Shown here: positions 1 through 64,000 of the stretch, piece after piece
Position numbering within the stretch: the first letter of the stretch is position 1
Layout of the letters: every line of letters begins with the position of its first letter
From: Candidatus Omnitrophota bacterium
GTDB lineage: Bacteria > Omnitrophota > Omnitrophia > Omnitrophales > Aquincolibacteriaceae
Direction of reading: 5' to 3'
DNA: 64,000 nucleotides
Assembly (NCBI GenBank): GCA_022711115.1
Contig: JAKLFP010000002.1
Location: 143,674 to 207,673 of the forward strand
Program-made: the position numbers and the translations under genes
The notes under the pieces: model-generated
Told to the model about the DNA's origin: nothing
Database searches by the model: none
The model's input: only the letters and a program-made list of their open reading frames with translations

Positions 1-1153
1 GCGCCCCTGCAAGAAGTCCCTTAACAACCTGTATCACTTTATGGACCTCTCGATGAGTCATTTCAAAGAAAATAGGCAAAGACAAAGTATCCGCATAATA
101 GTGCTCAGCCTCAGGACAATTGCTGCGGTAGCCTAAACGGCGATAATAAGGCTGCGTGTAAATGGGGATGTAATGGACCTGGCTACCCACTCCTAAGTTC
201 TGAAGTTTGCTCATGAACTCGGTCCGCGACAATCCTATTTGTTTAAAATCAATCCGAAGAGGATAGAGATGATAAACATTTATTCGGTCTTTCAGGTCAA
301 GAGGTGTTTGGACGCCAGAAAGTTTTTTAAATGCCTGGTCATAAAGAGCGGCAATTTCGCGGCGACGTTTCACAAAAGCGTCCAGCTTTTGCAACTGTGA
401 AATCCCAAGTGCTGCTTGAATATCCGTAAGGCGATAATTAAATCCGAGATCTGTCATGGCGTAATACCAAGGTCCCATACGCCGGGACAATGCCGGGGTT
501 CGAACCACTCCATGGCTTCGCAGCGATAAAAGCTTCTCATACAGTTTTCTTGAATTGGTGGTAATCGCGCCACCCTCGCCTGTCGTAATATGTTTGACCG
601 GATGAAAACTGAACACCGCCATATCCGAATGCGCACAGGATCCTACCTTAAACCACGAACCGTTGCTCTTATAACGCGCCCCAAGCGCATGGCAAGCGTC
701 TTCCACAACAAAGAGATCACGCTTTTGCGCTAGTTTGTGGATCGAGGGCATATCGCAAGGCAATCCTCCAAAATGAACAGGAAAAATAGCTTTTATGCGT
801 GACCGCGCGATGAGTTTCTGAAGACACAAAACAGAGATATTGGCAGTGGCATAGTCGACGTCGCAAAATACGGGTTTTGCTCCGACATACAGAGCAGCGT
901 TCGAGGTAGCTAAAAAAGAAATCGGCGTTGTGAGGACTTCATCTCCTTTTTTGAGACCAAGAGCTAAGGCCGCCAGATGTAAAGCAGCAGTTCCAGTTGA
1001 AACAGCCACCGCATATCGAGCGCCACATTGATGAGCCAACTTCGCTTCAAAACCATCGATAAGAGGCCCTTGCGTGATCTTCGGAGAGCGGAGAGCCCGG
1101 ACCACTGAATCAATATCGTCTTGATCGATCGATTGTTTACCGTAGGGTATCAT
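1..1153 (-). CDS. DegT/DnrJ/EryC1/StrS-family PLP-dependent sugar aminotransferase; the C-terminal end runs off the window edge. It is absent from the ORF track because it has no bounding stop on that side
   Basis: I translated the minus strand from the ATG at 1153 (MIPYGKQSIDQDDIDSVVRALRSPKITQGPLIDGFEAKLA...). The reading frame stays open to position 1. It carries the family PLP-lysine motif (FSFHPVKHITTGEGG) and typical DegT blocks (YYAMTDLGFNYRLTDIQAALG). The start overlaps the stop of the adjacent dehydratase. Confidence 0.85.
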   Translation of the reverse strand, partial: MIPYGKQSIDQDDIDSVVRALRSPKITQGPLIDGFEAKLAHQCGARYAVAVSTGTAALHLAALALGLKKGDEVLTTPISFLATSNAALYVGAKPVFCDVDYATANISVLCLQKLIARSRIKAIFPVHFGGLPCDMPSIHKLAQKRDLFVVEDACHALGARYKSNGSWFKVGSCAHSDMAVFSFHPVKHITTGEGGAITTNSRKLYEKLLSLRSHGVVRTPALSRRMGPWYYAMTDLGFNYRLTDIQAALGISQLQKLDAFVKRRREIAALYDQAFKKLSGVQTPLDLKDRINVYHLYPLRIDFKQIGLSRTEFMSKLQNLGVGSQVHYIPIYTQPYYRRLGYRSNCPEAEHYYADTLSLPIFFEMTHREVHKVIQVVKGLLAGA

Positions 1154-2156
1154 TGCCAGAGTATTCGCTTTTAAGCCAGGCTTGAAGTTGTTCCTTGGTC
1201 ATCCATTCCTGGTTGTTTTCACTGGAATAGCTGAAACCATCCGCGCATTTTTTTCCGTTGCCGATTCGCTGAGTGCATTTGTGCCAATTATAAATATCCG
1301 GCAAAATCTTGAAAAAAGTGCGATACTCATAGGTGTGGCGAGCATCGTCTTCACCAATCATAAATTCATGGAGTTTTTCTCCAGGACGAATCCCGATGAT
1401 TTTCTGCTTTGCCTTGGACGAAATAGCTTTGGCAATATCCACCACCTTCATCGATGGGATTTTAGGCACATAAATTTCGCCGCCCACGCAATCCTCCAAC
1501 GCAAACCAGACGAGCTCAACCGCTTGTTCCAATGTGATCATAAAGCGGGTCATCCGCTTGTCCGTGATGGGAATTTCACCGGTCTTAGCTCTTTCATTAA
1601 AAAACGGAATGACGGAACCGCGACTGCCCATGACATTCCCGTAGCGAACCACCGCAAAACGGATGTCATGCGCACCGGCATAAGCATTCCCGGCAACAAA
1701 TAATTTATCCGAGCATAGCTTGGTGGCACCGTAAAGATTAATCGGGTTACAGGCCTTGTCCGTACTGAGGGCAATGACACGCTTCACTTTTTGAGCAATG
1801 GCCGCCTCGATGACATTCATCGCGCCATGAATATTGGTCTTGATAGCTTCAAAAGGATTGTATTCGGCCGTCGGAACGATCTTGGTTGCCGCAGCGTGGA
1901 TCACATAATCCACTTCCTGAAACGCCAAATTGAGTCGTTCACGTTCACGAACGTCGCCTATGAAATAACGAAGTACTCCTTTTTTATCATGAGGAGCAAA
2001 TTCCTTCTGCATATCCCACTGCTTCATTTCATCCCGGGACAGCACGATCAGTTTTTTGGGAGAAAACTTTTCAAGCGTCATCCGGACAAATTTCTTCCCG
2101 AAAGAACCCGTTCCGCCCGTAATAAGAATTGATTTGTTATCCAATAGATTTTTCAT
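1137..2156 (-). CDS. pseB: UDP-N-acetylglucosamine 4,6-dehydratase, short soluble PseB/FlaA1/CapD-like SDR
   Basis: 339 aa. Rossmann motif ITGGTGSFGK, catalytic YGATKLCSDK (YxxxK), and the PseB-like block PITDKRMTRFMITLEQAVELV. It is immediately followed by a DegT aminotransferase, the classic dehydratase/aminotransferase pair. Confidence 0.75.
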   Translation of the reverse strand: MKNLLDNKSILITGGTGSFGKKFVRMTLEKFSPKKLIVLSRDEMKQWDMQKEFAPHDKKGVLRYFIGDVRERERLNLAFQEVDYVIHAAATKIVPTAEYNPFEAIKTNIHGAMNVIEAAIAQKVKRVIALSTDKACNPINLYGATKLCSDKLFVAGNAYAGAHDIRFAVVRYGNVMGSRGSVIPFFNERAKTGEIPITDKRMTRFMITLEQAVELVWFALEDCVGGEIYVPKIPSMKVVDIAKAISSKAKQKIIGIRPGEKLHEFMIGEDDARHTYEYRTFFKILPDIYNWHKCTQRIGNGKKCADGFSYSSENNQEWMTKEQLQAWLKSEYSGNDTLR

Positions 2157-2173
2157 AGATTTCCTCTGAAAGG

Positions 2174-2416
2174 TTATCCATCAATATCCTTATGAACCCA
2201 ATGCCTTGCTTTGTTATAGGCTTTCCCGACTTTATCTTCAAGCTCAGGCGATAAAACACGCAAAAGCTCTTTGCCCATGATCCGATATTGTTTCCCGACT
2301 TTGGCCGCGCGGATCAATCCCTTTTTGATCATGCGCGTCATGGTGCTGGAACTGATTTTGAGTAATTTCTGGGATTCTTTTGGGGTATAAACTGCATTCT
2401 CTTCAATCGCTGGCAT
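2174..2416 (-). CDS. Small HTH_17 / excisionase-family DNA-binding protein
   Basis: 80 aa. The core LLKISSSTMTRMIKKGLIRAAKVGKQYRIMGKELL matches the Xis/MerR-like HTH_17 signature (...G.I.A.KVG.QYRI). ATG verified at 2416. Confidence 0.6.
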   Translation of the reverse strand: MPAIEENAVYTPKESQKLLKISSSTMTRMIKKGLIRAAKVGKQYRIMGKELLRVLSPELEDKVGKAYNKARHWVHKDIDG

Positions 2417-2540
2417 AGCATCTCCTCATCAAGTGAACTTATAAAGAAGTATAGCTATCAATTCATATTATGTCAATAGATGTCATTGATAGTCATTGGA
2501 CGCCAAAAACCACTGACAATATTGCTCTAACCTATTGAAT
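2417..2540. promoter_or_regulatory. AT-rich intergenic region with imperfect palindromic/direct repeats (tgtcaatagatgtcattgatagtcattgg). Candidate promoter/operator upstream of the HTH gene
   Basis: Repeated gtcattg units and a tcaatag...tcattga near-palindrome sit directly 5' of the minus-strand HTH gene. Confidence 0.25.
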
Positions 2541-4903
2541 TACAATGGGTTAAATCTTAAAGACAAAACATACCGTCCTGCCCTTGAAATCCAAATCCCC
2601 TGAAAAAGCCCATGGGCATAGAGGATGGATTGTTTTTGTCCGTTGAGCGTTGCATGCCAACCCGGATATAAGGTATTTGAGATGACAAAAAATCCCGGAC
2701 GATCCGTTTCGATTTCCCATTGCTGCCGAGAAGTCTCATTGATCGTGCGGTGAAACGTGGCACGCGCGTCGGTGTTATCCGGAGAAGAGAAATTTTTTAT
2801 TTTTTGCAACTCGGATTCTTCAAAAAGAACGGCTCGCCGCGGGTCAAATCCGGAAGCCATGAATTGATTCTTGAGCTCCTCCCATCCCTTGACGATTTGA
2901 CATTGCGTCACAAAGAAAGCACGGGCATGATCTCCCTGATTTCGATAAAGGTAATAAGCCTTTGCAGGGTCGGAGAACTCAAGAGAAAGGTCGGGATGAT
3001 GGAAAGGCTGTGTGGATACCACAAATGCGACATCCAGGAAATTCAAAAGATTCAGATGATTCAGAACAAACTGCGGCGAAGGATTAACGATGAAATTGGA
3101 ATCGTTGACATTACCAAGTTGGCCGATGGTTTCATAATACCTCGAAAAAACAAACGGCGAATAAGCCCCGATTTCTTCAATGCCATACAGCATATTGGCA
3201 TTCGGCGTCAGAGGCAGTAACTCTCCGGTCTGGCGAAACCCATAAATCCTGCCCGGGGTTTGCTCTAATGCTTTGGCCAATTTCTCAGCAAATACGGCCT
3301 TGGATTTTAAATGCTCATAGCTATCAAAATCGGTTTTGATATCAAAAAAAGAAAACGCATAGAGATCCAGAAAGAGAAATACGAAGCCAGCAACTAGCCA
3401 ATACTGAATTCGTATCTTAAGACGCCGCAAACCCAATGTAAAAAGAACCCCGATCCCTAGAATGAAATAACTCCATAAGCTCCATGAATTTTTAAAAGAA
3501 AAAACGGGATAAAGGGTACGCAAATAGCCCTGCATCTTTTCTTGATACATCAACAAACTATGCGGATGGCCTGGCTTTTGGAAAAGAAAATGACGAATGA
3601 ACCAATCCCCTGCTTGCTGCATCAGGGCGGGATATTGTTGAACAACACAAAGTACCAACGCAACAAGCAGACAGAAACCGACGATCAGCATAAAAAAAGC
3701 CTTGGAAACTTTTGTTCGGAGCATTTGTGAATCTTGATCATCGCTTGAAAGCCAGGCTTTTTGAAAACCGATCCCGGATAGCATCGAAAGCGAGAAACAA
3801 ACAAAAATTAAAAATTTGGCGGGTGTCCGAAATGAATAAAAATGCGTCAACTTGATCAAACCGATATAAAGCGGACTCCATTGTCCCAATGCCAAAAGAA
3901 GTGTTAAAACCGCAATACAAACCCATAGTCGGAAAAGCTTTTGTTCATCTTTGGTTTTCGATGAAAAAAAAGCAAAGAAAATCAAAAAGAGCGAGAAAAT
4001 CCCCATATAAAAGCTGTTGCCGCGAAAAAGAATTTGAGTCAACGGAAAGATCAGGGTTGCCAAAGCCCCCGGAAACAAGGAGCCCACATAGGCATAACCT
4101 TCAACCGCCAGAGCACGATTGGATCTCATCGCCAAATCAAAGGTTAAAAGAAGTTGCGGCAAGGAAATAAGTACGGCTATGCCCAGAGTGCAAAAAATGC
4201 CTCCGACTCCAATGATTGTCTTGCGTATGCCTTGAACCTCATCATCAGGAAATAAAAAAAGGCGCAGGAATCCATAAAGCACAAAAACAAATAATGCCAA
4301 AATCGCGATCTGAAGATAACCCGCCAAAAGGACCAAGGAACCTAAAAAGCCAAGGGCCACAACATACAAGAACTTGCGCGTTTTGTAGAAACGTTCAAAA
4401 ATAAAAAGCAGCCAAGGAAACCACGTCAGCGCTTTTAACGAAGTCACATTGTAGTAAGCACCGCCATAAGAGGTCCCGAATACGTAAATAAAGGCAACCA
4501 TAAAAGCCGCGAGGGGAATCAATTTCATCTGCCTCGCGTAGGCATAAGTCCCCCACCCCACAAGCAGATAATGGACAGCATGCATATACGTATAAGCCCA
4601 CTGAATCGGAAGGAGTCCGTAGAGAAGCAAATTCGGGAGGTAAAAAATACCGATCTGACCCTCCGCCGCAATCGGGAATCCGCATTGAATCAACGGTGTC
4701 CAAAACGGCAGAACGCCCCGGTGCAGGGATTGCCATAAAAGATCGGCCCAGGGATAATGCTGTTCCAGATGATCCGCGATCAAAGCGCCGGATCTCGCTA
4801 GAAAAAGTTCGGGATAAAAGATGACGAGAGAAACCAGAACGGCAAAAAAAGCGAGTTTATCTTGAAAACTTTCATCATCGAAACGTTGCTGGGTTAGCGC
4901 CAT
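2540..4903 (-). CDS. Polytopic membrane protein, YfhO-like / putative GT-C-fold glycosyltransferase
   Basis: 787 aa. More than 12 hydrophobic helices fill the N-terminal two thirds, followed by a soluble C-terminal domain. The architecture resembles YfhO-type polyprenyl-P-sugar-dependent transferases. Its stop and the upstream gene's start share a TGATG overlap at 4903. Confidence 0.45.
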   Translation of the reverse strand: MALTQQRFDDESFQDKLAFFAVLVSLVIFYPELFLARSGALIADHLEQHYPWADLLWQSLHRGVLPFWTPLIQCGFPIAAEGQIGIFYLPNLLLYGLLPIQWAYTYMHAVHYLLVGWGTYAYARQMKLIPLAAFMVAFIYVFGTSYGGAYYNVTSLKALTWFPWLLFIFERFYKTRKFLYVVALGFLGSLVLLAGYLQIAILALFVFVLYGFLRLFLFPDDEVQGIRKTIIGVGGIFCTLGIAVLISLPQLLLTFDLAMRSNRALAVEGYAYVGSLFPGALATLIFPLTQILFRGNSFYMGIFSLFLIFFAFFSSKTKDEQKLFRLWVCIAVLTLLLALGQWSPLYIGLIKLTHFYSFRTPAKFLIFVCFSLSMLSGIGFQKAWLSSDDQDSQMLRTKVSKAFFMLIVGFCLLVALVLCVVQQYPALMQQAGDWFIRHFLFQKPGHPHSLLMYQEKMQGYLRTLYPVFSFKNSWSLWSYFILGIGVLFTLGLRRLKIRIQYWLVAGFVFLFLDLYAFSFFDIKTDFDSYEHLKSKAVFAEKLAKALEQTPGRIYGFRQTGELLPLTPNANMLYGIEEIGAYSPFVFSRYYETIGQLGNVNDSNFIVNPSPQFVLNHLNLLNFLDVAFVVSTQPFHHPDLSLEFSDPAKAYYLYRNQGDHARAFFVTQCQIVKGWEELKNQFMASGFDPRRAVLFEESELQKIKNFSSPDNTDARATFHRTINETSRQQWEIETDRPGFFVISNTLYPGWHATLNGQKQSILYAHGLFQGIWISRAGRYVLSLRFNPL

Positions 4904-6672
4904 CAGGCAAAACTCTTTTCAATTTTTTCTAAAACAGCATGATTCTTTTTCAAATCATAAGTGCCCCGATAGTAACTCCGATCCGGGTACGCGGCAAAAA
5001 GCTCTTTATTGCGTTCGCCAAGGTCATGGGCATATAGAATACGCCCATCGAGGAACGGGCTGTTCCGGACAGAATCTTCTTCTGCAATGATAAGACGATT
5101 GCCCAGATGTCCATGGATGAAAACAATGGTAGGCTCGTGGATGGTTTGTTCCACAAGATCAAAGAGCGCCCGCCTCTGGCGGCTTGCCTCTTCAGTAAAG
5201 GCCGCATGTTTTGCAAAAAGGACGCCCGAGGTAGCCAATGAGGCCATGACAAAAACAAGAAGAAATTTCCGGATCCGTAAACCGCCATCACGCCATCGGA
5301 TTACAATCCAATCCGCTACCGCAATACAAAGAAAGGGCATGCCTTCCCACCAATAGCGCGGTCCCCACTGGTTTCCGCCCCAGGAATAATAGAGGAAATA
5401 CGCAAAAGCAAGAAAGACCATGCTAAGTCGAAAAAGATTTTTCAAAACATCCTCTCGAATTCGCTTCATCCATCCAGGCATCAAAAACAAATAACATCCC
5501 ACAAAGGCCGGCGCAAACCAGTCCATAAGATAAAAAATGCGTCCTAACAGAAAAACAAGCGCATCGATGGGCGTGTAGTGACCTTTTTTAAATCCAAGCC
5601 GCTCCCAAGACTGATGATACTTTGTAGGAGGCTTCAGCATTTTTCCGGTCACGAGATAGTTTTGAGCAAGGATTAAAATCATAAACATGCCTATGCTCCC
5701 GATGACGATCCAGTCGCCTTTCCGAAGCTGAGGACGTTTCAATGAAAAAGGCATCCATCCGAAGCGACCATGACTTGGAAATTGTTTTTTAAAGCCTTTC
5801 CATTCAAAAAAGATAGGTAAAAAATGATACAGGAGAAATGGCCCGGCGATCGCGGCCATAGTCAGGTATCGGGTCATCAGACCATAACCAACCGCAATCC
5901 CGCAAACAATTGCCCACCCCACGGGATCTTTTCCTTCCGCATAGGCCTCCCGCCATCTCAAGAACGAATAAAGAAAGATCGCGATCATCAGAAGACAAGT
6001 TCCATGAGAAAAATAGGATGCCGCCGTAAACATAAAAAAAGGACTCAAACCCATGATCGTCAGTCCGAGAATCGCGGAGGACCGACCAAAAAGTTTTTTG
6101 CCTGAAAGATATAAAAAGAAAACAGCCACAGAAGACATAACGGGATTGAGCCAGTCCACGATATTAAACTGTAGCCCCAAAATCCATATCAAGGGCCAAC
6201 CCGGAGGATAAACACTGAACCATTTCCCGTCGCGCATCCCGACATTTACCACTTTGAAAAAATCGGCAAGCGGGGGTTTCTCGACATACAATTTTCCTTT
6301 TCGAAGACACTCCGCCAAGAAATAACAGGAATGTTCATCCGCCGAACTGAGAAAGGAATGGAGAATGTGCCGGTTCACCCAAAGCAGGATAAAAACCAAT
6401 CCGGCAAGAGCCAGAATACCGATAGGGATGCTAAGATTTTTTGTATGACTTCGGCTGAAGTCCAATATCCCCTTCCGCACTAAAAAATCAGGCAGAAGAT
6501 AAGAAGCAAGAAGCGATATCAGAAGCGTCACGCCTAAAAGTGAAACCGCCTCAGGGGTTAAAAATATTCCATGCCCGGCAATGGTCGGCACGCGAGATGC
6601 CCATAGGGACGCCAAAGAAAAAAATGCACCCCAAGAAAAAATCACTGCCACTTTAAAATATTTTTTGTCCAT
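4903..6672 (-). CDS. ArnT/PMT-family (GT39/GT83-like) GT-C membrane glycosyltransferase
   Basis: 589 aa polytopic membrane protein. The loop motif SADEHSCYFLAECLRKGKLYVEKPPL matches the ArnT/PMT DE..Y...A.EML...YFEKPPL signature. Confidence 0.6.
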   Translation of the reverse strand: MDKKYFKVAVIFSWGAFFSLASLWASRVPTIAGHGIFLTPEAVSLLGVTLLISLLASYLLPDFLVRKGILDFSRSHTKNLSIPIGILALAGLVFILLWVNRHILHSFLSSADEHSCYFLAECLRKGKLYVEKPPLADFFKVVNVGMRDGKWFSVYPPGWPLIWILGLQFNIVDWLNPVMSSVAVFFLYLSGKKLFGRSSAILGLTIMGLSPFFMFTAASYFSHGTCLLMIAIFLYSFLRWREAYAEGKDPVGWAIVCGIAVGYGLMTRYLTMAAIAGPFLLYHFLPIFFEWKGFKKQFPSHGRFGWMPFSLKRPQLRKGDWIVIGSIGMFMILILAQNYLVTGKMLKPPTKYHQSWERLGFKKGHYTPIDALVFLLGRIFYLMDWFAPAFVGCYLFLMPGWMKRIREDVLKNLFRLSMVFLAFAYFLYYSWGGNQWGPRYWWEGMPFLCIAVADWIVIRWRDGGLRIRKFLLVFVMASLATSGVLFAKHAAFTEEASRQRRALFDLVEQTIHEPTIVFIHGHLGNRLIIAEEDSVRNSPFLDGRILYAHDLGERNKELFAAYPDRSYYRGTYDLKKNHAVLEKIEKSFA

Positions 6673-6687
6673 CGACGCGTCACACCT

Positions 6688-7761
6688 CTAGAAAGACTTT
6701 TGAATGACTTCCGCTGCCAACTGATGCCCCTTGGCGGTCCAATGCCAATCCCCTTTGATGTAGTATGCCTCAAGGCCGTCTTTGGCAACCGCTTCATTGA
6801 ACGCGGGCTTCAAATTGATCAGTTTCACTTTTTCCCTTTCCGCGAATCGAAGAAGCGAACGTTCCAGGGAAGTTTTTCGAGTGCTTTCCGCCCAATCTTG
6901 CGGCGGCATCAACACCAGCACTGGAACAGCTCCGTCTTTTCGAACCTCAACGATCAATTCATGCAAAACAACTCGGCCGATGATCCATTCCTCGCTAGAA
7001 TCGGGATCGATCAAACGTATATTTTTTGCAAGTTTTATGAGCGGCTTTCTCGCCAAACGGTATAACACGCTTTGATCCAGTAATTTTTGTACCATGTTCT
7101 GCTCAAGAAGCGGTGGAAATTGATTCGAATTTAACGAAAATGGCGGCGGCACAGGCACATTATGGAGCTTCAGCTTGCCATTTTCCGTGAGCGTGAAATA
7201 GGGCTTCACATGTCCTGAATCCGTGAAGGAACGCGTGCATCGCCAAAAATCTTCCGGGAAAATACCGATCATGACAATATCGGGATGATAAGGCCGGGCG
7301 ATCTCCTTATAGCTTAAATAGATCTGATCCACACCATATCCCGGAATACCCAAATTCAAGACTTCCCGGTTCTTGTCCGCAGCTTCAAGCAGAGCCGGAA
7401 ATGTCGCGTCATCCGGTACGCCAAACCCAAATACGAAACTATCTCCGAGCACAACCGATCGGATGACACCACTTGGTTTTTCCCGAGCATATTCGCGAAG
7501 CCCGCGAAACCCTGCGGCATTGGTGTGAATGCTCACTTCCGGGAAGTTCGGGTTTGTAAGAACCGCCGTCTTATTTTTCTGAGAGTACCAACCAAGCACC
7601 GAATGATGTTCAATCCAGATATTTTCAGGGACCGAAACCCAACTCATCCGCGTTTTTTCTTGGAACTTTATTCGATCGAGGCCCACGAAACGCAAGACGA
7701 TTTCCGCTATGGACAACGCCAATAACAATGAAAGGATTGCTAAAATTACGTTCTTTTTCAT
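6688..7761 (-). CDS. SGNH/GDSL-family hydrolase (AlgX/AlgJ-like glycan O-acyl transferase or esterase), secreted. The start was moved to the ATG at 7761 (MKKNVILAIL...)
   Basis: Signal/anchor helix. GDS block LGDSFVFGFGV and C-terminal DWHWTAKGH (D-x-x-H of the SGNH triad). Paralog of 8580-9719. Confidence 0.55.
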   Translation of the reverse strand: MKKNVILAILSLLLALSIAEIVLRFVGLDRIKFQEKTRMSWVSVPENIWIEHHSVLGWYSQKNKTAVLTNPNFPEVSIHTNAAGFRGLREYAREKPSGVIRSVVLGDSFVFGFGVPDDATFPALLEAADKNREVLNLGIPGYGVDQIYLSYKEIARPYHPDIVMIGIFPEDFWRCTRSFTDSGHVKPYFTLTENGKLKLHNVPVPPPFSLNSNQFPPLLEQNMVQKLLDQSVLYRLARKPLIKLAKNIRLIDPDSSEEWIIGRVVLHELIVEVRKDGAVPVLVLMPPQDWAESTRKTSLERSLLRFAEREKVKLINLKPAFNEAVAKDGLEAYYIKGDWHWTAKGHQLAAEVIQKSF

Positions 7762-7824
7762 AGCCTTATAGATCACTTTTGGGAGTTGATAGCTCAAATT
7801 GAAACATAGGGTAACAGAAATCCC

Positions 7825-8622
7825 ATGACTCGGCAATTGACAATGCTCATGAAAAACATTAATCTTTGCCCTATGAATCCAACGCCTTTTATCACTTTTA
7901 TCACGCCGGTTTACAATGAAGAGCTGAACATCGCAAGAATGCTTAAAAATCTCTTTGCGGTGCTGAATGCCCATACGGAATGGAACTGGGAAGTCATTCT
8001 GATTGAAGACGGCAGCAAAGATAACACGCGCGCGGTACTTCAGGCCGAAGTCCTGAAGTACCCCAACACGAAATTACTCATCCACGAGGTCAATCGAGGA
8101 TACACCCAATCGCTGAAAGACGGCCTTCAGGCCGCACGAGGTCAATATTTGATGTATGTCGGCGCGGACGAAGAATTTGATTCTTCCGAAATCCCGAATT
8201 TCGTGGAGATCCTGCGCAAGGGTGAGACCGACATCCTTTTAGGCGTCCGGTGGCAGAGAAACGCCTATCAGCTTTTCCGCTTTTTTCTTTCCGTGATCTA
8301 TATCTTTTTCCTGAACTGGATGTACAAGATCCGTATCAATGATTACAACTGGTCGCAGGCCTGGAACCGGAAGGTCTTTCAAAAGATTGAACTCAACTCG
8401 AAATCCCTTTTCATCCTCCCCGAGATCATCGTCAAGGCTCATGACTTGGGATTCCGCATCAAGGAAATCCCCTCCAACCACCGCGGCCGTCAGGCAGGAA
8501 AATCTTCGGTAAATCTTAAGATCATGGGAACGGCCTTGTGCGATGCCATCCAATTCGGTATTTTCCGTCGATCACGCCGCTACGTCCCCGCTTCCGATAA
8601 ACCGTTTCTCGCCAGCCTCTGA
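7825..8622 (+). CDS. GT2 polyprenyl-phosphate glycosyltransferase (Dpm1/ArnC/GtrB-like). The start is uncertain (ATG at 7825, 7843, 7849 or 7873)
   Basis: ITPVYNEELNI...EVILIEDGSKDNT...VGADEEFD are the GT2 DxD/Dpm1-type motifs. About 250 aa with a C-terminal amphipathic tail. Confidence 0.7.
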   Translation: MTRQLTMLMKNINLCPMNPTPFITFITPVYNEELNIARMLKNLFAVLNAHTEWNWEVILIEDGSKDNTRAVLQAEVLKYPNTKLLIHEVNRGYTQSLKDGLQAARGQYLMYVGADEEFDSSEIPNFVEILRKGETDILLGVRWQRNAYQLFRFFLSVIYIFFLNWMYKIRINDYNWSQAWNRKVFQKIELNSKSLFILPEIIVKAHDLGFRIKEIPSNHRGRQAGKSSVNLKIMGTALCDAIQFGIFRRSRRYVPASDKPFLASL

Positions 8623-9719
8623 GTCTGATCCAACTCCGTTTCCCTATTGTGTCCCGCCAGATACTGCTGGATCATATCCGCTGCTAAAACATGCCCTTTC
8701 GGGTTCCAGTGCCAATCGAATTTGATAAAATTATCCAATGCTCCCTGTTTCGGATTGGGTAACTTAAATACCGGCATCAGATTGATGACATCCACTCCTT
8801 CACGTTCCGCAAAACGCAGGTAGGCATTGGTTATCGGTTCGCGACGATTCAGAAGCGTTTCATCCGCAGACGGTAAAATCAAAAAAACAGGCCGTGCCCC
8901 ATCTCTTCGAATGGCCTCAACAAGTTGAAGAAGAATCGCTTTTCCGATCCGCCACTCATCTGAGTTTTCCGGATCACCCCAGCCAAAATTTCCCGCAAAG
9001 TTCAAAATAAGCCTTCGAAGCTTTCGGTACAACATGCTTCTGTTGAGTATTTTTTCAAAGATATTTTCCTCAAAGAGTGCCGGGAATTGGCCTTTTTGCA
9101 TGGAAAAAGGCGGCGGGACAGGCACATTATGAAGTGCCAATTTCCCTTGTTTATTAAGTGAAAAATAGGGTTTTGCATGCCCCGAATCGGCAAAGGCACG
9201 CGTCGAACGCCAAAAATCCATAATAAAAATGCCAATCAGAACAATATCCGGTTTATAGTGATACGCGATCGTCTGATAGCAGAGACTGATTTGGTCATAG
9301 CCATACCCGGGCACACCAAAATTCATCACCTCAAGACTGTTGTCTCTAGCTTCCAGAACGGCAGCAAAAGTCTCGTGATCCTGGACGCCAAACCCGAATA
9401 CTAAACTGTCTCCAAGCGCAGCAATGCGAGTGATTCCTTTTGGTTTTTCAAGTAAATATTCTCGCATCCCGCGCGCACCTGCAGAGTTTGTGTGGACATA
9501 AACCGTTGGAAAGCTAGAGTCTTCCAAAACTGCCGTCTTGTTTTTTTGAGGATACCAACCGAGAATCGGATGATATTCGACCCAAATATGCTCGGGAACT
9601 TGGATCCAATTTTTCTTGGCCTGGTGAGTCGGCTCCGGATAAGCGACACGCAATCCCAGTTCCGCAACGGCAAAGGCAATCAAAGTTGACAGAATTGCTA
9701 AAAGAATGTTTTTTCGCAT
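8580..9719 (-). CDS. SGNH/GDSL-family hydrolase, paralog of 6688-7761
   Basis: N-terminal anchor MRKNILLAILSTLIAFAV, then LGDSLVFGFGV and DWHWNPKGH. Colinear similarity to the other SGNH gene runs the full length. Its 3' end overlaps the convergent GT2 gene by about 43 bp. Confidence 0.55.
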   Translation of the reverse strand: MRKNILLAILSTLIAFAVAELGLRVAYPEPTHQAKKNWIQVPEHIWVEYHPILGWYPQKNKTAVLEDSSFPTVYVHTNSAGARGMREYLLEKPKGITRIAALGDSLVFGFGVQDHETFAAVLEARDNSLEVMNFGVPGYGYDQISLCYQTIAYHYKPDIVLIGIFIMDFWRSTRAFADSGHAKPYFSLNKQGKLALHNVPVPPPFSMQKGQFPALFEENIFEKILNRSMLYRKLRRLILNFAGNFGWGDPENSDEWRIGKAILLQLVEAIRRDGARPVFLILPSADETLLNRREPITNAYLRFAEREGVDVINLMPVFKLPNPKQGALDNFIKFDWHWNPKGHVLAADMIQQYLAGHNRETELDQTQRLARNGLSEAGT

Positions 9720-9809
9720 AAAACCTCAAAAGGATTCGCAATCATCTGAACTGCCCTAAGCTCCTTTTCCTGCGCCGCATCACAACGAAACAGACAAAAT
9801 CAATTTGAT

Positions 9810-11483
9810 TTAATCACGGAGCTTGTAGACAGCGATCGGATAACCGTTCCGTTCTCGCGCAGCGATATCCTTCCAGAGAAACGGACCGCCCGTCAACGAT
9901 TGTGCGTCATAAATGCGCGTGGAGATCTTATTTCTATACGGAGAAAAACTCACTAGCCGAGTCGCATGGTTCTGTAATTCCGAAAAGAATAAATCCCCTG
10001 CAGCATACAATGGTTCAACAACGAGCACATACTCCACGTTCTTTTGTTTTAAAACACGCATATCAAAAGGAATTTGCGGCTCCCCAAACAAAAAACGCGG
10101 TGTCTGAGGATCCGGGCTCAAGAAATATTGTTCATACGATGGCTCATGCCCCTTAGCAAGCAGTGCGTCGACACGGCGGATTTTGGATCGTGCCTGCAGC
10201 TGTTTTTGAGCAAGAGCTTTCTTTTCCTCAAGCTGCTTTGTGGAAAAAGCCAACCGCGGCATAAAAAAATCATGGCTCATCGCGATCCGGCTTCCGTTTG
10301 GAATATTATCTTCCACCCACTCCCTCACAAGCGTCCGCATATCCTTGGCCGTCATGAGTTGGTCCCAAGCAACAATTTTTATCAACGGCGGCAAAACAAC
10401 CACGAGGATCAAAAAAACAAACAAGGGCCTTGACCAAATCTTAAGCTTTAAAAGAACTTGTGAGGCCGCAAAAAGCATCAACGGTATAAGTGGAAGTACA
10501 TACCGGTCATAAGATTGGCCCCAATGACAAAGCACAAGATAATAACCCACCACAAAAACCGAAACAGCTTCTTGTCTGGGATCCCTCACAAAAAATGATC
10601 CTATCATCCCTAGCAATGAAATCAGGAGCAACGGCCATCCGAGAGCTCCGCCAAGTGAATAAGTCAAATGATGAAACCATGGAACCCCGCTATTCGCCTG
10701 GGACTGTTCCGTAATTTCCTTTAAAAAAAACGAGGAATCAAAGATGGAATAGGGATTCAGCGCAAGGAACACGAAAACAGCAGCCATACTTGCCAACGCC
10801 CAGCAAGGCAGCCATTTTCTCCATGGGATGGTTCGAAAACATATCCAGGCATAGGGCATCGCAAGAAAAATCCCGTTATATTTCACAGCCGCTGATAATC
10901 CAATCAAAACACCGACGAGCACATGCCGTTTCCACGATACGGGATTTTGGGGAATCTTGAAAATCACGCTAAATCCGAGCAAAAACGTCAAGACAAGCGG
11001 AATGTCGGCATAAATGTAATGGGAATCGCGGGCGTGCAAAAAATTGATTGCAAGAAAAAAGGCCGCCCAAAGACCCGCTTCGACATTCCAAAAAAGTTTG
11101 ACAAGACGATAGAGGATATACACAGAAATCGTACCGGCAAAAACGCCGAATATGATTCGAGCGATAAGGTAGAACAATGTTGGATCAAAATAGAAAAGCT
11201 GCTCGAAATCACGGACAGTATGAAAAAATCCGATGCCTTTGCCCAAAATGAAAAAAAGACCGTAGCAGACAAAAAGTAAATAGCTTACAAGAGGCGGGAT
11301 CTTGAAAAAGTGCGGGTTCAAATCCCCCGATCCATAGGCGAGCGCATGGTTCACCACAATCGGTTCATCCGCGTGATAAAGAAAAGGCAGGCCGAAATGG
11401 ACAGCCCAAATTCTTAAGGCCAATGCCAGGGTCAGAATAGCAAAAAGAAGGAACGTTTCACGGGATAGGCGAACAACTCTCAT
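9810..11483 (-). CDS. ArnT/PMT-family GT-C membrane glycosyltransferase. The ATG start is at 11483; the track start at 11519 is TTG
   Basis: Polytopic. The first loop has HADEP...A......G......FKIPPL (the GT-C DE/KPPL motif pattern). The ATG overlaps the stop of the upstream GT2 gene (ATGA). Confidence 0.55.
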   Translation of the reverse strand: MRVVRLSRETFLLFAILTLALALRIWAVHFGLPFLYHADEPIVVNHALAYGSGDLNPHFFKIPPLVSYLLFVCYGLFFILGKGIGFFHTVRDFEQLFYFDPTLFYLIARIIFGVFAGTISVYILYRLVKLFWNVEAGLWAAFFLAINFLHARDSHYIYADIPLVLTFLLGFSVIFKIPQNPVSWKRHVLVGVLIGLSAAVKYNGIFLAMPYAWICFRTIPWRKWLPCWALASMAAVFVFLALNPYSIFDSSFFLKEITEQSQANSGVPWFHHLTYSLGGALGWPLLLISLLGMIGSFFVRDPRQEAVSVFVVGYYLVLCHWGQSYDRYVLPLIPLMLFAASQVLLKLKIWSRPLFVFLILVVVLPPLIKIVAWDQLMTAKDMRTLVREWVEDNIPNGSRIAMSHDFFMPRLAFSTKQLEEKKALAQKQLQARSKIRRVDALLAKGHEPSYEQYFLSPDPQTPRFLFGEPQIPFDMRVLKQKNVEYVLVVEPLYAAGDLFFSELQNHATRLVSFSPYRNKISTRIYDAQSLTGGPFLWKDIAARERNGYPIAVYKLRD

Positions 11484-12190
11484 TGGGAATGAAGGCGGCG
11501 GATCTTCAGGACATCCCAAAACATCAGCAACGGATCCCGAAGAACCTGCACCCGGCTTTGCGCGGAATTCCGCCAGATCACCGGTAGTTCGAGTATCCGG
11601 TAGCCGTGTTTTTGTGCTAAATAAAGGATCTCCACATCAAAACTAAAACCATCCAGTTTCTGCTCGCTGAAAAGCTTATGCGCAACATCCCCCCGAAAGC
11701 CCTTGAACCCGCACTGGGAATCATGGATACCTTTGAAGGCCCAAGCCCGCGCGATCAGATTAAAGGTTTTTCCCATCAGCTCGCGCAGAAAGTTCTGATG
11801 GACCTCGACCTTGGAATCCGGCATGGCCCGCGAACCGATCACAACATCGCAATCATGCTTAAGGCGTTCCAGAAATCGGCTTACCTCTTCGATGGGCGTG
11901 GAAAGATCCGCGTCCGTGAACAGGATATATTGCCCGGCAGAAACAAGCACTCCCTGGCGGACCGCATGGCCTTTGCCTCGATTTTGGGAAGTGATCAGAA
12001 TGCGGTGATTGAAGTTCCTCAATTTTTCCTGGGCGATCGCCACGGTACCATCCTGGCTGCCATCATCAGAAACGATGATTTCGGAATCAAATTCTTGCCG
12101 TTTAAGAAAACCAAGAATTGTATTCAAGGTTTGGGGCAAACGCTTTTCTTCATTGAAAGCCGGAATCACCACAGACAAAAAAGGAGCCAT
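11480..12190 (-). CDS. GT2 undecaprenyl-phosphate glycosyltransferase (ArnC/GtrB/Dpm1-like)
   Basis: LSVVIPAFNEE...IIVSDDGSQDGT...FTDADLSTP...DSQCGFKGF are the canonical ArnC/GtrB motifs. About 236 aa. Confidence 0.75.
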   Translation of the reverse strand: MAPFLSVVIPAFNEEKRLPQTLNTILGFLKRQEFDSEIIVSDDGSQDGTVAIAQEKLRNFNHRILITSQNRGKGHAVRQGVLVSAGQYILFTDADLSTPIEEVSRFLERLKHDCDVVIGSRAMPDSKVEVHQNFLRELMGKTFNLIARAWAFKGIHDSQCGFKGFRGDVAHKLFSEQKLDGFSFDVEILYLAQKHGYRILELPVIWRNSAQSRVQVLRDPLLMFWDVLKIRRLHSQ

Positions 12191-12192
12191 CG

Positions 12193-13143
12193 CTATTTTT
12201 TCCCCAACGCTTCTTTAAAATACTCCACGGTGAGTTTGAGCCCATCTTCCAAAGCAACCTTCGGGTCCCAAGACAAAAGTTTTTCTGCCTTTCGAACATC
12301 GGGTTGCCGGACCTTAGGATCGTCCACGGGCAATGGTTTATGAATGATCCGGCTGGAACTATTTGTGATTTTAATAATTTTTTGAGCCAGCTCCAGCATG
12401 GAGATTTCGTCGGGGTTTCCGATATTTACCGGTTCATTGACTTTGGAAAGTAACAGGCTCTCAATCCCGTTTACCATATCATCGATATAACAAAGACTTC
12501 GGGTCTGCTGCCCGTCGCCGAAAACCGTGAGCGGTTCCCCCGTCAAGGCCTGGGAAAGAAACGCCGGAATGGCACGCCCATCCCGGAGGCGCATCCTGGG
12601 GCCGTAGGTATTAAAAATGCGGATGATCTTGGTATCCATTTTATGGGTGCGGTGATAGGCCATGGTTAATGCTTCGGCATAGCGTTTGGCTTCATCATAA
12701 ACACCTCGCGGACCGATCGGATTGACATTCCCCCAATATTCTTCCGGCTGAGGATGAACCAACGGATCGCCATAGACTTCCGATGTGGAGGCTAATAGAA
12801 AGACCGCTTTTTTTTCTTTCGCCAAGCCGAGAGCATTATGGGTTCCCAAAGCTCCGACCTTTAAGGTCTGTATGGGAAACTGAAGATAATCAAGAGGACT
12901 GGCGGGAGACGCGAAGTGAAGCACATAGTGGACAGGACCCGGAATCCGCAAATGCAGGCTGATATCATGGCGGATCAATTCAAAAGCCGGATGCCCCATC
13001 AGTGGTTCAATGTTTTTTTCATTCCCGGTAAGGAAGTTATCGACCACGATGACGCGAAATCCGCGATCGATGAATCTACCGCATAAATGAGACCCCAGAA
13101 ATCCCCCGCCTCCGGTGATCAAACAGGTTTTCATGGAAGTCAT
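12193..13143 (-). CDS. UDP-glucuronate decarboxylase (UXS / ArnA C-terminal-domain-like SDR)
   Basis: [21 protein letters not shown] (YxxxK), and the UXS-family block [18 protein letters not shown]. Its start overlaps the rmlD stop (ATGA). Confidence 0.75.
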
Positions 13144-14117
13144 CCGGCCGTGTTTTCCTTTTCCGCAGCCTGGGCTTTGGATCTTTCATCCTGAGCGGCC
13201 AGTTCCCGCTTCAGGCGGGGTAGAAACAAACGAGTGGCGTCTTGCCATGACGGCAGTTCAAGCGCAAGTTCATGCTTTAATTTTTCGAGTGAAAGCACGG
13301 AATTCAAGGGACGAGGAGCCGGGCGTTTTAATTGAGTACTGGAGATATCCTCAATCTTGACCGAACCTAAATTAGATTCATTCAAAATAAAACGTGCAAA
13401 ATCCGCCCAATTCACGGTTCCCATATTTCCAAGATGAAAGATCGTAGGTTTTTGGTCGAATACAAACTCTCGTTTTTTGAGCAGTACGGACTTCATAGCT
13501 TCCGCGACATCCCACGAATAAGTGGGACGACCTACTTGATCATTGACTACGGTCATTTTCTTGGCGTCCGCGGCCTGACGCAGGATGGCTTTGGGAAAAC
13601 AGCGCCCCCAAACCCCGAAAAGCCAGGTAATGCGGAAAATCACTGCTTGTTTGGCCTGCGCCAAAATATATTGTTCGGCCTGAAGCTTTGTGTTGCCGTA
13701 GAAACTGATCGGATTGGGTGTATCCTCTTCGGTATATTCCCCCTTTTTTTGGCCGTCAAAAACATAATCCGTACTGTAAAAAATAAGCGCCGCATTCACA
13801 TCATTGCAGGCATCCACCACATTCTTCGTCGCACCGACATTTTGTTCGATGGCCTCCTCATGATGGTCTTCACAATAGTCGACATCGGTCAGCGCCGCTG
13901 CATGAATCACCAGATTCGGCTGATGGCTTACTATCGCATCCCGCGTCTTCCGGGCATGCGTCAGATCACAGATATCATACGGAACCGTGAGATGCGTCAC
14001 GGGTCTCTTGTCCAGTCCCACAACCTCAAAATCGTCCTTTAGAACAGCGGCAAGATCGGATCCGAGCATACCGCCCGCACCTGTGATGAGGATCTTAAAA
14101 GTCTTCTGGTTTGGCAT
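13140..14117 (-). CDS. rfbD: dTDP-4-dehydrorhamnose reductase
   Basis: [23 protein letters not shown]. Length and colinearity match RmlD. A C-terminal charged tail is present. Confidence 0.85.
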
Positions 14118-14118
14118 C

Positions 14119-15096
14119 TTATTTAACCGTATATTTATCTTTTTTAAGAGGCTGCCACCAACCGGGATTTTTCCTGTACCAATCTGCGGTCACAGCCAGC
14201 CCTTTTTTGAAATTCCATTCGGGTTTGAACCCGAGTTTTCGAAGTTTATTAAAATTGAGCGCATAGCGCAGATCATGCCCCGGACGGTCCTTCACATATC
14301 GAATCATCTCGGGTCCTTTTTTGAAATGCTTGAGAACCTTATGTGTCATCTCCAAATTGCTCATTTCCTGATGCGAACCGACATTGTAAATTTCTCCTGA
14401 CTTCCCTTTCTCAAGCACCAGAAGCACCGCCCGGCACGCATCCTCGACAAAGATCCAATCCCGGCGGTTTTGCCCATTCCCATAAAGCGGCACCGTTTTA
14501 TTCTCCAAAAGATTCGTCACAAAAAGCGGTATGACTTTCTCGGGGAACTGATAGGGTCCGTAATTGTTCGTACAGCGAATGATCATGGCGGGATGCCGGA
14601 AAGTCTCCTGAAATGACCGCACCAAGAGATCGGCACCTGCCTTTGAGGCTGAATAAGGGCTATTGGGTAAAAGATGCGCACACTCATCCACAAAACCTTT
14701 TTTGATCGAGCCATAAACCTCGTCGGTGGACATATGAACAAAACGTTTGATCCCGCAGGCTAAAGAAGCCTCGAGCAAGGCCGCAGTCCCCATGATATTT
14801 GTTTTGAGGAAATCATCCGCGCTTTCGATGGAACGGTCCACATGAGTTTCTGCGGCAAAATGTACCACCGCCGAAACCTTTTTCATCAGCTTTAAGACAA
14901 GTTTCTTATCCGTGATGTCCCCTTTGACAAATTGATAGCGGGAAGATCCTTTGAGATCTTGAAGATTGGCCGGATTACCGGAGTAACTCAGCTTATCAAG
15001 ATTCAGAACGCTCCAACCAGGACGATGGGCAAAAATATAATGTATAAAATTCGAGCCAATAAAACCGCAGCCACCTGTCACAAGAATTTGCTTCAC
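14119..15096 (-). CDS. rfbB: dTDP-glucose 4,6-dehydratase. GTG start overlapping the rmlA stop (GTGA)
   Basis: VTGGCGFIGSNF, STDEVYG, YSASKAGAD, and RmlB-type C-terminal blocks. Confidence 0.9.
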   Translation of the reverse strand: MKQILVTGGCGFIGSNFIHYIFAHRPGWSVLNLDKLSYSGNPANLQDLKGSSRYQFVKGDITDKKLVLKLMKKVSAVVHFAAETHVDRSIESADDFLKTNIMGTAALLEASLACGIKRFVHMSTDEVYGSIKKGFVDECAHLLPNSPYSASKAGADLLVRSFQETFRHPAMIIRCTNNYGPYQFPEKVIPLFVTNLLENKTVPLYGNGQNRRDWIFVEDACRAVLLVLEKGKSGEIYNVGSHQEMSNLEMTHKVLKHFKKGPEMIRYVKDRPGHDLRYALNFNKLRKLGFKPEWNFKKGLAVTADWYRKNPGWWQPLKKDKYTVK

Positions 15097-15821
15097 TTTC
15101 GTTGTCTCCCATGTTTTTCAACCAGAGTCCCCGCTTTAAAAAGAGATTCGAATGTTCCGGCATCCGTCCAAAATCCCTTCAAAATGTCATATTCAAGTTT
15201 CCCTTGCTTTAAGTACCAATTATTGACATCCGTGATCTCAAGCTCCCCCCGTTTGGAGGGTTTTAAAGTTTTGATGAAATTAAAAACGGTCGCATCATAC
15301 ATATAGATGCCAATAACCGCATAAGAACTTTTTGGGTTTTTGGGTTTCTCGATGATCTCGGTGATCTTCCCCCACTTTAAAGTGGGCACGCCGAACCTTT
15401 CGGGATCCGGAACTTTTTTCAAAAGAAGCCGTGCACCGCTCTTCTGTTTCTCAAAATGCTGCACGTGAGTCGTAATATCTTCCTGAATGATATTATCACC
15501 CAAGATCACAACAATCTTATCGCCTGCCGCAAAGTGTTTTGCAAGACCAAGGGCATGAGCAATCCCGCCCTCACCTTCCTGATAAGTGTAATTGATATGG
15601 TGAAGCCCGAATTGCGCACCGTTCCCGAGCAGTCTCAGAAAATCTCCAGCTGAATTGCCTCCCGTAACGATTAAAATATCCTTAATGCCCGCCTGCACCA
15701 GCGTTTCAATCGGATAATAGATCATGGGCTTATCGTAAACCGGAAGCAAATGCTTATTGGTGACTTTCGTCAGGGGATGCAACCGACTGCCGAGCCCCCC
15801 CGCAAGGATAACACCTTTCAT
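15093..15821 (-). CDS. rfbA: Glucose-1-phosphate thymidylyltransferase (short form)
   Basis: MKGVILAGGLGSRLHPLT (GGxGxRLxPxT) and a nucleotidyltransferase fold of about 240 aa. Sits with rmlB and rmlD. Confidence 0.8.
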   Translation of the reverse strand: MKGVILAGGLGSRLHPLTKVTNKHLLPVYDKPMIYYPIETLVQAGIKDILIVTGGNSAGDFLRLLGNGAQFGLHHINYTYQEGEGGIAHALGLAKHFAAGDKIVVILGDNIIQEDITTHVQHFEKQKSGARLLLKKVPDPERFGVPTLKWGKITEIIEKPKNPKSSYAVIGIYMYDATVFNFIKTLKPSKRGELEITDVNNWYLKQGKLEYDILKGFWTDAGTFESLFKAGTLVEKHGRQRK

Positions 15822-15839
15822 AGAAATGGACCTCCTGTG

Positions 15840-17138
15840 TTAAGCAGATGGACGACCGATACTTGTGTAGTTGAAACCGTGTTTTTTCATTTCAGGAGCG
15901 GAAAACATATTGCGTCCGTCGAAAAAGAATTTCCCAGTCATCTGACGCTTGAGTCGGGACCACTCCAGATTTAAAAACTCACTCCATTCCGTAAGCACAG
16001 CAACCGCGTGGGCGCCCTTGGCCGCATCGTAGGCATTGGCTGCCAATGTCACATTTTTAAATATTAACTTTGCTTTTTCCATCGCTTGAGGATCATAAGC
16101 CTGGATACGCACTCCCTCCCGCTGAAGCATTTGAATGATCGGGATCGAAGGCGCCGAGCGCATGTCATCGGTATCGGGCTTGAAAGCCAGCCCAAGCACC
16201 GCAATGGTTTTTCCTTTAAGCGAGCGCAAGGTGTTCTGTATTTTCTGCACAAAGTACTTCGCCTGAAATTCATTAATACGCAACACGCCGGCCAAAAGCT
16301 CGAAACGAGCGCCTAACTGTTCTGAAATATGCAGAAAGGCACTCAGATCCTTGGGAAAACAAGATCCCCCAAATCCGATACCAGCCTTGAGAAACTGCGC
16401 GCCGATACGGGGGTCGAGCCCCATACCAAGCACCACTTTTTCAACATCCGCACCCACGGCATCGCAGATCCGCGACAAGCCGTTTGCAAAAGAAATTTTT
16501 AGAGCAAGAAAGGAATTCGAAGCGTGTTTAATCAGTTCGGCACTTTTGATGTCCGTCACAATCATCGGAGCTTTCAAAGGACCGTAGAGTTCCCGGAAAA
16601 TTTTTTCCGAACGTTCATTGGCCACTCCGATGACGATCCTGTCCGGCTTGAGAAAATCATGGATCGCAGACCCCTCTCTTAAGAATTCCGGATTCGAAGC
16701 CACATCAAAATGAACGCCTTTTTTGATGTTTCGCTTGATGGTCCGGAAAACCCACTCGCCGGTTTCGACCGGCACGGTGCTTTTTTCAACGATCAGACAA
16801 TACTTGCGCAGATTTTTAGCAATTTGACGCGCCACTTTATCCACGAAAGTAAGATCGGCTTCCCCGTTGGCTCTGGACGGGGTATGAACACAAATAAAAA
16901 GGACTTCACACCGATTGACAACCTTCGCAATGTCCCCGACGAAAGAAAGCCGCTTCGCTTCCACATTGGTCAGCACCATCTCTGACAAACCGGGCTCATA
17001 AAAAGGCACTTTCCCCGTTTTCAGTGTGCGGATCTTATTTTCATCATGATCCACACACGTCACGGTATGTCCCAGATGCGCCAGACAAGCACCCGTCACT
17101 AAACCGACATAACCTGAGCCGATGATTCCTATTTTCAT
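15840..17138 (-). CDS. ugd: UDP-glucose 6-dehydrogenase
   Basis: N-terminal GSGYVGLVTG and the catalytic Cys block GFGGSCFPKD. Full-length colinearity of about 430 aa. Confidence 0.9.
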   Translation of the reverse strand: MKIGIIGSGYVGLVTGACLAHLGHTVTCVDHDENKIRTLKTGKVPFYEPGLSEMVLTNVEAKRLSFVGDIAKVVNRCEVLFICVHTPSRANGEADLTFVDKVARQIAKNLRKYCLIVEKSTVPVETGEWVFRTIKRNIKKGVHFDVASNPEFLREGSAIHDFLKPDRIVIGVANERSEKIFRELYGPLKAPMIVTDIKSAELIKHASNSFLALKISFANGLSRICDAVGADVEKVVLGMGLDPRIGAQFLKAGIGFGGSCFPKDLSAFLHISEQLGARFELLAGVLRINEFQAKYFVQKIQNTLRSLKGKTIAVLGLAFKPDTDDMRSAPSIPIIQMLQREGVRIQAYDPQAMEKAKLIFKNVTLAANAYDAAKGAHAVAVLTEWSEFLNLEWSRLKRQMTGKFFFDGRNMFSAPEMKKHGFNYTSIGRPSA

Positions 17139-17162
17139 GAGATCCGTCCTATTTCTTTGAGG

Positions 17163-19562
17163 TTAAAACTGCGAAGCTCTTGGGTTATACCACGATTCAT
17201 CCATAATGGATGAAAAACGGCCGCCTTCGTGATTAGCCCCCGCAACGGTATCACCGATACGCGGTTCCGAAAAGGTCGCACGACCGTTGCCGCCGCTTAG
17301 CGCCAAGTTCGGAAGCGCTTTCATACGAAATGTAAAGAAGAGAGTGTTATTGTTAGAATCGATGAGGGAATTACGAACACTGTAACCGAAGTCGAGAACA
17401 AAGTCATGCAAGTCACGAGACGCGGAGACCTGCCATTCGTTGTAGGAATTCGACGCGGTATCCCATCGGATGTAACCGCCTACTGCCCACAAATGGTTAA
17501 GCCGATATTGGAGATCAAAGACAAATTCATGGCTCGTCGAAATATCCTGATCCGTGTACCAATCATAATAATCATGAACATACCGTTGGCCAAAAAGAAA
17601 CCGCCACTTTCCAGTCCGGATCGCGATATCATGATTCCAAAACTTGATATACGACATATACGTCCGAGAAAAATCAAAGGTTGCCCGAGCCTGATACTGC
17701 AACCACTCATAGGGACGAAGCGTTAATTCATTTTCGGAAAGCGTAAATTTATTGCCGCCGACATTCGCATCTTCCGGAGAAATCTCAAAATGCAAAAACG
17801 TGTTAAAACTGACAATATCGACCCGTTGGTTTTTTCCGCTAACCACGCGTTTGGTCTGAAGCCGGTTTTCTAAACCTAAAATAACCTGAGAAGCGTCATC
17901 AATCTTGTCCGTAGTGTCAAAATGATTAACGTGGTAACTGCTTAATGAAGAACTTGTTCCTTTAAAAACAACGCTCGGTTCGGCAATGTGCCTTAGCTGG
18001 TTCACTTCGATGCCAATTTTATTAAAACTGACATCAAGGGTTTTATAAAAATGAGTCCTCAAATCCGTGCCATACTCCATGACATTGCGATAAACCGATG
18101 CATCGGTGGTCAATTGCCGGCTATATTCCGTGCCCCGATAACCGGCAAACGGTGTAAAACTGAAATCATTCCAGCGTAACGGCATAAAAAATCGGCTATA
18201 TGCATCCGTCCGCAGAGCTGTATGATCAAAATCATTGCGGCTTAAGGGAAATTCGGATAAATTGTCGAACTGGACACGGCTTTCGTTGTAAATAAGTTCT
18301 TTAACCACCGGCTGATTCTTCCAATCCAGGCGTATTTCCGGTAAACGTTCTACCATGGTTTCATAAGAATTCATTTTTTTCTCAAGATGGATCATGGCAC
18401 CGTAGCGTTCGGTATTATGATTGGCCGTTAGAAAAGAAGTCGGCTGAACGTTGGCACGGTATTCATTTTCAAAAAAATCCTGAAGGAAATACTCATCCGC
18501 CGCGCGGTGATAGCGCAGAAGGATATTGGTATTGTCATCAATATCGGTGCGATGTTTCCACGTAATGCGACCTCGATTGCGGTCTTCACGTTGATCGTAA
18601 GGGTTTACCTCCGTTGATGAACCCGGAGGTTTATAGCCCGGGGTTGGGGCTTTCTTGTCTTGCGTTCCATAAATTTTAATACTGCCCTTTGCATATTTTC
18701 CAAATTCGTAATACTGATCCCATCCCGCGCCAAAACCCCGCTTGGAGCGCCAATCAATGTGTGCTTTTCCCCAAAGATGTTTGTTAAACGTCACACCCTT
18801 CAGCAATTCGATATACGCCCCATACTCCGAACTATAGCCAGCTGTCGCTTGAACCGGGATATTAGGCCAATTCAAGGGTATGTCGATAACAGGAAACCAA
18901 AAAACGGGCTTCCCAAGCACATAAATCGTCGCATTGTACATAATGAGTTTTTCACCCGTATACAAAGTCGCTTTTTTGGAGCGAATCTCATAATGAGGCT
19001 TGTCCAAATTACAGGTGGTCACACCCCCGTTTTTGATCTTGTTCACACCCTCCCGGATCTGTCGGATTTGTTCACCGCGAGCATACCATGGCGCGCTGAA
19101 TGGCTCGGATCTGCTGATTGCCCGCCCATTCGGAAAATTTCCAGTATGCTTCCCAAAATCATAATAAACCTCCTCGCCACGGACAGTCGGAGTGTCGTTT
19201 TTAAATACAATCACATGCCCCTTGGCATAAGCTTGATTGGCATCCGATTCGACCTCCGCATAGTCGGCAAGCAATTTATAATTTTGGTAAGTAATGACCG
19301 CATTCCCGCGAGCAATAAGTTTTTTTGAATCTTTTTGATATTCTAAGCTGTCCGCAACAGCTTCAACCTTGCCAGTTTTCCGGTCATAAAAATCCTGGAC
19401 AGGCGTCGATCGCACCGCCGCCGGCACCGATGCGGAAGATTTGGGAGAGGACTCCTGCAGGTCAGAATTTTCTGCAAAAAGGGAAGGACAAAGAAACGGC
19501 CAAAAACCAAAAATGATCAAAAATGCGAACACATTTTTTGTGATAAAAAAAAATTTTTTCAC
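17163..19562 (-). CDS. lptD: LPS-assembly outer-membrane protein LptD (OstA family). GTG start overlapping the upstream GGDEF gene stop (GTGA)
   Basis: Signal peptide, an N-terminal OstA-like beta-jellyroll (RGNAVITYQNYKLLADYAEV...), then about 600 aa of beta-barrel-type sequence ending in an aromatic residue. Confidence 0.6.
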   Translation of the reverse strand: MKKFFFITKNVFAFLIIFGFWPFLCPSLFAENSDLQESSPKSSASVPAAVRSTPVQDFYDRKTGKVEAVADSLEYQKDSKKLIARGNAVITYQNYKLLADYAEVESDANQAYAKGHVIVFKNDTPTVRGEEVYYDFGKHTGNFPNGRAISRSEPFSAPWYARGEQIRQIREGVNKIKNGGVTTCNLDKPHYEIRSKKATLYTGEKLIMYNATIYVLGKPVFWFPVIDIPLNWPNIPVQATAGYSSEYGAYIELLKGVTFNKHLWGKAHIDWRSKRGFGAGWDQYYEFGKYAKGSIKIYGTQDKKAPTPGYKPPGSSTEVNPYDQREDRNRGRITWKHRTDIDDNTNILLRYHRAADEYFLQDFFENEYRANVQPTSFLTANHNTERYGAMIHLEKKMNSYETMVERLPEIRLDWKNQPVVKELIYNESRVQFDNLSEFPLSRNDFDHTALRTDAYSRFFMPLRWNDFSFTPFAGYRGTEYSRQLTTDASVYRNVMEYGTDLRTHFYKTLDVSFNKIGIEVNQLRHIAEPSVVFKGTSSSLSSYHVNHFDTTDKIDDASQVILGLENRLQTKRVVSGKNQRVDIVSFNTFLHFEISPEDANVGGNKFTLSENELTLRPYEWLQYQARATFDFSRTYMSYIKFWNHDIAIRTGKWRFLFGQRYVHDYYDWYTDQDISTSHEFVFDLQYRLNHLWAVGGYIRWDTASNSYNEWQVSASRDLHDFVLDFGYSVRNSLIDSNNNTLFFTFRMKALPNLALSGGNGRATFSEPRIGDTVAGANHEGGRFSSIMDESWYNPRASQF

Positions 19563-20941
19563 GATCTCTTCATATCCTTATAAAGACAGACTCGATTGCG
19601 CCCTTCCTCTTTGGCGCGATACATAGCTTCATCAGCCTGTTGGATCAGTTCTGAAGCAATAAGTTTTGTATCCGCTGTTTCCAAATCCGCGAACGAATCT
19701 CCCTCAAAAACCGCGATCCCTTGACTGACAGTCACTTTGGTTTTGTCATTATAGACTTGGAAATCATGGCGCGCGATATTCGAGCGAATACGTTCCGCAA
19801 CTTCTGCTGCATTGGCCACCCTCGTTTCCGGCATTGCAACGATAAACTCTTCTCCGCCATAGCGGCCTACGAGATCCACGCGCCTCAAATTTCGTTTCAG
19901 CAGATCGGCCACCTCTTTGAGCGTTGCATCACCTACAAGGTGTCCGAATTCGTCATTATATCTTTTGAAATGATCGATGTCTAACATTAATACGGTCAGC
20001 GGTAACTTAAACCGTAGACTGCGTTTAAGCTCCTCTTCCAACCGCTCCATAAAATGGTGGCGTACAAAAACCTGCGTCAGCTCGTCAATAATCGAAAGCT
20101 CCCGAACGGTCTCATACAATTTGATTTTTTTGATCAGAAGAACGAGATAAGCGCTCAAGACTTCAACCCTGGCAAGATCTTCCTCTTGAATCCCATGGAT
20201 TGAGAAAACCGCGATCATTTCATTTCCCTCTAAAATCGGAAAAGACCACCCATTGTCACGACGCAACATGGTCTTGGTGTTCTTCATCGCATTGAAGTCC
20301 GCCCGTTCCTGCGCTGCTAGCTCCCGTTCCTCTTCCTGAATACCTTCGGGCAGCATCTCATAGATTTTGACTCGAACCGCCTCGTCTTCCTGTCCAGGCT
20401 TCAAAATCAAAAAAATCCTCATCGTTTGAAATGCAAGTTCCGACTTTAATTTTTTCAGCAAAAATTCCGCAAGCGTTTCAAAATCCATACATTCGCTAAA
20501 ATCCCTAGCAATCTCAAACAGGTTCATGAGACTTCCAACTTGCGTCTCAAGATGACGCAAACTATTCAAACGCATCTGATACTTCCCTTGAAGTGATTCC
20601 AGATTTTTTCGTACATTCTCTTTTCTTTCGTCCGCAATCTTGAAAAAACGTCTCAGTTCCCAGAAGTACGTACAAAACGCAAAAAACAAAGCGCCCTGTA
20701 CCATCAAAAGCATGAACATGCGGGGTTGAGGATGCTGGAATAAAAACCAACCGTGTATCAAAACCATCCCTGCCAAGCAAAGGACAAATAGTAAGTAGAT
20801 TTTTTCTTTCAAAAAATAAAATAGCGGAAAAAGCCAGAGAGGCGAAAGAAGATAATAGACCAGCAAAAGCTCCCGTGCTTGAAAGAAAACGAAAACCGCC
20901 ATCCCCAAAAAGACGGCGAAAATCAGGAGATGCTTACGCAT
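19559..20941 (-). CDS. Membrane-anchored GGDEF diguanylate cyclase
   Basis: N-terminal TM helices plus a sensor region. The GGDEF domain has RYGGEEF and the upstream DxLTGL-type block (DELTQVFVRHHF). Overlaps the next GGDEF gene by 19 nt. Confidence 0.85.
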   Translation of the reverse strand: MRKHLLIFAVFLGMAVFVFFQARELLLVYYLLSPLWLFPLFYFLKEKIYLLFVLCLAGMVLIHGWFLFQHPQPRMFMLLMVQGALFFAFCTYFWELRRFFKIADERKENVRKNLESLQGKYQMRLNSLRHLETQVGSLMNLFEIARDFSECMDFETLAEFLLKKLKSELAFQTMRIFLILKPGQEDEAVRVKIYEMLPEGIQEEERELAAQERADFNAMKNTKTMLRRDNGWSFPILEGNEMIAVFSIHGIQEEDLARVEVLSAYLVLLIKKIKLYETVRELSIIDELTQVFVRHHFMERLEEELKRSLRFKLPLTVLMLDIDHFKRYNDEFGHLVGDATLKEVADLLKRNLRRVDLVGRYGGEEFIVAMPETRVANAAEVAERIRSNIARHDFQVYNDKTKVTVSQGIAVFEGDSFADLETADTKLIASELIQQADEAMYRAKEEGRNRVCLYKDMKRS

Positions 20942-22386
20942 ACGCGGTTCCTTCCTTCACGTTTTGCCCGGTACAGCGCTTGATCGGCTTTTTGAACCAA
21001 AACTTCGAGATCCATCGTGTCATCCGGCAGATTCGCCAATCCAACCGACACAGTCATATTGACCTGTTCCCTGCGGATAAAAAATGACGTCTTCTCAACA
21101 GCCTTGCGGACTTGTTCCGCAACCTTCAACGCCTCGGCTTTTTCCGTTTCAGGAAGAAGGACCGCGAATTCTTCGCCACCATACCGCGCCAAAATCACAT
21201 TCTTCAGATTCTTTTGAAGAATTTCGGAAAACTGCACAAGCATCAGGTCGCCGCCTTGGTGGCCAAAACGATCATTACATTCTTTAAAATGGTCGAGGTC
21301 ACACATAAGAAGCGACATGGTTTTTTTATTAAGAAGCGTACGGCGATGTTCTTCTTTGAGACGGTCAAAAAAATACCGGCGGACAAAAAGTCCTGTCAAT
21401 GCATCTTTAATCGCCAATTCTTCCGTCTTCTCATACAGCATGGCATTAGAAATCGCGGAAGAAGCTAGCGTGGCAATGGCATCAAGAAGACGCAGGTCGT
21501 CATGGCTAAAAACGTTCGGGCGCGTGGCATGAATGGCCAAAGTCCCCATCACACGACCTTCGTGAAAAAGCGGCGCCACAATAAGGCTTCTGATGTTTTC
21601 TTTTTTCTCCACATCGCCCAACACAAAACGAAAATCTTCCTGGCTATCCATCACAATAAGCCGCCGACGATTTTTGATGCACCAAAAATCAAAAATATCT
21701 CCCTGCTTGGCGCTCCAACTGCCTACAGGTCTCATCCGACGTCTTGCAACCACCGGCAATTTTCTCTCTTCAGCGTAGGCAAGCGTTACTTTTGAATAGT
21801 CACCTCGCGGAATGAAATCCATCGAACGATCCACGGTTTTTTGAGCGAGTTCTCCCCAGGAAAGACTTACCGTTAACTCTTCGGCCAGCTTCCTGAGATT
21901 GTAATAAGTGGAGTATTTTTCAAAAAAAGTGCTGATTCCTTCGCCCTTGGCCTTGAATGTGACCTCAAGATTATTCAATTCATCTTGATATTTTTCTTGC
22001 TCGATACCCACCATGGCAATATGGGTCTCAAAGTATTGCTCCACGCGATAAAGGATGACAAGAATCCCGCCATAGACAAGAAAAGACCAGAAAAAAACAG
22101 GAAATTTTGTAATTGAAACAATAAAAAGGACCATCGGGATAAGAAATCCCAGAATCAGGATATTCACCCCAATCCACTTAAACCGCCACCAGGTCGTAAA
22201 AACAGGCAGGGCAAAAGCCACTAGACAAAGCGCCATGCGGTGAAGGTATATCTCCGGAATCACAGAATCCCCAAGATGAGAGAGAGAGTAAACGATAAGA
22301 TAGGTGAGGAGAAAAATCAAACCGACGCCTACCGCAAAAGCAATCTGACGTCGGGTTCGGGAGCCCATAGTCCAGGTCATCTGCAC
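20923..22386 (-). CDS. Membrane-anchored GGDEF diguanylate cyclase with a GAF-like sensor. Track start GTG at 22386; ATG at 22380
   Basis: DALTGLFVRRYF...RYGGEEFAVLL...YRAKREGRNRV. N-terminal TM segments. Confidence 0.85.
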   Translation of the reverse strand: MQMTWTMGSRTRRQIAFAVGVGLIFLLTYLIVYSLSHLGDSVIPEIYLHRMALCLVAFALPVFTTWWRFKWIGVNILILGFLIPMVLFIVSITKFPVFFWSFLVYGGILVILYRVEQYFETHIAMVGIEQEKYQDELNNLEVTFKAKGEGISTFFEKYSTYYNLRKLAEELTVSLSWGELAQKTVDRSMDFIPRGDYSKVTLAYAEERKLPVVARRRMRPVGSWSAKQGDIFDFWCIKNRRRLIVMDSQEDFRFVLGDVEKKENIRSLIVAPLFHEGRVMGTLAIHATRPNVFSHDDLRLLDAIATLASSAISNAMLYEKTEELAIKDALTGLFVRRYFFDRLKEEHRRTLLNKKTMSLLMCDLDHFKECNDRFGHQGGDLMLVQFSEILQKNLKNVILARYGGEEFAVLLPETEKAEALKVAEQVRKAVEKTSFFIRREQVNMTVSVGLANLPDDTMDLEVLVQKADQALYRAKREGRNRVCVSIS

Positions 22387-23492
22387 TACGAAATTGCAAT
22401 ACCCGTGAGAGGATCGAAGAAATGTGCCTTGCTCATATCAAAAACCACCTGCAGATCCTGGTTCATGGTGGCCGTATCTTGATTGGAAACCCGCACTACA
22501 AAGTTATTGCTGCCGGAAGTGACATACAAATAGATTTCAGAACCCATCGGCTCCACCACATCTACCGTAGCGGTGATAGTGAACTCTGGCCTCGCGTCCT
22601 GCGCGAAAATTTTATCGTAGATGTCTTCGGGGCGAATCCCCATCGTAATGGTTTGCCCTTTAAATTGGGCAATTCGGGAATAAAAATGAGGCAAAATGCG
22701 CAGTTTAATATTGCGATCGCTAAAGAAATAGTCGCCGTCCTCAGCAAGAATGGTGCCCTTCAGGAAGTTCATTGGTGGAGAACCGATAAAACCGGCCACA
22801 AATTTATTGTTTGGCCTTTCATAAAGATTCACGGGATCGGCCACCTGTTGGACAATGCCGTGATGCATGACTACAATGCGATCTCCAAGCGTCAAAGCTT
22901 CCACTTGGTCATGGGTCACATAGATCATGGTCGATTGCAACCGGTTGTGAAGTTTTTGAAGTTCCATGCGCATCTGAACGCGTAATTTCGCGTCAAGATT
23001 GCTGAGAGGCTCATCGAAAAGAAACACTTTCGGCTTGCGGACAATCGCGCGCCCAACCGCAACACGTTGCCGCTCCCCTCCGGAGAGCTCTTTCGGACGG
23101 CGCTTGAGCATTTCTAAAGTAAGCCCCAGGATCTCCGCAGCCTCATGAACACGTCGCTCGATCTCTTTAGCCGGATAGCGGCGCAATTTTAATCCGAACG
23201 CTAGATTTTCATACACCGTCATGTGCGGGTAAAGTGCATAATTCTGAAAAACCATGGCGATATCGCGATTCTTGGCAGGCACATCATTGACAAGCACGTC
23301 TTCGATGAAAATCTCACCTTGGGAAATATCTTCCAGACCGGCAATCATCCGCAACGTGGTTGACTTGCCACAACCGGAAGGTCCGACAAGGACTACAAAT
23401 TCGCGGTCATGGATTTCGAGATTGACATTATTAACGGCGCGGACATCATCTTTGTAGATCTTCGAAAGGTTCTTCAGTGAAACATTCGCCAC
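22386..23492 (-). CDS. ABC transporter ATP-binding protein, MalK/UgpC/MsmK family, with a C-terminal TOBE regulatory domain. GTG start
   Basis: Walker A GPSGCGKST, signature LSGGERQRVA, Walker B LFDEPLSNLD, H-loop VTHDQ, and a MalK-type C-terminal domain. No permease or binding protein is adjacent. Confidence 0.9.
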   Translation of the reverse strand: MANVSLKNLSKIYKDDVRAVNNVNLEIHDREFVVLVGPSGCGKSTTLRMIAGLEDISQGEIFIEDVLVNDVPAKNRDIAMVFQNYALYPHMTVYENLAFGLKLRRYPAKEIERRVHEAAEILGLTLEMLKRRPKELSGGERQRVAVGRAIVRKPKVFLFDEPLSNLDAKLRVQMRMELQKLHNRLQSTMIYVTHDQVEALTLGDRIVVMHHGIVQQVADPVNLYERPNNKFVAGFIGSPPMNFLKGTILAEDGDYFFSDRNIKLRILPHFYSRIAQFKGQTITMGIRPEDIYDKIFAQDARPEFTITATVDVVEPMGSEIYLYVTSGSNNFVVRVSNQDTATMNQDLQVVFDMSKAHFFDPLTGIAIS

Positions 23493-23515
23493 TTGGCTGA
23501 TCCCCTTTTAGGCCT

Positions 23516-24352
23516 TCATGCAAGATATTCGAGCAAAAGCCCGAGCTTTTGTTTCAAATTTTTCCGTTCGACCACCATGTCCACAAAACCATGCTCCATC
23601 AAAAACTCGGAAGTCTGGAAATCTTCGGGAAGTTTTTGCCGGATGGTCTGCTCGATCACGCGAGGCCCCGCAAAGCCCAAAAGAGCATGCGGTTCCGCAA
23701 TGATTAAATCCCCCAACGATGCAAAACTTGCCATGACACCACCCATCGTCGGATTGGTAAGAACCGAAATAAAAGGAAGTTTCTCTTTCTGAAAACGATT
23801 CAACACCACCGAAGTCTTGGCCATTTGCATCAGGCTGAGGGCCCCCTCATACATGCGGGCACCACCGCCGGAACCAGAGACAATAATCAGCGGAAGTTTT
23901 TTCTCCAAGGCATATTCAACAAGCCTTGTGATTTTTTCTCCGACCACGGAACCCATCGAACCCATGATGAATCGGGAGTCGGTCACTCCCAGGGCACAGC
24001 CTTTGTTTTCAATTTTCGCTTCACCCGTGACACAGGCTTCTTTGAGGCCTGTTCTTTTCTGATCTTGCTTGATCTTCTCTCGATAAGATTTGACTGCGGA
24101 AAATTTAAGAGGATCTTCGGAAACCAGGTCGGCGTTGATCTCCACAAAAGACCCTTCATCGACAAGATGGCGGATACGCTCCCAAGCCCCCATGATAAAA
24201 TGATAAGAGCACTTCGTACAGACCAGAAGGTTCTCTTTAAGAGTCTTATTGAACATCACCGTCTGACAATTCGGACATTTGGTCCAAAGTCCAGCAGGCA
24301 TGTTTTTCTTTTTAAGACCCTTCGTTGTCAAAAGGGCTGGTGCTTGCGCCAT
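23516..24352 (-). CDS. accD: Acetyl-CoA carboxylase carboxyltransferase beta subunit
   Basis: N-terminal Zn ribbon CPNCQ...CTKC followed by the carboxyltransferase domain (GGARMYEG, SVLTNPTMGGV). Confidence 0.9.
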   Translation of the reverse strand: MAQAPALLTTKGLKKKNMPAGLWTKCPNCQTVMFNKTLKENLLVCTKCSYHFIMGAWERIRHLVDEGSFVEINADLVSEDPLKFSAVKSYREKIKQDQKRTGLKEACVTGEAKIENKGCALGVTDSRFIMGSMGSVVGEKITRLVEYALEKKLPLIIVSGSGGGARMYEGALSLMQMAKTSVVLNRFQKEKLPFISVLTNPTMGGVMASFASLGDLIIAEPHALLGFAGPRVIEQTIRQKLPEDFQTSEFLMEHGFVDMVVERKNLKQKLGLLLEYLA

Positions 24353-24570
24353 CAAAATACATCCCTCTCAAAACCGATATAGTCATCATCGGTTGATGAA
24401 AAAAAACCACGAGTGAATATCTCTCGGAATCCTTTCCCGTGGTAGGCATTTTTTATTTGTAACACGCAACCATTATAAAAAATTAGCGCGGTGTGTCAAT
24501 TTCTTTCTTCCCTGTAAGTATCGAAATCTCCTGACTTTACAACATTTTTTTTGCATGGTATGTTCTTTAT

Positions 24571-26001
24571 ATGGATCCCAAGCTCAATCAAACACAATCT
24601 CAGAAAATGCAGCTTTCACCGCAAATGCGCGAGTACCTGAGACTTCTTCATTTACCGATCGCCGACCTGCGTCTTGCTGTCGAAGAGGCGTTGGAGGCCA
24701 ACCCGATGTTGGAGGAAGTTTCGCGATCCGTCGAGATTGAATATCCGGACGTAACCGCCTCAAAACCAAAGGACATCGAGGATGATAGCGGAGACGGAGA
24801 AGCTCTTTCCGGCGATTGGACTGATAAAGAGCCGCTTTTATTTCCTAAGACACCGATTGACCTTTCCCGGCGAAATGCGGATGACCTTCAAAAAATCAAG
24901 GACTTCCAAGAGACTCTCATCACAAGACCCGAGAGTCTTTTTGATTATCTTGAATGGCAGCTCCATTTTTTAGATCTCGATGAGAAGCAAAAAAAAATAG
25001 CCGAACAAATCATCGGCAATATCGACCAGGATGGCTACCTGAAAGTTTCTCTGGAAGAAATTGCTTCGGAAGCAAAATCGACTATCCCCGAGGCACAAGA
25101 CATTCTCGACAAGATCCAGAAGCTGGATCCCCCAGGAATCGGCGCCCGCGATCTCCGGGAAGCACTTTTGATCCAGCTTCAACGGCACAAGACCGGAACA
25201 ACGCTTGCGAAAGAAATTGTCCAAGATCATCTCGGATTAATCGCCAAAAGAGATTTCAGAATTCTTTCAAAAATCTTCAATGCCAGCGAAGAAGAAATTA
25301 AAAGGGCCGTCAGTCTTATTTCAAGACTCGAGCCGAAACCTGGGCGAAGCTTTTACGTTGAAGAACCTATCGCAGTCACTCCCGACGCGACGATCTCGAT
25401 CAAGGACGGTACGGAAGAAGGCCTCGAGATCGAAATCCATAATGAACTCATTCCAGAGATCCGCATTAATCACGAGTATCGAAGTTTGATGCGCGATAAA
25501 AACACCGACAATAAAACAAAAGAGTTCCTTCGGACTCGGCTCGCAAGCGGTGTCGATTTCTTAAAGGCGTTGGAACTGAGAAAATCCACCTTACGTTCCA
25601 TCACGGAAGAAATCGTACGAGCTCAACCGCTTTTTTTTACACGAGGTTTCTCGCAGCTACGTCCACTGCGACTTAAAGATATTGCCGAACGCCTTGGGCT
25701 CCATGAATCAACCATCAGCCGAGCCATTCATGCCAAGTACTTGAAAACACCGCAGGGCACTATTCCCTATAAAAGCTTTTTTTCGCAAAAAATAGAGACG
25801 GAAGATGGCGAGAGCGAATCTCAAAAAAGCATCCTGGAGCGGATTCGAATGCTCCTCGAAAAGGAAAATGCCAAAAAACCTTGGAGTGATCAAGCCATTG
25901 TAAGATTGTTAAAAGAGGAAGGGATCCCTATTGCAAGGCGAACGGTCACAAAATACCGAGAACTGCTCAAGATACCTCCCTCCCACCTGCGCCGCAACTA
26001 A
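24571..26001 (+). CDS. rpoN: RNA polymerase sigma-54 factor
   Basis: Gln/Leu-rich N-terminus (LSPQMREYLRLLHLP), a core-binding region, the C-terminal HTH, and the RpoN box ARRTVTKYRE. Confidence 0.9.
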   Translation: MDPKLNQTQSQKMQLSPQMREYLRLLHLPIADLRLAVEEALEANPMLEEVSRSVEIEYPDVTASKPKDIEDDSGDGEALSGDWTDKEPLLFPKTPIDLSRRNADDLQKIKDFQETLITRPESLFDYLEWQLHFLDLDEKQKKIAEQIIGNIDQDGYLKVSLEEIASEAKSTIPEAQDILDKIQKLDPPGIGARDLREALLIQLQRHKTGTTLAKEIVQDHLGLIAKRDFRILSKIFNASEEEIKRAVSLISRLEPKPGRSFYVEEPIAVTPDATISIKDGTEEGLEIEIHNELIPEIRINHEYRSLMRDKNTDNKTKEFLRTRLASGVDFLKALELRKSTLRSITEEIVRAQPLFFTRGFSQLRPLRLKDIAERLGLHESTISRAIHAKYLKTPQGTIPYKSFFSQKIETEDGESESQKSILERIRMLLEKENAKKPWSDQAIVRLLKEEGIPIARRTVTKYRELLKIPPSHLRRN

Positions 26002-26038
26002 AAGCATTCCACGCTTCGCAGCAAGTTCACACGAGGTT

Positions 26039-26722
26039 TCATCGTGACCTCATCTTCCAAAGACGTATGAGACGTATCTGCTGCGGGTCATTCATCCTAT
26101 CAATCAGCAGTTGCGCATCCCGTTCGAAGAACTTCGAAGTCTCATCGCCGCCGAAATCTTTCATTTTTAATTTTAAAGACGAAAGTATCATGTTGGTCTT
26201 ATAGGAGGCAATCACAAGTTTTCTGACTCGATCCTCGAAATATCGGATCTGGATATTTTTTTCGTCGGGAGAATTTGTCTTTTCGAAAACAAGGATCAAG
26301 TATTCATCCGGAAAATTCTCAATACGCTGTTTGTACTCACTCACTTTAGGCGAAGAAAAATAAATGGAGGCGGGCATACTCAAATACCGGAGATCATCGC
26401 TTTCACGAAATATCCTGTAGACCGTAACACGAATTCCAGGCACGCGAACAGCTAGCTCGGCAGTCACATCATCTCCGATCCGAACTCCGACCGCATAGAC
26501 GCTGAAGAAATGATCACCTCGAAGTTTATTGTTCCGATTGACCAGAATCCTCAAGGGACGAGTGCCAAGACCGGATAGATCCTGCACCGTCACATGAGCT
26601 GGTTTGCCATTCAAGAAAATTCTCGGTGTGTCCGAATCCGCCTCAAACGCCAAGGACGAACTTGAGACAATAACCAGCAAAAAAAATAGGAAAGAAATAC
26701 TGCCTGAAATTTTTTTAAACAT
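26039..26722 (-). CDS. Hypothetical secreted protein
   Basis: Signal peptide MFKKISGSISFLFFLLVIVSSSSLA. I recognise no motif. Confidence 0.4.
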   Translation of the reverse strand: MFKKISGSISFLFFLLVIVSSSSLAFEADSDTPRIFLNGKPAHVTVQDLSGLGTRPLRILVNRNNKLRGDHFFSVYAVGVRIGDDVTAELAVRVPGIRVTVYRIFRESDDLRYLSMPASIYFSSPKVSEYKQRIENFPDEYLILVFEKTNSPDEKNIQIRYFEDRVRKLVIASYKTNMILSSLKLKMKDFGGDETSKFFERDAQLLIDRMNDPQQIRLIRLWKMRSR

Positions 26723-26786
26723 AGTTTATTTTAAATTAATGAAGATTAAAAAACATCACAAACCGCCCGATATGGAAATGATCGAT

Positions 26787-27363
26787 TTACACTTTGCCTT
26801 GAGGTCTTTGATCTATTTCGCTCAAAATCTCCTGAAAAGTAAGTTGTTTAGGGACACCTGTCGTTGAAGTGGATACCGCGGTATGAGTATAATGCTCATC
26901 GCCTGGTTTCACATGCATCTCATACGCAACTGTGCCCGCAGTCCCGACAGCAATGGCCACTCCGGTTGCACCGTAGAACCCCGCACCGCCCGTGGCACCC
27001 GTCGACGCTGCCGCCGCAGGCAATGCCGCTGCGGCCACCATACTTCCGGCTACCCCAAGTGTTGCGATCGTCGCGGCAAACACATAAACCTTGGTCCGAT
27101 CGCTGACCGGACCATCATAAGGGATGCCCTTTGCATAAGCATCCAGCATTTTATAATCCGGACGCACCTCCCGCTTGACAAAACCTTTGAAAGGATCCGC
27201 GGGATTGTTTTCAGATCGAATACTTACAAACGGTTTGCCGGTTTGAGGATGCTCGCGGATAAAAACATCCGCCATCGGTTTTCGCATGGCTTCATTTTCC
27301 ATTCCAAAAGAAAAACCATGAAACGAAAGAAGACATATGACAATTGCGGTTATCTTTTTCATG
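26787..27363 (-). CDS. Putative glycine-zipper (Gly/Ala-rich) outer-membrane lipoprotein or secreted protein. ATG at 27363 preceded by a GGGAGG Shine-Dalgarno
   Basis: Signal peptide MKKITAIVICLLSFHGFSFG. The central segment ATLGVAGSMVAAAALPAAAASTGATGGAGFYGATGVAIAVGTAG resembles glycine-zipper 2TM domains. Confidence 0.4.
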
Positions 27364-27982
27364 CCTTTCCTCCCTGCCAACGATTGCTGCGAATCGCATC
27401 CTGAATGTGGAGGATCATGGTTTCAACGTTGTTTTCAAGCGAAGCATTTAAATTGATCTGAGGTCCTCCTTTTTTAGCAAAAACCCGCCGTGCGTCACTC
27501 GATCCTGTATTTTGGAACCGATCCATCAAATTTAAGTTCTGGTCAAAAACTAGGGTTTCCGTTTCAAATGACAGTGCCTGACCTTTCAAGGTGACGTCAT
27601 TCAAAAATGCCCTGGGTCTGATATAAACAAGATAGGGCACAGCGTATCTCGAAAGTATTTCTTGAGAAGGCTCGTTCTCGATGAGAATAAATTCGCTGAA
27701 TCCCTGCTGGAATCCTTCGATAAGGATCGGAATGTACGCCTCTCCAATGTGATAAGTTTGCGGGTCGGCAAAACGGCCGCCTTTATTTTTAGAGATAAGA
27801 CCGGGCAGAGAGGGATCCAAATAGACTGCCAACCGCTGATTCTGCGTTTGCACGTGTGTATAGAAGCGCTGTGAAAGGACGGCTGGGGCGTGGATATCCC
27901 AACCAAACAATGTCGCGCATCCCGAAAAGGCCAAACACGCGAATACCGCCACACAAGATTGTCGCCAAAAAAGAATCCTCAT
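27359..27982 (-). CDS. Hypothetical lipoprotein. ATG at 27982; lipobox LAFSGC
   Basis: MRILFWRQSCVAVFACLAFSGCATLF is a typical signal peptidase II substrate. The rest has no recognisable motif. Confidence 0.4.
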   Translation of the reverse strand: MRILFWRQSCVAVFACLAFSGCATLFGWDIHAPAVLSQRFYTHVQTQNQRLAVYLDPSLPGLISKNKGGRFADPQTYHIGEAYIPILIEGFQQGFSEFILIENEPSQEILSRYAVPYLVYIRPRAFLNDVTLKGQALSFETETLVFDQNLNLMDRFQNTGSSDARRVFAKKGGPQINLNASLENNVETMILHIQDAIRSNRWQGGKA

Positions 27983-28172
27983 CGCTTTTATTTTATCATG
28001 AAAACAACTCGTCAACGACTCGAAGAATAACCGACAGACCATCAAGGCCTCCAACTTATTAAAAATTAAAATGTATCCGGCATTTAAATCTATTTCAATT
28101 TTTATTGATTTCCATTAGTCTGTTATCAAATTCTTGGTCATTCAGCAGCCAGAAAGTCACATACACCAATCA

Positions 28173-29720
28173 ATGAAACTTAGCATCCCGAGCACGATCA
28201 GTTTAACATCCCGAAACCCTTCGGCGTTAATTTTCAGAGCGTCTTTGATTTTTTTTCTAATCATCAATGCCATTTTTTTACGGTTTAACTTTTTATCTTT
28301 TTTTGAACCGATGGACTCGGGAGGATTTCAGGCCCTCGCCTACAGGCTTCTGGAACACCAGAAACCCTACGTCGATTTTCTTTATCACAGCGGCCCTGTG
28401 TTTCCTCTGACCATGGCATTATTTATGACCCTTTTCGGGTTCGGGAAAGCTGCTATTTTCGCCCATTTATTATTCACAAGTTCTGCTTACATTCTTTTTA
28501 CCTATTGGATCGCAAAAAAATTCCTTCCCCCTGCATTTGTTTTCTTTATCTTGCTTGTCACCACGGTTTCTTTCCACTGGTTCTATCCTTTTCCCAATTT
28601 CGGAACGGATGCCCTGCTGTGGAGTCTTATCGGAGTTTGGTTTTTATTACGTGCGGAACCTTTTAAAAATCCTTCGAGTGCCTTTGTGCATCATTTCGGA
28701 TGTGCGCTCTCCGGAGTTTTAGCTTGTTTTACGAAATATAATTTGGGCCTTCCTTTTGTGTTGTTTTTCTTTATCGTCTCTTTCTTTTCATCTTTCCGTC
28801 CCGCCGCCTTGCTCGGGTTCCTGCTCGGTATGTTTTTAACCGTCTTCCTTTTGCGTATTTTCTTAATACCGGACTTTCACGCATTCCTTTTTGGCAACCT
28901 TCTGCCTTACACCATCACCCAAAGCAATCGTATCGCGGACATTTTAAAACCCCAGACGCTCATGATTCACGCATACTTTCCTGTGCTCCTTGTAACCCTT
29001 TTTTATATTTTTCCGCACACAAAACAATTTCTCAAATTAACCGTTCTCCTAACGCTAAGCACTTTAGGCGCCATTATCTTTTTCTCTACGAATTCCGCCC
29101 ATTTTTTTTCAAATGTGCCACTCCTCCTGGGATTCATTCTTATCTGCCAAACATACGGGAGTGATCAGAACTCTGAGATGAGAACAGGTCTTCGACAATT
29201 CAAGTATGGTTTGGCAGCTTTGTTTGTATTAGGGATATCCGTCATGGCATATTTTTCGGCCTTTACTCTCGCTCTTTTAAAAGATTACCATCGCCAAAAT
29301 ACCTATAAACTTCAGACCGAACCCCTAAAGGGATGGTCGAGTCCCTCTTCCTGGGGGCCGGCCCTTGATCATCTCGTCCCTCTCATTCGCCAGCAGATAC
29401 CTAAGACCGATTCGATGGCTGTTTTAACTGAAATGGAAATTCTTTATCCATTGACAGGTCATAAGAGCTTCAAAGGGCTTCCCCTGAATTTTTTTATGCC
29501 GCACCTGGAAAGATCCGAAAAAACTCAATCTGACATCCGAAATGCGATTATTCTGAACCCGCCTGACTGGATTATTACGGAAAACCGACATTATCCCCTT
29601 TTCCCCTTTAACGTCATCGTCCATATCACAGGTCTGGATAATTTTCTTCTCCAAAACTACAGAACTGTTCACACATTTGGTTATTATGTTGTGTTAAAAA
29701 AAATCAATCATCAAATCTAA
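28173..29720 (+). CDS. Polytopic membrane protein, probably a fourth GT-C (ArnT/PMT-like) glycosyltransferase. ATG at 28173; the track start at 28134 is TTG
   Basis: At least 12 hydrophobic helices. The first loop MDSGGFQALAYRLLEHQKPYV fits the GT-C D..Y...A..LL..KP pattern. A soluble C-terminal domain follows. Confidence 0.4.
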   Translation: MKLSIPSTISLTSRNPSALIFRASLIFFLIINAIFLRFNFLSFFEPMDSGGFQALAYRLLEHQKPYVDFLYHSGPVFPLTMALFMTLFGFGKAAIFAHLLFTSSAYILFTYWIAKKFLPPAFVFFILLVTTVSFHWFYPFPNFGTDALLWSLIGVWFLLRAEPFKNPSSAFVHHFGCALSGVLACFTKYNLGLPFVLFFFIVSFFSSFRPAALLGFLLGMFLTVFLLRIFLIPDFHAFLFGNLLPYTITQSNRIADILKPQTLMIHAYFPVLLVTLFYIFPHTKQFLKLTVLLTLSTLGAIIFFSTNSAHFFSNVPLLLGFILICQTYGSDQNSEMRTGLRQFKYGLAALFVLGISVMAYFSAFTLALLKDYHRQNTYKLQTEPLKGWSSPSSWGPALDHLVPLIRQQIPKTDSMAVLTEMEILYPLTGHKSFKGLPLNFFMPHLERSEKTQSDIRNAIILNPPDWIITENRHYPLFPFNVIVHITGLDNFLLQNYRTVHTFGYYVVLKKINHQI

Positions 29721-29835
29721 TTTGTTATCCCACCAAATAAGTTTCTCAATGGAGAATAGTTCTGTCAGAAAAAATGCTGAGTGCTTTTGGAAATTTTTGT
29801 ATCTGGAGGATTGTTTTGAGAAATAGCGGAAAACA

Positions 29836-29908
<73 letters not shown>

Positions 29909-29956
29909 ATGAGGGAATTATAGCACTATTGCTATGCAAAATACGACAAGGTCTAC

Positions 29957-31384
29957 CTAAGACTTAAGAAAAGAATCGATTGCCTGCGCGGCCTGACGTC
30001 CCTGGCTGATGGCCCACACCACAAGCGAAGCACCGCGAACAGTATCCCCAGCCGCAAAAATTCCGGGGACCGAACTCATATAATTTCCGTTCGTTGCGAC
30101 ATTGCCGCGAACATCAAATTGAACACCGAGATCGGCAAGAAATTTTGAGTGTTCGACATGGACAAAACCCATGGCCAGAAGCACCAGATCCACTTGAACC
30201 ACAAAATCAGATCCCGGGATTTCCTTCATGAGATATTGTCCCGTAGTTTTATCCATTTCCCAATGAACTCGTTTGCAATGAGCTTCTTTGACCCTTCCGT
30301 CTGCGCCGACAAACTTGCTAGTCGTAATGGCCCAGTCGCGATCACAACCCTCTTCATGGGAAGTGGAAGTTCGAAGGATCTTCGGCCAGTTCGGCCATTC
30401 CGGATTCCATGGTTCCTTCCAATCCAACGGTTTGGGAAGAATTTCAAATTGATAAACCTTGGATGCCCGCTGGCGGTTCGACGTGCCCACACAGTCCGAT
30501 CCCGTATCGCCGCCGCCAATCACCAACACATTTTTTCCTTCGGCAGAAATGATCTGCCCCGCATGAACCTCTCTGGCAATTAATTTATTAGAAAGCGTTA
30601 AGAACTCGAGTGCAAAATGAACGCCTTGCAACTCACGCCCCGGAATTTTGAGGTCACGGGGTTCGCCGGCTCCCATGGTTAAGAGAATGACGTCAAATTT
30701 TTTCTTTAATTCCGCGGCCAAAACATCGACCCCGACATGAACCTTTGTCTCAAACCTGACACCTTCACTTTTCATTTGCTCGAGGCGACGGTCGATCACC
30801 CATTTCTCGAGCTTGAAATCCGGGATCCCATACCTCAAAAGCCCGCCGATTTTTGCTGATTTTTCAAAAAGCGTCACTGAATGGCCCATGCGACGTAGCT
30901 GTTGGGCTGCCGCAATTCCAGCAGGGCCAGATCCGATGACCGCTACTTTTTTCTTTGTTTCAATTGCGGGAGTCTTCGGCCTGACCCAGCCTTCGGCAAA
31001 CGCCTTTTCAATGATGGCAAGTTCAATTTGTTCAATAGTGACGGGTGCTGAGTTAATCGACAAGGTGCAAGCCGTTTCACACGGTGCAGGACAAACGCGC
31101 CCTGTGATCTCCGGCAGATTGTTTGTAAGACTCAAGCGCTCATAAGCTTCTTTCCACTGCCCGCGATAAACCGCATCATTCCACTCTGGAATCAAATTAA
31201 AAACGGGACAGCCAAGTGCATGACAGAATGGAATCCCGCAATCCATACATCGTGCACCCTGCTTATGGATTTCCTCTGAAAGCAACGGTGCTGTGATTTC
31301 TTTATAATCCTTAAGGCGTTCCGCAATTGCCCGCTTTCCGGATAGAACCCGCTGATATTCTAAAAAACCATCCGCTTTCCCCAT
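29957..31384 (-). CDS. gltD: Glutamate synthase (NADPH) small subunit
   Basis: 4Fe-4S Cys clusters (CMDCGIPFC...CPAPCETAC), FAD/NAD Rossmann motifs (VAVIGSGPAGIAAA, VIGGGDTGSDC). Its start overlaps the gltB stop (TAATG). Confidence 0.9.
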   Translation of the reverse strand: MGKADGFLEYQRVLSGKRAIAERLKDYKEITAPLLSEEIHKQGARCMDCGIPFCHALGCPVFNLIPEWNDAVYRGQWKEAYERLSLTNNLPEITGRVCPAPCETACTLSINSAPVTIEQIELAIIEKAFAEGWVRPKTPAIETKKKVAVIGSGPAGIAAAQQLRRMGHSVTLFEKSAKIGGLLRYGIPDFKLEKWVIDRRLEQMKSEGVRFETKVHVGVDVLAAELKKKFDVILLTMGAGEPRDLKIPGRELQGVHFALEFLTLSNKLIAREVHAGQIISAEGKNVLVIGGGDTGSDCVGTSNRQRASKVYQFEILPKPLDWKEPWNPEWPNWPKILRTSTSHEEGCDRDWAITTSKFVGADGRVKEAHCKRVHWEMDKTTGQYLMKEIPGSDFVVQVDLVLLAMGFVHVEHSKFLADLGVQFDVRGNVATNGNYMSSVPGIFAAGDTVRGASLVVWAISQGRQAAQAIDSFLKS

Positions 31385-34300
31385 TATGGAAAAACCTCCT
31401 CGGTCATGTCCGCTACTTCCGAGCTCCTCATTTGACGTTCTTTGAGTCTTGCAAGTGCTTTTTTATAGTCCATGGGCATCACTTTCACAAAACGCGGGAG
31501 CATTTCATCCCAGCTCGCAAGAATGCCTTTGGCATACTGACTACCGGTAAATTTGACATGACGTTCAATATGTGATTTCAGGAATTTCTGGTCCTCTGGA
31601 TCCACAACCGGCTCAATATCAACCATCTCAAGATTGCAACGCGTATCAAATAGCTGGTTCTCATCCAGTACATAGGCAATGCCACCGCTCATCCCGGCAG
31701 CAAAATTCACACCGGTTTCACCAAGGATAATCGCCCTTCCCCCTGTCATATATTCACAGCCATGATCACCAACGCCCTCGACGACCGCAAGCGCCCCGCT
31801 GTTTCGCACACAGAACCGCTCACCGGCCCGTCCGTGGATATAAACTTCGCCGGACGTGGCACCAAAAAGGTTCACATTTCCTGTAATAATATTATCCTGA
31901 GGCCTGAAGGTTGCAGAGCGGGAAGGATAAACGATGATGCGACCTCCCGAAAGGCCCTTCCCAAAATAATCGTTTGCGTCCCCTTCGAGTTCAAAAATAA
32001 TCCCATGCGCGAGAAAAGCCCCGAAACTCTGCCCGGCAGATCCGTCAAACTTGATATGCAGGGTATCTTCGGGCAATCCCTGCAAACCATACCGTTTTGC
32101 GATTTCATAGCTCAAGGTCGTTCCCACCGTCCTGTTGCAATTGCGGATCCTTTGTTCAAGCACCATGGGTTGTTTGAACTCGATGGCGTTCTTCGCTTTT
32201 CGAATCAGAGCGGGATCCAACGAAAGCGAAAAGTCAGGCTGAGGACTTGTGAGACAGCGAACCGATCCACCTTCCGGAACTTCAGGTTTTGCCAAAACCT
32301 TCGTAAAATCAAGCCCTTTAGCTTTGTAATGTTCGATGGCATCATTCACTTCGAGGAGATCCACGCGACCGACCATATCTTCAAATTTTCTGAAGCCCAG
32401 TTCGGCCATAAGCTCGCGGACCTCTTGCGCGACAAATTTCATAAAGTTCATCAGGTGCTCGGGTTTTCCTGCAAAACGTTTCCGCAATTCCGGGTTTTGC
32501 GTCGCCACCCCGACCGGACAAGTATTTAAATGACACTTTCGCATCATAATGCAGCCCAGCGACACGACCGAAGCCGTACCAAACCCGAATTCTTCGGCCC
32601 CAAGCAATGCGGCGATCACAACATCTCGTCCTGTTTTAAGCTGACCATCCGTCTGAACTCGAATGCGGCCACGCAGTTTGTTCCTAATTAACACCTGCTG
32701 CGTTTCAGCCAAACCGATCTCCCACGGCGAGCCGGCATATTTGATCGAAGAAACCGGCGAAGCGCCCGTTCCCCCATCATGGCCGCTGATAAGCACCATA
32801 TCGGCTTTTCCTTTCGCAACACCGGCTGCCACAGTGCCAACACCGACTTCTGAAACAAGCTTTACCGAGATGCGGGCTTCGGGATTTGCGTTTTTGAGGT
32901 CGAAAATCAATTGTGCCAAGTCTTCGATGGAATAAATGTCATGATGAGGCGGCGGCGAAATCAGCATTACACCCGGTGTGGAATGGCGCACTTTTGCGAT
33001 CATCTCATCAACTTTATGTCCCGGCAACTGACCTCCTTCACCCGGCTTTGCACCCTGAGCCATTTTGATCTGAAGCTCTTTGGAATTCACAAGATAATTG
33101 ATGGTCACGCCAAACCGCGCGGAAGCGACTTGTTTGATCGCGCTTTTTTTGGAATCGCCATTCGGCAACGGCTCATACCGCACTTCATCCTCGCCCCCTT
33201 CGCCGGAATTACTGGCAGCTCCCAAACGGTTCATGGCAATGGCCATGGTTTCGTGTGTCTCTTTGCTGATTGAACCGAAGGACATGGCGGAAGACACAAA
33301 GCGTTTGATTATGGAATCCGCAGATTCCACCTCCTCGATAGGAACGGGCGAACCTTTTTTAAAACGGAAAAGCCCTCGGAGCGTGCAAAGATTTTTCTGA
33401 ATATCATTGACTTCGGACGAATATTTTTTAAAAGCCGCATAATCCCCCTCACGAACCGCTTTCTGGAGGAATGTCACGGCGAGCGGCGACCAAAGATGCT
33501 TTTCCGAAAAAAGCCTGTATTGGTAATTGCCGCCGGAATTCAACGTTTCAACAGGCGCTTGAGGTTCTTTAAATGCTTCCTGAAATCGCATGAGAGTTTC
33601 TTTTTCAATGACCTTGATACCGATCCCGTTGATACGTGAAGCCGTACCAGGAAAATACTTTGCCACAAATTCATCATTCAAGCCGACCGCCTCAAAGATC
33701 TGAGCTCCACGATAACTGCGGATCGTGGAAATACCCATTTTAGACATCACTTTAAGCAAGCCTTTTTTAATCGAGGTAATGTAATTTTCAATCGCAGCTT
33801 CGAGGGTTAAACCCGCGGATAACACATTGCGGTTTTTTAAATCTGCCAATGTCTCAAACGCCAGATAAGGGTTGATGGCATTAACCCCATAAGCAATCAA
33901 ACAGGCAAAATGCTGGACTTCACGCACCTCGCCCGTTTCCAGCACAAGCCCGACAAGATAACGCTTCCCTCGTCGGATCAAATATTGATGAACGGCCGTA
34001 GCAGCCAAAAGCGCGGGAATCGGCGCATTTTCGGGACCCACCTCACGATCACTGAGAATCACCAGAGAACATCCTTCATCGACTTTTTTCTCTACTTCCT
34101 TGCAAAGCATCTCCACAGCATTTTCAAGACCTTCGATAACGGCCTTGGGATTAAAAATCATGGAAAGTGTCGCAACCTTTAAATGTTCAAGCGTCGAATT
34201 CCTTAACCGGTGCACATCATCATTCGTTAAAACAGGATGGGACAATTTAAGCTGGCGGCAATGCTCCGGAGTTTCGTCAAGCAGGTTCCATTGGCGTCCC

Positions 34301-35907
34301 ACAAAGCTCATCAAGGACATGACAAGATTTTCACGATACGGATCGATCGGCGGATTGGTGACTTGGGCAAAAAGTTGCTTGAAATAATTGTAAAGGAGTT
34401 GCGGACGAGTTGATAACACGGCAAGCGCCGCATCGTTCCCCATGGAACCCACGGGCTCTTGCGCATTTTCGGCCATCGGTCTGAGAATTATATTTTCGTC
34501 TTCAAGCGTATACCCAAAAATGCGCTGACGGACCGCCAGCGTTTTTTGATCGACCTCCACCGGCCCTGGAACCTGCAATAATCCCCGCAGTTCGATCTTG
34601 TTCTCTTCAAGCCACTGCCGGTACGGTCGGTGCCTTGAGATGGCGGATTTGATCTCATTGTCCTTGATCACCCGTTTTGACGCCGTATCCACCAAAAACA
34701 TTTTCCCTGGGGCGAGTCGTCCCTTTTCAAGAATATCCGGAGGATTCAAATCCAGCACACCCACCTCAGAAGCCATCACCACAAGCCCGCTTTTAGTGAT
34801 CACAAACCGCGCAGGCCGGAGACCGTTTCGGTCTAGTGTGGCGCCGACCTTCACTCCGTCCGTGAATGCAATCGCCGCAGGACCGTCCCACGGCTCCATA
34901 ATAGCCGCATGGTATTCAAAAAACGCACGCTTGGCCTCGCTGATGTGGTATTTAGCGCCAAAGGCCTCCGGCACCATCATCATCATCGAATGTTCCGCCG
35001 AACGTCCTCCCATTGTCAAAAGTTCGAAGACATTATCAAAAATAGCGGAATCGCTTAAAGAGGGATTGATGATTGGTAAAAGCTTTTTGATTTCAGCGCC
35101 GAATAAATTGGAAGAAATCCGGACTTCGCGGGCCATCATCTTATTAATATTCCCGCGGAGGGTATTGATCTCACCGTTATGCGCCAAAAAACGGAACGGG
35201 TGCGCGAGAGGCCAGGATGGAAAAGTATTCGTGGAATAACGCTGGTGAACGACCGCAAGAGCACTGATAAAATCGGTATCAAGAAGATCCGGATAGAAAT
35301 CCGCAAATTGCGGAGCGGCAAACATGCCTTTATAAACAATCGTACGGCACGAAAGCGAAGGGATATAGAAATCCTCCACAGACCATCCTAGGCTTATGGC
35401 CTCGTTCTCTAGAACCTTTCGCAGAATATAGAGTTTACGCTCAAGAGCGATAGCTTCAAGACCTTCAAAAACAACAAAGACCTGCCAAATGGACGGCATG
35501 GCAGCACGCGCCATTTCGCCAAGACAATCCGGCTGAATCGGGACTTCACGCCACCCAAGCACCTTGCCACCTTCTTTGGCAGTCTGTGCCGCAATCATTT
35601 TGCGAGCGCGTTCGGAATCGTTTTCACTGCGCGGCAAAAACACCATTCCCGTACCATATTGGCTTTCCCCGGGAAGTTTGAAATTCAGAGTTTTGCCGAA
35701 AAACTTGTGCGGCATTTGGATGATCATGCCTGCACCGTCACCGGTCTTGAGATCACCTCCGACGGCACCTCGATGCACCAGGTTACAAAGGATCTTCACC
35801 CCGTCCCGGACAATCTGATGGGAACGCGTCCCGTCAATCCTGACGACAAAACCTACCCCGCAAGCATCATGCTCATAACTGGGATCATACAATCCATTAT
35901 GTTCCAT
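31384..35907 (-). CDS. gltB: Glutamate synthase large subunit. ATG at 35907; the track start at 35919 is TTG
   Basis: N-terminal amidotransferase with the Cys nucleophile (EHDACGVGF), the FMN/TIM-barrel domain, and the C-terminal GXGXG beta-helix domain. About 1507 aa. Confidence 0.95.
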   Translation of the reverse strand: MEHNGLYDPSYEHDACGVGFVVRIDGTRSHQIVRDGVKILCNLVHRGAVGGDLKTGDGAGMIIQMPHKFFGKTLNFKLPGESQYGTGMVFLPRSENDSERARKMIAAQTAKEGGKVLGWREVPIQPDCLGEMARAAMPSIWQVFVVFEGLEAIALERKLYILRKVLENEAISLGWSVEDFYIPSLSCRTIVYKGMFAAPQFADFYPDLLDTDFISALAVVHQRYSTNTFPSWPLAHPFRFLAHNGEINTLRGNINKMMAREVRISSNLFGAEIKKLLPIINPSLSDSAIFDNVFELLTMGGRSAEHSMMMMVPEAFGAKYHISEAKRAFFEYHAAIMEPWDGPAAIAFTDGVKVGATLDRNGLRPARFVITKSGLVVMASEVGVLDLNPPDILEKGRLAPGKMFLVDTASKRVIKDNEIKSAISRHRPYRQWLEENKIELRGLLQVPGPVEVDQKTLAVRQRIFGYTLEDENIILRPMAENAQEPVGSMGNDAALAVLSTRPQLLYNYFKQLFAQVTNPPIDPYRENLVMSLMSFVGRQWNLLDETPEHCRQLKLSHPVLTNDDVHRLRNSTLEHLKVATLSMIFNPKAVIEGLENAVEMLCKEVEKKVDEGCSLVILSDREVGPENAPIPALLAATAVHQYLIRRGKRYLVGLVLETGEVREVQHFACLIAYGVNAINPYLAFETLADLKNRNVLSAGLTLEAAIENYITSIKKGLLKVMSKMGISTIRSYRGAQIFEAVGLNDEFVAKYFPGTASRINGIGIKVIEKETLMRFQEAFKEPQAPVETLNSGGNYQYRLFSEKHLWSPLAVTFLQKAVREGDYAAFKKYSSEVNDIQKNLCTLRGLFRFKKGSPVPIEEVESADSIIKRFVSSAMSFGSISKETHETMAIAMNRLGAASNSGEGGEDEVRYEPLPNGDSKKSAIKQVASARFGVTINYLVNSKELQIKMAQGAKPGEGGQLPGHKVDEMIAKVRHSTPGVMLISPPPHHDIYSIEDLAQLIFDLKNANPEARISVKLVSEVGVGTVAAGVAKGKADMVLISGHDGGTGASPVSSIKYAGSPWEIGLAETQQVLIRNKLRGRIRVQTDGQLKTGRDVVIAALLGAEEFGFGTASVVSLGCIMMRKCHLNTCPVGVATQNPELRKRFAGKPEHLMNFMKFVAQEVRELMAELGFRKFEDMVGRVDLLEVNDAIEHYKAKGLDFTKVLAKPEVPEGGSVRCLTSPQPDFSLSLDPALIRKAKNAIEFKQPMVLEQRIRNCNRTVGTTLSYEIAKRYGLQGLPEDTLHIKFDGSAGQSFGAFLAHGIIFELEGDANDYFGKGLSGGRIIVYPSRSATFRPQDNIITGNVNLFGATSGEVYIHGRAGERFCVRNSGALAVVEGVGDHGCEYMTGGRAIILGETGVNFAAGMSGGIAYVLDENQLFDTRCNLEMVDIEPVVDPEDQKFLKSHIERHVKFTGSQYAKGILASWDEMLPRFVKVMPMDYKKALARLKERQMRSSEVADMTEEVFP

Positions 35908-36077
35908 GGACAGCCTCAATCTGATAAAACTTTTTAAAAACGTTAAACGAAAAAAATATCGGACAGCACATTAGCTATTCAGATGATGCAAGATTAGGGC
36001 AGAGGCAGGCAGATGCTATTCTACAGATTTTTAGTACTGCTTCAAGATTAAATTTCAAACACTTTTTGTAATTATAA

Positions 36078-36611
36078 TTAATGAGAATTTTTTAAATAAA
36101 AAAAACCGATCATGGTTTTACCGTCCACAATTTCCCCCTCCCGGATCATCCTTCCGATCTCGGAAAGGCTGAATTTCCCCAATTCAAAATCCTCATCTTC
36201 ATCTTTAGGCGCTGTCGCCGGCTTTAAGGCGGAAGCCAAGAAAAGATGCATGCTTTCCCCGGAAACTCCCGGGGTCGGATAAAACTGAAGAAGCTTTTGG
36301 AGTTTGCCAGGCTTGTGACCAATTTCCTCCATCAATTCGCGTTGGGCGGCAGCCGCAAAACTTTCACCGGCTTCCCGACCTCCTGCCGGAAATTCCCAAA
36401 GCCGTTTTCCGATAGGAAAACGAAACTGCCGGACCAAGACATAAACATCCGATGCAATCCTCGGGATAATCACGACGCATCCCGGATGTTCCAAAATTTG
36501 TCTCGATAAAATCTTCCCATGCGGAGTACGAACCTTGCAATCCACAAGATGGATCGGTCCTTTTGAGAAAATCGTTTTTTTGTCAAAAATTTGATACTGT
36601 TTGCTTCTCAT
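36078..36611 (-). CDS. NUDIX hydrolase (ADP-ribose pyrophosphatase-like)
   Basis: Nudix box GGREAGESFAAAAQRELMEEIGH (GX5EX7REUXEEXGU). Confidence 0.85.
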   Translation of the reverse strand: MRSKQYQIFDKKTIFSKGPIHLVDCKVRTPHGKILSRQILEHPGCVVIIPRIASDVYVLVRQFRFPIGKRLWEFPAGGREAGESFAAAAQRELMEEIGHKPGKLQKLLQFYPTPGVSGESMHLFLASALKPATAPKDEDEDFELGKFSLSEIGRMIREGEIVDGKTMIGFFYLKNSH

Positions 36612-36732
36612 AAAAATCGGCCCCCTTCAGACGAGCCGGTTAGATTTTGCTGTGTGCCTACAAGATGTAGCGATAAAAACCCGCTTATTTAAAAAGTTCT
36701 ACTCTCGTCCTTGCGATTTTTCCTTATAAAAC

Positions 36733-36768
36733 AGCGCTCCCCGCCCGTAAAGGCGGGGAGCTTTTGCC
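36733..36768. terminator. Bidirectional rho-independent terminator hairpin
   Basis: gctccccgcc-cgtaaa-ggcggggagc is a GC-rich stem with U-tracts on both strands. It lies downstream of the minus-strand small secreted gene. Confidence 0.5.
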
Positions 36769-36866
36769 GCACTAGATATTTTTTTCTTTTGTATTTCACC
36801 AGTATGACTTCAACAAACCAATCTCGATCATACCAGCCGACATTTCATTTAAATTAAAATATTCCC

Positions 36867-37238
36867 CTACTTCTTAGCTGTGGAACCGCATCCACAACAA
36901 GTGGCAAACTGAACACCGTTATCAGGAAGCGGCAAATCCAGCACCAATGGGAATGTGAGCAAATGAATCGCACCGCCAACCTCGTTTACAATCGCATCCG
37001 TAAGTCCTTTGCCAAGCCCCGTCCATAGGCTGTCACAACTTTCACACTTCTTGGAGGCGCGAATCGGCTCAAAGAAAAGATCTGTCCATCCCAGAAGAGT
37101 GTTTGTTAAACCAAACTGGAGTTTTCCGGAAACTTTATCGCCATACGTCGCTTCTTCTGTCCACGGACTGGCTGCAAAACCTACCGCTGGTAACACCAGC
37201 ATCGCTAACAAAAGCAAAAAAGTCGTCGCTTTTTTCAT
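36867..37238 (-). CDS. Small secreted cysteine-rich protein of unknown function
   Basis: Signal peptide MKKATTFLLLLAMLVLPAVGFAA. A CESC pair and a C-terminal CCGCG cluster. 123 aa. Confidence 0.45.
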   Translation of the reverse strand: MKKATTFLLLLAMLVLPAVGFAASPWTEEATYGDKVSGKLQFGLTNTLLGWTDLFFEPIRASKKCESCDSLWTGLGKGLTDAIVNEVGGAIHLLTFPLVLDLPLPDNGVQFATCCGCGSTAKK

Positions 37239-37409
37239 GTTAATCTCCTTTTTTTATGTTCACTAAAACCCTTACGATTCCGCTCCAAATCGGTGCCAGT
37301 TTAGCTCTATCTGTTTTATTCTGTCAAGCGTGTTACTTCCGTTTCCGTTCGAAAACACGATAGACTTCTTTTACATCAAGTATGTCTTGTGTCGATTGCT
37401 AAGAAAAAA

Positions 37410-37480
37410 AGCGGGATACGGGAATCGAACCCGTCTGACCAGCTTGGGAAGCTGGGACATTACCACTATGCTAATCCCGC
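37410..37480 (-). tRNA. tRNA-Gly (anticodon CCC)
   Basis: The reverse complement GCGGGAT-TA-GCAT-AGTGGTA-ATGT-C-CCAGC-TTCCCAA-GCTGG-TCAG-ACGGG-TTCGATT-CCCGT-ATCCCGC folds as a cloverleaf with T-loop TTCGATT and anticodon CCC. Confidence 0.85.
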
Positions 37481-37610
37481 TTGTTATTCTTTGACATTCC
37501 TGGGGAAGAGGAATCATCCCCAACGCATTTTTTCGTTAAACAAAGTTAGAACTAGATCCGTCTACCACCACCGGTAAGGCTTAACCTAAAGAAACCTCAT
37601 AAAAACCTTA

Positions 37611-38525
37611 TTAAATTTTACAGATTTTTTTCAAAACTTCCAGCCGTTTATCAAAGTTCTCGCGCTTCACTTCGCGGAGTCTTTCGAGACCGAATTTCTC
37701 GACCGTAAACGAGGCCACAATACTGCCATAAGCGATGGCTGTTTTCATGGTTTTTAGATTTACCTTTCGGGCAGCAGCGAGGTAACCCATGACACCCCCC
37801 GCGAAGCTATCCCCAGCACCTGTCGGATCAAAAACGGTTTCAAGCGGATACGCCGGATAGATAAAAACACCTTCATGGCTGTAAAGAAGAGCTCCATGCT
37901 CTCCTTTTTTGATAATCACATATTCCGGGCCCAAATGATGAATGTACTGCGCCGCTTTGATGAGATTGACTTCCCCCGTCAGCTGACGCGCCTCTCCGTC
38001 GTTCATGAAAACCGCGTGGACACGGCCCAGAACTTTTTTTACGGCATCACATTTGTTCTTGATCCAAAAATTCATCGTGTCACAGGCAACGAACTTCAGC
38101 GACGATCCATGGACCTGATCCAGGACTTCAAGCTGGAGATCCGGATCGATGTTCGCTAGAAAAACAAATTCGGGTGTTTTGCTGTAATGGATCTTTGGCT
38201 TGAAATCCAAAAGGACGTTCAAGTCGGTTTGAAGCGTAATGGCAGAATTCATGTCCGTCTCATACTTGCCCTTCCAGTGAAAAGTCTTTCCGGGCAGCAC
38301 CTCCAAATGGCTCAGGTCGATATCCCGTTCCTCAAGGACTTGCCGATATTCCTCGGGAAAATCCTTCCCGACCACTGCGACAACTCCCACTTTTGTAAAA
38401 AAACTTGCGGCATATGAAAAGTAAGAAGCAGATCCTCCGAAAACTTTCTGCTCGACGCCAAACGGTGTGGACAATTCGTCGATAGCTACGGTTCCGATCA
38501 CGATCAAATACGGGGGTTTTAACAT
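37611..38525 (-). CDS. pfkB-family carbohydrate kinase. In this context it may be the heptose-7-phosphate kinase (HldE domain I) that pairs with the adenylyltransferase. ATG at 38525; the track start is GTG
   Basis: Ribokinase-fold motifs, including the anion hole/catalytic block DPTGAGDSFAGG. It lies 4 nt downstream of thiE, in an operon with the hldE adenylyltransferase domain and gmhA. Confidence 0.7.
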   Translation of the reverse strand: MLKPPYLIVIGTVAIDELSTPFGVEQKVFGGSASYFSYAASFFTKVGVVAVVGKDFPEEYRQVLEERDIDLSHLEVLPGKTFHWKGKYETDMNSAITLQTDLNVLLDFKPKIHYSKTPEFVFLANIDPDLQLEVLDQVHGSSLKFVACDTMNFWIKNKCDAVKKVLGRVHAVFMNDGEARQLTGEVNLIKAAQYIHHLGPEYVIIKKGEHGALLYSHEGVFIYPAYPLETVFDPTGAGDSFAGGVMGYLAAARKVNLKTMKTAIAYGSIVASFTVEKFGLERLREVKRENFDKRLEVLKKICKI

Positions 38526-38529
38526 GATT

Positions 38530-39174
38530 TTATCCTTTAAGTGATTTTTTAAGAAATTGAGCTGCTTTTTCCGGATCTTTCGCGCCAAGCACCGCACGCA
38601 CCACAGCGACCCGGCTTGCTCCCGCTGCGATTACAGTTTGAATATTTTGGAGATCGATCCCGCCAATGGCCACGCAAGGAATCCGAACTTTATCAGACAC
38701 CTCACACACCAATTTCAGCCCTACCGCATTGGCAGACGGCTTCGTCGGCGTCAAAAAAACAGGCCCGAACCCAATGTAATCGGCACCTTCTTTTTCAGCT
38801 TTCAGTGCCTGATTCATCGTATGCGTCGACCTGCCAATCCAGAGCCTTTTAGCAGCTTGGCGGACTATTTTGATTGCCATCTTTTGAGGCATATCCTCCT
38901 GCCCCAGATGAACGCCGTCCGCATCCGTCGCCAACGCCAGATCGATGCGGTCATTTACAAAAAAAAGTTTGCGATACCGCGTCGCAATCTTCCGCATCTT
39001 CAGTCCGAAACGAATCATCACTGCATCGGGAAGAACCTTGGATCGAAGCTGAACGATATCCGCTCCGCCGCGATAGGCTTGCTCGATCTTCTGTAGCATG
39101 GCATCCGGCGCAGCTTTTAAATCGGTCACAACACAAAGCGTGAAGTCCTTAAAAACCTTTTCGCGCCAATCCAT
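38530..39174 (-). CDS. thiE: Thiamine-phosphate synthase
   Basis: ThiE blocks: CVVTD, GADIVQLRSK, FFVNDRIDLALATDADGVHLGQED, GADYIGFGPVFLTPTKP, VAIGGI. About 214 aa. Confidence 0.8.
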   Translation of the reverse strand: MDWREKVFKDFTLCVVTDLKAAPDAMLQKIEQAYRGGADIVQLRSKVLPDAVMIRFGLKMRKIATRYRKLFFVNDRIDLALATDADGVHLGQEDMPQKMAIKIVRQAAKRLWIGRSTHTMNQALKAEKEGADYIGFGPVFLTPTKPSANAVGLKLVCEVSDKVRIPCVAIGGIDLQNIQTVIAAGASRVAVVRAVLGAKDPEKAAQFLKKSLKG

Positions 39175-39178
39175 GAAA

Positions 39179-39652
39179 CTACGCCAGCTTTAGCATCTTA
39201 ATGACACGCGTCGAAGATCGGCCCTTGACCAGAGGGATGCGCTTTACTTTCCCGCCCCACGCCATCACTTCCCGCGCTCCGACAATATCCCTAAGGGACC
39301 AATCCGCGCCTTTCACAAGGACATCCGGCTGAATCGCCAGAATCAGTTTCAGGGGCGTCGGATCACTGAAGAGTATCGCAAAATCCACACAGGACAGAGC
39401 TGTCAACACCTTGATGCGATCTTGCTCGGGATTCACGGGACGGGTGGGATCTTTATACGTCTTGACGGATCTGTCGGTATTCACACCAACCACAAGCACA
39501 TCTCCGAAAGCCTTGGCCTTCTGGAGATAAGTCACATGACCCAAATGAAGGATGTCAAACGTCCCATTCGTAAAAACAATCCGCTTCCTCTGGGCTTTGA
39601 GACGACGGATCACCGATGAAATTTTTTTATACGTCAGGATTTTGGTTTTCAT
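39179..39652 (-). CDS. D-glycero-beta-D-manno-heptose-1-phosphate adenylyltransferase (RfaE/HldE domain II, cytidylyltransferase fold)
   Basis: The RIVFTNGTFDILHLGHVTYL nucleotidyltransferase (T/H)xGH motif and the ...VNTDRSVK... block. 157 aa, standalone domain II. Confidence 0.8.
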   Translation of the reverse strand: MKTKILTYKKISSVIRRLKAQRKRIVFTNGTFDILHLGHVTYLQKAKAFGDVLVVGVNTDRSVKTYKDPTRPVNPEQDRIKVLTALSCVDFAILFSDPTPLKLILAIQPDVLVKGADWSLRDIVGAREVMAWGGKVKRIPLVKGRSSTRVIKMLKLA

Positions 39653-39676
39653 CGTCTCAAATGGAGCGTCGGCCTC

Positions 39677-40249
39677 TTATTCAAAAAGAATATTTTCCAC
39701 GGCTTCGCAGATCGCGTGCAGTGCGGTAATATGCATTTCCTGAACATGCGTGGTTTTATTCGCCTTGGCAATGAAACAGAGATCGACCGCGTCTTTCAGA
39801 ATACCTCCGTCCTTGCCCGTAAAACCTATGGTCAAAATACCTTGCTGTTTGGCCTGCCCGATCGCTTCCAGGATATTCGGCGAACGACCGCTTGTGGAAA
39901 TGGTGATCAGGACATCCCCTTTTTTCCCAAGGCCTTCGATCTGTCGCGAAAAAACCTTGTCGAATCCATAGTCATTTCCAATCGCGGTCAACGCCGCCGT
40001 ATCCGCGGTCAGCGCGATCGCCGGCAAGCTGATGCGTTCCGTTGAAAACCGGCCTATAAATTCTGCGGCCACATGCTGAGAATCGCTGGCAGATCCACCA
40101 TTCCCGCAAATCAGGATCTTGTTCCCGGATTTCAGCACATTGACAATTGCGTGCGTGATCTTATGCAGAACTTCGATCTGCGCAGGAACAAAAGTCTTGT
40201 CAAATGCTTCTTGATGCCCTTGGATGAGAGAAGCGAAGTGATTTTTCAT
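39677..40249 (-). CDS. gmhA: Phosphoheptose isomerase (SIS domain)
   Basis: SIS-domain blocks ILICGNGGSASDSQHVAAEF and DVLITISTSGRSPNI. About 190 aa. Confidence 0.85.
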   Translation of the reverse strand: MKNHFASLIQGHQEAFDKTFVPAQIEVLHKITHAIVNVLKSGNKILICGNGGSASDSQHVAAEFIGRFSTERISLPAIALTADTAALTAIGNDYGFDKVFSRQIEGLGKKGDVLITISTSGRSPNILEAIGQAKQQGILTIGFTGKDGGILKDAVDLCFIAKANKTTHVQEMHITALHAICEAVENILFE

Positions 40250-40252
40250 AGA

Positions 40253-41281
40253 TCAACCAAAGAAAACTTTTGCGAGTTCATACATATCCGCCGGAACGGT
40301 TTTGAGTTTTCCAACCGCAGACGAAAGAGCGACCGAGACGATATCTCGTCCGCAAAGACTTACCATTTGACCGAATTTACCGTCTTTCACGAGCTGAACA
40401 GCTTTGACGCCAAAACGTGTCCCGAGAACACGATCAAAGGCAGTTGGCGAACCGCCGCGCTGGATATGGCCAAGCACCGTCGCCCGAGTTTCGAATCCTG
40501 TTTCTTTCTCGATCAATTTTGCCAGGCGTTCCCCGACACCGCCTAGATGAACATGGCCGAAAGCATCAAGTGTTTTCCCTGTCGTCACTATCTTTTCACC
40601 CTTGATAATGAATCCTTCCGCGACCGCAATGACACTGAAATTCTTCCCGCGCGCATGGCGCTCTTCAATGTAACCGCAAATATCCTTTACGGTCATCGGT
40701 ACCTCGGGAATCAGCACCACATCAGCACCGCCGGCAATGCCTGCTTCAAGCGTGATCCATCCCGCATGACGCCCCATGATCTCCACCACCATAATGCGGT
40801 CATGTGAGTCTGCGGTGGTATGGAGGCGATCAATACATTCCATCGCAATATTCAGGGCTGTGTCATAGCCAAAAGTGTAATCCGTCGCATTGAGATCGTT
40901 ATCGATCGTTTTGGGGACACCAATCACCGGAATCCCATCTTTATAAAGCTTGTTCGCGGCACCAAGCGTGTCTTCCCCTCCGATGGCAATCAAGGCATCC
41001 AGCTTATTCAACTTCATCGTGCGCCGAATCTTTGCCACATCCCCGTCCTTCTTGTAGGGATTCGTCCGCGAAGTCCCGATGATCGTTCCTCCACGTTGCA
41101 AAATCCCCGAGGTGGAGTTGAGATCCAACTCAACGAATTCATTCTGGATAATACCCCTCCAGCCGCGCCGAAATCCGATCACGGCCCAGTTTTCCATTCT
41201 GGCTGTTCGCACAATTGCGCGAATCACTGGATTAAGCCCTGGACAATCACCACCCCCTGTAAGAACACCAATGCGCTTCAT
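40253..41281 (-). CDS. 6-phosphofructokinase, probably pyrophosphate-dependent (Pfp-type)
   Basis: MKRIGVLTGGGDCPGLN and MGRHAG. The residues aligned to E. coli Gly104/Gly124 are Asp (GGEDT) and Lys (PKTIDND), the signature usually linked to PPi rather than ATP use. Confidence 0.85.
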   Translation of the reverse strand: MKRIGVLTGGGDCPGLNPVIRAIVRTARMENWAVIGFRRGWRGIIQNEFVELDLNSTSGILQRGGTIIGTSRTNPYKKDGDVAKIRRTMKLNKLDALIAIGGEDTLGAANKLYKDGIPVIGVPKTIDNDLNATDYTFGYDTALNIAMECIDRLHTTADSHDRIMVVEIMGRHAGWITLEAGIAGGADVVLIPEVPMTVKDICGYIEERHARGKNFSVIAVAEGFIIKGEKIVTTGKTLDAFGHVHLGGVGERLAKLIEKETGFETRATVLGHIQRGGSPTAFDRVLGTRFGVKAVQLVKDGKFGQMVSLCGRDIVSVALSSAVGKLKTVPADMYELAKVFFG

Positions 41282-41376
41282 GGTTGACTCCTTATAACGT
41301 TAATTTTTGCCCTAGTGAGAAACCTTCGACTTCCGAGCATTCTCTATGGCGTTGTTTGAAATAAAATGTTAAATGA

Positions 41377-41940
41377 TTACTGTTCTGTTTCACTATCCAA
41401 ACCGTTCGAGCCGGCATCATCAATCCCCCGAACATCACAAGTCACCGCAAGAATCGAATCCGGCCCGAGTAATCGCTTTTCCCGATTCAGAACCTCTTGT
41501 TGCACCTCCGCTAAAAAAGTAGAAACATTAGCTCCCGACCAAAGCACCAGGCGCAACCGTATTTCTACATTCTTGCCTGACAAGATCACTTTGACCTTGC
41601 AGTTTTTGACAAGGGAAAACCGTTTGATCGCCTTAATCGCCGTGTTTTCAATCGTTTTTGACGAGACAACCACCGGGCCCGATTCACCCTGGAAAATAAT
41701 AGCCTCGTTGGGCCTTCCTTCCTTAACCAGCATCTTGGCAAACATGAGTCCGAGAATGATAAAAACCATTCCGACAACACCGGATTGCACCGACCGCACA
41801 GGATTCTGATAAATTTCCTGGACTTTTAAAATGGCATCATCAAATGAAAGCAGGTGAAGCGACACAATCAAAAGCAAACTGCCCAAGGTCAAAAAAGAAA
41901 AAACGGAAAAAAGAAAGGCAAAGGCATTCGCAACTTTCAT
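41377..41940 (-). CDS. Membrane-anchored Asp23/AmaP-like protein (alkaline-shock family anchor)
   Basis: Two N-terminal TM helices followed by an Asp23-like soluble region. Weak similarity only. Its start overlaps the accC stop (ATGA). Confidence 0.35.
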
Positions 41941-43322
41941 TTCTTCCCCTTTTCCTCAGTAGAAGTTTCTGACTTGCCGGCACCAAAAATAACATTCTCG
42001 ATGAACTTGGTATTGACCCCGCTTTGACGGAACCTTGGATTGCTCAGGATTTTTTCATGAAGAGAAATCGTGCTCTTGATCGGCGCGATTTTCATTTCAC
42101 GAAGCGCCCTCAGCATGACCGCAAGGGTCTCCTGACGGTTCGCTCCATGTGCAATGATTTTGGCAAGCATGGAATCATAAAACGGCGGCATGCTATAGCC
42201 TGGATACCCGTGGCTGTCAATGCGGATGCGCGGTCCGCCAGGCATCTGCCAAACATCGATTTTCCCGGGCGACGGCATAAAATTATTGTCGGGATCTTCC
42301 GCATTGATGCGACATTCAATGGCATGTCCGTGAAACTTTACATCCACCTGAGAAAAGCTTAGTTTTTCACCTGCCGCAATTCGCAGCTGTTCTTTCACAA
42401 GATCCAATCCCGTTACCATCTCCGTCACCGGATGTTCCACTTGAAGCCGCGTGTTCATTTCCATGAAATAAAACTCTTCATCATGATCCAGCAAGAATTC
42501 GATCGTCCCGGCGTTCTCATATTTGAATGCCTTCGCGGCCCGGATAGCCGCCTCCCCGATTTTACGCCTTATCTTGGCGCTCAGACCAGGCGCCGGAGAT
42601 TCCTCAATCAATTTCTGATGGCGCCGCTGCACCGAACAATCACGCTCCCCGAGATGCACCACATTCCCAAAGCTGTCCGCGATGATCTGCACTTCGATAT
42701 GTCGCGGTTCCTCGATGCACTTTTCGATATAAACTTCCCGGTTCCCGAACGCCGCTTCGGCTTCGGTCTGAGCGGTCAAAAACGCACTAATAAGTTTCCC
42801 GTCATTGTGAGCGATCTTGATTCCCTTCCCGCCGCCGCCCGCGGATGCCTTGATAATCACAGGGTAGCCTAATTTTTTGGCAATACGCAAAGCCTCTTCC
42901 TGATCCTTGACCGTTCCCTTGCTCCCGGGAATGATCGGAACACCGACTTTTTTCATTTCGTCTCTGGCCACAGCTTTATCGCCGGCCAAACGGATGCTCT
43001 CCGGTTTGGGGCCAATGAATTTAATCTGGCAGGATTCGCAAATTTCCGCAAAATGAGGATTTTCCGCAAGAAACCCGTAACCCGGATGGATCGCTTCCAC
43101 ATCCGCGATTTCTGCCGCGGAAATAAGCGCGGGAATATTCAAATAACTTTCGCTGCTCGGCGCTTCCCCGATGCAAATGGCCTCATCGGCCAGTGTGACG
43201 TGCAAGGATTCACGATCCGCTTTGGAGAAAACCGCCACGGTCTTGACGCCGAGTTCCCGGCATGCGCGAATGATACGAATGGCAATTTCGCCACGATTTG
43301 CTATTAGGATTTTTGAGAACAT
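41937..43322 (-). CDS. accC: Acetyl-CoA carboxylase biotin carboxylase subunit
   Basis: [21 protein letters not shown]..., the ATP-grasp blocks, and [14 protein letters not shown]. 461 aa. Confidence 0.95.
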
Positions 43323-43368
43323 AAAATTTTTCCAGTCTGAGTCGTTAAAGTAATCGCAGGTTAAAGGA

Positions 43369-43854
43369 TCAAGCTTTTTTAATCTTCAGGATCGGCTGAT
43401 CATATTCCACGGTTTGACCGTTTTGTACCAGAATCTCCGTCACGGTGCCGCCGCCTTCGGCCTTGATCTCGTTCATCAGCTTCATGGCTTCAATGATGCA
43501 CAGAACATCTCCGTCCTTGACCACCTTCCCGACCGAAACATACGCGGGTTGATCTGGTGCCGGCGCCGCATAAAATGTCCCGACCATCGGCGAACGCACG
43601 ATGGTCACACCGTCTTCAACCGCCGACGGAACTGCCGCCGCAGCACTCGAAACAGAAGCAATCTGGGCGGGCGCCGCCACCACCGTCTGGATGGGAGGCA
43701 TCATCGCAGTCATTGGCTGTCCATGTTCCATCATGATCTTCCCGTTCGGCATCTTCCGAAGCTTGATCTTCATGTTGTCTTTCTCGATCTCAATCTCAGA
43801 GACATTATGATCGGCCATCAATTCTAGAAGTTCTTTGATCTCTTTAATGTTCAT
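43369..43854 (-). CDS. accB: Biotin carboxyl carrier protein
   Basis: Ala/Pro-rich linker and a C-terminal biotinyl domain with the biotinylation motif EAMKLMNEI. Its start overlaps the aroQ stop (ATGA). Confidence 0.9.
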
Positions 43855-44330
43855 TTGGCTTTCCTCTTGGAGTGGACTTTTTTAATAGGTTTTTGTTGAG
43901 AGCAATAGGCCACAAGCCCCATCAGGCCCAGATTATAGCTATCCTTCCCGAACCCCGTCACCTGGGCAACACATGCCGGAGCGGTCATGGAATGCTGACG
44001 AAAATCTTCACGCTTGTAGATATGGCTGAGATGAACCTCGACGGCGGGCAGTCCCGAAGCCGATAAGGCATCCCGGATGGCAACGCTGGTATGCGTATAA
44101 GCTGCCGGATTGATAAGAATCCCGTTAAAAAGCCTCTTAGCACTTCCAATCCGGTCGACAATTTCCCCTTCATGGTTGCTCTGGGTGATTTGCAGTGAAA
44201 CGCCGAGTTTCTGCGCCTCTTTTTGAAGGCCTTCATTGATTTGACGAAGTGTTACCTGCCCATAGACCGAAACTTCGCGTTCGCCTAGAAGCTGCAGATT
44301 CGGCCCATGAATCACGAGTATCTTTAGCAT
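43851..44330 (-). CDS. aroQ: 3-dehydroquinate dehydratase, type II
   Basis: [16 protein letters not shown]...[16 protein letters not shown] are the type II DHQase signature residues. It sits in the conserved aroQ-accB-accC arrangement. Confidence 0.9.
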
Positions 44331-44400
44331 AAAAAAATTCCCCTTTTAAAAATGAGTCTTGCTGATCCCCAAAACGGCTTCTTGTAAGCTTTTCCTTCTG

Positions 44401-45375
44401 TTATCGCATTATTTCCGCTTGCACATCACTTTTTTTCAAACCACCGCGGAATGCATAAACGATACCCGCGCCAAAGCTGAAAGAATAAGTCAAAATATCC
44501 ATCAAAACCGTCAAGGCCAATGCCCGTTCCGGGGGTAGGTAACGGCTAAAAAGATAAATCACGCTAGCTTCGCGGACACCGAGTCCGCCGATCGAAGGTG
44601 CCATACTAACGATGCCGATGACAGGTATCAAGATAAAAAATTTCCAATAGACAATATTCGCGCCAAGGCTCACAGCCAACCAATAGTTGGTCGTGATAAA
44701 AACAGCCTGGCTGATGAAGGAGAGCAAGAGCGCCACAAAAACAGGCCAGTGGTGGTGGCGGTAACCGTAAATCGCATGATAAACCTCTGCCAATCGTGAC
44801 TTCCATTTTTCACTGGGGATGAGACGCCCCACCCCCTTGAACAGTCGGGCGAAATGCCGGCTGGCGAAAAAGGCCGTAAAAAAAAGCAAGAAGCCAAAAG
44901 CTCCATAAACGGCATAATCGACATAAGCACTTTCCACTTCCTTGCTGAAATACAAAAGCCCCAGGAACGCCATCACAATCAGAGCGATAAAACCGAGAAC
45001 ACGGTCCAAAAAAATCGAGGTTGCGGATTCGATCTTTTTTCCCGAATGTTTATAGGCATAGTAAGCCTTGGCGACATCTCCGCCGACCGCTGAAGGAAGG
45101 AAAAGGTTATAAAAAAGCCCGACAAACCCGAGATAATAGCAGGATAGAAAAGTGATGTGGATTTCCTGAACCCGGAAAACCCATTGAAGCCGTATCGCAA
45201 TAAGAGCAAGGCCAATCGCATAGCCAACCGCCGCTGCCGCAACCCATCCCCACTGTACCTCATGGCGAAGAATCGCCATGGCGTCATGGAGCTTGTCTCT
45301 CATAAAAAAAACAATGATCCCGATCGCGGCAAAACTGATAAAAAAACGGATGATCTTTCCCTTGATACCGTTCAT
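44401..45375 (-). CDS. Polytopic membrane protein of the UPF0104/LPG-synthase-TM (flippase-like) family
   Basis: About 8 TM helices with a lysylphosphatidylglycerol-synthase-TM-like topology. Weak motif support. Its start overlaps the DUF1844 stop (ATGA). Confidence 0.45.
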   Translation of the reverse strand: MNGIKGKIIRFFISFAAIGIIVFFMRDKLHDAMAILRHEVQWGWVAAAAVGYAIGLALIAIRLQWVFRVQEIHITFLSCYYLGFVGLFYNLFLPSAVGGDVAKAYYAYKHSGKKIESATSIFLDRVLGFIALIVMAFLGLLYFSKEVESAYVDYAVYGAFGFLLFFTAFFASRHFARLFKGVGRLIPSEKWKSRLAEVYHAIYGYRHHHWPVFVALLLSFISQAVFITTNYWLAVSLGANIVYWKFFILIPVIGIVSMAPSIGGLGVREASVIYLFSRYLPPERALALTVLMDILTYSFSFGAGIVYAFRGGLKKSDVQAEIMR

Positions 45376-45755
45376 GAATTCTGGGCGGCCTGGGCGAATT
45401 TGAATTGCAGCTGGGTCAGGAGAGCTTTGAGCATATCGGCTTCCTCCGCGCTTAAATTCCCCTTTGTTTTATCACGAAGCGCGATTAAAAGGTCGATGGA
45501 CTCCTTGGCGGATTCCAATTGGACCTCGCGTTCGTTCGTCATGGGATTGGGTATTTCCCCCAAATGCATGAGGGCTTGGTAGCCAAGAGATTGAATCAGA
45601 CTCAGGAAAGACTGGGAAGTTTCAGGTATTTTCTCCGCTTCCCTGGGCGCAGGCGCTTTTTCTTTGACGTTTTCCACCTGTTCCTTCCAGCTTTCATCGA
45701 CTTTCTTTTCGGAAAATCGGATATCTCTGTCCATTGTTATCCACTCCTGCTTCAA
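45372..45755 (-). CDS. DUF1844-like small acidic protein. The track start at 45755 is TTG; the first ATG is at 45734
   Basis: The central block FLSLIQSLGYQALMHLGEIPNPMT resembles the conserved DUF1844 core. Otherwise charged and low-complexity. Confidence 0.4.
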   Translation of the reverse strand: MKQEWITMDRDIRFSEKKVDESWKEQVENVKEKAPAPREAEKIPETSQSFLSLIQSLGYQALMHLGEIPNPMTNEREVQLESAKESIDLLIALRDKTKGNLSAEEADMLKALLTQLQFKFAQAAQNS

Positions 45756-45774
45756 AATTCCTGCTGCCAGTTAA

Positions 45775-45850
45775 AAAAAAGAGGTTCGTGACCGAGTGGG
45801 GATCTGGTGGCCACGAACCTCTGCAGGTGAGTCGAGACCCGTAAGTCTCG
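45775..45850. terminator. Two stem-loops: a 13-bp stem flanked by an A-run that reads as a U-run on the minus strand, plus a short cgagac/gtctcg hairpin. Probable terminator of the transposase transcript
   Basis: gaggttcgtgacc...ggccacgaacctc has 1 mismatch. On the minus strand it is followed by TTTTTTTT. Confidence 0.4.
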
Positions 45851-45900
45851 CAATGGTTAAACTATACTCCATAAATGGCATTTTGTCACGAAAAAAATAC

Positions 45901-46742
45901 CTAACCTACCCTGGCAAATCCGGGTATTGCCAGGGTTAGTCCACCAAGCAGCTTTTTATAATCTGAAGTTCTCTTTGCGTATCTTGATGCTCTGCCACAA
46001 ATTTCTCGTATGCCCTAGGGACTATTGAGAAGACATGGTCGAAATGGCATAAATCTTCGCCTTGGTTTTTCTGGATATATTCCCGATAAGATGAATACTC
46101 CCAGTCCGAAGGCGATGAAACTAGCCCTGCAGAACATGGATTTATATGAATGTAACGCGACAAATGCAACGCCTGAGCATCGTTGTTGACAAGAACATAT
46201 TGGAATCGCGATTCCCAAAGCGTACCTTTTCGGCGGATTTTGAGATTGAAATAGCGCGAGTAACTATGAAGTACAAGCCGCATAAAATCCGATATACCCC
46301 TTTGCGTAACCTGCGCCAAAAGCAAATGCAAATGAGTCGGCATAACGCAATAGGCAATAATTTCAATACGTTCATCACTTTGAGAATTTCTTTTATCATT
46401 TTTATCATCTAAAAGAGAAGGCCGTTGGGACTTGGAAAAAGAGGTCTTGGGATGGGCGCTTTTGTAAAACCGAAGCGTTTCAATCATCCTCAGGAATTCG
46501 TCAGGATAGCGAAATATTTCAAATCCCGCGATACTTCGAGCGAAGACGTGATAAAAACAACCCGTTACAAGCGGAACTTTCCGTTGGGGCATATTCGCGT
46601 TGTCAAAATACCTTTCTTGATTGTCAGTGGGGCTACCGACCCCTTGTCAAATCCTGGATTTGACAAAACTAAGAGTATCATAATATTGAATAAAAATCAA
46701 ATATAAATTGAAGAAAAAGCATGTCAAATCCCGGATTTGACA
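45901..46742. mobile_element. REPtron-like unit: the RAYT gene flanked by REP-like hairpins at 45901-45939 (cctggcaa...ttgccagg stem with an aatccgggta core), 46645-46665 (tgtcaaatcctggatttgaca) and 46722-46742 (tgtcaaatcccggatttgaca)
   Basis: Two perfect 21-nt palindromes differ by one base, and a third related hairpin overlaps the RAYT stop. The shared core is aaatcc(c/t)gg. Confidence 0.5.
45936..46592 (-). CDS. IS200/IS605-like HuH tyrosine (Y1) transposase of the REP-associated (RAYT) type
   Basis: HuH motif YCVMPTHLHLLL, catalytic-Tyr region LSRYIHINP. About 218 aa, with no second (TnpB) ORF. Flanked by REP-like palindromes. Confidence 0.8.
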   Translation of the reverse strand: MPQRKVPLVTGCFYHVFARSIAGFEIFRYPDEFLRMIETLRFYKSAHPKTSFSKSQRPSLLDDKNDKRNSQSDERIEIIAYCVMPTHLHLLLAQVTQRGISDFMRLVLHSYSRYFNLKIRRKGTLWESRFQYVLVNNDAQALHLSRYIHINPCSAGLVSSPSDWEYSSYREYIQKNQGEDLCHFDHVFSIVPRAYEKFVAEHQDTQRELQIIKSCLVD

Positions 46743-46777
46743 GGGTTTTCAAGGAGGAAGATAAAAACGGCAGAAAA

Positions 46778-46815
46778 AAAGAGGGGCAAGTCCCCTTCCT
46801 TGCCCCTCTTTTTGA
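46778..46815. terminator. Bidirectional rho-independent terminator immediately 3' of the giant gene
   Basis: aaaaaaa-agaggggcaag-tccccttc-cttgcccctct-ttttt is a perfect 11-bp GC-rich stem with an A-run and a T-run on either side. Confidence 0.6.
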
Positions 46816-46832
46816 TCCCCAAATTGTTTGGA

Positions 46833-49800
46833 TTACGCGGCTTTCGACGTCGCCTGGATCGTCAGGATATCGGACCAGAGCTTCGCCAAACCCGCTAATT
46901 TCATCTCATCGATGCCAAAGTACGCCTTCACCCGCTTCAGAACATCATCGCCAAGCTGACGGTTCAAAAGCGCCATGGCATCCATATTCTTGATCGATAC
47001 GTTCAGTTGTGCCGCCTTCATGGCCAAGAGACCTCTCAGACCCGCGTAGGCCTTGTTCCCTTTTTGGCTGTCAAACACCGTTCCGCTGAATTCCTTGTCT
47101 AGCATCTCCGGCATATCTTCGATCAAAAGAACCAGATGCTCTCCTCGATCCATCTCGGCAGTCAAGGCAGGATCCATCTTCCGAAGGTCACGGAAAACCT
47201 CACCCTCCGCCGTGCGGATCGCTTGGGCCGCTTGAAGCGTATTCGCAAAATTAATCGTCATACGGTTATCGATCAGCGAGCCTCGATAATCCGTCGTCTG
47301 CTGGATATTATCCCTGATATCCGCTTGGATTGCCAACTGCTCCGCTACCGAAACCTTATCGTTAACAACCAAAATACGGACAACCGCTCTGGGGTTCATT
47401 CCCAGCTGAAGTTTCAACTCATTCAGCCTCGCGGCATCGGGCAGTTCTTTCATCACGATCAGCACACCGCCAATATCGGTCGAAACAGAAATCACGGCAT
47501 TCGTCATGATCGACTTAGCAACCTCGGATTCGAGGAACTTGGTCCAATCCATTTCTCCGGTCTTGAGTGCGACCAATGTCGTCAAGGCAGTCACAACTTG
47601 TTCCACAGTCGGATTGCCAAAGGCAGGCACTACGATTTTCGCGACCACATCATTCAGAGTATCTGTTCCATACTTAAAAGGTTCACTTTCCAATTTTCTC
47701 AGGATTTCCGGTGCTAGCAGCCTCCTGACCTGATCAACCAATTCCTGGCGGACTTCGATCTCCAACTTGATCACCGGCAATTGAGGCCCCGCCTCCCTCA
47801 CCTCGGAGCGGGTCAATCGCCCCTTCAGTGCTAATTTAACAGCTTCGATAGTTCCAGGTCGCTGGCTCCGATCAGTTTCAGCTTTTAGGATACTATCTTC
47901 AAGAGCATTCATGCTGTTCGCAAAAAAGTCATTCCTCGTTTCCAACACGGCCATATGATGCAAGCTAGGGTATGATCCAGTCCTGATGGCAAAAGCGTCC
48001 AACCAATGCATGACATCTTCCTCACGAGTTTGGATCGTGTCAGCCGCAGCTATCGTTATTTCCCATGCGCTGACCACGCGATCAATGGTCTGCATTATGT
48101 TCGCAGATAATTTCCCCCTCACCTCGGAGCGGGCAGGACTGCGATATACAGTTTCTCCGCGCAATGTAATTTGCGCCGGTAACATTAAACCATCCGTTGT
48201 TTCTATCCGTAATTTGGAAAATTTTCCGCCAATATCTCGAAAGGGCACATGCCTGGCTTCGTCAAGATCAGTGACGAGTATACGCATCATTTTCCCTACC
48301 GATTTTCCTTTAGCATCAAGGGCCGTGACAAACATAACACTCCCTGCATTTAAACCATTTTGACGGATCGGATTAAGATTCAGTCGAACAAGATCTTTGG
48401 CATTGATCGGCTGATCTAGCCGCAGGGTGTATTCTCTTGCCTGCGTTGTTTTTCCATCCACGTGTCCAGTTATGATTTGGGTACCTAAGCCTATCACATG
48501 GAATTGACTCATTCTTACTTCGGAACGAGGCCCTCCTAAAAATCCTTCTGCCCCTCCTCCTCCGATGTCCGGCGTAAAGTCATATCGGCCTTGTTTCACA
48601 TTGATGGTTGCCGATTCAGGGCCTGTTAACGTAAATGAAAAGGTTCTCGCTTCGTGCACATTGATCCCCTGAACATTATTGATGTCAATCGTGTAATTCT
48701 GAGGCGTGTTCAAAACTCCAGTCAAATTAGCACGCCAGGTCTTCCCTTCGGCATCTTGAATCTCATAGCCGACAACGGGAGCGTTTGTACTCCCTAAGGA
48801 AAAGGTGATCCCATTGGGAAACTGCGTCGGGAGATCCACATTATTGGTGTAATTTGCAAAAACACCCCCAAAACTCGCCGTATTTTCTCCCACATAATTG
48901 AATGTGAATGTGTTCGTCTCCGTAACCTTGAGCTCCCCAACCACATTCGTACTGCTCACAAAATTACCCAACCCAACAAATGGCAATGGCGTGACGCTGG
49001 CAGTTTGATTCCCAGGCGGAACATCGGGAGCAAAATTCCAAGAACCCATGACTAGATCAGCGTTCTTAGGACCTTGCCCTTCAAAAACATAGACCATCTG
49101 ACGGACCTGCGTCGGATCAATCTTACGAGCCATTTGGTCCAAAGGCAGCGTGTATTTTTGCGAGCTGGGAGTAATACCGCTTAAAATGCCTGTCCAAGTA
49201 TTCGTATTGGCATCTTTAACCTCGACCTTCAAATGATCCAGATTGGGACTCGCAATCGAAAAGGTTAATCCGTTCGGATAAAGACTTTGAAAGTTAATAT
49301 TATTGGTATATTCAAACACCGTTCCCGCATAACCGGTAGCATTCGTGCTCGAGTAACTCATGCTCATGGTGTTTGTCCCGGTAATATTATTGAAAACCAC
49401 TTCACCTCCTGGCCCTGTGAAATTCATCGGATTAACTTGCGGCAGCGGTGTAATGGCAGCACCCTGATTGCCAGGAGGAATCGAGGGAACATAATCCCAA
49501 GATCCTAAAACAAGATCCGCGCTCTTGGGACCTTGCCCTTCAAAAACATAGACCACCTGCCTCACCTGAGTCGGATCAATCTTTTGTTGAAGGAGGTTGA
49601 GCGACAGCGTGTATTTTTGTAAACCCGGAGTGATGCCGCCAAGCATCCCTCTCCAAGTGTTGGTATTCGCATCTTTGACCTCCACTTTCAAGTGATTCAG
49701 ATTGGGGCTTGCGATCGAAAACGTCAGACCATTCGGATAAAGACTTTGAAAGTTAATGTTATTGGTATATTCAAACACAGTGCCCGCATATCCCGTAAAA

Positions 49801-52800
49801 TTCGTACTCGTATAACTCGCAGTCAGCGTATTGGTGCCCGTGATATCATTGAAAACCGATTCACCAGTCGGACCTGTAAAGGTCGTCGGATTCACTTGCG
49901 GCAGCGGCGTGATGGCAGTACTTTGATTTCCGGGCGGAATGATAGGAACGTAATCATAAGGACCAAGCTCAATCACATAGGTCTTCTGCCCTTCTCCTGC
50001 GGCGGTGAACACAATCTCCCGGATCTTGGTCGTATCGATCCCGTATATCTGATTCAAATTCACCGTGTATTTCTGAGGCGTCTCGGTAATGTCGCTAACA
50101 TTGCCACGCCAAGATCTTCCGTTCTCATCCTTGATCTCGAGAACCAACGAAGTGGCATCCAAACTGCCTACCGAAAAGGTAAGTCCATTCGGGAATTGAC
50201 TCGCAAAATCCACGTTATTGGTGAAACTTGAAAAAACACCCCCGAAGCTCGCGACATTGATACCGCTGTAACTCAAACGAAGAGCATTGGTCCTGATCAC
50301 CGTAACATCGGCAACCGTGTTCGTGCTGTCGGTGTAACTTCCCGTATTATTATTGACAGGCAACGGCGTGATCAAAGCACCCTGATTGGCTGCGGGCAAA
50401 ATCGGAGGAACATAGCTGTAGGGTCCAAGTTCGATCACATAGGTCTTCTGCCCTTCCCCTACCGCAGTGAAAACGATCTCTCGGATCTTAGTCGTATCGA
50501 TCCCGAATATTTGATTCAAGTTGACCGTATGCTTTTGAGCAGTCGCGCTAATACCGCTGATATTCCCACGCCAAACGTTCCCGTTCTCATCCTTGATCTC
50601 AATGCCCAAAATCGTCGCATTCGTGCTGGAAACTGAAAAGGTAAGACCATTGGGAAATGCGCTTGCAAAATCGACGCTATTAGTAAAACTTGAGTAAACC
50701 CCTCCATAACTATCCGCACTCGGTCCCGCATAATTCAGCATCACAACATTGGTGTTTTGCGCTGTGGCCAGAACCGATGCGTTCGTGCTATTAAAAGTAC
50801 CGAAGTTATTAAACGGCAAAGGGGTGATGTTGGCCGCTTGATTCCCAGGCGGAATATCGGGAATAAAATTCCAAGAGCCCATGACAAGATCGGCACTCTT
50901 CGGGCCTTGCCCTTCAAAAACATAGACCATCTGACGGACCTGCGTCGGATCAATCTTCCGAGCTATTTGGTCCAAAGGCAGCGTGTACTTTTGCTGATCC
51001 GGCGTGATGCTGCTAAGCATGCCAGTCCAGGTGTTGGTATTGGCATCCTTAACCTCGACTTTTAAATGATCCAGATTGGGACTGGCAATCGAAAAGGTCA
51101 GACCATTCGGGTAGAGATTCTGAAAGTTGATATTATTCGTGTATTCAAACACTGTCCCCGCATAACCGGTGGCATTCGTGCTCGCATAACTCATGCTCAG
51201 GGTATTGGTCCCAGTCACATTATTGGTAACTACCTCGCCTGTTGGTCCTGTAAAAGTGGTGGGATTGACCGTTGGAAGCGGTGTAATGTCCGCGGTTTGA
51301 TTGCCGGGAGGAATCGACGGAATATAGTTAAAATTTCCCCAATCCACATAGAGCGTTTTCTGTCCCTGACCTTCGATCACAAGCGTGATTTCCGTGATAT
51401 GCGTCTGATCAAGCGCTGGAGCATATTGCGTCATAAAACTGAGCGGAATATTAAAGCCTTTTCCTGAAGGCGTCAGATTGGATAGATATGCCGCAAAAAC
51501 ATTACCTCTCCCGTCCTTGAACTCAATCTTCACCCTTGAAAGATTGGGACTCGCTGCGAAGAGTCTCAAACCAGTCGGATAATTGGTCACCAAATTGATG
51601 GGGTTGTCTGCAAAATTGAATGCGGGACCCGCATAACTGGCAGTTCTGGCGCCGTTGACATTCACGGTCAAAAAGTTTTGCTCGTTTACCGTGTTCGTGA
51701 TCGTCGTACCGTCGTTGGAGTCAAAACTCCATAAATTCTGAACGGTCGGAAGCGGAGTCGCGGCTTTCTTCACGGCGCGGTAAACCTGCATGGGATTCAG
51801 CGAGAAATTTTGAATGAAATCAAGCGGCTGACCGGGTAAAACGAATTGATTGGTAACCAAAGTTCTCCACGGGCCGTTCACCTGCGCTGCGGCTTGAAGA
51901 TCAATGGCTCCAGGGCTGTAAGGCGCTTCCACGCGTACAGTTCCATTTTCACTAATAGACATCTGAGGCGGCATGAGCCCAGCCTCTGCGGCGTTTGTCA
52001 TTGTCACAGGCGCTTGGGATATTCCTACCACACTCATCAAACCAAACATAAGGGTCCGCAAAAGCGACGGCCTCATACTTCTGACAAACTGCTCTTGCGG
52101 CTGCGCCATCTCTTGACCCCTCATCTCCGAACGCATGCGGCTCCGAATAGCTTCATCAAGCGCGCGCAATGCGGGCTCATCTATTAGACCAAATTCAACT
52201 AATTTTTCCTCCACTTGCCTGCTTGCGTTCGCCAGTGCGAGGGCATTCCGCACGGCCCTCGTCGGATCAATTTTGAAAGCTACAACATCCGCCACTGTTT
52301 CGAGAGCCCAATCCGACTCGTCTCCCTGCACCCATTGCAAAAATTTCTCGATACCCGCATCAACCGCCCCCCTCACTTCGGATCGGGAGGCAACAGCGGT
52401 TTTGACCGCATCGACAAGTTGAACACCTGAAAAGGGCTTTGACAAAAATCCAACACTGGATTGTGCTACTGCTTTTCCTTCCACTGCGCTCAACCCTTCT
52501 GTCCCACCGCTCATCACAAGTGCCGCAATCGAATTGTTTTTAGCCCGGGCAGCTTCGACAATAACACTTTTTATAACCCCATCGCTTTTTTGAAAGGTAT
52601 CCTGACCATGCAGGATCCTGTCCGTGACCAGTACGTCAAAATCGTTTTCACTGATGGCTTGACGAGCGCCGTCAACCGTATCTGCGAATATCACGATCGC
52701 CCCTTCGCTCTCAAGTATTGCTTTTACTACTTCAAGAATCATGGGCTCATCATCAACAGCAAGAATCCGTTTTCCCGCAAGATTGATATCCGTAGGCAGA

Positions 52801-55800
52801 ACCGCCCTCACCTCGGAGCGGGTGGATTCGTCATATCCCTCAAGACGGATGTGGAGAGGCGATTGCCATTGCATCGTGGGGGTACTTGAACCAGTCCAGG
52901 AATTATATTGGGAAATTTTGTTGATATGCCCCTTGGGGTCTATCTCAAGCAGATAAAGCTGGTCCCCTAGCCGCTGGGGCGCTGTGTCCCTGAAACGTGC
53001 CAATTTAACAGAGAACTTTCCGCCTTCCCAGGAAATCCGACCTACGATCAGCATACCGCGCCAACCGAAATGCAATATACCGCCAAGCGGCTTGGACAGA
53101 ACCAAATCCTGACCCCAAAGACCTCGTAATAGCGTAAACCATGGCCTTGTAATCATCCTGAAACCGAAATCGACCCCACGAGAAATCGGCGCTAACAGAC
53201 GAAAGCCAGAAACACTTGTTAATGAACGAAGCAATTTGTTATCAGCCTCTGGATCTCTTCCATTCCCTACAAGCATCGGCGATAGCGGACGTCCTGTGGC
53301 ATCGAGATTGTCTGTCGCTTTCAAAAAGGCTCTCTGCAGACGCTGATAAATTTCATAACTTGGCATGGCACGTCCATAAGCCAACCACACCAGAAAAGTC
53401 AAAAAGATAAAATCATGCCGCTTGAGATAAATGACCTGGTTGTTCGCGGTAACCAAAAATGCCCGGCTTGATTCGCTCAAACGTCCGGCAATGCTCTGAA
53501 TCGTCTGTCTGGGAACGACGCTTTCATCATTCGCAAGCGCGTCTTTTTCCAGTTGTTGGATAAACGGCCTCCAATTTTCCTGATCCGTTGCCAGCATTTC
53601 GATTGCCGTGTCGATATTAGACCTCACCTCGGAACGGGCGGATTCGTCGCGTTTCATTCGTTCTTGTCTGGCTATGAACCACTTCCCAAAATAGTAGAGG
53701 CTGGTGCCCGCTAAAATTGCCGCCGGAACCACCATAGCCCCACGAATGATCCTGCCGAGTGAAGCAAAATTTATGACCGCACGATCCGATAGTGAAGCCT
53801 TGCCTTGCGGAGGTCTGACATTCACAACATCACGAATGAATGCCGTTGCGGCAGGATATCCGGGCTTACTGAACGGAAAAGTCGTCAGCCCTTTTAATAC
53901 AAAATCAATTTGGCCGCGTGTATTTCTTTGATGCTCATCCCATGCCATCACAAGGATCATGGCCCGCATGACTGTGAATTCCGATTCGGGGTGCACGGTC
54001 ACGCGGGTTGCGCCGCCGGTCCGTACCAGCCGCGTCCCACTGATCATTCCAATCCGTGTCGGAATGCCCCCGGCTCCGACCACTTCGGCTCTTTCCAAAT
54101 CGCTTTGATTGATAATAAAATCCCGGGAAATGAGACTTCCGAAGATTCGCGCATTCCAGAGACTGATGAGCCACAAGGCCCTCTGGTCCATCTCCGAAAA
54201 ATTTCTCACGGCCGGGTATTTAGCCAGAAATTCCGATTTTTTCTGAGCCCAGAGATTGTTGATATGCCCATTGACTGTCTGGACACGTTCTACCGGTGTC
54301 TTTTCCTCAAAATAGGTCCAGGCATGAAAGCGCTGATACTTTCGAGCGTCATCGATCCACTGATTCACTGACGGATAGGCCTTCCCAAGCCGGTATTCCT
54401 GAAATTGAGGAAAACCTTGCGCCTTGAGCGCGGCAGCACCTGCCGACTGCACAGGTCCTTGTGTTCTGGGAGCCTCCCCTGCTTCCACGGTTAAAGCACT
54501 TGCCAAAAGACCCAAACTGGCGGCAAAAAAAGTACGTCGCGTCACGGGCTGAAGTATTTCACGTTCTGACACTCTCAGTTCGGATCGCAAATTTTCTCTC
54601 GTCTCTCGAGCGCTTTCAATCAACGTCCCAAGTCTTTGGAACTCACTCGGCATGTTCAACGAAACGCCTGGCTGGGCCCGCAATCTTTCCGCAGCGGTTA
54701 TCATGGCTGCTAATTGCCCGTCTGCCTCTGCATCAACTGTTCCGCTTTGGACACGATCCTGTAATGCCCAAAATTGGCGTTCCAATTTTTTCACATCATC
54801 CGGCGTCGCCCTCAATTCGGCACGGGCCGCCCCAGAAGAAGAAAAGCCTAAACGACGTTCAAAGAAAGCGCGAGCTGCCCCTGCATAGTCGCGAAACTCC
54901 GGTCTACCGCTTGCCGGTTGATACGGAATTTCGGAAACTCGAAGTTCGTTTCGTCTTGTCGAATCCGCATGGGCAACCACAAGACTTGCGCCCAAGGCCA
55001 TCGCATCATATAAATGCGTCACATGAAACGCCTGCATTTCCTGACCCGGCTTAAAAAGCTGAGGAAAACTGACGACGAGACCGGAAACTGCCTGACCCTT
55101 TTGATCAACCGCCCTTGATTCCGCACGGAGTTCGATCGCTTTTATTCTGCCTGTTGCTTTCAGTTTATCGATCAGTGTGTTAATATCGGCAATGTCAAGC
55201 GTCCGCAGTTCCGAGCGGCCGGTAGATGTTCCTATGAAAGGGCGAAAACCGTTAACCCTCTCCCCAAGCGCCCAGCGAAACTGTTTGACAATGAACGCCG
55301 GAACCGCCGCTTGATACAGATGGATCATGTTTAACATTTCACCAAGAAAATATCGCAGTCTCTTGCCCCGTAATTCCGAGCGGCCGGTCGTTGCGCCAGT
55401 CTTTTCAATCTTCATTTCTCTCAGAGAACTGTCATTAGCATCATTCACAACTATCGTTTCACGCCCACTCCTGATAAACATTTCTTGAACATTAGCGGGC
55501 AAATCCTGCATCGTCAGACTAGATGCCGGTAAGTCCATCTTGGTTACTGGCGCGTTCGGCGTCGTGCCCCCCGCAACATTCACAGCCATCTTTGTGCCAG
55601 CCGTCGTATTCGTAGAGCTGAGCCGTGCAAGCGCCGGAGAATTCGTCGAAAAGATGAAAACACCACCATCTCCTTTATTTAAATAATATCCGGACCGAGC
55701 CTCCCAATTCATCAGATTATGTGTCTCTTCCGTTCTTACACCATTTATGGCAACCTCAAACGTTGTCGCCATCCGTCCATTCGGTAGTTGGAACAAATTC

Positions 55801-57983
55801 GGTGACATCGTGCCTGCATTCCCTTGCGCTCGCGCCACGTTGAGTGACAACGCCAAACCCATCAACGCTAACCCTATCTTCTGCCACCAATTCGATCGCA
55901 GCTCAGAACGACCTGCTAATGCCGGAGCCGGAGTTTTAGCCGCTGTCTCGACGAGCGCCAATGATGGTACTGCAATGGATGTTGCTCTGGAAGCCGGCGC
56001 AGTCGCATTCACAATCGTCGCTTTTTCTCCCATGACCGCAGATTGACTTGTTGCGGTCGCGGTACGAATCATGGCGGTCGTGCCTTGCTGAACGGCTATA
56101 TCCCATGTCTTGGTACTATCATTAAATACAAGCGTTCGAGTTCCCGTTTTACCATCTACCACGTACGTCATCGACCCTCCGCGCGTGGTCATGATCGGTA
56201 CTGCGCCTTTATCCGCCATATATCGGAAATTCTGATCCATAGTTGCGGTCGTTGTGATATCAGCCGCTGCGTCCAAGGCCGCGCTGACCACGAGTCGAAG
56301 CGTTTTAGAGCCGTCCTTGCCCATCGGATCTCCAGTCATCGTGACAGCATTTTCAATGGTCGCAATGTCAAAACGGGTCTTGGTGCGCTGTAACATGGTA
56401 TCGCGGTAAAGCTTCTCATCACTTTTTTCGCTGAGACGCGGCGTGACGATCCCGTAGCTGATGTCATGATCGCGGAAGATCTCGCTCAAACCGTCCGTGT
56501 GATAACCCCCGGTAATCAGAACCGCTTTGCCGATATTTTCTTCTGAAAGTTTTTTTTGGATTTGCACAAAAAAGGCATCTTCACGTTTCCTCGCGAGATC
56601 ATAGAAATCAATGCCGCTTGTGAAAAGTTCGGACATGCGTTTGGAAAAATCGGGCGGCATGACTTTCTGTTTCATAAGCGATTCGTCATTTTTGGAGACG
56701 GCCACCGCCTCCGTCAAACGCCCGACCATGGACTCGATGGTGAGGATCTTTTGTTTGTCCTGCACTTTGCGCGATTCCGTGCGGTTGAGTTCCAGGTGCA
56801 GCAGTTTGCGGAGGAGTTCGCCATCCCGATAAAGTTCGAGAAGATTCTTCTGCGCGGGCTCCTTGGCCAAGGTATCAAGCATTTTAGCGAAAAGGAATTC
56901 GATCTCTTCAAAAAGAGCTTTCGGATCCAGTTCATTTTTGAGGACCACATAACCGGCATAAAGACTGAAATTCGGATAATCGCTGAACTTGAATCCTCTG
57001 GGTCCGGCTTCCGCCGCCAGTTGTTCCAGAACCCATCGGGGCAATATTTCTTTCGCATCCTTACCCGTACCGGCCCTGCCCATACTGATATTGCCTTCCT
57101 GAAAATTTTCGATGGCCCGGACAAGTGCCTCCGAAGTTCTTTTTTCGCGAAGAAACTTCACGAGGGAATCCCGTTCGGCCAGCGCCTTGTTCCGCTCCAC
57201 GTCTTTTTCCATTGTCTGAATAACAAGAAGACGCGTGATTTGCGGCCAACCGACCTGGGCGAACAGGCTTTCCAGGTCCACGTTCAGAACCTTCTTCGCT
57301 TGTTTGACAAGCGATTTTACATAGGGCAAAAATTCGCGCCGCCCCATCTCAAAGCTTTTCCAATCCGCGATAAGCCCGCGTGTATCCGGTGTAAACGTTT
57401 TGGACGCAACTTGCTCCAGCCTCACGTCGAAAACTCGAAAGAATTTTTCCACATCCGTTTCGGCCCCAAAGACTTTCTTCAAGGCGTTGTAATTTTGTTT
57501 ATAGAGGGAAGCATTTTCGATACCGATCGCCTCCACTTCCGGCGGTGCCTCCAGCAAATAAAGTTCGGCACCCGTCAATTCGCCCTGTTTTGCCAGATTA
57601 TCGGAAAGCTTCAGATTGCGTTCCTTGTCCGGGAAAAGACGGAGATAATCCGCATTCAGTTTTTCAGAAGCGCCTTCCACGAACACGGTTTTGATCGCGT
57701 ATTTTTTGTTCAGGTATTCCAGGAGCTGCTTGATCTTGATTTGCGCCTGATAATTGGCGTGGGCATTCTGAATGTGAAGCACAAATTTCGGATCTTGTTT
57801 GACTGGCGCCTCATAAATTTCATCGATGCTTGCAAGGTCCGCAGGAATATCAAGGCTCAGAAAATTAGGGATTTCCCGAGGGTTGGCTATTTCGATGCGA
57901 GCGCCCGGATCTGCCCATGTGCACTGCGTGGTCAAAAAACAAACTACTGTTATTATCGCGACCACTTTTAAATACTTTTTCAT
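46833..57983 (-). CDS. Giant modular protein (3716 aa) of unknown function. It has an N-terminal signal peptide and an embedded CheY-like receiver domain. About 7 tandem 150-aa beta-sandwich repeats are present. At least 13 RSE[LV]R junction motifs occur, and internal Sec/Tat-like hydrophobic segments follow some of them
   Basis: An uninterrupted 11.15-kb frame. ATG at 57983 is preceded by a GGGGG Shine-Dalgarno. The signal peptide is MKKYLKVVAIITVVCFLTTQCTWA. The receiver domain is RILAVDDEPMILEVVKAIL...VLVTDRILHG...LSKPF. See findings for the repeats and motif. Confidence 0.8.
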   Translation of the reverse strand: MKKYLKVVAIITVVCFLTTQCTWADPGARIEIANPREIPNFLSLDIPADLASIDEIYEAPVKQDPKFVLHIQNAHANYQAQIKIKQLLEYLNKKYAIKTVFVEGASEKLNADYLRLFPDKERNLKLSDNLAKQGELTGAELYLLEAPPEVEAIGIENASLYKQNYNALKKVFGAETDVEKFFRVFDVRLEQVASKTFTPDTRGLIADWKSFEMGRREFLPYVKSLVKQAKKVLNVDLESLFAQVGWPQITRLLVIQTMEKDVERNKALAERDSLVKFLREKRTSEALVRAIENFQEGNISMGRAGTGKDAKEILPRWVLEQLAAEAGPRGFKFSDYPNFSLYAGYVVLKNELDPKALFEEIEFLFAKMLDTLAKEPAQKNLLELYRDGELLRKLLHLELNRTESRKVQDKQKILTIESMVGRLTEAVAVSKNDESLMKQKVMPPDFSKRMSELFTSGIDFYDLARKREDAFFVQIQKKLSEENIGKAVLITGGYHTDGLSEIFRDHDISYGIVTPRLSEKSDEKLYRDTMLQRTKTRFDIATIENAVTMTGDPMGKDGSKTLRLVVSAALDAAADITTTATMDQNFRYMADKGAVPIMTTRGGSMTYVVDGKTGTRTLVFNDSTKTWDIAVQQGTTAMIRTATATSQSAVMGEKATIVNATAPASRATSIAVPSLALVETAAKTPAPALAGRSELRSNWWQKIGLALMGLALSLNVARAQGNAGTMSPNLFQLPNGRMATTFEVAINGVRTEETHNLMNWEARSGYYLNKGDGGVFIFSTNSPALARLSSTNTTAGTKMAVNVAGGTTPNAPVTKMDLPASSLTMQDLPANVQEMFIRSGRETIVVNDANDSSLREMKIEKTGATTGRSELRGKRLRYFLGEMLNMIHLYQAAVPAFIVKQFRWALGERVNGFRPFIGTSTGRSELRTLDIADINTLIDKLKATGRIKAIELRAESRAVDQKGQAVSGLVVSFPQLFKPGQEMQAFHVTHLYDAMALGASLVVAHADSTRRNELRVSEIPYQPASGRPEFRDYAGAARAFFERRLGFSSSGAARAELRATPDDVKKLERQFWALQDRVQSGTVDAEADGQLAAMITAAERLRAQPGVSLNMPSEFQRLGTLIESARETRENLRSELRVSEREILQPVTRRTFFAASLGLLASALTVEAGEAPRTQGPVQSAGAAALKAQGFPQFQEYRLGKAYPSVNQWIDDARKYQRFHAWTYFEEKTPVERVQTVNGHINNLWAQKKSEFLAKYPAVRNFSEMDQRALWLISLWNARIFGSLISRDFIINQSDLERAEVVGAGGIPTRIGMISGTRLVRTGGATRVTVHPESEFTVMRAMILVMAWDEHQRNTRGQIDFVLKGLTTFPFSKPGYPAATAFIRDVVNVRPPQGKASLSDRAVINFASLGRIIRGAMVVPAAILAGTSLYYFGKWFIARQERMKRDESARSEVRSNIDTAIEMLATDQENWRPFIQQLEKDALANDESVVPRQTIQSIAGRLSESSRAFLVTANNQVIYLKRHDFIFLTFLVWLAYGRAMPSYEIYQRLQRAFLKATDNLDATGRPLSPMLVGNGRDPEADNKLLRSLTSVSGFRLLAPISRGVDFGFRMITRPWFTLLRGLWGQDLVLSKPLGGILHFGWRGMLIVGRISWEGGKFSVKLARFRDTAPQRLGDQLYLLEIDPKGHINKISQYNSWTGSSTPTMQWQSPLHIRLEGYDESTRSEVRAVLPTDINLAGKRILAVDDEPMILEVVKAILESEGAIVIFADTVDGARQAISENDFDVLVTDRILHGQDTFQKSDGVIKSVIVEAARAKNNSIAALVMSGGTEGLSAVEGKAVAQSSVGFLSKPFSGVQLVDAVKTAVASRSEVRGAVDAGIEKFLQWVQGDESDWALETVADVVAFKIDPTRAVRNALALANASRQVEEKLVEFGLIDEPALRALDEAIRSRMRSEMRGQEMAQPQEQFVRSMRPSLLRTLMFGLMSVVGISQAPVTMTNAAEAGLMPPQMSISENGTVRVEAPYSPGAIDLQAAAQVNGPWRTLVTNQFVLPGQPLDFIQNFSLNPMQVYRAVKKAATPLPTVQNLWSFDSNDGTTITNTVNEQNFLTVNVNGARTASYAGPAFNFADNPINLVTNYPTGLRLFAASPNLSRVKIEFKDGRGNVFAAYLSNLTPSGKGFNIPLSFMTQYAPALDQTHITEITLVIEGQGQKTLYVDWGNFNYIPSIPPGNQTADITPLPTVNPTTFTGPTGEVVTNNVTGTNTLSMSYASTNATGYAGTVFEYTNNINFQNLYPNGLTFSIASPNLDHLKVEVKDANTNTWTGMLSSITPDQQKYTLPLDQIARKIDPTQVRQMVYVFEGQGPKSADLVMGSWNFIPDIPPGNQAANITPLPFNNFGTFNSTNASVLATAQNTNVVMLNYAGPSADSYGGVYSSFTNSVDFASAFPNGLTFSVSSTNATILGIEIKDENGNVWRGNISGISATAQKHTVNLNQIFGIDTTKIREIVFTAVGEGQKTYVIELGPYSYVPPILPAANQGALITPLPVNNNTGSYTDSTNTVADVTVIRTNALRLSYSGINVASFGGVFSSFTNNVDFASQFPNGLTFSVGSLDATSLVLEIKDENGRSWRGNVSDITETPQKYTVNLNQIYGIDTTKIREIVFTAAGEGQKTYVIELGPYDYVPIIPPGNQSTAITPLPQVNPTTFTGPTGESVFNDITGTNTLTASYTSTNFTGYAGTVFEYTNNINFQSLYPNGLTFSIASPNLNHLKVEVKDANTNTWRGMLGGITPGLQKYTLSLNLLQQKIDPTQVRQVVYVFEGQGPKSADLVLGSWDYVPSIPPGNQGAAITPLPQVNPMNFTGPGGEVVFNNITGTNTMSMSYSSTNATGYAGTVFEYTNNINFQSLYPNGLTFSIASPNLDHLKVEVKDANTNTWTGILSGITPSSQKYTLPLDQMARKIDPTQVRQMVYVFEGQGPKNADLVMGSWNFAPDVPPGNQTASVTPLPFVGLGNFVSSTNVVGELKVTETNTFTFNYVGENTASFGGVFANYTNNVDLPTQFPNGITFSLGSTNAPVVGYEIQDAEGKTWRANLTGVLNTPQNYTIDINNVQGINVHEARTFSFTLTGPESATINVKQGRYDFTPDIGGGGAEGFLGGPRSEVRMSQFHVIGLGTQIITGHVDGKTTQAREYTLRLDQPINAKDLVRLNLNPIRQNGLNAGSVMFVTALDAKGKSVGKMMRILVTDLDEARHVPFRDIGGKFSKLRIETTDGLMLPAQITLRGETVYRSPARSEVRGKLSANIMQTIDRVVSAWEITIAAADTIQTREEDVMHWLDAFAIRTGSYPSLHHMAVLETRNDFFANSMNALEDSILKAETDRSQRPGTIEAVKLALKGRLTRSEVREAGPQLPVIKLEIEVRQELVDQVRRLLAPEILRKLESEPFKYGTDTLNDVVAKIVVPAFGNPTVEQVVTALTTLVALKTGEMDWTKFLESEVAKSIMTNAVISVSTDIGGVLIVMKELPDAARLNELKLQLGMNPRAVVRILVVNDKVSVAEQLAIQADIRDNIQQTTDYRGSLIDNRMTINFANTLQAAQAIRTAEGEVFRDLRKMDPALTAEMDRGEHLVLLIEDMPEMLDKEFSGTVFDSQKGNKAYAGLRGLLAMKAAQLNVSIKNMDAMALLNRQLGDDVLKRVKAYFGIDEMKLAGLAKLWSDILTIQATSKAA
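48540..51950. repeat. About 7 tandem coding repeats of about 456 bp (152 aa) inside the giant gene, in two alternating sequence subtypes
   Basis: Units begin ...IPPGNQ.A.ITPLP and end ...(F/Y)(I/V)P. Subtype 1 carries TFTGPTGE...KVEVKDANTNTW; subtype 2 carries IKDENG..WRGN. Several units are at least 85-90% identical at protein level. The antisense frames repeat as well (MIQIGACDRKRQTIRIK... at 49692 and MIQIGTGNRKGQTIRVE... at 51066). Confidence 0.8.
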
Positions 57984-58178
57984 TACACCCCCCTTTGCGG
58001 TGTCTTTGAGAAACTCTTTTTAAGACTATATTAAAACTATTTAAAGAGTAACACCTTTTTGACAATTTTCAAGGGACAATGATTAACATTCTTCCTAATA
58101 CAACATCTATCAAAATAAAATATTTAAGGTCTATATTCATTCTAGATAATGACTCTAAATTGTTACAGATCCTGGATT

Positions 58179-58910
58179 TCAAGTTTTTTCAACAAAACGG
58201 ACAGCCAGACCTAATTGTTCCTTTCGAACTTCCTTGCGGCATATCTCCCCTGAAATTTGATATTCTTCCGGAAAGTTTGCGCTCGGAAATATATGGATCT
58301 CAACCTTAAGGCCCTCGATAGGATTCAACGCATCAATCCTATGAGAAACCCCAAGGTCAAGATATTCCCCGAAAAGCCCCCCCTCACTGATATTTGTCGC
58401 AATGGCGGTGGTTTGGATCATTTCTCCGCTTGCGGTAAATATCTTTAATTCCAGCGGAACCGCAACGTGCATGCGGTGGCTCCGCCGCTGTTCTAGCTGA
58501 TAGCCAAGCGACTCCTGGGGGGTTTTAACACCCTTGGCCATAATCTTCTTGTCGGGATCCTTAACGAAAAGAAAGGGCCCAAAAGATTCGGCCACCTGCT
58601 TCTCATCCGAGCAGATATCCACTTTCCCCGAGGGAAAGTTATCCTCGATACAGTGGGCCATTTCTGGCGTCACCCCGTAAAGCACGCTATGCTTGGGACG
58701 GATGCAAACCGTCAAAAGACGTCGCATCCCTATCGCATCCAGAGGACCCGACTCTTGGAAGTTTAGGATAATCTGCTGCAAGCCGTAGCGCCGGATGTTT
58801 TTCTGAATCTTCCAGGCTACCTCCTGCACCGATTCAAAGGTCGGCATGCCCTTGAGATCAAAAACCGAAACCCCGCCGATTTCTCGCGTTGAATAATGGA
58901 ATTTAGTCAT
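58179..58910 (-). CDS. STAS (anti-sigma-antagonist-like) - PilZ fusion protein; putative c-di-GMP receptor. ATG at 58910; the track start at 58997 is GTG
   Basis: N-terminal STAS-like fold (MTKFHYSTREIGGVSVFDLKG...). C-terminal PilZ motifs QRRSHRMHV (RxxxR) and NISEGGL (D/NxSxGG). Confidence 0.6.
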   Translation of the reverse strand: MTKFHYSTREIGGVSVFDLKGMPTFESVQEVAWKIQKNIRRYGLQQIILNFQESGPLDAIGMRRLLTVCIRPKHSVLYGVTPEMAHCIEDNFPSGKVDICSDEKQVAESFGPFLFVKDPDKKIMAKGVKTPQESLGYQLEQRRSHRMHVAVPLELKIFTASGEMIQTTAIATNISEGGLFGEYLDLGVSHRIDALNPIEGLKVEIHIFPSANFPEEYQISGEICRKEVRKEQLGLAVRFVEKT

Positions 58911-59341
58911 AACGCATCTTCCTCTTTTTGAACCGTTCGACCCTCCAAAGAATTCGGTGGATTCTGGGATAGATGTACCCTGAAAGAATATCTCCACGCT
59001 GGATGACGTAGGCCAATTGAGGACCCCCTTTCCCGTTCATTTTCATACTGCGAAAATCTTGAAGATCATGTGTCATTTTCATCACTCCTCTTTTTCAAAT
59101 TGTCCATAATATCATTTAACAACTTTTACTATGTTCTAACAAAAACATAACTCAGTAAAATACTTTTGTCAATATGTTATATATATAAAATATTTAATTA
59201 TATATTTTATTAATATTTATAAATATATATATCAAAAACAAGCAAATACATAACAAAAATGAGCCAAATTGACTCACTCTAAAAAACTTAAATCACTACC
59301 TTGGAAAGTCCTTGCCGGAGGCAAGAAGATTTTTAGAAGAT

Positions 59342-60694
59342 TTATTTAGGAGGCATTTGGAGCTTTTTCAGACGCTCCGAAAGGATTTTTTCAAAACCAA
59401 CTTCAACGGGACGGTAATAGCTGTTTTTTTTGCGGATGTAAATCTGATCCAGCTTCTGACCAGGATGGTCGTGCGGGTAAATATAACCAACGCCATGGCC
59501 GAGCGCCTTGGCACCGTGATAGGCAGAGCTTCGTAAATGCTGCGGCACCTGCTCGGATTTTTGATTCTGGACATCCTCAGTCGCCAGTTCAATAGCCCGA
59601 TAACTTGCATTGCTCTTCGGGGCAAGGGACAAATAACTCACGACTTGCGACAGGATAATTCTTGCTTCCGGCATCCCAACAAATTCGATCGCGGTGAAAC
59701 CGCTTGCGGCAAGCATTAGCGCCTGCGGATCCGCATTCCCGATATCTTCACTCGCAAAGATCATCATCCGCCGCATGATAAACCTTGGATCTTCTCCGGC
59801 GTAAAGCATCTTGGCCAGCCAGTAAATGGCGGCATCAACATCCGAACCGCGCATACTTTTGATGAACGCGCTGATGGTGTCGTAATGGAAATCTTCGTCC
59901 CAGTCATAATGCACGATCTTTTTTTGGCAGGACTCTTCCCCAACCGCGGGCGTAAAATGGATCACGTTTTTTTCATCAGGCGGCGTTGTCAAAACGCCGA
60001 TCTCCAGCGCATTCAACGCCCGCCGGGCATCCCCGGAAGATTGTTTTGCGATATGGCTCAATGCCGCAGGATCGATTTCGACTTTCAAATTTCCGAATCC
60101 GCGCTCTTTGTCCCCCACCGCGCGTTTCAGGATCTGAACCAGGTGAGATTCTTCATGAGGCTTGAGCTCACAGACGAGCGACCTTGAAAGAAGCGGCCCC
60201 CGGATCGCAAACGAGGGGTTCTGCGTGGTAGCACCGATCAGGATGATCACACCCGTTTCGACATCCGGCATAAGAATATCCTGCTGGGCTTTATTGAACC
60301 GATGGATTTCATCGATAAAGAGAACTGTTTTTTTGTGAGCATGCCTCAGCAGGCGCCGCGCATCAGCCTGAATCTTCCGCATCTCGGCCACATTGCTCAA
60401 AACCGCATTAATCGAAACGTAATGCGCAGCGGTCATCCGTGCAATCACAAGCGCGACGGTGGTTTTCCCGGTCCCTGGAGGACCATACAGAATAAGGGAA
60501 CTCAAGCGATCCGATTCGAGCGTGCGCCGGAGAAGCTTTCCTTTACCAAGAAGATGCTCCTGGCCCACAATCTCATCCAGGGAAACCGGCCGCATACGAA
60601 CTGCCAGTGGCGCATCTGGCGGAAGCTGGAGAACATCATCCACTTCGGATGGCTGAAACAACTCTCCGGAGGACATAGGATTTTTATTTGACAT
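59342..60694 (-). CDS. rarA: Replication-associated recombination protein A (AAA+ ATPase, MgsA/RarA)
   Basis: LRPVSLDEIVGQEHLLG..., Walker A GPPGTGKTT, Walker B VLFIDEIHRFNKAQQD, and the MgsA C-terminal domain. Confidence 0.9.
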   Translation of the reverse strand: MSNKNPMSSGELFQPSEVDDVLQLPPDAPLAVRMRPVSLDEIVGQEHLLGKGKLLRRTLESDRLSSLILYGPPGTGKTTVALVIARMTAAHYVSINAVLSNVAEMRKIQADARRLLRHAHKKTVLFIDEIHRFNKAQQDILMPDVETGVIILIGATTQNPSFAIRGPLLSRSLVCELKPHEESHLVQILKRAVGDKERGFGNLKVEIDPAALSHIAKQSSGDARRALNALEIGVLTTPPDEKNVIHFTPAVGEESCQKKIVHYDWDEDFHYDTISAFIKSMRGSDVDAAIYWLAKMLYAGEDPRFIMRRMMIFASEDIGNADPQALMLAASGFTAIEFVGMPEARIILSQVVSYLSLAPKSNASYRAIELATEDVQNQKSEQVPQHLRSSAYHGAKALGHGVGYIYPHDHPGQKLDQIYIRKKNSYYRPVEVGFEKILSERLKKLQMPPK

Positions 60695-60744
60695 TGAGGG
60701 TCCTTGGCTTTCACCCTGCCGATTCCGTAAACGACCTGGGCAGA

Positions 60745-62811
60745 CTATTTGCCGTTCTGAAAAGCAGCTTGATATTTTTGAACCAGCGTTTGTGCGATCG
60801 AATCGTGCAGTTTTTGTATTTCATCAGAAATCAAGGTCCGGTCCGGAGACTGGTAAATGATCCGGAATGCGAGGTTCTTGTACCCCTCGGGCACACGCTT
60901 CCCTCGAAAAAGATCGAACAACACGACTTCACAGATCAGCCCTTTTCCCATACCGCGAATCTCGGCCATCAGATCCCCGCAAGAGACAGATTCCCTGACC
61001 ACCAGCGACAGATCGCGGTCTATGGCAGGATAACGAGGCCATTCCTTGAACTTCCGGATGCGTGCGACATGCTGCAAAAGTTTTTCAAGCGAGATCTCGG
61101 CATAATAAACAGGCTCTTTGATCCCCCATTGTTTCAGAAGCCCTGCGCCGACTTTCCCCAAAAAAGCTACCGGCGTCTGCCAGATCCGCACCTCCTCGGA
61201 AGCGGTGGTATCAAAATAACTTTTCGCAGCTTTTGCGGCACATAAATCAACACAGCCGCAACTGGCCAGAACAGTCTCGACAATGCCTTTCAGATCATAA
61301 AAAGTTACCGCCCGAGCCGCATCGAGCCAGGTCTGGACAGCTTTTTTCCCATAAAGGGCCATCGCGCAAACCCGCTCTTCCACCGGATGTTTGTGAACAT
61401 CCGGCATCCTATAGATATTCGCGATCTCGAAAACAGGCACCGAATCAGCCCCGGCGTTAATGTTTTTTTGAATCACGGTCAACAGACTGGTCACAAGTGT
61501 CGGGCGCATCCAATGCAGGCCGTGGTGCAAGGGATTCACGATCTGCACGGCCTGTTTGAGATCCTTCTCAGGATCCAAACCGTCGTCCGAAACGAGACTG
61601 AAAGTTACTGCCTCCGATAACCCGATACCGCTCAATAAATAGCGGAGCTTTTGCTCTAGGGAGAGCCGCGGATTTTCTCCGACAGAAATCGGTGCTCGTT
61701 GGGGTAAGGTTTCCGGGATATTCTCATAGCCATAAATACGCGCCAGCTCTTCGACTAGATCCACGGGCCGTGTCAGATCCGGCCGAAACGATGGAATCCC
61801 AACCTTCCAGCTCCCTAGCGCATGTTGCTTCACGTCGAGTCCAAGGCGCCCCAGGATCAACGCGACCTGATTCGGTTTGATCTCGATCCCAAGCACTTGT
61901 TTGATTTCTTCGCTGCGCAAATGGATCGTTTTGATCGCAAGCTGCGGTTTTTCACCCGCTTTGATCACTGCACTGATGTGCCGCGGTTTCGCATATTTCC
62001 TGATCAAGGCCAGAGCGCGCTGCCGGCCGATATCGACTGCTTCCGGATCGACGCGTCTCTCAAACCGATAGGAGGATTCCGAAGCGAGCTGATGCCATCG
62101 CGATGTCTTGCGAACACGGCCCGGATCAAAAAAAGCGGACTCCAAAAAAACATTGCGCGTCCTATCCGAGATTTCGGATTCCTTCCCGCCCATGACCCCG
62201 GCAAGAGCGATGGCCCGGTCACTATCGGCCACCACAAGGTCATCCGCCTTAAGTTCGATTTCTGCGCCATTGATAGCCAAGAACTTTTCGCCAACCTTGG
62301 CCTTGCGCAGCTGAATTTCTTTGTCCCGAACAAGATCTGCGTCAAAAGCATGGAGCGGTTGCCCCACTTCCAGAAGCACATAATTCGTAATATCCACGAT
62401 CAGATTGACACTGCGGATACCGCAAGCCAGCAGACGCTCCACGATAAAATCAGGAGGCTTGGTTTCCGTAATGCCTTCGATCAAAACACCCGTATAATAA
62501 GGGCAGCCGTCAACATCCTTGATCTTGATCTTCCAACCGGGAGGAGGCGGTGTGCGGGCCAAATCAGGATCGATTACCGGATTTTTGTGTGAGATATTTT
62601 CCACCGCAGCGATTTCGCGCGCCACGCCCCAATGGGAAAGCCAATCCGGGCGATTCGATGTGATCTCGATTTCAAAAATTGTGTCTTGCGGATTGGAAAG
62701 CTGCTCGCATTTTTTGACTTCGAGACCGGCCAGCGTCAGACGCTCAGCAATGCGCGAGAGCGGGGGCGCCAGTTCTACAAAATCTTTGAGCCAATTCGTG
62801 CTGATTTTCAT
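60745..62811 (-). CDS. pheT: Phenylalanine--tRNA ligase beta subunit
   Basis: The N-terminus MKISTNWLKDFVEL matches the PheT start. B3/B4 and B5 domains, then the C-terminal FDX-ACB. 688 aa. Confidence 0.9.
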   Translation of the reverse strand: MKISTNWLKDFVELAPPLSRIAERLTLAGLEVKKCEQLSNPQDTIFEIEITSNRPDWLSHWGVAREIAAVENISHKNPVIDPDLARTPPPPGWKIKIKDVDGCPYYTGVLIEGITETKPPDFIVERLLACGIRSVNLIVDITNYVLLEVGQPLHAFDADLVRDKEIQLRKAKVGEKFLAINGAEIELKADDLVVADSDRAIALAGVMGGKESEISDRTRNVFLESAFFDPGRVRKTSRWHQLASESSYRFERRVDPEAVDIGRQRALALIRKYAKPRHISAVIKAGEKPQLAIKTIHLRSEEIKQVLGIEIKPNQVALILGRLGLDVKQHALGSWKVGIPSFRPDLTRPVDLVEELARIYGYENIPETLPQRAPISVGENPRLSLEQKLRYLLSGIGLSEAVTFSLVSDDGLDPEKDLKQAVQIVNPLHHGLHWMRPTLVTSLLTVIQKNINAGADSVPVFEIANIYRMPDVHKHPVEERVCAMALYGKKAVQTWLDAARAVTFYDLKGIVETVLASCGCVDLCAAKAAKSYFDTTASEEVRIWQTPVAFLGKVGAGLLKQWGIKEPVYYAEISLEKLLQHVARIRKFKEWPRYPAIDRDLSLVVRESVSCGDLMAEIRGMGKGLICEVVLFDLFRGKRVPEGYKNLAFRIIYQSPDRTLISDEIQKLHDSIAQTLVQKYQAAFQNGK

Positions 62812-62878
62812 CTAAAAAGTTTTTTTTTGCATTGTGTTTTGATTTCAAGACCCTGTCCAAGACCGGGTCTTGAAAAGG

Positions 62879-63853
62879 TCATGAAAATTGTTTCAAGAAA
62901 CGCAAGTCGTTTTCAAAAAAATGCCGTATATCCGTGATCCCGTGACGGAGCATGGCAATGCGTTCCACGCCGAGCCCGAATGCAAACCCGCGCACCACGC
63001 TCTTATCATATTTTACTTCGTCAAAAACATTCGGGTCTACGCTGCCCGCGCCCAAAATCTCAAGCCAGCCTTTTCCCCACTGGATGTCCACCTCGACGCT
63101 AGGTTCGGTAAACGGAAAAAAGTGGGGCCGGAAACGTATTTTTGTTTCAGAACCGAAAAGCGCACGCAAAAAAACATGGAGAACTCCTTTCAAATCGCTG
63201 AATGTGACCGCATCATCCACCATCAAGCCTTCGATCTGATGGAACATGAAGGAATGGCTCGCATCCACCGTGTCCGGCCGGTAAACACGCCCCGGAGCAA
63301 TGATCTTTAAAGGCGGCTTGCGATTCTGCATCACGCGAATCTGGACGGTCGAGGTCTGAGAACGCAAAAGCTGTCCGTGCGTGGTATAAAAAGTATCAAA
63401 GGCATCGCGCGACGGATGATCCAGAGGGATGTTCAAGGCCGTGAAATTATGAAATTCCGTTTCGATCTCGGGACCTTCGACGATCTCGAAACCCATACGA
63501 TTAAAAATTGTCGAGATTTCTTGGATGGTTTGCTGCAGGAGATGAATGCTGCCGCTTGACGGTCGAATACCGGGAAGCGAACCATCAAAAGTTTCTTTTC
63601 CCGAAACTTGCTGAGGCGCCTCTTGTTTCGCTGTTTCCACCGAGGCTTCGAGCCACTGTTTCAAACGGTTCAACTCGGCACCCACGGATTTTTTTTCTTC
63701 CGGGGCCACCGTGCCCAGCTGTTTAAATAGTTCGGTCAGCTTCCCTTTTTTTCCAAGATAGGCAATCCGAAAAGCTTCCGCCATTTCAGCAGAGTCGATT
63801 CGTGCCAGATCCTCTCGGGCCTCGTTTTCCAGATGATTTATCTGATCCTTCAT
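62879..63853 (-). CDS. pheS: Phenylalanine--tRNA ligase alpha subunit
   Basis: Class II motifs, including FFPFTEPSVEVDI and GAGSVDPNVF. 324 aa, upstream of pheT. Confidence 0.95.
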   Translation of the reverse strand: MKDQINHLENEAREDLARIDSAEMAEAFRIAYLGKKGKLTELFKQLGTVAPEEKKSVGAELNRLKQWLEASVETAKQEAPQQVSGKETFDGSLPGIRPSSGSIHLLQQTIQEISTIFNRMGFEIVEGPEIETEFHNFTALNIPLDHPSRDAFDTFYTTHGQLLRSQTSTVQIRVMQNRKPPLKIIAPGRVYRPDTVDASHSFMFHQIEGLMVDDAVTFSDLKGVLHVFLRALFGSETKIRFRPHFFPFTEPSVEVDIQWGKGWLEILGAGSVDPNVFDEVKYDKSVVRGFAFGLGVERIAMLRHGITDIRHFFENDLRFLKQFS

Positions 63854-63871
63854 AAGATGCCGGTCTCAAGT

Positions 63872-63947
63872 CCGTCATCCTAAGCAAATCGAATCATTTC
63901 GCCCCGATTCTTTGGCTGCCAAAATTCGTTAGATCTCAGGATGACGG
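63872..63947. promoter_or_regulatory. A 10-bp inverted repeat (ccgtcatcct ... aggatgacgg) in the 5' leader of pheS. Candidate attenuator, or the terminator of the upstream gene
   Basis: A perfect 10-bp stem with a loop of about 56 nt. It lies 20-95 nt upstream of the pheS start on the coding strand. Confidence 0.25.
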
Positions 63948-64000
63948 CTGGAAATTCTTTCTAAGCTTTTTTGACGAATTTGACGATTTCTTGAAAGGTC

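Follow-up and report, generated by a model that had tools for sequence, protein, structure and literature searches.

A short R-S/A-E-x-R peptide at the unit boundaries of giant Omnitrophota envelope proteins, a candidate recognition or processing site

The window, the stretch of 64,000 nucleotides from a Candidatus Omnitrophota contig (JAKLFP010000002.1) analysed here, contains a giant ORF assembled from many segments (Table 1). Its surroundings in the chromosome include the housekeeping genes PheST and AccBC; a pilZ gene adjoins it, and an IS200-like transposase and DUF1844 are encoded downstream. A protein identical to the product of this ORF is present on JGI metagenome contigs. The N-terminal signal has its hydrophobic peak at aa 5-23 and is kept in relatives.

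Table 1 Features of the giant ORF, with positions counted in the window and motif residues numbered by the aa at which each is placed.
Feature	Residues (aa)	Positions	Strand	Remark
Giant ORF	3716 in all	46833..57983	minus	Signal peptide, N-terminal domain, ~13 motif-delimited units, C-terminal domain
N-terminal signal peptide or anchor, MKKYLKVVAIITVVCFLTTQCTWADPG	1-27	57903..57983	minus	Read from sequence
Conserved N-terminal domain	1-545	56349..57983	minus	TIKI/TraB/ChaN/Ere-like fold
Motif 1, RSELR	692	55896..55910	minus	
Sec-signal-like stretch, SNWWQKIGLALMGLALSLNVARA/QG		55818..55895	minus	Directly after motif 1; read from sequence
Motif 2, RSELR	868	55368..55382	minus	
Motif 3, RSELR	923	55203..55217	minus	
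Possible degenerate copy, RAESR	953	55113..55127	minus	
Motif 4, RNELR	1011	54939..54953	minus	
Possible degenerate copy, RPEFR	1027	54891..54905	minus	
Motif 5, RAELR	1054	54810..54824	minus	
Motif 6, RSELR	1133	54573..54587	minus	
Tat-signal-like stretch, VSEREILQPVTRRTFFAASLGLLASALTVEAGEA		54471..54572	minus	Directly after motif 6; T-R-R-x-F-F read from sequence
Hydrophobic helix closing the Tat-signal unit	1412-1434	53682..53750	minus	Motif 7 begins 16 aa on
Motif 7, RSEVR	1450	53622..53636	minus	
Motif 8, RSEVR	1722	52806..52820	minus	Directly ahead of the receiver unit
Response-regulator receiver domain	1740-1861	52401..52766	minus	Pfam PF00072, NCBIfam matches
Motif 9, RSEVR	1867	52371..52385	minus	5 aa past the receiver domain
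Motif 10, RSEMR	1951	52119..52133	minus	
Signal-peptide-like stretch, …FVRSMRPSLLRTLMFGLMSVVGISQAPV…		51999..52118	minus	After motif 10
Seven ~155-aa tandem repeats	2076-3083	48735..51758	minus	First repeat partial; one motif-free unit
Motif 11, RSEVR	3153	48513..48527	minus	
Motif 12, RSEVR	3285	48117..48131	minus	
Motif 13, RSEVR	3392	47796..47810	minus	Junction before the C-terminal domain
Conserved C-terminal domain	3397-3716	46836..47795	minus	

Thirteen copies of the pentapeptide R[SNA]E[LVM]R punctuate the protein, all in the frame of the minus-strand ORF, in agreement with an earlier note on this DNA that had counted at least 13. Scanned in all six frames, the entire 64-kb window yields only one further R[SAN]E[LVM]R, in a 25-codon stretch that is not an ORF, which excludes chance as the source of the 13. 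The consensus proposed at that time, G-R-S-E-L/V-R, was too narrow. Position -1 is weakly A/G/S and position 4 takes V, M, A, L, T, S or I; across 78 related genome loci the consensus is R-S/A-E-x-R with a tolerant fourth position. Lineage variants are concerted (RAEKR/RKELR in the relative L010, RPEAR in L022), as would be expected if the sites co-evolve with one recogniser. RPExR is used throughout L022, and RPEFR in the window protein is of the same type.

The motif delimits segments of module size, with a median spacing of 255 aa, and the limits of homology blocks found by BLAST fall at motifs. One and the same unit is found at different positions in different proteins, and blocks exchanged between paralogues are bounded by motifs. 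Two further observations of the earlier note, that the motif brackets the receiver domain and is absent from the tandem-repeat block, are both borne out: the Pfam domain lies between a motif ending at aa 1726 and one starting at aa 1867, and there is none between aa 1951 and 3153. The receiver is assigned by PF00072 at 34.5 bits against a cut-off of 30.2, over profile positions 1-111 of 111, and its signature residues DD, D, S and K can be read in VDDEP, VLVTD, MSG and SKP. The tandem repeats are 37-64% identical by self-BLAST; TRF at the DNA level returns nothing for this block.

Motifs sit in short linker-like stretches. Within ~15 aa of the motif, small and polar residues are over-represented, and hydrophobic residues typical of protein cores under-represented. 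Motif 13 lies in a low-pLDDT stretch (~40) of the AF2 model, and its junction aligns to RSExR or RAExR in seven of nine close relatives. The C-terminal domain beyond it has an alpha/beta Rossmann-like core, and the family ends in …[AS]A; a homologue search with this domain gave one match, likely a fragment. The middle units of the protein are orphans: HMMER with aa 680-1730 found no match among 1.84 billion representative proteins, not even a self-cluster. Six motif-rich relatives scanned with Pfam were almost devoid of recognised domains, which leaves no basis for a systematic comparison of motifs with Pfam boundaries there.

Among the matches listed, homologues of the giant protein all come from Candidatus Omnitrophota, and a genome scan confirmed at least 541 relatives, again among the matches listed. 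The family plan comprises a signal peptide, a TIKI/TraB/ChaN-like-fold domain, from 0 to at least 12 variable cargo units and a conserved C-terminal domain. The motif is phylum-wide, present in dozens of divergent species, and occurs almost solely in this one family of giant envelope proteins, which carry up to 12-15 copies each. It is absent from nine large ORFs of these loci that are unrelated to the family, and from some family members of 2000-3900 aa (L079, L067). A profile of concatenated motif contexts, searched against 5.8 billion proteins, returned two marginal small ORFs only and is uninformative on wider distribution.

An unbiased count of 5-mers covered Omnitrophota ORFs no shorter than 1000 aa, 172,848 aa in total. 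Outside the conserved domain, R-S/A-E-x-R peptides are the most over-represented 5-mers of the related loci: RSEVR occurs 62 times, RSEMR 57, RSEAR 48, RSELR 32 and RSETR 24 (expected 0.1-0.4 each), and RSE[VML]R gives 151 occurrences against ~1 expected. ORFs of 1000 aa or longer carry ~1 motif per 1000 aa, those shorter than 600 aa ~0.01. In the 54 N-domain homologues, 12 copies were counted where 0.7 would be expected; permuted versions of the pattern, as controls, gave 0-2. In homologous alignments at ~41% identity, R-x-E-x-R is kept at 38 of 48 sites and position 4 changes freely, a pattern that points to purifying selection on the R, E and R of the motif.

Selection at the peptide level had already been argued from the observation that codons differ between copies, and both statements stand. 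Its nucleotide core turns up in frame 152 times, in the other sense frames three times and antisense six times. First and second codon positions are nearly invariant and wobble positions vary by 40-50%; GAA and GAG serve about equally for the Glu, which is never replaced by Asp (GAY). Together with the seven amino acids spanned by position 4, this is the basis for placing selection on the protein. The earlier note had also singled out two subsets of nearly identical DNA and had taken them as a sign of recent duplication or gene conversion. The identity is real, with the 17-mer CCTCACCTCGGAGCGGG present three times exactly and twice with 1-2 mismatches (0.02 expected), and TTCCGAGCGGCCGGT present twice. 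The interpretation is unsupported, because the shared 15-17-mers equal the codons preferred for the motif phylum-wide, and they are islands between flanks that are 12-42% identical, the random level. We give next to no credence to a compositional or chance artefact, or to a remnant of recent internal duplications: identical 15-17-mers in some copies would fit, but the window scan, the permuted controls, the 5-mer counts, the flank identity and the spread over divergent species refute it. A mobile or repeated DNA element (REP, MITE or in-frame palindromic) was rejected too, the core being frame-locked and the flanks at random level.

A frame-locked CGC TCC preference accompanies the motif. The first Arg is CGC in ~60% and the Ser TCC in ~56% of cases (background ~20% for each), and the codon at -1 ends in C in 52%. 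This preference is identical in low-, middle- and high-GC3 lineages and persists in variant motifs, and the two invariant Arg residues use different codons. Codon-pair context is rejected as the cause, since RS and SE dipeptides outside the motif use CGC and TCC at ~20%; a mini-hairpin is weakly supported, by a single pair at 3.6 SD over shuffled sequences, the remaining pairs giving no signal. These codon data are an argument for a primary function at the level of nucleic acid or translation, in which ~17 nt (CC CGC TCC GAR RYG MGG) would form an in-frame recombination junction, or an mRNA pausing or RNA-processing signal, and the peptide would be partly a by-product. The recurrence of exact 15-17-mers in the window and the movement of units between proteins at motif boundaries would also fit. 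We nonetheless consider this improbable: fixed codon positions 1-2, free wobble and Glu never exchanged for Asp are the signature of protein selection, a non-palindromic site of 15 nt is too short for known site-specific recombinases, hairpin covariation is weak and confined to one pair, and an SD-like run is absent upstream of motifs.

That last point bears equally on internal translation starts, by which the giant ORF would be a string of genes. Position 4 is often ATG, GTG or TTG (~44% of its codons are ATG, GTG, TTG, CTG or ATH), and a resulting 'M-R-…' would suit the N-termini of signal peptides. About one third of position-4 codons (GCN, ACN, TCN) are unable to initiate, however; no Shine-Dalgarno-like or purine-rich enrichment is seen at -30 to -3, and the upstream units have no stop codon, so ribosomes would read through anyway. 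On the first two of these grounds internal initiation was rejected, and we regard it as scarcely credible.

R-S/A-E-x-R is best read as a short linear peptide signal at the N-terminal boundary of autonomous units. What follows the motif is informative in this respect. A hydrophobic signal-like stretch lies within 45 aa after 30 of 265 motifs and precedes 2 (5.8 expected; binomial p = 2.5e-7), with enrichment 3-35 aa downstream. These stretches are of Sec-like, lipobox-like (for example LALGC) and Tat-like kinds, the last represented by TRRTFF in the window protein. The units thus seem to follow the grammar of independent proteins, with N-terminal-type targeting signals of their own. The same enrichment, and the fit of two Arg residues to the positive-inside rule, could instead mean that the motif is a topogenic or targeting mark on the cytoplasmic side, telling Sec/SRP/YidC or a dedicated factor where translocation or insertion of the next segment begins while a very long chain is being made. 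This is very improbable in our estimation. A hydrophobic stretch follows only ~11% of motifs, motifs also flank the clearly cytoplasmic receiver and soluble-looking units of 43-130 aa, and a positive-inside signal needs no invariant Glu.

The window protein can also be drawn as an uncleaved five-pass membrane protein. This topology is self-consistent in that it places the receiver inside and the repeats outside, and under it ordinary transmembrane helices could account for the internal 'signal peptides'; motifs then fall on both sides of the membrane and the N-terminal domain is predicted outside. Such a topology would suit an uncleaved recognition or docking signal, bound or modified by a partner (such as a chaperone, an assembly factor or a kinase that targets the Ser), or a defined hinge between units, the giant remaining one polypeptide. 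Invariant R, E and R, free flanks and a linker-like context fit a short linear signal of this type equally well. We judge it rather unlikely, since it leaves three things unexplained: (i) the signal- or anchor-like stretches that lie after motifs far more often than before them; (ii) the lipobox-like and Tat-like signals, which normally need a nearby N-terminus; (iii) why the tandem repeats within one unit need no hinge.

The earlier suggestion of a protease site is consistent with the new evidence, namely the units' own targeting signals and the TIKI-like N-terminal domain, and we favour a motif that marks where a polyprotein-like precursor is recognised or processed, with a confidence that stops somewhat short of even. 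In this proposal a dedicated endopeptidase would recognise the motif and cut the precursor at or beside it, with either the Glu or the second Arg as the P1 residue. The units set free would then be targeted, or work, on their own, in the manner of MARTX toxins and flavivirus polyproteins. A pure protease-site model does not predict the strong synonymous-codon preference, and this counts against the putative cleavage, as do the self-consistent uncleaved topology and the family members that lack the motif.

The N-terminal domain could provide the enzyme, in cis or in trans. It shares a parallel beta-sheet core fold with ChaN, Ere, TraB and HopBA1, and H75, E103, E156 and H495 are invariant in 26 N-terminal-domain sequences (HIQNAH, FVEGA, TGGFHT). 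Judged by sequence alone, the His-Glu pair and the second His (GxxH; H495 in GGFH) are in place, and the 28 residues from H75 to E103 equal the spacing of H85-E113 in Bcr135 and H3902-E3930 in RRSP. No Pfam or NCBIfam model (TraB_PrgY_gumN, Erythro_esteras, Cofac_haem_bdg) matches the domain at E up to 0.1 and a profile search against PDB sequences gave nothing relevant, so the TIKI/TraB likeness is a fold-level resemblance, not membership of a curated family. Foldseek against the PDB was uninformative, as matches to the helical insert dominate. Pfam identifies no other peptidase family in the giant protein or its neighbour genes, and with its invariant His-Glu pair the domain is the obvious candidate protease. 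Its predicted extracytoplasmic location would fit only some of the motif sites, and at least one motif-bearing protein (L068:19645-21564) lacks the domain, which speaks against it as the cutter.

Taken to its full extent, the processing proposal would make these proteins true cellular polyproteins of the Omnitrophota. A dedicated protease, perhaps the TIKI-like domain of the protein itself, would sever the product of one ORF at R-S-E-x-R into many proteins that are targeted separately: Sec, Tat and lipoprotein substrates, a receiver that stays in the cytoplasm, and adhesin repeats at the surface. The motif, reinforced by its conserved codon choice, would double as the in-frame junction for unit exchange between paralogues. 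We hold this larger picture to be doubtful. If it is true, it would be the first defined processing code for Omnitrophota giants and a mode of gene organisation undescribed for bacterial chromosomes.

Several known systems offer partial parallels. MARTX toxins are likewise giant modular bacterial proteins (3500-5300 aa) in which effector units are split by short linker cleavage sites and shuffled between strains, with the processing domain in the same chain (an internal cysteine protease acting at inter-effector Leu sites). The MARTX effector RRSP has a TIKI fold (PMC6254334). The motifs differ, R-S-E-x-R here and x-Leu|Ala/Ser/Gly in MARTX, as do the phyla; CPD and RTX repeats are absent from the Omnitrophota protein, and there is no sequence relation. 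The Omnitrophota units, unlike MARTX effectors, carry bacterial Sec-, Tat- or lipobox-like signals, and cleavage here is putative. In flavivirus polyproteins, signal-peptidase and viral-protease sites alternate, short basic sites precede internal signal sequences and protein-sized units are freed from one ORF. The Omnitrophota motif likewise precedes internal signal-like stretches, but its gene is cellular and chromosomal with housekeeping neighbours, and no chymotrypsin-like protease domain was found.

Large surface proteins that are cut into functional fragments at short motifs in disordered linkers are also known, among them the Mycoplasma adhesins (S/T-X-F|X-D/E) and gingipain/HagA (Arg or Lys), the gingipains being Arg-specific. 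These involve other motifs and other protease families, lack internal targeting signals, and have motifs far less strictly conserved than the one described here. In polymorphic toxins, VENN (CdiA) and PxxxxDPxGL (Rhs) mark the border between the conserved part and a swappable module, and the conserved DNA there may help cassettes to be swapped. In the Omnitrophota family, too, modules are exchanged at the motif. The toxins, however, have one motif per protein, followed by a variable C-terminal toxin and an immunity gene, in contrast to many motifs, a conserved C-terminal domain and no immunity-gene pattern in the Omnitrophota proteins. The earlier note had recognised no described system in the motif, and the searchable literature indeed yielded no description of it, either as RSEVR or RSELR or as any motif or cutting site of Omnitrophota giants.

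Whether such giants persist as a single chain or are cut into pieces is an explicit question in published work. For the 'Archaeovorins' and dockerin-type giants of this phylum the authors suspect cleavage and state that no cleavage points are known, a gap that stands in the way of predicting their structures and dissecting their functions (West-Roberts et al. 2023, bioRxiv 10.1101/2023.11.21.568195). Omnitrophota proteomics in print is sparse and tryptic. For the giants of the family described here, RSExR is the first candidate for a site of cutting or recognition. Should cleavage prove true, a polyprotein strategy would be established in a cellular organism; should it not occur, the motif would still be a new phylum-specific linear signal, and its codon-level constraint would need a mechanism. 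In either case the junction signal gives concrete positions in at least one widespread family, which can be used to cut units in silico and to trace their shuffling. The family resembles the published giants in its phylum, in having giant, membrane-associated ORFs that are built of several units and rich in internal hydrophobic helices, and in the adjacent pilZ. It differs from those of 30-85 kaa in being smaller (1000-4000+ aa) and in carrying a TIKI-like domain rather than a C39, S8 or SecA-like one.

An unbiased count of 5-mers over 172,848 aa (ORFs of at least 1000 aa in the 78 fetched loci) reveals a real consensus R-S/A-E-x-R with a tolerant fourth position. N-terminal-domain words aside, the commonest 5-mers are RSEVR (62), RSEMR (57), RSEAR (48), RSELR (32) and RSETR (24), followed by RSESR (19), RAEVR (17) and RSEIR (15). 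Each top 5-mer would be expected 0.1-0.4 times. The 54 protein homologues contain 12 copies of the motif where 0.7 are expected, and 0-2 copies of the permuted control patterns. With tens of copies observed against such expectations and controls, an artefact is essentially excluded. The flanks are nearly information-free (A, G or S weakly favoured at -1, G or A at +1). The consensus G-R-S-E-L/V-R proposed in the earlier note is not supported: position 4 is tolerant, and G is one of the residues weakly favoured at -1. A similar frequency in unrelated proteins, raised in the same note as the mark of a compositional artefact, is not seen in these loci: motifs occur about once per 1000 aa in ORFs of 1000 aa or longer and at 0.01-0.016 per 1000 aa in ORFs below 600 aa. 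Nine unrelated large ORFs within the same loci have zero motifs. Every motif-rich large ORF in the fetched loci except one (i) begins with the conserved N-terminal domain, (ii) continues such a gene past a frame break or (iii) forms the C-terminal portion of a tandem paralogue upstream that the locus end truncates, recognisable by its …[AS]A terminus. The exception, in locus L068 (L numbers denote fetched loci carrying relatives), has the motif, which is therefore not strictly family-limited.

In the window protein, the 13 reported copies are all in frame within a single minus-strand ORF. A six-frame scan of the 64-kb window found a single further R[SAN]E[LVM]R, inside a 25-codon non-ORF, and chance origin is therefore excluded. 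As first described, the motif brackets the response-regulator receiver, the only Pfam domain in the protein, and is absent from the tandem repeats. These repeats are 37-64% identical as protein (TRF finds none at the DNA level), are weakly similar to repeat regions in L019 and L021 and are probably surface beta-sandwich modules. For the middle of the window protein, a search of 1.84 billion representative proteins detected no relative.

Table. Features of the window protein, its surroundings and related loci
Feature	Nucleotides (strand)	Residues	Remarks
Giant ORF	46833-57983 (-)	3716 aa	
N-terminal domain		1-545	preceded by signal peptide
Motifs 1-13 (starts)		692, 868, 923, 1011, 1054, 1133, 1450, 1722, 1867, 1951, 3153, 3285, 3392	
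Degenerate copy RAESR		953	
Degenerate copy RPEFR		1027	
Signal-like stretch after motif 1			SNWWQKIGLALMGLALSLNVARA/QG
Tat-type stretch after motif 6			VTRRTFFAASLGLL…
Signal-like stretch after motif 10			third such stretch
Receiver		1740-1861	34.5 bits, cut-off 30.2; preceding motif ends at 1726, next begins at 1867
Tandem repeats	48735-51758 (-)	2076-3083	seven of ~155 aa, first copy partial
C-terminus …TSKAA	46836-46850 (-)		
PilZ-domain gene	58179-58997 (-)	272 aa	directly upstream of giant gene, same strand
IS200-like (Y1_Tnp) ORF	45936-46592 (-)		just downstream of giant gene; L001:13392-14048 versus L002:13278-13532
Three other ORFs	2540-4903 (-), 17163-19562 (-), 28134-29720 (+)	528-799 aa	no Pfam match, no motif
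Shifted unit, L013 / L044		1265-1838 / 783-1340	
Shifted unit, L023 / L026		2347-2652 / 1504-1811	
Shifted unit, L027 / L062		973 / 1022	
Motif-bearing ORF outside the family	L068:19645-21564		signal peptide, several membrane passes, no TIKI-like N-terminal domain; two RSELR with a hydrophobic helix after each; also HSELR and KSELR
In-frame stop in family gene	L069:16895-16897		single stop

Purifying selection acts on the motif at the peptide level: inter-protein alignments (mean 41% identity) place 38 of 48 motif sites on R-x-E-x-R, with position 4 varying freely. Motif 13 is matched by RSExR or RAExR in seven of nine close relatives, exactly before the C-terminal domain, and the sequence upstream of it is not alignable among them. 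Starts of homology blocks fall within 5 aa of a motif in 19% of cases, compared with 3.5% for random positions. The blocks extend from motif to motif, and a shared unit occupies different positions in different proteins. Together with a median motif spacing of 255 aa (interquartile range 133-424), this upholds the claim that the motif delimits segments of module size. Within 10-15 residues to either side of the motif, small and polar residues are over-represented and core hydrophobic ones under-represented, and AF2 modelling of the C-terminal region places the motif in a stretch with a pLDDT of about 40.

Homologues of the first 545 aa are all from Candidatus Omnitrophota, with at least 541 relatives confirmed among the 598 matches listed in a scan of species-representative genomes; several genomes have more than one copy of the family. 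The N-terminal domain has four invariant residues, H75 (HIQNAH), E103 (FVEGA), E156 and H495 (TGGFHT). Its fold-level likenesses are ChaN, EreC, a TraB family protein, HopBA1 and two succinoglycan biosynthesis protein entries, the last two presumably Ere-like. EreC and the TraB family protein are placed in the TIKI superfamily by family name, and membership is listed for ChaN and HopBA1 (PMC6254334). Active members rely on a His-Glu pair (H85/E113 in Bcr135, H3902/E3930 in RRSP), both 28 residues apart (PMC6254334), the same spacing as H75/E103. The domain has no match in Pfam, NCBIfam or PDB sequences, and Foldseek against the PDB is not significant; we therefore limit the claim to a fold-level resemblance to the TIKI superfamily with a plausible catalytic set, as distinct from curated-family membership. 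The conserved C-terminal domain comprises the last ~320 aa and is also present in family members of ~1000 aa. Its core is alpha/beta and Rossmann-like, and no specific structural relative of it was found. The number of variable units between the two domains ranges from zero to a dozen or more.

Hydrophobic stretches within 45 aa follow the motif at 30 of 265 sites and precede it at 2, with 5.8 expected (binomial p = 2.5e-7). Examples after the motif resemble Sec signal peptides ending AxA, and one resembles a lipoprotein signal (…YLALGC). That the motif is itself a topogenic mark seems to us quite improbable. In the window protein, three such stretches come immediately after motifs (1, 6 and 10). 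Its Tat-like unit closes with a hydrophobic helix and then a basic tail, as tail-anchored Tat substrates usually do. Judged by such features, motif-delimited units look like whole proteins.

Some lineages use a coherent variant throughout one protein, at 15 sites in L010 (RAEKR, RKELR, RQEKR) and at four in L022 (RPEAR, RPESR), as expected if one co-evolving recogniser reads all sites of a protein. The free flanks around four invariant residues, together with the linker context, a single family, concerted variants and unit boundaries, argue for a short linear motif, which would be read by a trans- or cis-acting protein. We tentatively propose, as the most likely reading, that a polyprotein-like precursor is cut by an endoprotease at the motif. 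Cleavage would be the most economical explanation of targeting signals after the motif, an exact cytoplasmic receiver unit and surface-type repeat units, and would release the units. The putative protease could be the family's own candidate hydrolase, whose fold includes site-specific endopeptidases (TIKI, RRSP), and the scissile bond could be after Glu (P1' small or aliphatic) or after the second Arg. The processing reading is weakened by (i) the N-terminal domain being predicted outside the cytoplasm with many sites inside; (ii) one motif-bearing protein without this domain; (iii) the codon bias, which the model does not predict; and (iv) the self-consistent five-pass topology of the uncleaved window protein. 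This topology favours a docking, modification or hinge signal that is never cut, which we regard as rather unlikely. The protease and polyprotein idea of the earlier note is plausible and has gained in foundation.

The codon bias is strong and uniform across lineages of low, middle and high GC3. The motif is frame-locked, CGYTCCGAR having 152 in-frame occurrences against three in the other sense frames and six antisense. The first Arg is CGC in ~60% of motifs (background ~20%) and CGT in ~25%, Ser is TCC in 53-59% (background 16-22%), position 4 has wobble G in 64%, and the last Arg is CGG or AGG in ~55%. Even the variable codon before the motif has wobble C in 52% against 24%, and the L010 variant retains CGC at 13 of 15 sites, whilst RS and SE dipeptides outside the motif have no such bias. 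A CCCGC/GCGGG mini-hairpin would suit the consensus; covariation is weak, in a single pair. A primary role in DNA or RNA (recombination junction or translational signal), possibly alongside the peptide role, is in our view improbable. Internal initiation is essentially excluded, no Shine-Dalgarno-like run being found upstream of the motif. Codons do differ among motif copies and both exact DNA sub-sets exist in the window, as reported. The near-identical DNA consists of 15-17-nt islands that spell the preferred codons; their flanks are 12-42% identical, the random level, and the sub-sets are therefore not the recent duplications first supposed, nor is gene conversion supported.

The motif is akin to those that mark module junctions or processing sites in giant modular proteins of bacteria. 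The systems that it would most resemble in operation are MARTX toxins (a giant modular chain with linker cleavage sites, a cis processing domain and effectors that are shuffled) and polyproteins of the flavivirus type, in which basic sites precede internal signal sequences. The processing motifs of Mycoplasma adhesins and gingipains have isolated features in common with it, as do the demarcation motifs of polymorphic toxins, VENN and DPxGL. The sequence motif, domain set and taxon recur in none of these systems, and the proteolytic analogues are defined by observed cleavage. Two preprints on Omnitrophota giant proteins describe no such motif, one noting that analysis is blocked for want of known cleavage points, and a full-text literature search found no mention of the peptide. 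The original observation is confirmed and generalised to a new junction signal, found throughout the phylum in a protein family that had not been described; the novelty of the motif would rise considerably if processing were confirmed.

A small non-polar tail, …[AS]A (SAA, ASA, KAA, VSA), closes nearly all complete family members, among them the window protein and those of L007, L011, L009, L025, L004, L012 and L036. The tail resembles an ssrA-like or tail-specific-protease end and may be a degron or C-terminal processing signal. Several genomes carry three or more copies, and tandem members are common (L049/L050 on the same contig, L028, L057, L058, L061, L071), the next paralogue, with its signal peptide and N-terminal domain, beginning 100-150 bp after a giant ORF that ends …[AS]A. 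Family genes are interrupted in L031, L035, L062 and L074 (consecutive large ORFs that overlap in different frames) and by the stop in L069. Motif-bearing sequence continues downstream of the breaks and some junctions adjoin N runs; assembly errors, pseudogenes or recoding may be responsible. Across L022-L063, a ~700-aa protein with an acidic C-terminal tail, often ending …IDFD… or …KRRILFD, lies immediately upstream of many family genes. Its …FLNEIP… motifs suggest a UvrD/PcrA-like helicase, and this synteny, conserved in many loci, is missing from the window. The profile built from motif contexts also matched two small predicted proteins, P0056 (90 aa, JGI) and P0055 (41 aa), made up of tandem heptads …QRSEVRSQKSEVRSQRSEVRGQKSEVR… that may be translated repeat DNA.

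A protein identical to the window protein is encoded on JGI metagenome contigs, one of which is 340 kb in length. In a second metagenome contig with the identical protein the Y1_Tnp ORF is not called and an 84-aa opposite-strand ORF takes its place, which may reflect insertion polymorphism or a RAYT-like gene. The neighbours of the giant gene are housekeeping genes (PheS/PheT, MgsA, AccB/AccC, PFK), and a PilZ-domain gene is adjacent; pilZ homologues reportedly adjoin most Omnitrophota giant genes (West-Roberts et al.).

What the first reader, a model, noticed from the sequence alone, without database searches (positions are those of the whole stretch)
48540..51950. Near-identical tandem repeats of about 456 bp encoding 152-aa beta-sandwich-like units in two alternating subtypes
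There are seven units, the most divergent at each end. Subtype 1 units (three copies) share ...NPTTFTGPTGEVV.NN.TGTNT...YAGTVFEYTNNINFQ.LYPNGLTFSIASPNL.HLKVEVKDANTNTW.G.L..ITP..QKYTL.L...KIDPTQVRQ.VYVFEGQGPK.ADLV.GSW... Subtype 2 units (two copies) share ...FGGVFSSFTNNVDFAS.FPNGLTFSV.S..AT.L..EIKDENG..WRGN.S.I....QK.TVNLNQI.GIDTTKIREIVFTA.GEGQKTYVIELGPY.YVP. Each unit ends at a P-P-G-N-Q boundary. The Asn/Thr/Gly-rich composition and conserved aromatic positions suggest a carbohydrate-binding or Ig-like beta-sandwich. The high DNA identity makes the block a hotspot for unit gain or loss by recombination. Short-read assemblies also tend to collapse such blocks.
Basis: seen in the sequence. Interest (0 to 1): 0.6.

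Follow-up and report, generated by a model that had tools for sequence, protein, structure and literature searches.

The report
Seven diverged sugar-binding-like repeats, Omnitrophota protein
The seven ~153-residue repeats are real but old and diverged copies of an unclassified sugar-binding-like beta-sandwich domain. They form one probably exported module of a 3,716-residue protein from an uncultured Omnitrophota bacterium, and that protein's modules are separated by a recurring R-S-E-V-R motif that may mark cleavage sites.

Summary
The repeat is confirmed. There are seven head-to-tail units of 152-153 aa (window 48546-51755, minus strand) inside one 3,716-aa ORF (46833-57983). The units are not near-identical: DNA identity is at most 83%, dS is 0.8-2.2 and dN/dS is about 0.1. 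They are old duplicates under purifying selection, so the array is neither a strong recombination hotspot nor an assembly risk. Three assemblies give identical DNA.

An AlphaFold2 model (pLDDT 93) is a beta-jelly-roll. Its closest solved folds are CBM11, CBM30 and the CBM-like domains of GH50 agarases (TM 0.60-0.65, 10-18% identity). No Pfam, NCBIfam or PDB sequence match exists. The family is rare: 206 of 1.84 billion cluster representatives, and every named member is Omnitrophota.

The array follows a Sec-like signal peptide. It is bracketed by two copies of an R-S-E-[VLM]-R motif that occurs 11 times in this ORF and once elsewhere in the six-frame translation of the window.

Related Omnitrophota genes share only the N- and C-terminal domains. 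Their middles are unrelated modules separated by R-x-E-x-R, and some modules begin with Sec or Tat signals.

Best reading: an exported, multivalent glycan-binding or adhesion module. Cleavage at the motifs is inferred, not shown.

The parts
46833..57983 (-). Single 3,716-aa ORF (ATG to stop) that contains the array
   Evidence: The identical protein was found on 4 contigs from 3 samples. The gene DNA is 100% identical in L001-L003.
48528..52118 (-). The array module (aa 1956-3152): signal-like start, a head region of about 75 aa, then seven CBM-like units. It is bounded by two junction motifs.
52119..52133 (-). Junction motif R-S-E-M-R (aa 1951-1955), just upstream of the array module
51981..52082 (-). 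Sec-signal-peptide-like segment, aa 1968-2001. It reads RSMRPSLLR (basic), TLMFGLMSVVGI (hydrophobic), SQAPVTMTNAAEA (A-x-A end).
   Evidence: Read from the sequence. No signal-peptide predictor was available.
51756..51980 (-). Non-repeat head region (aa 2002-2076) between the signal-like segment and U1
   Evidence: not matched by the unit profile
51297..51755 (-). Unit U1 (aa 2077-2229), divergent N-terminal unit
50838..51296 (-). Unit U2 (aa 2230-2382), subtype A. This is the unit that was modelled.
50382..50837 (-). Unit U3 (aa 2383-2534), subtype B. It ends in P-A-A-N-Q.
49923..50381 (-). Unit U4 (aa 2535-2687), subtype B
49464..49922 (-). Unit U5 (aa 2688-2840), subtype A
49005..49463 (-). 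Unit U6 (aa 2841-2993), subtype A. It is 88% identical in protein and 83% in DNA to U2.
48546..49004 (-). Unit U7 (aa 2994-3146), divergent and B-like. It ends in GGGGAE, 6 aa before the next junction motif.
48513..48527 (-). Junction motif R-S-E-V-R (aa 3153-3157), just downstream of the array
55911..57983 (-). Conserved N-terminal domain (aa 1-691, with an N-terminal hydrophobic signal or anchor). It defines an Omnitrophota-specific family.
   Evidence: 423 related stretches in GTDB genomes. No known family or fold was found.
46836..47795 (-). Conserved C-terminal domain (aa 3397-3716), ending ...ATSKAA
   Evidence: No known family was found.
52386..52805 (-). Response-regulator receiver module (aa 1727-1866), bracketed by junction motifs at aa 1722 and 1867
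   Evidence: (PF00072, 34.5 bits against a cut-off of 30.2)
53637..54572 (-). Module aa 1138-1449. It starts with a Tat-like signal (TRRTFFAASLGLLASALTVEA) 10 aa after the junction motif at aa 1133.
55896..55910 (-). First junction motif, R-S-E-L-R (aa 692). It is followed by the Sec-like segment SNWWQKIGLALMGLALSLNVARAQG. Further motifs lie at window 55368, 55203, 54939, 54891, 54810, 54573, 53622, 52806, 52371, 48117 and 47796 (15 nt each).

Best explanation
The block encodes seven tandem copies of a sequence-unclassified beta-jelly-roll domain of the carbohydrate-binding-module kind (CBM11/CBM30-like). The copies are joined by short proline-rich linkers (I-P-P-G-N-Q-x-A-x-I-T-P-L-P). The array sits behind its own Sec-type signal-like segment and forms one module of a 3,716-aa modular protein from an uncultured Omnitrophota bacterium. 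Most likely the array is exported and acts as a multivalent binder of a surface polysaccharide, for example on another cell. The two maintained subtypes plus two divergent end units would give avidity and possibly more than one specificity.

Shown: the repeat, its age and selective constraint, the fold, the family distribution, the module boundaries and the signal-like segment. Inferred: export, glycan binding, and release of the module by cleavage at the flanking R-S-E-x-R motifs.
For: Seven units are found by self-alignment and by an independent profile. dN/dS of 0.09-0.13 with dS of 0.8-2.2 shows long-term purifying selection on each copy. The AlphaFold2 model has pLDDT 93.3 and pTM 0.85. 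Its top Foldseek PDB matches are CBM11 with bound glucan (6r3m, E 7.7e-7, TMq 0.60), the CBM-like domains of GH50 agarases (TMq 0.64-0.65), CBM30 (TMq 0.63-0.65), a mannanase CBM, and then CBM29, CBM16 and CBM4. Viral matches include several phage tail-fibre and tail proteins and CBM-annotated phage proteins.

Homologous units occur almost only as arrays of 2-21 copies in long proteins, and several of the 10 whole sequences inspected start with a signal-peptide-like N-terminus. Every named member is Omnitrophota. The module starts with a basic-hydrophobic-AxA segment 14 aa after a junction motif. The same layout of junction, signal peptide, units and junction is seen in the paralogue L022. Published work on Omnitrophota giant proteins also reports CBM-like periodic folds and proposes prey-surface attachment (bioRxiv 10.1101/2023.11.21.568195).
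Against: There is no sequence match to any CBM family in Pfam or NCBIfam, and none to PDB sequences. Fold similarity is moderate (TM 0.60-0.65, 10-18% identity). The same fold also occurs in non-glycan binders such as NDUFAF1/CIA30 (7zkp). Pfam finds no glycoside hydrolase in this protein. Export rests on a signal-like segment that lies inside a long ORF, and I judged it by eye.
Confidence: 0.6

Rival explanations
1. The units are a passive structural spacer or a protein-protein interaction scaffold (a stalk of beta-sandwich beads) with no glycan-binding role.
For: Many long bacterial surface proteins use tandem beta-sandwich domains as rods (established knowledge). One good fold match, NDUFAF1/CIA30 (7zkp), is a protein-binding assembly factor. 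No CBM sequence signature was found.
Against: The best matches are dominated by ligand-binding CBMs and, in the viral library, by several phage tail-fibre and tail proteins. Two subtypes kept distinct at about 40% identity under dN/dS of about 0.1 fit specific binding surfaces better than a mere spacer does.
Confidence: 0.25
2. The array is a recently expanded, near-identical repeat that acts as a contingency locus, gaining and losing units by homologous recombination, and it may be mis-assembled.
For: One 53-nt identical tract between U2 and U6 is longer than expected (permutation p about 0.0007). This is compatible with an old conversion event.
Against: Maximum DNA identity is 83%, dS is 0.8-2.2, other shared exact stretches are 28 nt or less, and TRF finds nothing. 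The gene DNA is identical in three assemblies from different samples. No copy-number variants were found in the searched collections.
Confidence: 0.05
3. The whole 3,716-aa product is not processed. It stays as one multi-pass membrane protein, and the internal signal-like segments act as transmembrane helices that place the array outside the cell and the receiver domain inside.
For: A topology can be drawn that puts the receiver domain (aa 1740-1861) in the cytoplasm and the array outside, using hydrophobic segments at about aa 1152, 1412 and 1978. Nothing here shows cleavage.
Against: This does not explain why a five-residue R-x-E-x-R motif marks every module boundary family-wide (352 observed against 42 expected), or why its flavour is specific to each paralogue. 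Canonical twin-arginine signals sit 2-18 aa after junctions. The basic residues before the aa 703-718 segment conflict with an outside location for the N-terminal domain.
Confidence: 0.3

Closest known systems
Family 11 carbohydrate-binding module (Clostridium thermocellum; PDB 6r3m)
   Same: It is the best solved-structure match (E 7.7e-7, TMq 0.60). It has the same beta-jelly-roll sandwich and a similar size of about 170 aa.
   Different: Identity is only 16% and there is no Pfam match to any CBM family. By my own knowledge CBM11 is a single module attached to glucanases, whereas here seven copies stand in a row and Pfam finds no catalytic domain. Ligand binding is untested.
CBM30 (2c24, 1wzx) and the N-terminal CBM-like domains of GH50 exo-beta-agarases (4bq3, 5z6p, 6xj9)
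   Same: They share the fold class with equal or better TM-scores of 0.63-0.65.
   Different: Identity is 10-18%. Those domains accompany glycoside hydrolase catalytic domains, and none is detected here.
Repeating CBM35-like beta-barrels in 'Dockerin-type' giant Omnitrophota proteins (West-Roberts et al., bioRxiv 10.1101/2023.11.21.568195)
   Same: Same phylum. Both are unannotated, periodically repeated CBM-like beta domains in very long predicted surface proteins, with a proposed role in attachment to other cells.
   Different: Those units are about 200 aa, are linked by paired helices, sit in proteins of 30,000 aa or more and co-occur with dockerin repeats. Here the units are 153 aa with proline linkers, the closest folds are CBM11 and CBM30, and Pfam detects no dockerin domain.
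Gingipain and HagA polyproteins of Porphyromonas gingivalis ('cleaved adhesin' jelly-roll domains); from my own knowledge
   Same: These are tandem beta-jelly-roll adhesin domains inside a polyprotein that is cut at Arg/Lys sites between domains. This is the closest working analogy if the R-x-E-x-R motifs are cleavage sites.
   Different: There is no Pfam match to the Cleaved_Adhesin or Peptidase_C25 families. The phylum differs. Cleavage here is only inferred, and the junction motifs bracket the whole array rather than each unit.
MARTX toxins (conserved terminal regions, variable central effector modules, autoprocessing between modules); from my own knowledge
   Same: The architecture matches. 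Conserved N- and C-terminal domains flank a middle whose modules differ completely between genes at the same genomic position, with a short recurring motif between modules.
   Different: Pfam detects no RTX repeats and no cysteine protease domain. The modules include exported (Sec/Tat) and receiver-domain modules. There is no evidence of toxin function.

Membership tests
CBM11 / CBM30-type carbohydrate-binding modules | Beta-jelly-roll sandwich fold | tested here: met
   AF2 model pLDDT 93.3. Foldseek PDB matches: 6r3m E 7.7e-7 with TMq 0.60; 2c24 and 1wzx with TMq 0.63-0.65.
CBM11 / CBM30-type carbohydrate-binding modules | Significant sequence-profile match to a curated CBM family | tested here: not met
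   No Pfam or NCBIfam hit for the whole protein, for 45 family units scanned singly, or against PDB sequences.
CBM11 / CBM30-type carbohydrate-binding modules | Demonstrated glycan binding through a cleft lined with aromatic residues | not testable with these tools
   The model coordinates could not be inspected. No binding assay was possible.
CBM11 / CBM30-type carbohydrate-binding modules | Attached to a carbohydrate-active catalytic module | tested here: not met
   The only Pfam domain in the 3,716-aa protein is Response_reg.
   One of 45 units hits Big_2 at E 0.09. No significant Foldseek match (E <= 0.001, 29 chains) is described as a discoidin or bacterial Ig-like domain, and most are CBMs or CBM-like domains of glycoside hydrolases.
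Omnitrophota N-domain/C-domain modular protein family (defined here) | N-terminal domain of about 560-690 aa with H-I-Q-N-A-H, V-E-G and T-G-G-F/Y-H-T-x-G motifs | tested here: met
   24 protein homologues at E 1e-19 to 1e-170. 423 stretches in GTDB genomes, and every record title that names a phylum is Omnitrophota.
Omnitrophota N-domain/C-domain modular protein family (defined here) | Conserved C-terminal domain of about 300 aa ending ...[ST]-x-[AS]-A | tested here: met
   BLAST hits to 10 family ORFs. C-terminal endings are listed and aligned as A4.
Omnitrophota N-domain/C-domain modular protein family (defined here) | Recurring R-x-E-x-R motifs between modules | tested here: met
   Window: 11 strict motifs against 1 in the rest of the six-frame translation. 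Family: 352 observed against 42 expected.
Self-processing polyprotein (MARTX-like or gingipain-like) | A recognisable protease domain in the same protein | tested here: not met
   No peptidase family in Pfam or NCBIfam. The N-domain model has no significant PDB fold match (EreC 6xcq only at rank 50, E 3). The C-domain has no match.
Self-processing polyprotein (MARTX-like or gingipain-like) | Proteolytic cleavage at inter-module sites | not testable with these tools
   Only indirect support exists: Sec and Tat signals directly after junctions, and a cytoplasmic-type receiver module in the same ORF.
Archaeovorin / Dockerin-type giant Omnitrophota proteins (West-Roberts 2023) | 30,000 aa or more, with C39 or S8 peptidase, SecA-like or dockerin/TSP3 domains | tested here: not met
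   The protein is 3,716 aa and none of these domains is detected.

The most novel reading that the evidence does not exclude
The array is one of about 14 modules in a previously undescribed, Omnitrophota-wide family of polyproteins. In this reading, conserved N- and C-terminal domains carry a hypervariable string of unrelated modules. The R-x-E-x-R junction motif, whose flavour is specific to each paralogue, is a proteolytic processing site. Cleavage would free each module to go its own way: Sec- or Tat-exported modules such as this CBM-like array, and cytoplasmic modules such as the receiver domain. These motifs would be the first concrete candidate cleavage points in large Omnitrophota proteins, which the literature says are missing.
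Probability: 0.4. Interest if true: 0.8.

Novelty: new member of a known kind. Interest (0 to 1): 0.5.

Why it matters
On its own the array is an ordinary kind of thing: tandem CBM-like beta-sandwich domains in a long surface-type protein. The domain family has no Pfam, NCBIfam or PDB sequence match and appears confined to Omnitrophota. That phylum is uncultured, thought to be host-dependent or predatory, and its attachment machinery is unknown.

The greater value lies in the context. The array is bracketed by a short peptide motif that marks module boundaries across several hundred related Omnitrophota genes, and N-terminal-type export signals sit directly behind that motif. [quoted passage not shown] These motifs give a specific, testable answer for at least this family.

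Tried and rejected
1. Tandem Repeats Finder on 46-54 kb found nothing because the units are too diverged.

2. A whole-protein search of the 5.8-billion-protein set timed out. The seven-unit alignment gave no hit there. A two-unit query gave one weak hit and not even the protein itself. The word index therefore misses this family. The exhaustive profile search was what worked.

3. I searched for copy-number variants. An exact 25-mer shared by U2, U5 and U6 found nothing in metagenome contigs (the pattern was verified in the window). A protein-guided scan of the same collection also found nothing. No strain comparison was possible beyond three identical assemblies.

4. I tested the idea that the motif is a DNA or RNA signal, or a ribosome-binding site for internal starts. 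Some copies read GAGGTGAGG, which resembles a Shine-Dalgarno sequence. I rejected the idea because the motif codons vary synonymously at every position, paralogues use RSESR, RAEKR or RPEAR, and most junctions have no start codon at a suitable distance.

5. I tested the idea that the N-terminal domain is a Tiki/TraB/erythromycin-esterase-like hydrolase. The idea came from HIQNAH, VEG and GGYHTDG motifs seen by eye. It is not supported. There is no Pfam or PDB sequence hit. The AF2 model (pLDDT 78) has no significant Foldseek hit, and EreC appears only at rank 50 with E 3.

6. The C-terminal domain has no known family.

8. Literature searches for the motif strings and for cleavage sites in Omnitrophota returned nothing relevant.

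9. GC content of the array (0.47-0.49) is about the same as the rest of the gene (0.48-0.53), so there is no compositional sign of recent transfer.


Full report
**Observation**

The finding lies inside one very long ORF on the minus strand, window 46833-57983, 3,716 aa.

Direct-repeat search finds copies spaced 459 or 462 nt apart with 62-83% identity. Tandem Repeats Finder finds nothing. Cutting the protein at the P-[PA]-[GA]-N-Q boundaries gives seven units of 152-153 aa, at aa 2077-3146 and window 48546-51755. A profile built only from homologues in other organisms detects exactly seven domains, each with E between 1e-33 and 1e-38.

The N-to-C order is:
- U1, divergent
- U2, subtype A
- U3 and U4, subtype B
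- U5 and U6, subtype A
- U7, divergent and B-like

Identities are:

| Comparison | Protein identity | DNA identity |
|---|---|---|
| A with A | 79-88% | 76-83% |
| B with B | 68% | 68% |
| A with B | about 40% | 51-55% |
| End units with the rest | 26-43% | 42-54% |

'Near-identical' and 'alternating' are not.

**Age and stability**

Nei-Gojobori estimates between the closest units are:
- U2/U6: dS 0.82, dN 0.08
- U2/U5: dS 1.48
- U5/U6: dS 1.06
- U3/U4: dS 2.18

dN/dS is 0.09-0.13 for these pairs. The copies are old and each is kept by purifying selection.

The longest exact stretch shared by two units is 53 nt (U2 and U6). All other pairs share 28 nt or less. The 53-nt tract is longer than expected when mismatches are permuted within codon positions (p about 0.0007). 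One old conversion event is therefore possible, but the array is a poor substrate for frequent unequal recombination.

The exact protein occurs on four contigs from three samples. The 11,151-nt gene is 100% identical in the three loci fetched. Assembly collapse is not a concern. No copy-number variants or close relatives were found.

**What the unit is**

The unit has no Pfam or NCBIfam match, and none to PDB sequences.

An exhaustive profile search of 1.84 billion cluster representatives finds only 206 proteins at E <= 1e-3 and 118 at E <= 1e-10. Almost all have 2-21 copies, in proteins from a few hundred to 7,110 aa. Several of the 10 whole sequences I inspected start with a signal-peptide-like N-terminus. 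Every member that carries a source name is Candidatus Omnitrophota.

With a 45-sequence alignment of diverse units, AlphaFold2 gives a confident model. It has pLDDT 93.3 and pTM 0.85, with about ten strands and two short helices. The Foldseek matches against the PDB are:
- CBM11 with bound mixed-linkage glucan (6r3m, E 7.7e-7, TMq 0.60)
- the CBM-like N-terminal domains of GH50 agarases (4bq3, 5z6p, 6xj9; TMq 0.64-0.65)
- CBM30 (2c24, 1wzx; TMq 0.63-0.65)
- a mannanase CBM (1wky)
- NDUFAF1/CIA30 (7zkp)
- then CBM29, CBM16 and CBM4, all at 10-18% identity

Against predicted viral structures, the matches include several phage tail-fibre and tail proteins and CBM-annotated phage proteins.

The unit is thus a beta-jelly-roll of the CBM type, not an Ig-like fold. 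By sequence it is a new family. Glycan binding is inferred from the fold only.

**Where the array sits**

The ORF carries a short motif, R-S-E-[VLM]-R, 11 times. The relaxed form R-[SNPA]-E-[VLMF]-R occurs 14 times. The strict form occurs only once in the rest of the six-frame translation of the 64-kb window. The codons of the motif vary synonymously at every position, so the constraint is on the peptide.

The motifs cut the protein into a 691-aa N-terminal domain, 13 middle segments and a 320-aa C-terminal domain. The array module is aa 1956-3152. Its parts, in order, are:
- R-S-E-M-R
- a 14-aa gap
- a signal-peptide-like segment (RSMRPSLLR, TLMFGLMSVVGI, SQAPVTMTNAAEA)
- a head region of about 75 aa
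- the seven units
- a 6-aa gap
- R-S-E-V-R

Other modules include a bona fide response-regulator receiver domain (PF00072, 34.5 bits). One module begins with a twin-arginine-like signal (TRRTFFAASLGLL...). Another begins with a Sec-like signal.

**The wider family**

The N-terminal domain has 24 protein homologues, and three of the four with a source name are Omnitrophota. It matches 423 stretches in species-representative genomes, and every record title that names a phylum is Omnitrophota. There are often several paralogues per genome.

The ORFs range from 923 aa to more than 3,900 aa, and many end in ...[ST]-x-[AS]-A. R-x-E-x-R is enriched about eightfold after the N-domain. The count is 352 observed against 42 expected in 70 ORFs. 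Control ORFs from the same loci give 154 against 91. The flavour of the motif is specific to each paralogue:
- the window protein: RSE[VL]R
- L016: nine copies of RSESR
- L010: seven copies of RAEKR
- L005: R[SA]EAR
- L025: RPEAR

About 20 genomes keep the same neighbourhood: pheT, a rarA-like gene, a PilZ-domain gene, the modular gene, a DUF1844 gene and an LPG-synthase gene. The modular gene at that position is 1,575-3,684 aa. It shares only the N- and C-terminal domains with the window protein. Apart from the first segment (aa 697-867), which matches L005, and part of the aa 3290-3391 segment, which matches L032, none of the middle segments has a BLAST match among the syntenic genes, and the array has none.

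CBM-like units occur in only two non-syntenic paralogues (L022 and L023) and in P0079. In the window protein, P0079 and both L022 arrays the units end 3-25 aa before a junction motif; the L023 units lie far from one.

Canonical Tat signals lie 2-18 aa after junctions in five of the 11 Tat-like sites found, although only 10.5% of the sequence lies within 40 aa after a junction. One of them continues into a possible lipobox (LTGC). Sec-like signals follow the junctions ahead of the CBM module in L022.

**How it most likely works**

The array is best read as an exported, multivalent CBM-like binding module. The two conserved subtypes and two divergent end units give avidity and perhaps more than one specificity.

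N-terminal-type Sec and Tat signals and a cytoplasmic-type receiver domain coexist in one ORF, each directly behind the same motif. The simplest account is that the product is a polyprotein cut at or near R-x-E-x-R, which frees modules to reach different compartments.

This is inference. No protease domain was found. A single multi-pass membrane topology remains possible.

**Literature**

A study of giant Omnitrophota genes reports CBM-like periodic folds, proposes attachment to prey surfaces, and suspects post-translational cleavage. [quoted passage not shown] A 2026 survey concludes that repeat architectures in long Omnitrophota proteins are mostly ancient duplications whose nucleotide tandems have dissolved (bioRxiv 10.64898/2026.06.07.730766). 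That matches what is seen here. I found no description of the R-x-E-x-R motif or of this N/C-domain family.

**Verdict**

The fold interpretation is supported. The recombination and assembly inferences are not.

The array itself is a new sequence family of a known kind, so its interest is moderate. The surrounding modular, motif-delimited architecture is the more novel lead. It makes a stated open question testable.

Noticed in passing
window 46833-57983 (-). Motifs at 55896, 55368, 55203, 54939, 54891, 54810, 54573, 53622, 52806, 52371, 52119, 48513, 48117 and 47796 (15 nt each).: R-S-E-[VLM]-R occurs 11 times (14 in relaxed form) in the giant ORF and once elsewhere in the six-frame translation of the window. 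The codons vary synonymously. The motif marks the boundaries between unrelated modules. Family-wide, R-x-E-x-R is about eightfold enriched, and its flavour is specific to each paralogue (RSESR, RAEKR, RPEAR and others).
   Followed up: partly
window 53637-54572 (-), aa 1138-1449. Also L023 aa 2197, L024 aa 1323, L026 aa 3065 and L032 aa 1270.: Canonical twin-arginine (Tat) signal motifs sit 2-18 aa after junction motifs, deep inside long ORFs. This holds for 5 of 11 Tat-like sites although only 10.5% of the sequence lies within 40 aa after a junction. One of them continues into a possible lipobox (LTGC). Internal N-terminal-type export signals suggest processing of a polyprotein.
   Followed up: partly
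window 52386-52805 (-), aa 1727-1866: A response-regulator receiver domain (PF00072) forms its own module between two junction motifs, in the same ORF as modules that carry export signals. By eye it has the acidic pocket DD, the acceptor Asp in VLVTD, and Lys-Pro.
   Followed up: partly
window 44401-62811; loci L004-L021, L032, L035, L039, L045, L058: The neighbourhood pheT, rarA-like gene, PilZ gene, modular gene, DUF1844 gene and LPG-synthase gene is conserved in about 20 Omnitrophota genomes. The modular gene there is 1,575-3,684 aa. Only its N- and C-terminal domains, plus at most one or two flanking segments in single genomes (L005, L032), match the window protein, so the middle is hypervariable at a fixed chromosomal site.
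   Followed up: partly
window 58179-58997 (-): The gene directly upstream of the giant ORF encodes a PilZ-domain protein (c-di-GMP-binding family). It is conserved next to the modular gene in syntenic genomes at 53-73% identity over its full length, so the two may be functionally linked.
   Followed up: no
window 45936-46592 (-): An IS200-like Y1 transposase ORF (PF01797, E 1.6e-9) lies directly downstream of the giant gene. In the window the gap between the giant gene and the DUF1844 gene is about 1.1 kb. In L019 that gap works out at only about 0.4 kb, which suggests a lineage-specific insertion.
   Followed up: partly
P0002, P0003, P0016, P0020 (homologues of the unit from other Omnitrophota): By eye, four of the long array-bearing proteins without R-x-E-x-R motifs share an N-terminal region with an H-T-H-P-x(6-9)-S-x-x-D motif that resembles the JAMM/MPN metalloprotease signature. 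These four proteins were not scanned against Pfam.
   Followed up: no
P0004, P0008, P0016 (C-terminal parts): Some array-bearing homologues carry a conserved C-terminal region of several hundred residues (...FPYD.I...G.P....TQPT.IGFYLQ...). It looked glycoside-hydrolase-like by eye, but P0004, the only one of the three scanned, gave no Pfam hit at E <= 0.01.
   Followed up: partly
window 50905-50957 and 49072-49124 (-): U2 and U6 share a 53-nt perfectly identical tract, although the two units are 83% identical overall (permutation p about 0.0007). This could be an old gene-conversion tract or unusually strong constraint on the segment encoding KIDPTQVRQMVYVFEGQG.
   Followed up: yes
window 2540-4903 (-), 17163-19562 (-), 28134-29720 (+): Three further long ORFs in the window (787, 799 and 528 aa) have no Pfam match at E <= 0.001. 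They were not examined further.
   Followed up: no

What the first reader, a model, noticed from the sequence alone, without database searches (positions are those of the whole stretch)
52388..52805. A CheY-like receiver (REC) domain embedded in a protein that has an N-terminal secretion signal
The segment is INLAGKRILAVDDEPMILEVVKAILESEGAIVIFADTVDGARQAISENDFDVLVTDRILHGQDTFQKSD...LSKPFSGVQL. It has the acidic pocket (DD), the phospho-acceptor Asp (VLVTD) and the conserved Lys (SKPF). It is bracketed by RSEVR motifs on both sides. Receiver domains act in the cytoplasm. Finding one in a Sec-signal protein implies a complex membrane topology with cytoplasmic loops. The alternative is release of the module, or a non-canonical use of the fold.
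Basis: partly seen in the sequence, partly recalled or inferred. Interest (0 to 1): 0.7.

Follow-up and report, generated by a model that had tools for sequence, protein, structure and literature searches.

The report
Receiver cassette in RSExR-punctuated Omnitrophota polyprotein
The receiver domain is real and looks functional, but it is one of about a dozen protein-sized cassettes strung together in a 3,716-residue Omnitrophota protein and separated by a strictly conserved five-residue motif (Arg-Ser-Glu-x-Arg) that marks cassette borders across a whole protein family and may be where the chain is cut.

Summary
Window 52386-52805 encodes a full-length receiver (REC) domain: Pfam PF00072 scores 34.5 bits against a cut-off of 30.2. 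The residues D1744/D1745, D1788, S1825 and K1849 are intact, and an RSEVR motif lies on each side. The domain sits in a 3,716-aa ORF (46833-57983) of a Candidatus Omnitrophota genome, and the identical ORF occurs in at least two independent metagenomes.

The larger finding is the bracket. R-S-E-x-R occurs 11 times in this ORF, plus 4 degenerate copies. It punctuates a large Omnitrophota-only family built as signal peptide, Tiki/TraB/Ere-like N-domain, n cassettes, then a conserved C-domain. In 82 long family ORFs it occurs 177 times against 2 expected.

- Cassette gains, losses and one recent duplication break exactly at the motif.
- Hydrophobic leaders of the Sec, Tat and lipoprotein kind start 0-20 aa after it, 4.4 times more often than expected.
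- Other cassettes are cytoplasm-type domains: REC (up to 5 in tandem), a PfkB kinase and a SAM methyltransferase.
- Its codons are biased beyond what the peptide requires.

My best reading (about 0.45) is a polyprotein split at RSExR, which would release a cytoplasmic CheY-like protein. Cleavage is inferred, not shown. The main rival is an uncut multi-pass membrane protein.

The parts
46833..57983 (-). Mosaic ORF of 3,716 aa (stop codon included). Layout: signal peptide, N-domain, about 14 RSExR-delimited cassettes, C-domain.
   Evidence: The identical product is on 4 contigs of at least 2 metagenomes.
57912..57983 (-). aa 1-24, Sec-type signal peptide MKKYLKVVAIITVVCFLTTQCTWA / DP.
   Evidence: Kyte-Doolittle peak at aa 5-23. 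The same leader plus W-[AG]-x-P pattern is seen in homologues. Judged by inspection, without a predictor.
56304..57911 (-). aa 25-~560, conserved N-domain of an Omnitrophota-only family. It is an alpha/beta core with a large helical insert. Invariant residues include H75, E103-G104 and G492-G493-H495.
55911..56303 (-). aa 561-691, variable low-confidence linker or beta region that ends at the first motif.
   Evidence: pLDDT is below 50 for aa 630-696. This region does not align between homologues.
55896..55910 (-). RSELR, aa 692-696.
55824..55883 (-). aa 701-720, leader-like segment right after a motif: RSELR-SNWWQK-IGLALMGLALSLNV-ARA/QG.
   Evidence: A-x-A site judged by inspection.
55368..55382 (-). 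RSELR, aa 868-872.
55203..55217 (-). RSELR, aa 923-927.
54810..55127 (-). aa 953-1058, holding four degenerate motif copies: RAESR 953, RNELR 1011, RPEFR 1027, RAELR 1054.
   Evidence: RAExR is a genuine family variant: 31 observed against roughly 1.6 expected from my own estimate of residue frequencies.
54573..54587 (-). RSELR, aa 1133-1137.
54480..54539 (-). aa 1149-1168, Tat/Sec-like leader 11 aa after a motif: ...VTRRTFFAASLGLLASALTVEA.
   Evidence: twin-arginine T-R-R-x-F-F judged by inspection.
53685..53768 (-). aa 1406-1433, the only stop-transfer-type hydrophobic segment. It is followed by KWFIARQERMKRDESA and then RSEVR.
53622..53636 (-). RSEVR, aa 1450-1454.
52806..52820 (-). RSEVR, aa 1722-1726, the 5' bracket of the REC cassette.
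52386..52805 (-). aa 1727-1866, the REC cassette (the finding). D1744/D1745 at 52749-52754, D1788 at 52620-52622, S1825 at 52509-52511, K1849 at 52437-52439.
   Evidence: Pfam PF00072, 34.5 bits against a cut-off of 30.2, covering 1-111/111 of the model. NCBIfam hits. Alignment with CheY and Spo0F. Coordinates.
52371..52385 (-). RSEVR, aa 1867-1871, the 3' bracket of the REC cassette.
52119..52133 (-). RSEMR, aa 1951-1955.
52008..52064 (-). aa 1974-1992, leader-like segment 18 aa after a motif: ...FVRSMRPS-LLRTLMFGLMSVVGI-SQA/PV.
48528..52118 (-). aa 1956-3152, a 1,197-aa cassette with its own leader and then several copies of a ~150-aa repeat (...YPNGLTFS...QKYT...EGQG...PPGNQ...).
   Evidence: Translation. 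No Pfam hit, no homologue found, no DNA-level tandem repeat. The repeat count is read by eye.
48513..48527 (-). RSEVR, aa 3153-3157.
48117..48131 (-). RSEVR, aa 3285-3289.
47796..47810 (-). RSEVR, aa 3392-3396, immediately before the C-domain.
   Evidence: The C-domain is preceded by a motif in other family members too.
46836..47795 (-). aa 3397-3716, conserved C-terminal domain of the family. It is Rossmann-like alpha/beta, and the chain ends ...SKAA (the family ends ...SA or ...AA).

Best explanation
The receiver domain is one self-contained cassette of a bacterial polyprotein. The ORF belongs to an Omnitrophota-specific family with a fixed frame: a Sec leader plus a Tiki/TraB/erythromycin-esterase-like N-domain at the start, and a ~310-aa alpha/beta domain at the end. 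Between them lies a fast-changing string of protein-sized cassettes (median about 280 aa). Each cassette is preceded by the pentapeptide R-S-E-x-R in a disordered linker.

I propose that the chain is separated at these motifs, most simply by endoproteolysis after the second Arg. Each cassette would then become its own polypeptide:
- Cassettes that start with a Sec, Tat or lipoprotein-type leader are exported or membrane-anchored.
- Cassettes without a leader stay in the cytoplasm.

The 140-aa REC cassette (aa 1727-1866) would be released as a single-domain, CheY-like response regulator. It would be phosphorylated on D1788 by a kinase encoded elsewhere.

The same 15-18 nucleotides that encode the motif also appear to act as in-frame break and join points. 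Cassettes are duplicated, gained and lost there, which explains the mosaicism.

Shown here:
- The REC is real and its signature residues are intact.
- The motif is strict, family-wide and about 90-fold enriched.
- It lies at cassette borders.
- Leaders follow it.
- REC cassettes recur, each with its own motif.
- Evolutionary breakpoints fall on it.

Inferred, not shown:
- That the chain is physically cut.
- Where in the motif the cut falls.
- Which enzyme (or the ribosome) does it.
- That the REC acts in the producer's cytoplasm.
For: 1. **Motif statistics.** This ORF has 14 in-frame R[STNPA]E[LVMFI]R. All other frames of the 64-kb window hold 3. In 82 family ORFs of 1,000 aa or more, from 79 loci, R[SA]E[LVM]R occurs 177 times against 2.0 expected by shuffling. 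In 2,541 shorter ORFs the figures are 21 against 6.2.

2. **Strictness.** Arg is not replaced by Lys (208 against 3). Glu is not replaced by Asp (208 against 3). Ser is far commoner than Ala. Position x is V/M/A/L/T/S/I. The flanking residues are small. This pattern suits a recognition site.

3. **Disordered setting.** pLDDT is below 50 around the motif at aa 692 and for the first 16 residues of the C-domain model, which begins with RSEVR.

4. **Cassette borders.** 36% of BLAST alignment starts between family proteins fall within 10 aa of a motif, against 7.7% for random positions. Differences between related proteins are whole modules bounded by motifs.

5. **A recent duplication.** In L005, a 657-nt cassette is duplicated with 651/657 identity. 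The identity starts 2 nt before one motif and ends 1 nt after the next.

6. **Leaders after the motif.** 27 of 168 strongly hydrophobic segments start 0-20 aa after a motif, where 3.6% would be expected. Only 1 ends 0-20 aa before a motif. Examples carry an RR-type n-region and the lipobox L-T-G-C. This ORF has three such leaders.

7. **Cytoplasm-type cassettes behind an exported N-domain.**
   - REC in L023 (57 bits), L038 and L014 (three copies).
   - A PfkB kinase in L022.
   - A sub-threshold SAM-methyltransferase match in L076; P0017 is annotated as a methyltransferase.
   - In L023, L016 and L022 there is no candidate transmembrane segment between the N-domain and these cassettes.

8. 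**P0055.** This is the best of 2,702 REC matches among 1.84 billion representative proteins. It is a family member with 5 tandem REC cassettes. Six RSE[IV]R motifs spaced 147-154 aa bound them. None of the other 149 top hits has the motif.

9. **Literature.** Authors studying Omnitrophota giant proteins suspected processing but had 'no information about cleavage points' (bioRxiv 10.1101/2023.11.21.568195).
Against: - No direct evidence of cleavage exists. There is no proteomics, and no protease was identified.
- The only conserved hydrolase-like candidate, the N-domain, sits behind a signal peptide. It would therefore be on the wrong side of the membrane for cutting cytoplasmic junctions.
- A leading Sec signal on an uncut chain would tend to pull downstream cassettes through the translocon, so cleavage would have to be fast or co-translational.
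- In this protein, and in P0055 and L014, a plain membrane topology could already place the REC in the cytoplasm.
- 84% of hydrophobic segments are not near a motif.
- The synonymous-codon bias of the motif is CGY 86%, TCC 56%, NNG 67%, and C at position -1 in 53%. A pure protease site does not explain this. It points to an additional or alternative role at the nucleic-acid or translation level.
- Transmembrane and signal-peptide calls are crude hydropathy scans.
- The 82 ORFs are related to each other, so the counts are not fully independent.
Confidence: 0.45

Rival explanations
1. The protein is a single uncut multi-pass membrane protein. The N-domain and the repeat cassette face the periplasm. 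The REC lies on a cytoplasmic loop (aa 1434-1973) between a stop-transfer helix (1406-1433) and a re-insertion signal-anchor (1974-1992). In this reading RSExR is only an inter-module linker, or the in-frame DNA junction used for cassette shuffling. It is not a cleavage site.
For: - The hydrophobic segments at 701-720, 1149-1168, 1406-1433 and 1974-1992 alternate in a way that puts the REC inside (three membrane passes after the leader).
- The charges flanking 1406-1433 and 1974-1992 obey the positive-inside rule.
- P0055 and L014 have a candidate uncharged helix of 19-24 aa just before their first motif.
- The 2026 preprint (10.64898/2026.06.07.730766) reads Omnitrophota long proteins, including those with PF00072, as signal-peptide-plus-TM or TM-only membrane-anchored chains.
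- The codon bias and the breakpoints exactly at the motif fit a DNA-level role.
Against: - The segment at 701-720 has its charges (RSELRSNWWQK) on the side that this model puts in the periplasm, and it has an A-x-A c-region like a cleavable leader.
- The three C-terminal cassettes, including the Rossmann-like C-domain, would all lie outside.
- L023, L016 and L022 have no candidate transmembrane segment between the exported N-domain and the REC or PfkB cassette.
- Leaders sit directionally after motifs (27 against 1), some with Tat or lipobox features. That is the geometry of N-termini, not of internal helices.
- The amino-acid strictness (R not K, E not D) is hard to explain for a passive linker.
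Confidence: 0.3
2. The protein is a secreted effector polyprotein, analogous to MARTX toxins. The whole chain leaves the cytoplasm. The conserved N- and C-domains serve export or delivery. The N-domain hydrolase, or a host factor, cuts at RSExR outside the producer or inside a prey cell. There the REC, kinase and methyltransferase cassettes act, and the leader-bearing cassettes use the prey's own Sec and Tat systems.
For: - The N-terminal Sec leader is conserved across the family.
- The conserved ends with a hypervariable, orphan middle resemble mosaic toxins.
- Omnitrophota are proposed predators or parasites whose giant proteins attack prey (10.1101/2023.11.21.568195).
Against: - There are no RTX repeats, no cysteine protease domain and no type I secretion neighbours.
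- The family genes sit at two conserved housekeeping positions (MgsA-PilZ-X-LPG synthase; GcvT/P-LplA-UvrD-X-acyltransferase), not in islands.
- There are several paralogues per genome.
- Five tandem intact RECs are an odd toxin cargo.
- No immunity-like partner gene was found.
Confidence: 0.12
3. Separation happens during translation or at the RNA/DNA level rather than by a protease. The biased sequence CGY-TCC-GAR-NNG-MGG would programme a ribosomal event (peptide release without a stop codon, as with viral 2A 'StopGo') or an RNA-processing event. It might instead be purely a site-specific recombination site with no role in the protein.
For: - Synonymous positions are strongly biased in all three divergence groups.
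- The variable residue x still prefers codons ending in G (67%).
- The nucleotide pattern occurs only in frame 0 of the long ORFs (74 of 74).
- The L005 duplication's identity includes 2 nt before and 1 nt after the motifs.
Against: - No bacterial precedent for StopGo is known to me.
- Met is not enriched downstream of the motif, and 56% of x codons are not start codons, so internal initiation is unlikely.
- Hairpin or palindrome potential is only marginally above synonymous controls: 3.72 against 3.21 pairs, and MFE -6.3 against -5.0 kcal/mol with slightly higher GC.
- No recombinase is shared between the two synteny groups. An IS200-like Y1 transposase gene lies next to only 4 of the loci.
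Confidence: 0.1
4. The feature is an artefact or is degenerate. Either the giant ORF is a mis-assembly or fusion of separate genes, or the REC is a decayed pseudo-receiver used only as a structural spacer.
For: - The middle cassettes have no detectable homologues.
- The REC scores only 4 bits above the Pfam cut-off.
Against: - The identical 3,716-aa ORF is on 4 contigs (79 to 340 kb) from at least 2 metagenomes.
- The region has 11 kb without a stop codon.
- Dozens of relatives have the same architecture.
- The signature residues are kept in the REC cassettes aligned or inspected.
Confidence: 0.03

Closest known systems
Long or giant multi-domain proteins of Omnitrophota (West-Roberts et al. 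2023, bioRxiv 10.1101/2023.11.21.568195; 2026 preprint 10.64898/2026.06.07.730766)
   Same: Same phylum. Very long ORFs that string together signal peptides, transmembrane segments and cytoplasm-type enzyme domains. CheY-like receiver domains are explicitly listed, with PF00072 in 105 long proteins. Post-translational cleavage has been suspected.
   Different: Those studies concern proteins of 10,000 aa or more, in architectural classes defined by dockerin/TSP3, SecA-like, C39 or S8 peptidase domains. None of those domains was found here. They report no cleavage or delimiter motif, and one of them treats internal signal-peptide calls as artefacts. The family frame described here (Tiki/TraB-like N-domain, R-S-E-x-R cassettes, conserved C-domain) is not described in either paper or elsewhere in the searched library. 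Whether the mega-giants also use RSExR was not tested.
MARTX toxins (multifunctional-autoprocessing RTX toxins) — from my own knowledge
   Same: Several-thousand-residue chains with conserved ends and a mosaic, recombining set of central effector modules. The modules are released by cleavage at short inter-domain sites.
   Different: MARTX toxins have glycine-rich RTX repeats, an inositol-hexakisphosphate-activated cysteine protease domain that cuts after Leu, and type I secretion without a Sec leader. None of these is present here. Here the motif is R-S-E-x-R and the genes lie in housekeeping contexts.
Polyubiquitin, viral polyproteins and gingipain polyproteins (RgpA/Kgp/HagA) — from my own knowledge
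   Same: One ORF yields several mature proteins by cutting at a repeated short site. Tandem identical units, such as the 5 RECs in P0055, recall polyubiquitin. Gingipain polyproteins are cut after Arg or Lys.
   Different: Cleavage has not been demonstrated here. The cassettes are unrelated to each other and appear to have different destinations (cytoplasm, membrane, periplasm). I know of no bacterial polyprotein with that property.
Polymorphic toxin delimiters (VENN in CdiA, PxxxxDPxGL in Rhs) and cyanobactin precursor cassettes — from my own knowledge
   Same: A short conserved peptide, with conserved coding DNA, marks the border between constant and swappable parts. It doubles as a processing site and a recombination anchor.
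   Different: Those systems have one border per protein (CdiA, Rhs) or flank very short cores (cyanobactins). Here up to 12 borders per ORF were seen, each flanking a protein-sized cassette. No toxin/immunity pair or RiPP enzyme genes lie nearby.
Single-domain response regulators (CheY, Spo0F) and receiver domains of hybrid kinases
   Same: Full-length PF00072 match with conserved DD, D, S/T and K residues. The cassette length (140 aa) and its short N- and C-terminal overhangs are those of a stand-alone CheY-like protein.
   Different: It is not a separate gene and is not fused to a kinase or an output domain. It has about 9 extra residues after beta-3, and DRILHG replaces the usual D-x-x-M-P-x-M-D-G. 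The closest relatives outside the family are at most 42% identical, mostly 26-38%. No partner kinase is nearby.

Membership tests
Response-regulator receiver domain (Pfam PF00072, CheY-like) | Profile match above the curated threshold over the full domain. | tested here: met
   34.5 bits against a cut-off of 30.2, model positions 1-111 of 111, aa 1740-1861. 29 NCBIfam response-regulator models (E <= 1; 25 listed) hit the same stretch. 2,702 REC relatives at E <= 1e-3.
Response-regulator receiver domain (Pfam PF00072, CheY-like) | Acidic pocket (D12/D13), phospho-acceptor Asp (D57), Thr/Ser (T87) and Lys (K109). | tested here: met
   D1744, D1745, D1788, S1825 and K1849 align with the CheY/Spo0F positions. 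The same holds in six other family REC cassettes, with one D12-to-E substitution in L038.
Response-regulator receiver domain (Pfam PF00072, CheY-like) | Phosphorylation by a cognate histidine kinase or a small phosphodonor. | not testable with these tools
   No HisKA or HATPase_c hit among the 20 window ORFs scanned. The rest of the genome is not available.
Tiki / TraB / erythromycin-esterase / ChaN superfamily (N-domain) | Shared alpha/beta fold. | tested here: inconclusive
Tiki / TraB / erythromycin-esterase / ChaN superfamily (N-domain) | Catalytic His...Glu...His set. | tested here: inconclusive
   H75, E103 and H495 are invariant in 36 sequences. The H-to-E spacing of 28 matches what I recall for Ere esterases. 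Structural superposition of these residues was not examined.
Sec signal peptide (N-terminus) and internal Sec/Tat-type leaders | Positive n-region, 10-15 aa h-region, small residues at -3 and -1; S/T-R-R-x-F-L-K for Tat. | tested here: inconclusive
   The features are present by inspection and by hydropathy at aa 1-24, 697-720, 1138-1170 (TRRTFF) and 1956-1992. Across the family, leaders are enriched after motifs. No SignalP or DeepTMHMM was available.
Proteolytically processed polyprotein | Mature products with termini at the repeated site. | not testable with these tools
   The evidence is indirect only: motif strictness, disordered setting, cassette autonomy.
MARTX toxin | RTX glycine-rich repeats, cysteine protease domain, type I secretion genes. 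| tested here: not met
   No such Pfam or NCBIfam hit in the ORF. The neighbours are PheRS, MgsA, a PilZ protein, an IS200-like transposase and LPG synthase.
Omnitrophota giant-protein classes (Archaeovorin / dockerin type) | Length of 10,000 aa or more, with dockerin/TSP3, SecA-like, C39 or S8 peptidase domains. | tested here: not met
   The ORF is 3,716 aa, and the only Pfam hit above threshold is PF00072.

The most novel reading that the evidence does not exclude
Omnitrophota encode 'operons in one reading frame'. A family of polyproteins has cassettes that are complete proteins with different destinations: cytoplasmic regulators and enzymes, Sec or Tat exported proteins, and lipoproteins. 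The cassettes are separated at a dedicated R-S-E-x-R signal. The conserved coding sequence of that signal also serves as the in-frame joint for cassette capture, duplication and loss. If the same signal punctuates the phylum's 10,000-150,000-aa proteins, it would be the missing key for parsing them.
Probability: 0.35. Interest if true: 0.9.

Novelty: new variant of a known kind. Interest (0 to 1): 0.72.

Why it matters
Receiver domains inside long, signal-peptide-bearing Omnitrophota proteins are already on record, so the REC alone is not new. What appears to be new is a simple, testable rule for how these mosaic proteins are organised. A strict pentapeptide with its own codon signature sits at each cassette border that could be compared.

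Authors working on Omnitrophota giant proteins stated that they could not split them because cleavage points were unknown. RSExR gives a concrete candidate, which can be checked in existing metaproteomes and by expressing a two-cassette construct.

If cleavage is confirmed, this would be a bacterial polyprotein strategy that co-expresses proteins destined for different compartments from a single ORF. It would also resolve the apparent paradox of ATP-, SAM- and phosphoryl-dependent domains sitting behind a secretion signal. If cleavage is refuted, the motif still stands as an in-frame cassette-exchange joint that drives very fast turnover of domain content at conserved chromosomal loci.

Tried and rejected
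- **Whole-ORF homology search.** It timed out.
- **Middle cassettes.** Word-indexed searches with aa 1138-1955 and aa 1951-2500 found nothing at E <= 1e-3. phmmer of every cassette against 82 family ORFs matched only the N- and C-domains and one weak hit. The middle cassettes are therefore orphans, and I could not ask whether stand-alone versions exist.
- **Literature.** Searches for RSELR, RSEVR, RSExR, RSEMR, RSEAR and 'Omnitrophota polyprotein' gave only irrelevant hits: varSelRF, alginate lyase peptides and the like.
- **DNA repeat or mobile element instead of a peptide motif.** Rejected as the sole explanation. The flanks are unconserved, the codons vary, the pattern is exclusively in frame, and there are no tandem DNA repeats.
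- **Internal translation starts.** Rejected. Met is at background frequency downstream of the motif, and most x codons are not start codons.
- **RNA hairpin or DNA palindrome in the motif.** Only marginally above synonymous controls, so left unexplained.
- **Dedicated partner gene (protease, kinase, recombinase, secretion system).** Neighbour clustering found two synteny groups made of housekeeping genes and nothing shared between them. An M48 peptidase lies downstream in 6 loci only. An IS200-like Y1 transposase lies next to 4 loci only.
- **Histidine kinase in the window.** None found among the 20 ORFs scanned.
- **N-domain identity by sequence.** Pfam, NCBIfam and a profile against the PDB gave nothing. 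Foldseek against the PDB was not significant. The AFDB library was unavailable.
- **C-domain identity.** Only generic Rossmann-like hits. It is not an autotransporter barrel or a known sorting domain.
- **Lipobox enrichment after motifs.** 2 observed against 0.28 expected, which is too few to use.

Full report
**1. The observation**

The stretch 52388-52805 reads as stops on the + strand. It lies in one 3,716-aa ORF, 46833..57983 (-).

Pfam PF00072 (Response_reg) matches aa 1740-1861 over the complete model at 34.5 bits, against a gathering cut-off of 30.2 and with E = 2.4e-8. NCBIfam response-regulator models hit the same residues.

The acidic pair is D1744/D1745, the phospho-acceptor is D1788, S1825 replaces T87, and K1849 matches K109. 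The only oddities are about nine extra residues after beta-3 and the sequence DRILHG in place of the usual D-x-x-M-P-x-M-D-G.

The N-terminus (MKKYLKVVAIITVVCFLTTQCTWA/DP) looks like a Sec leader, and the same pattern recurs in homologues. The identical ORF is called on four contigs (79-340 kb) from at least two JGI metagenomes, so it is not an assembly accident.

**2. Organism and gene family**

The first ~560 residues have 54 homologues at 37-62% identity (plus three weaker, 24-30%). The source-named ones are almost all Candidatus Omnitrophota. A genome scan confirmed 561 relatives (capped). Every listed locus with an organism title is Omnitrophota, and there are several paralogues per genome.

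- **C-domain.** The last ~320 residues form a second conserved domain. It is 42-45% identical to the C-termini of the L010 and L035 proteins and has a generic Rossmann-like alpha/beta fold. The family chains end in ...SA or ...AA.
- **Size range.** The roughly 1,000-aa family members are essentially N-domain, linker, C-domain. The long members have extra material inserted between the two domains.

**3. The RSExR motif is the key feature**

In this ORF there are 11 R-S-E-[LVM]-R and four degenerate copies (RAESR, RNELR, RPEFR, RAELR). All other frames of the 64-kb window hold three loose matches.

In 79 related loci (1.16 Mb), the 82 ORFs of 1,000 aa or more are all on the family-gene strand. 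They contain 177 R[SA]E[LVM]R against 2.0 expected by shuffling. The 2,541 shorter ORFs contain 21 against 6.2. An unbiased k-mer count independently picks out RSEMR, RSEVR and RSEAR.

The definition is tight:
- Arg at both ends (208, against 3 Lys).
- Glu, not Asp (208 against 3).
- Ser, with Ala as a minor genuine variant.
- x is V, M, A, L, T, S or I.
- Small residues on both sides.

There are 287 RSE.R in 183,000 residues, and the median spacing between motifs is 281 aa. Where models exist, the motif sits in low-confidence, presumably disordered, linkers. Neither the motif nor any link between it and Omnitrophota appears in the searchable literature.

**4. The motif marks cassette borders in evolution**

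Between family proteins, 36% of BLAST alignment starts fall within 10 aa of a motif, against 7.7% for random positions. Many start exactly at its first Arg.

Differences between related proteins are whole modules bounded by motifs:
- A 624-aa module in L026 corresponds to a 25-aa spacer in L055.
- L021 has an extra 275-aa module relative to L024.
- Shared modules appear in different order in L021 and L066.

In L005, a 657-nt cassette is duplicated 2.3 kb away with 651/657 identity. The identity begins 2 nt before one motif and ends 1 nt after the next, in otherwise unrelated flanks.

At the conserved locus MgsA-PilZ-X-LPG synthase, MgsA is about 80% identical between genomes. There the X protein ranges from 2,228 to 3,716 aa, and its middle parts are unrelated between genomes. 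The middle cassettes of the window's protein, including the REC, have no detectable close relatives.

**5. Cassettes look like complete proteins with their own addresses**

Hydrophobic stretches are enriched in the 60 aa after a motif (19.6%). The figures are 7.8% at random positions and 6.5% before a motif.

Of 168 strongly hydrophobic segments, 27 start 0-20 aa after a motif, where 3.6% would be expected. Only one ends 0-20 aa before a motif. Examples include:
- ...RSELR-KIIP-VVIAAALTASAVLA-QE
- a twin-arginine plus lipobox case, RSEVR-...SRRDFVTTTFVAAGFVALTGC
- others listed

In the window's ORF, three cassettes begin this way:
- aa 697: SNWWQK-IGLALMGLALSLNV-ARA/QG
- aa 1138: ...VTRRTFFAASLGLLASALTVEA
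- aa 1956: ...RPS-LLRTLMFGLMSVVGI-SQA/PV

One of them (aa 1138-1454) also ends with a hydrophobic helix, a basic tail and the next motif. That is the layout of a type I membrane protein.

Other cassettes are cytoplasm-type domains:
- REC in L023 (57 bits), in L038 (43 bits) and three times in L014.
- A PfkB carbohydrate kinase in L022.
- HEAT repeats.
- A sub-threshold SAM-methyltransferase match in L076; P0017 is annotated as a methyltransferase.

**6. REC cassettes recur in the family**

An exhaustive HMMER search with the REC cassette found 2,702 relatives among 1.84 billion representative proteins. Apart from the top hit, the best 150 look like ordinary REC-containing proteins of 121-1,451 aa at 25-42% identity; their architectures were not examined.

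The top hit, P0055 (1,998 aa), is a family member. It has a leader, the N-domain, then five tandem REC cassettes, then a 277-aa cassette and the C-domain. Six RSE[IV]R motifs spaced 147-154 aa bound the five RECs. None of the other 149 top hits carries the motif. All five P0055 RECs show the expected DD, D, S/T and K-P-F signatures by eye. The seven family RECs aligned with CheY keep the catalytic residues, apart from one D12-to-E substitution in L038.

**7. Topology: does a cytoplasmic loop explain the paradox?**

For this protein it can. Counting the segments at 701-720, 1149-1168 and 1406-1433 as membrane passes puts aa 1434-1973 inside, with the charges correctly placed around the last two segments.

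There are three objections:
- The segment at 701-720 is oriented like a cleavable leader, not like a stop-transfer helix.
- The C-terminal three cassettes would be outside.
- L023, L016 and L022 have no uncharged stretch of 17 aa or more between the exported N-domain and their REC or PfkB cassette. P0055 and L014 do have one candidate helix there.

These calls are crude hydropathy scans, so this point is suggestive rather than decisive.

**8. An unexplained codon-level signal**

Beyond the amino acids, the motif prefers particular codons:

| Position | Preferred | In motif | Background |
|---|---|---|---|
| First Arg | CGY | 86% | 40% |
| Ser | TCC | 56% | 20% |
| x | codons ending in G | 67% | n/a |
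| Last Arg | AGG or CGG | 57% | 38% |
| Base before the motif | C | 53% | n/a |

The bias holds in three divergence groups, including N-domains at most 40% identical to the query. The strict nucleotide pattern occurs only in frame 0 of the long ORFs (74 of 74).

I tested two ideas and set both aside. Internal initiation is unlikely because Met is not enriched downstream. A hairpin or palindrome is only marginally supported (3.72 against 3.21 pairs). Together with the L005 breakpoints, the bias suggests that the coding DNA or RNA of the motif has a role of its own. That role could be cassette recombination or a translational event.

**9. Context**

The neighbours are housekeeping genes: PheRS alpha and beta, MgsA, a PilZ protein directly upstream, an IS200-like Y1 transposase, a DUF1844 gene and LPG synthase downstream. 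A second paralogous locus type lies between GcvT/P-LplA-UvrD and an acyltransferase. No protease, kinase, recombinase or secretion gene is shared by both locus types. No histidine kinase is among the 20 window ORFs scanned.

**10. Interpretation**

The most coherent reading (confidence about 0.45) is a polyprotein. RSExR marks where the chain is separated into autonomous proteins. The REC cassette becomes a cytoplasmic single-domain response regulator, and the leader-bearing cassettes are exported.

What is shown is the anatomy and its evolutionary behaviour. What is inferred is the cut itself, its exact position (after the second Arg seems likeliest, given the small P1' residues), and the agent. 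The N-domain is the only conserved hydrolase-like part, but it would be on the periplasmic side, which is a real difficulty.

The rivals are:
- An uncut multi-pass protein, with the motif as linker or recombination joint (0.30).
- A MARTX-like secreted effector polyprotein (0.12).
- A translational or nucleic-acid-level mechanism (0.10).
- Artefact or degenerate fold (0.03).

**11. Novelty**

REC domains in long Omnitrophota proteins are already reported. The family frame and the RSExR delimiter are, as far as I could search, not reported. The authors of the giant-protein study explicitly lacked cleavage-point information. I therefore rate this as a new variant of a known kind, with a substantial chance of something more fundamental if separation at the motif is confirmed.

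Noticed in passing
All RSExR sites, e.g. window 52806-52820, 52371-52385, 47796-47810; loci L001-L079: The motif's synonymous positions are strongly biased: CGY 86%, TCC 56%, x codon ending in G 67%, last Arg AGG/CGG 57%, and C before the motif 53%. The bias holds in three divergence groups. The nucleotide pattern occurs only in frame 0 of the long ORFs. A peptide-only function does not explain this.
   Followed up: partly
L005:5362-6018 and L005:7645-8301: A 657-nt cassette (RSETR, 209 aa, RSELR) is duplicated within one ORF with 651/657 identity. The identity starts 2 nt before the first motif and stops 1 nt after the second, in unrelated flanks. This is a recent cassette copy with breakpoints on the motifs.
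   Followed up: yes
Protein P0055 (1,998 aa; aa 692-1434): This family member has five tandem receiver cassettes. Six RSE[IV]R motifs spaced 147-154 aa bound them. All five show the expected DD, D, S/T and K-P-F signatures by eye, an arrangement that recalls polyubiquitin.
   Followed up: partly
window 46836-46850 (C-terminus ...TSKAA) and the C-termini of P0001-P0049: Family proteins almost all end in ...SA or ...AA after a conserved amphipathic helix. This nonpolar C-terminal dipeptide recalls the C-terminal degrons and recognition tags of ClpXP or tail-specific proteases. Its function is unknown.
   Followed up: no
window 58179-58997 (-): A 272-aa protein with a C-terminal PilZ (c-di-GMP-binding) domain lies directly upstream. 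It is kept in that position, at 53-73% identity, in about 18 related loci. Two GGDEF cyclase genes lie at 19559-22386.
   Followed up: partly
window 45936-46592 (-): An IS200-like Y1 (HUH) transposase gene lies 240 bp downstream of the giant ORF. Homologues lie next to the family gene in only three other loci (L002, L012, L027), so a link with cassette mobility is not supported.
   Followed up: partly
window 48528-52118 (-), aa 1956-3152: A 1,197-aa cassette has its own leader and several ~150-aa repeats (motifs YPNGLTFS, QKYT, EGQG, PPGNQ). It has no Pfam hit, no homologue in the searched databases and no DNA-level tandem repeat. It is probably a surface or adhesin-like beta-domain array.
   Followed up: partly
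window 54573-55382 (-), aa 868-1137: This region is dense in motifs and motif variants, which would give very short segments (16, 25, 27, 50, 53 and 74 aa). They may be decaying junctions or small released peptides.
   Followed up: no
Loci L020-L058 (e.g. L053:5799-7922, L027:4867-6378): A second conserved chromosomal position exists for family paralogues, between glycine-cleavage genes, lipoate ligase and UvrD upstream and an acyltransferase downstream. The family therefore occupies core-genome positions rather than islands. An M48 peptidase lies about 2.8 kb downstream in 6 of these loci.
   Followed up: partly
L022:5574-17453 (aa 807-1088); L076:13404-18263 (aa 970-1077): Family ORFs also carry a PfkB carbohydrate kinase cassette and a sub-threshold SAM-methyltransferase-like cassette between RSExR motifs. 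The L022 ORF begins with the family N-domain and leader. These are cytoplasm-type enzyme domains, posing the same paradox as the REC.
   Followed up: partly
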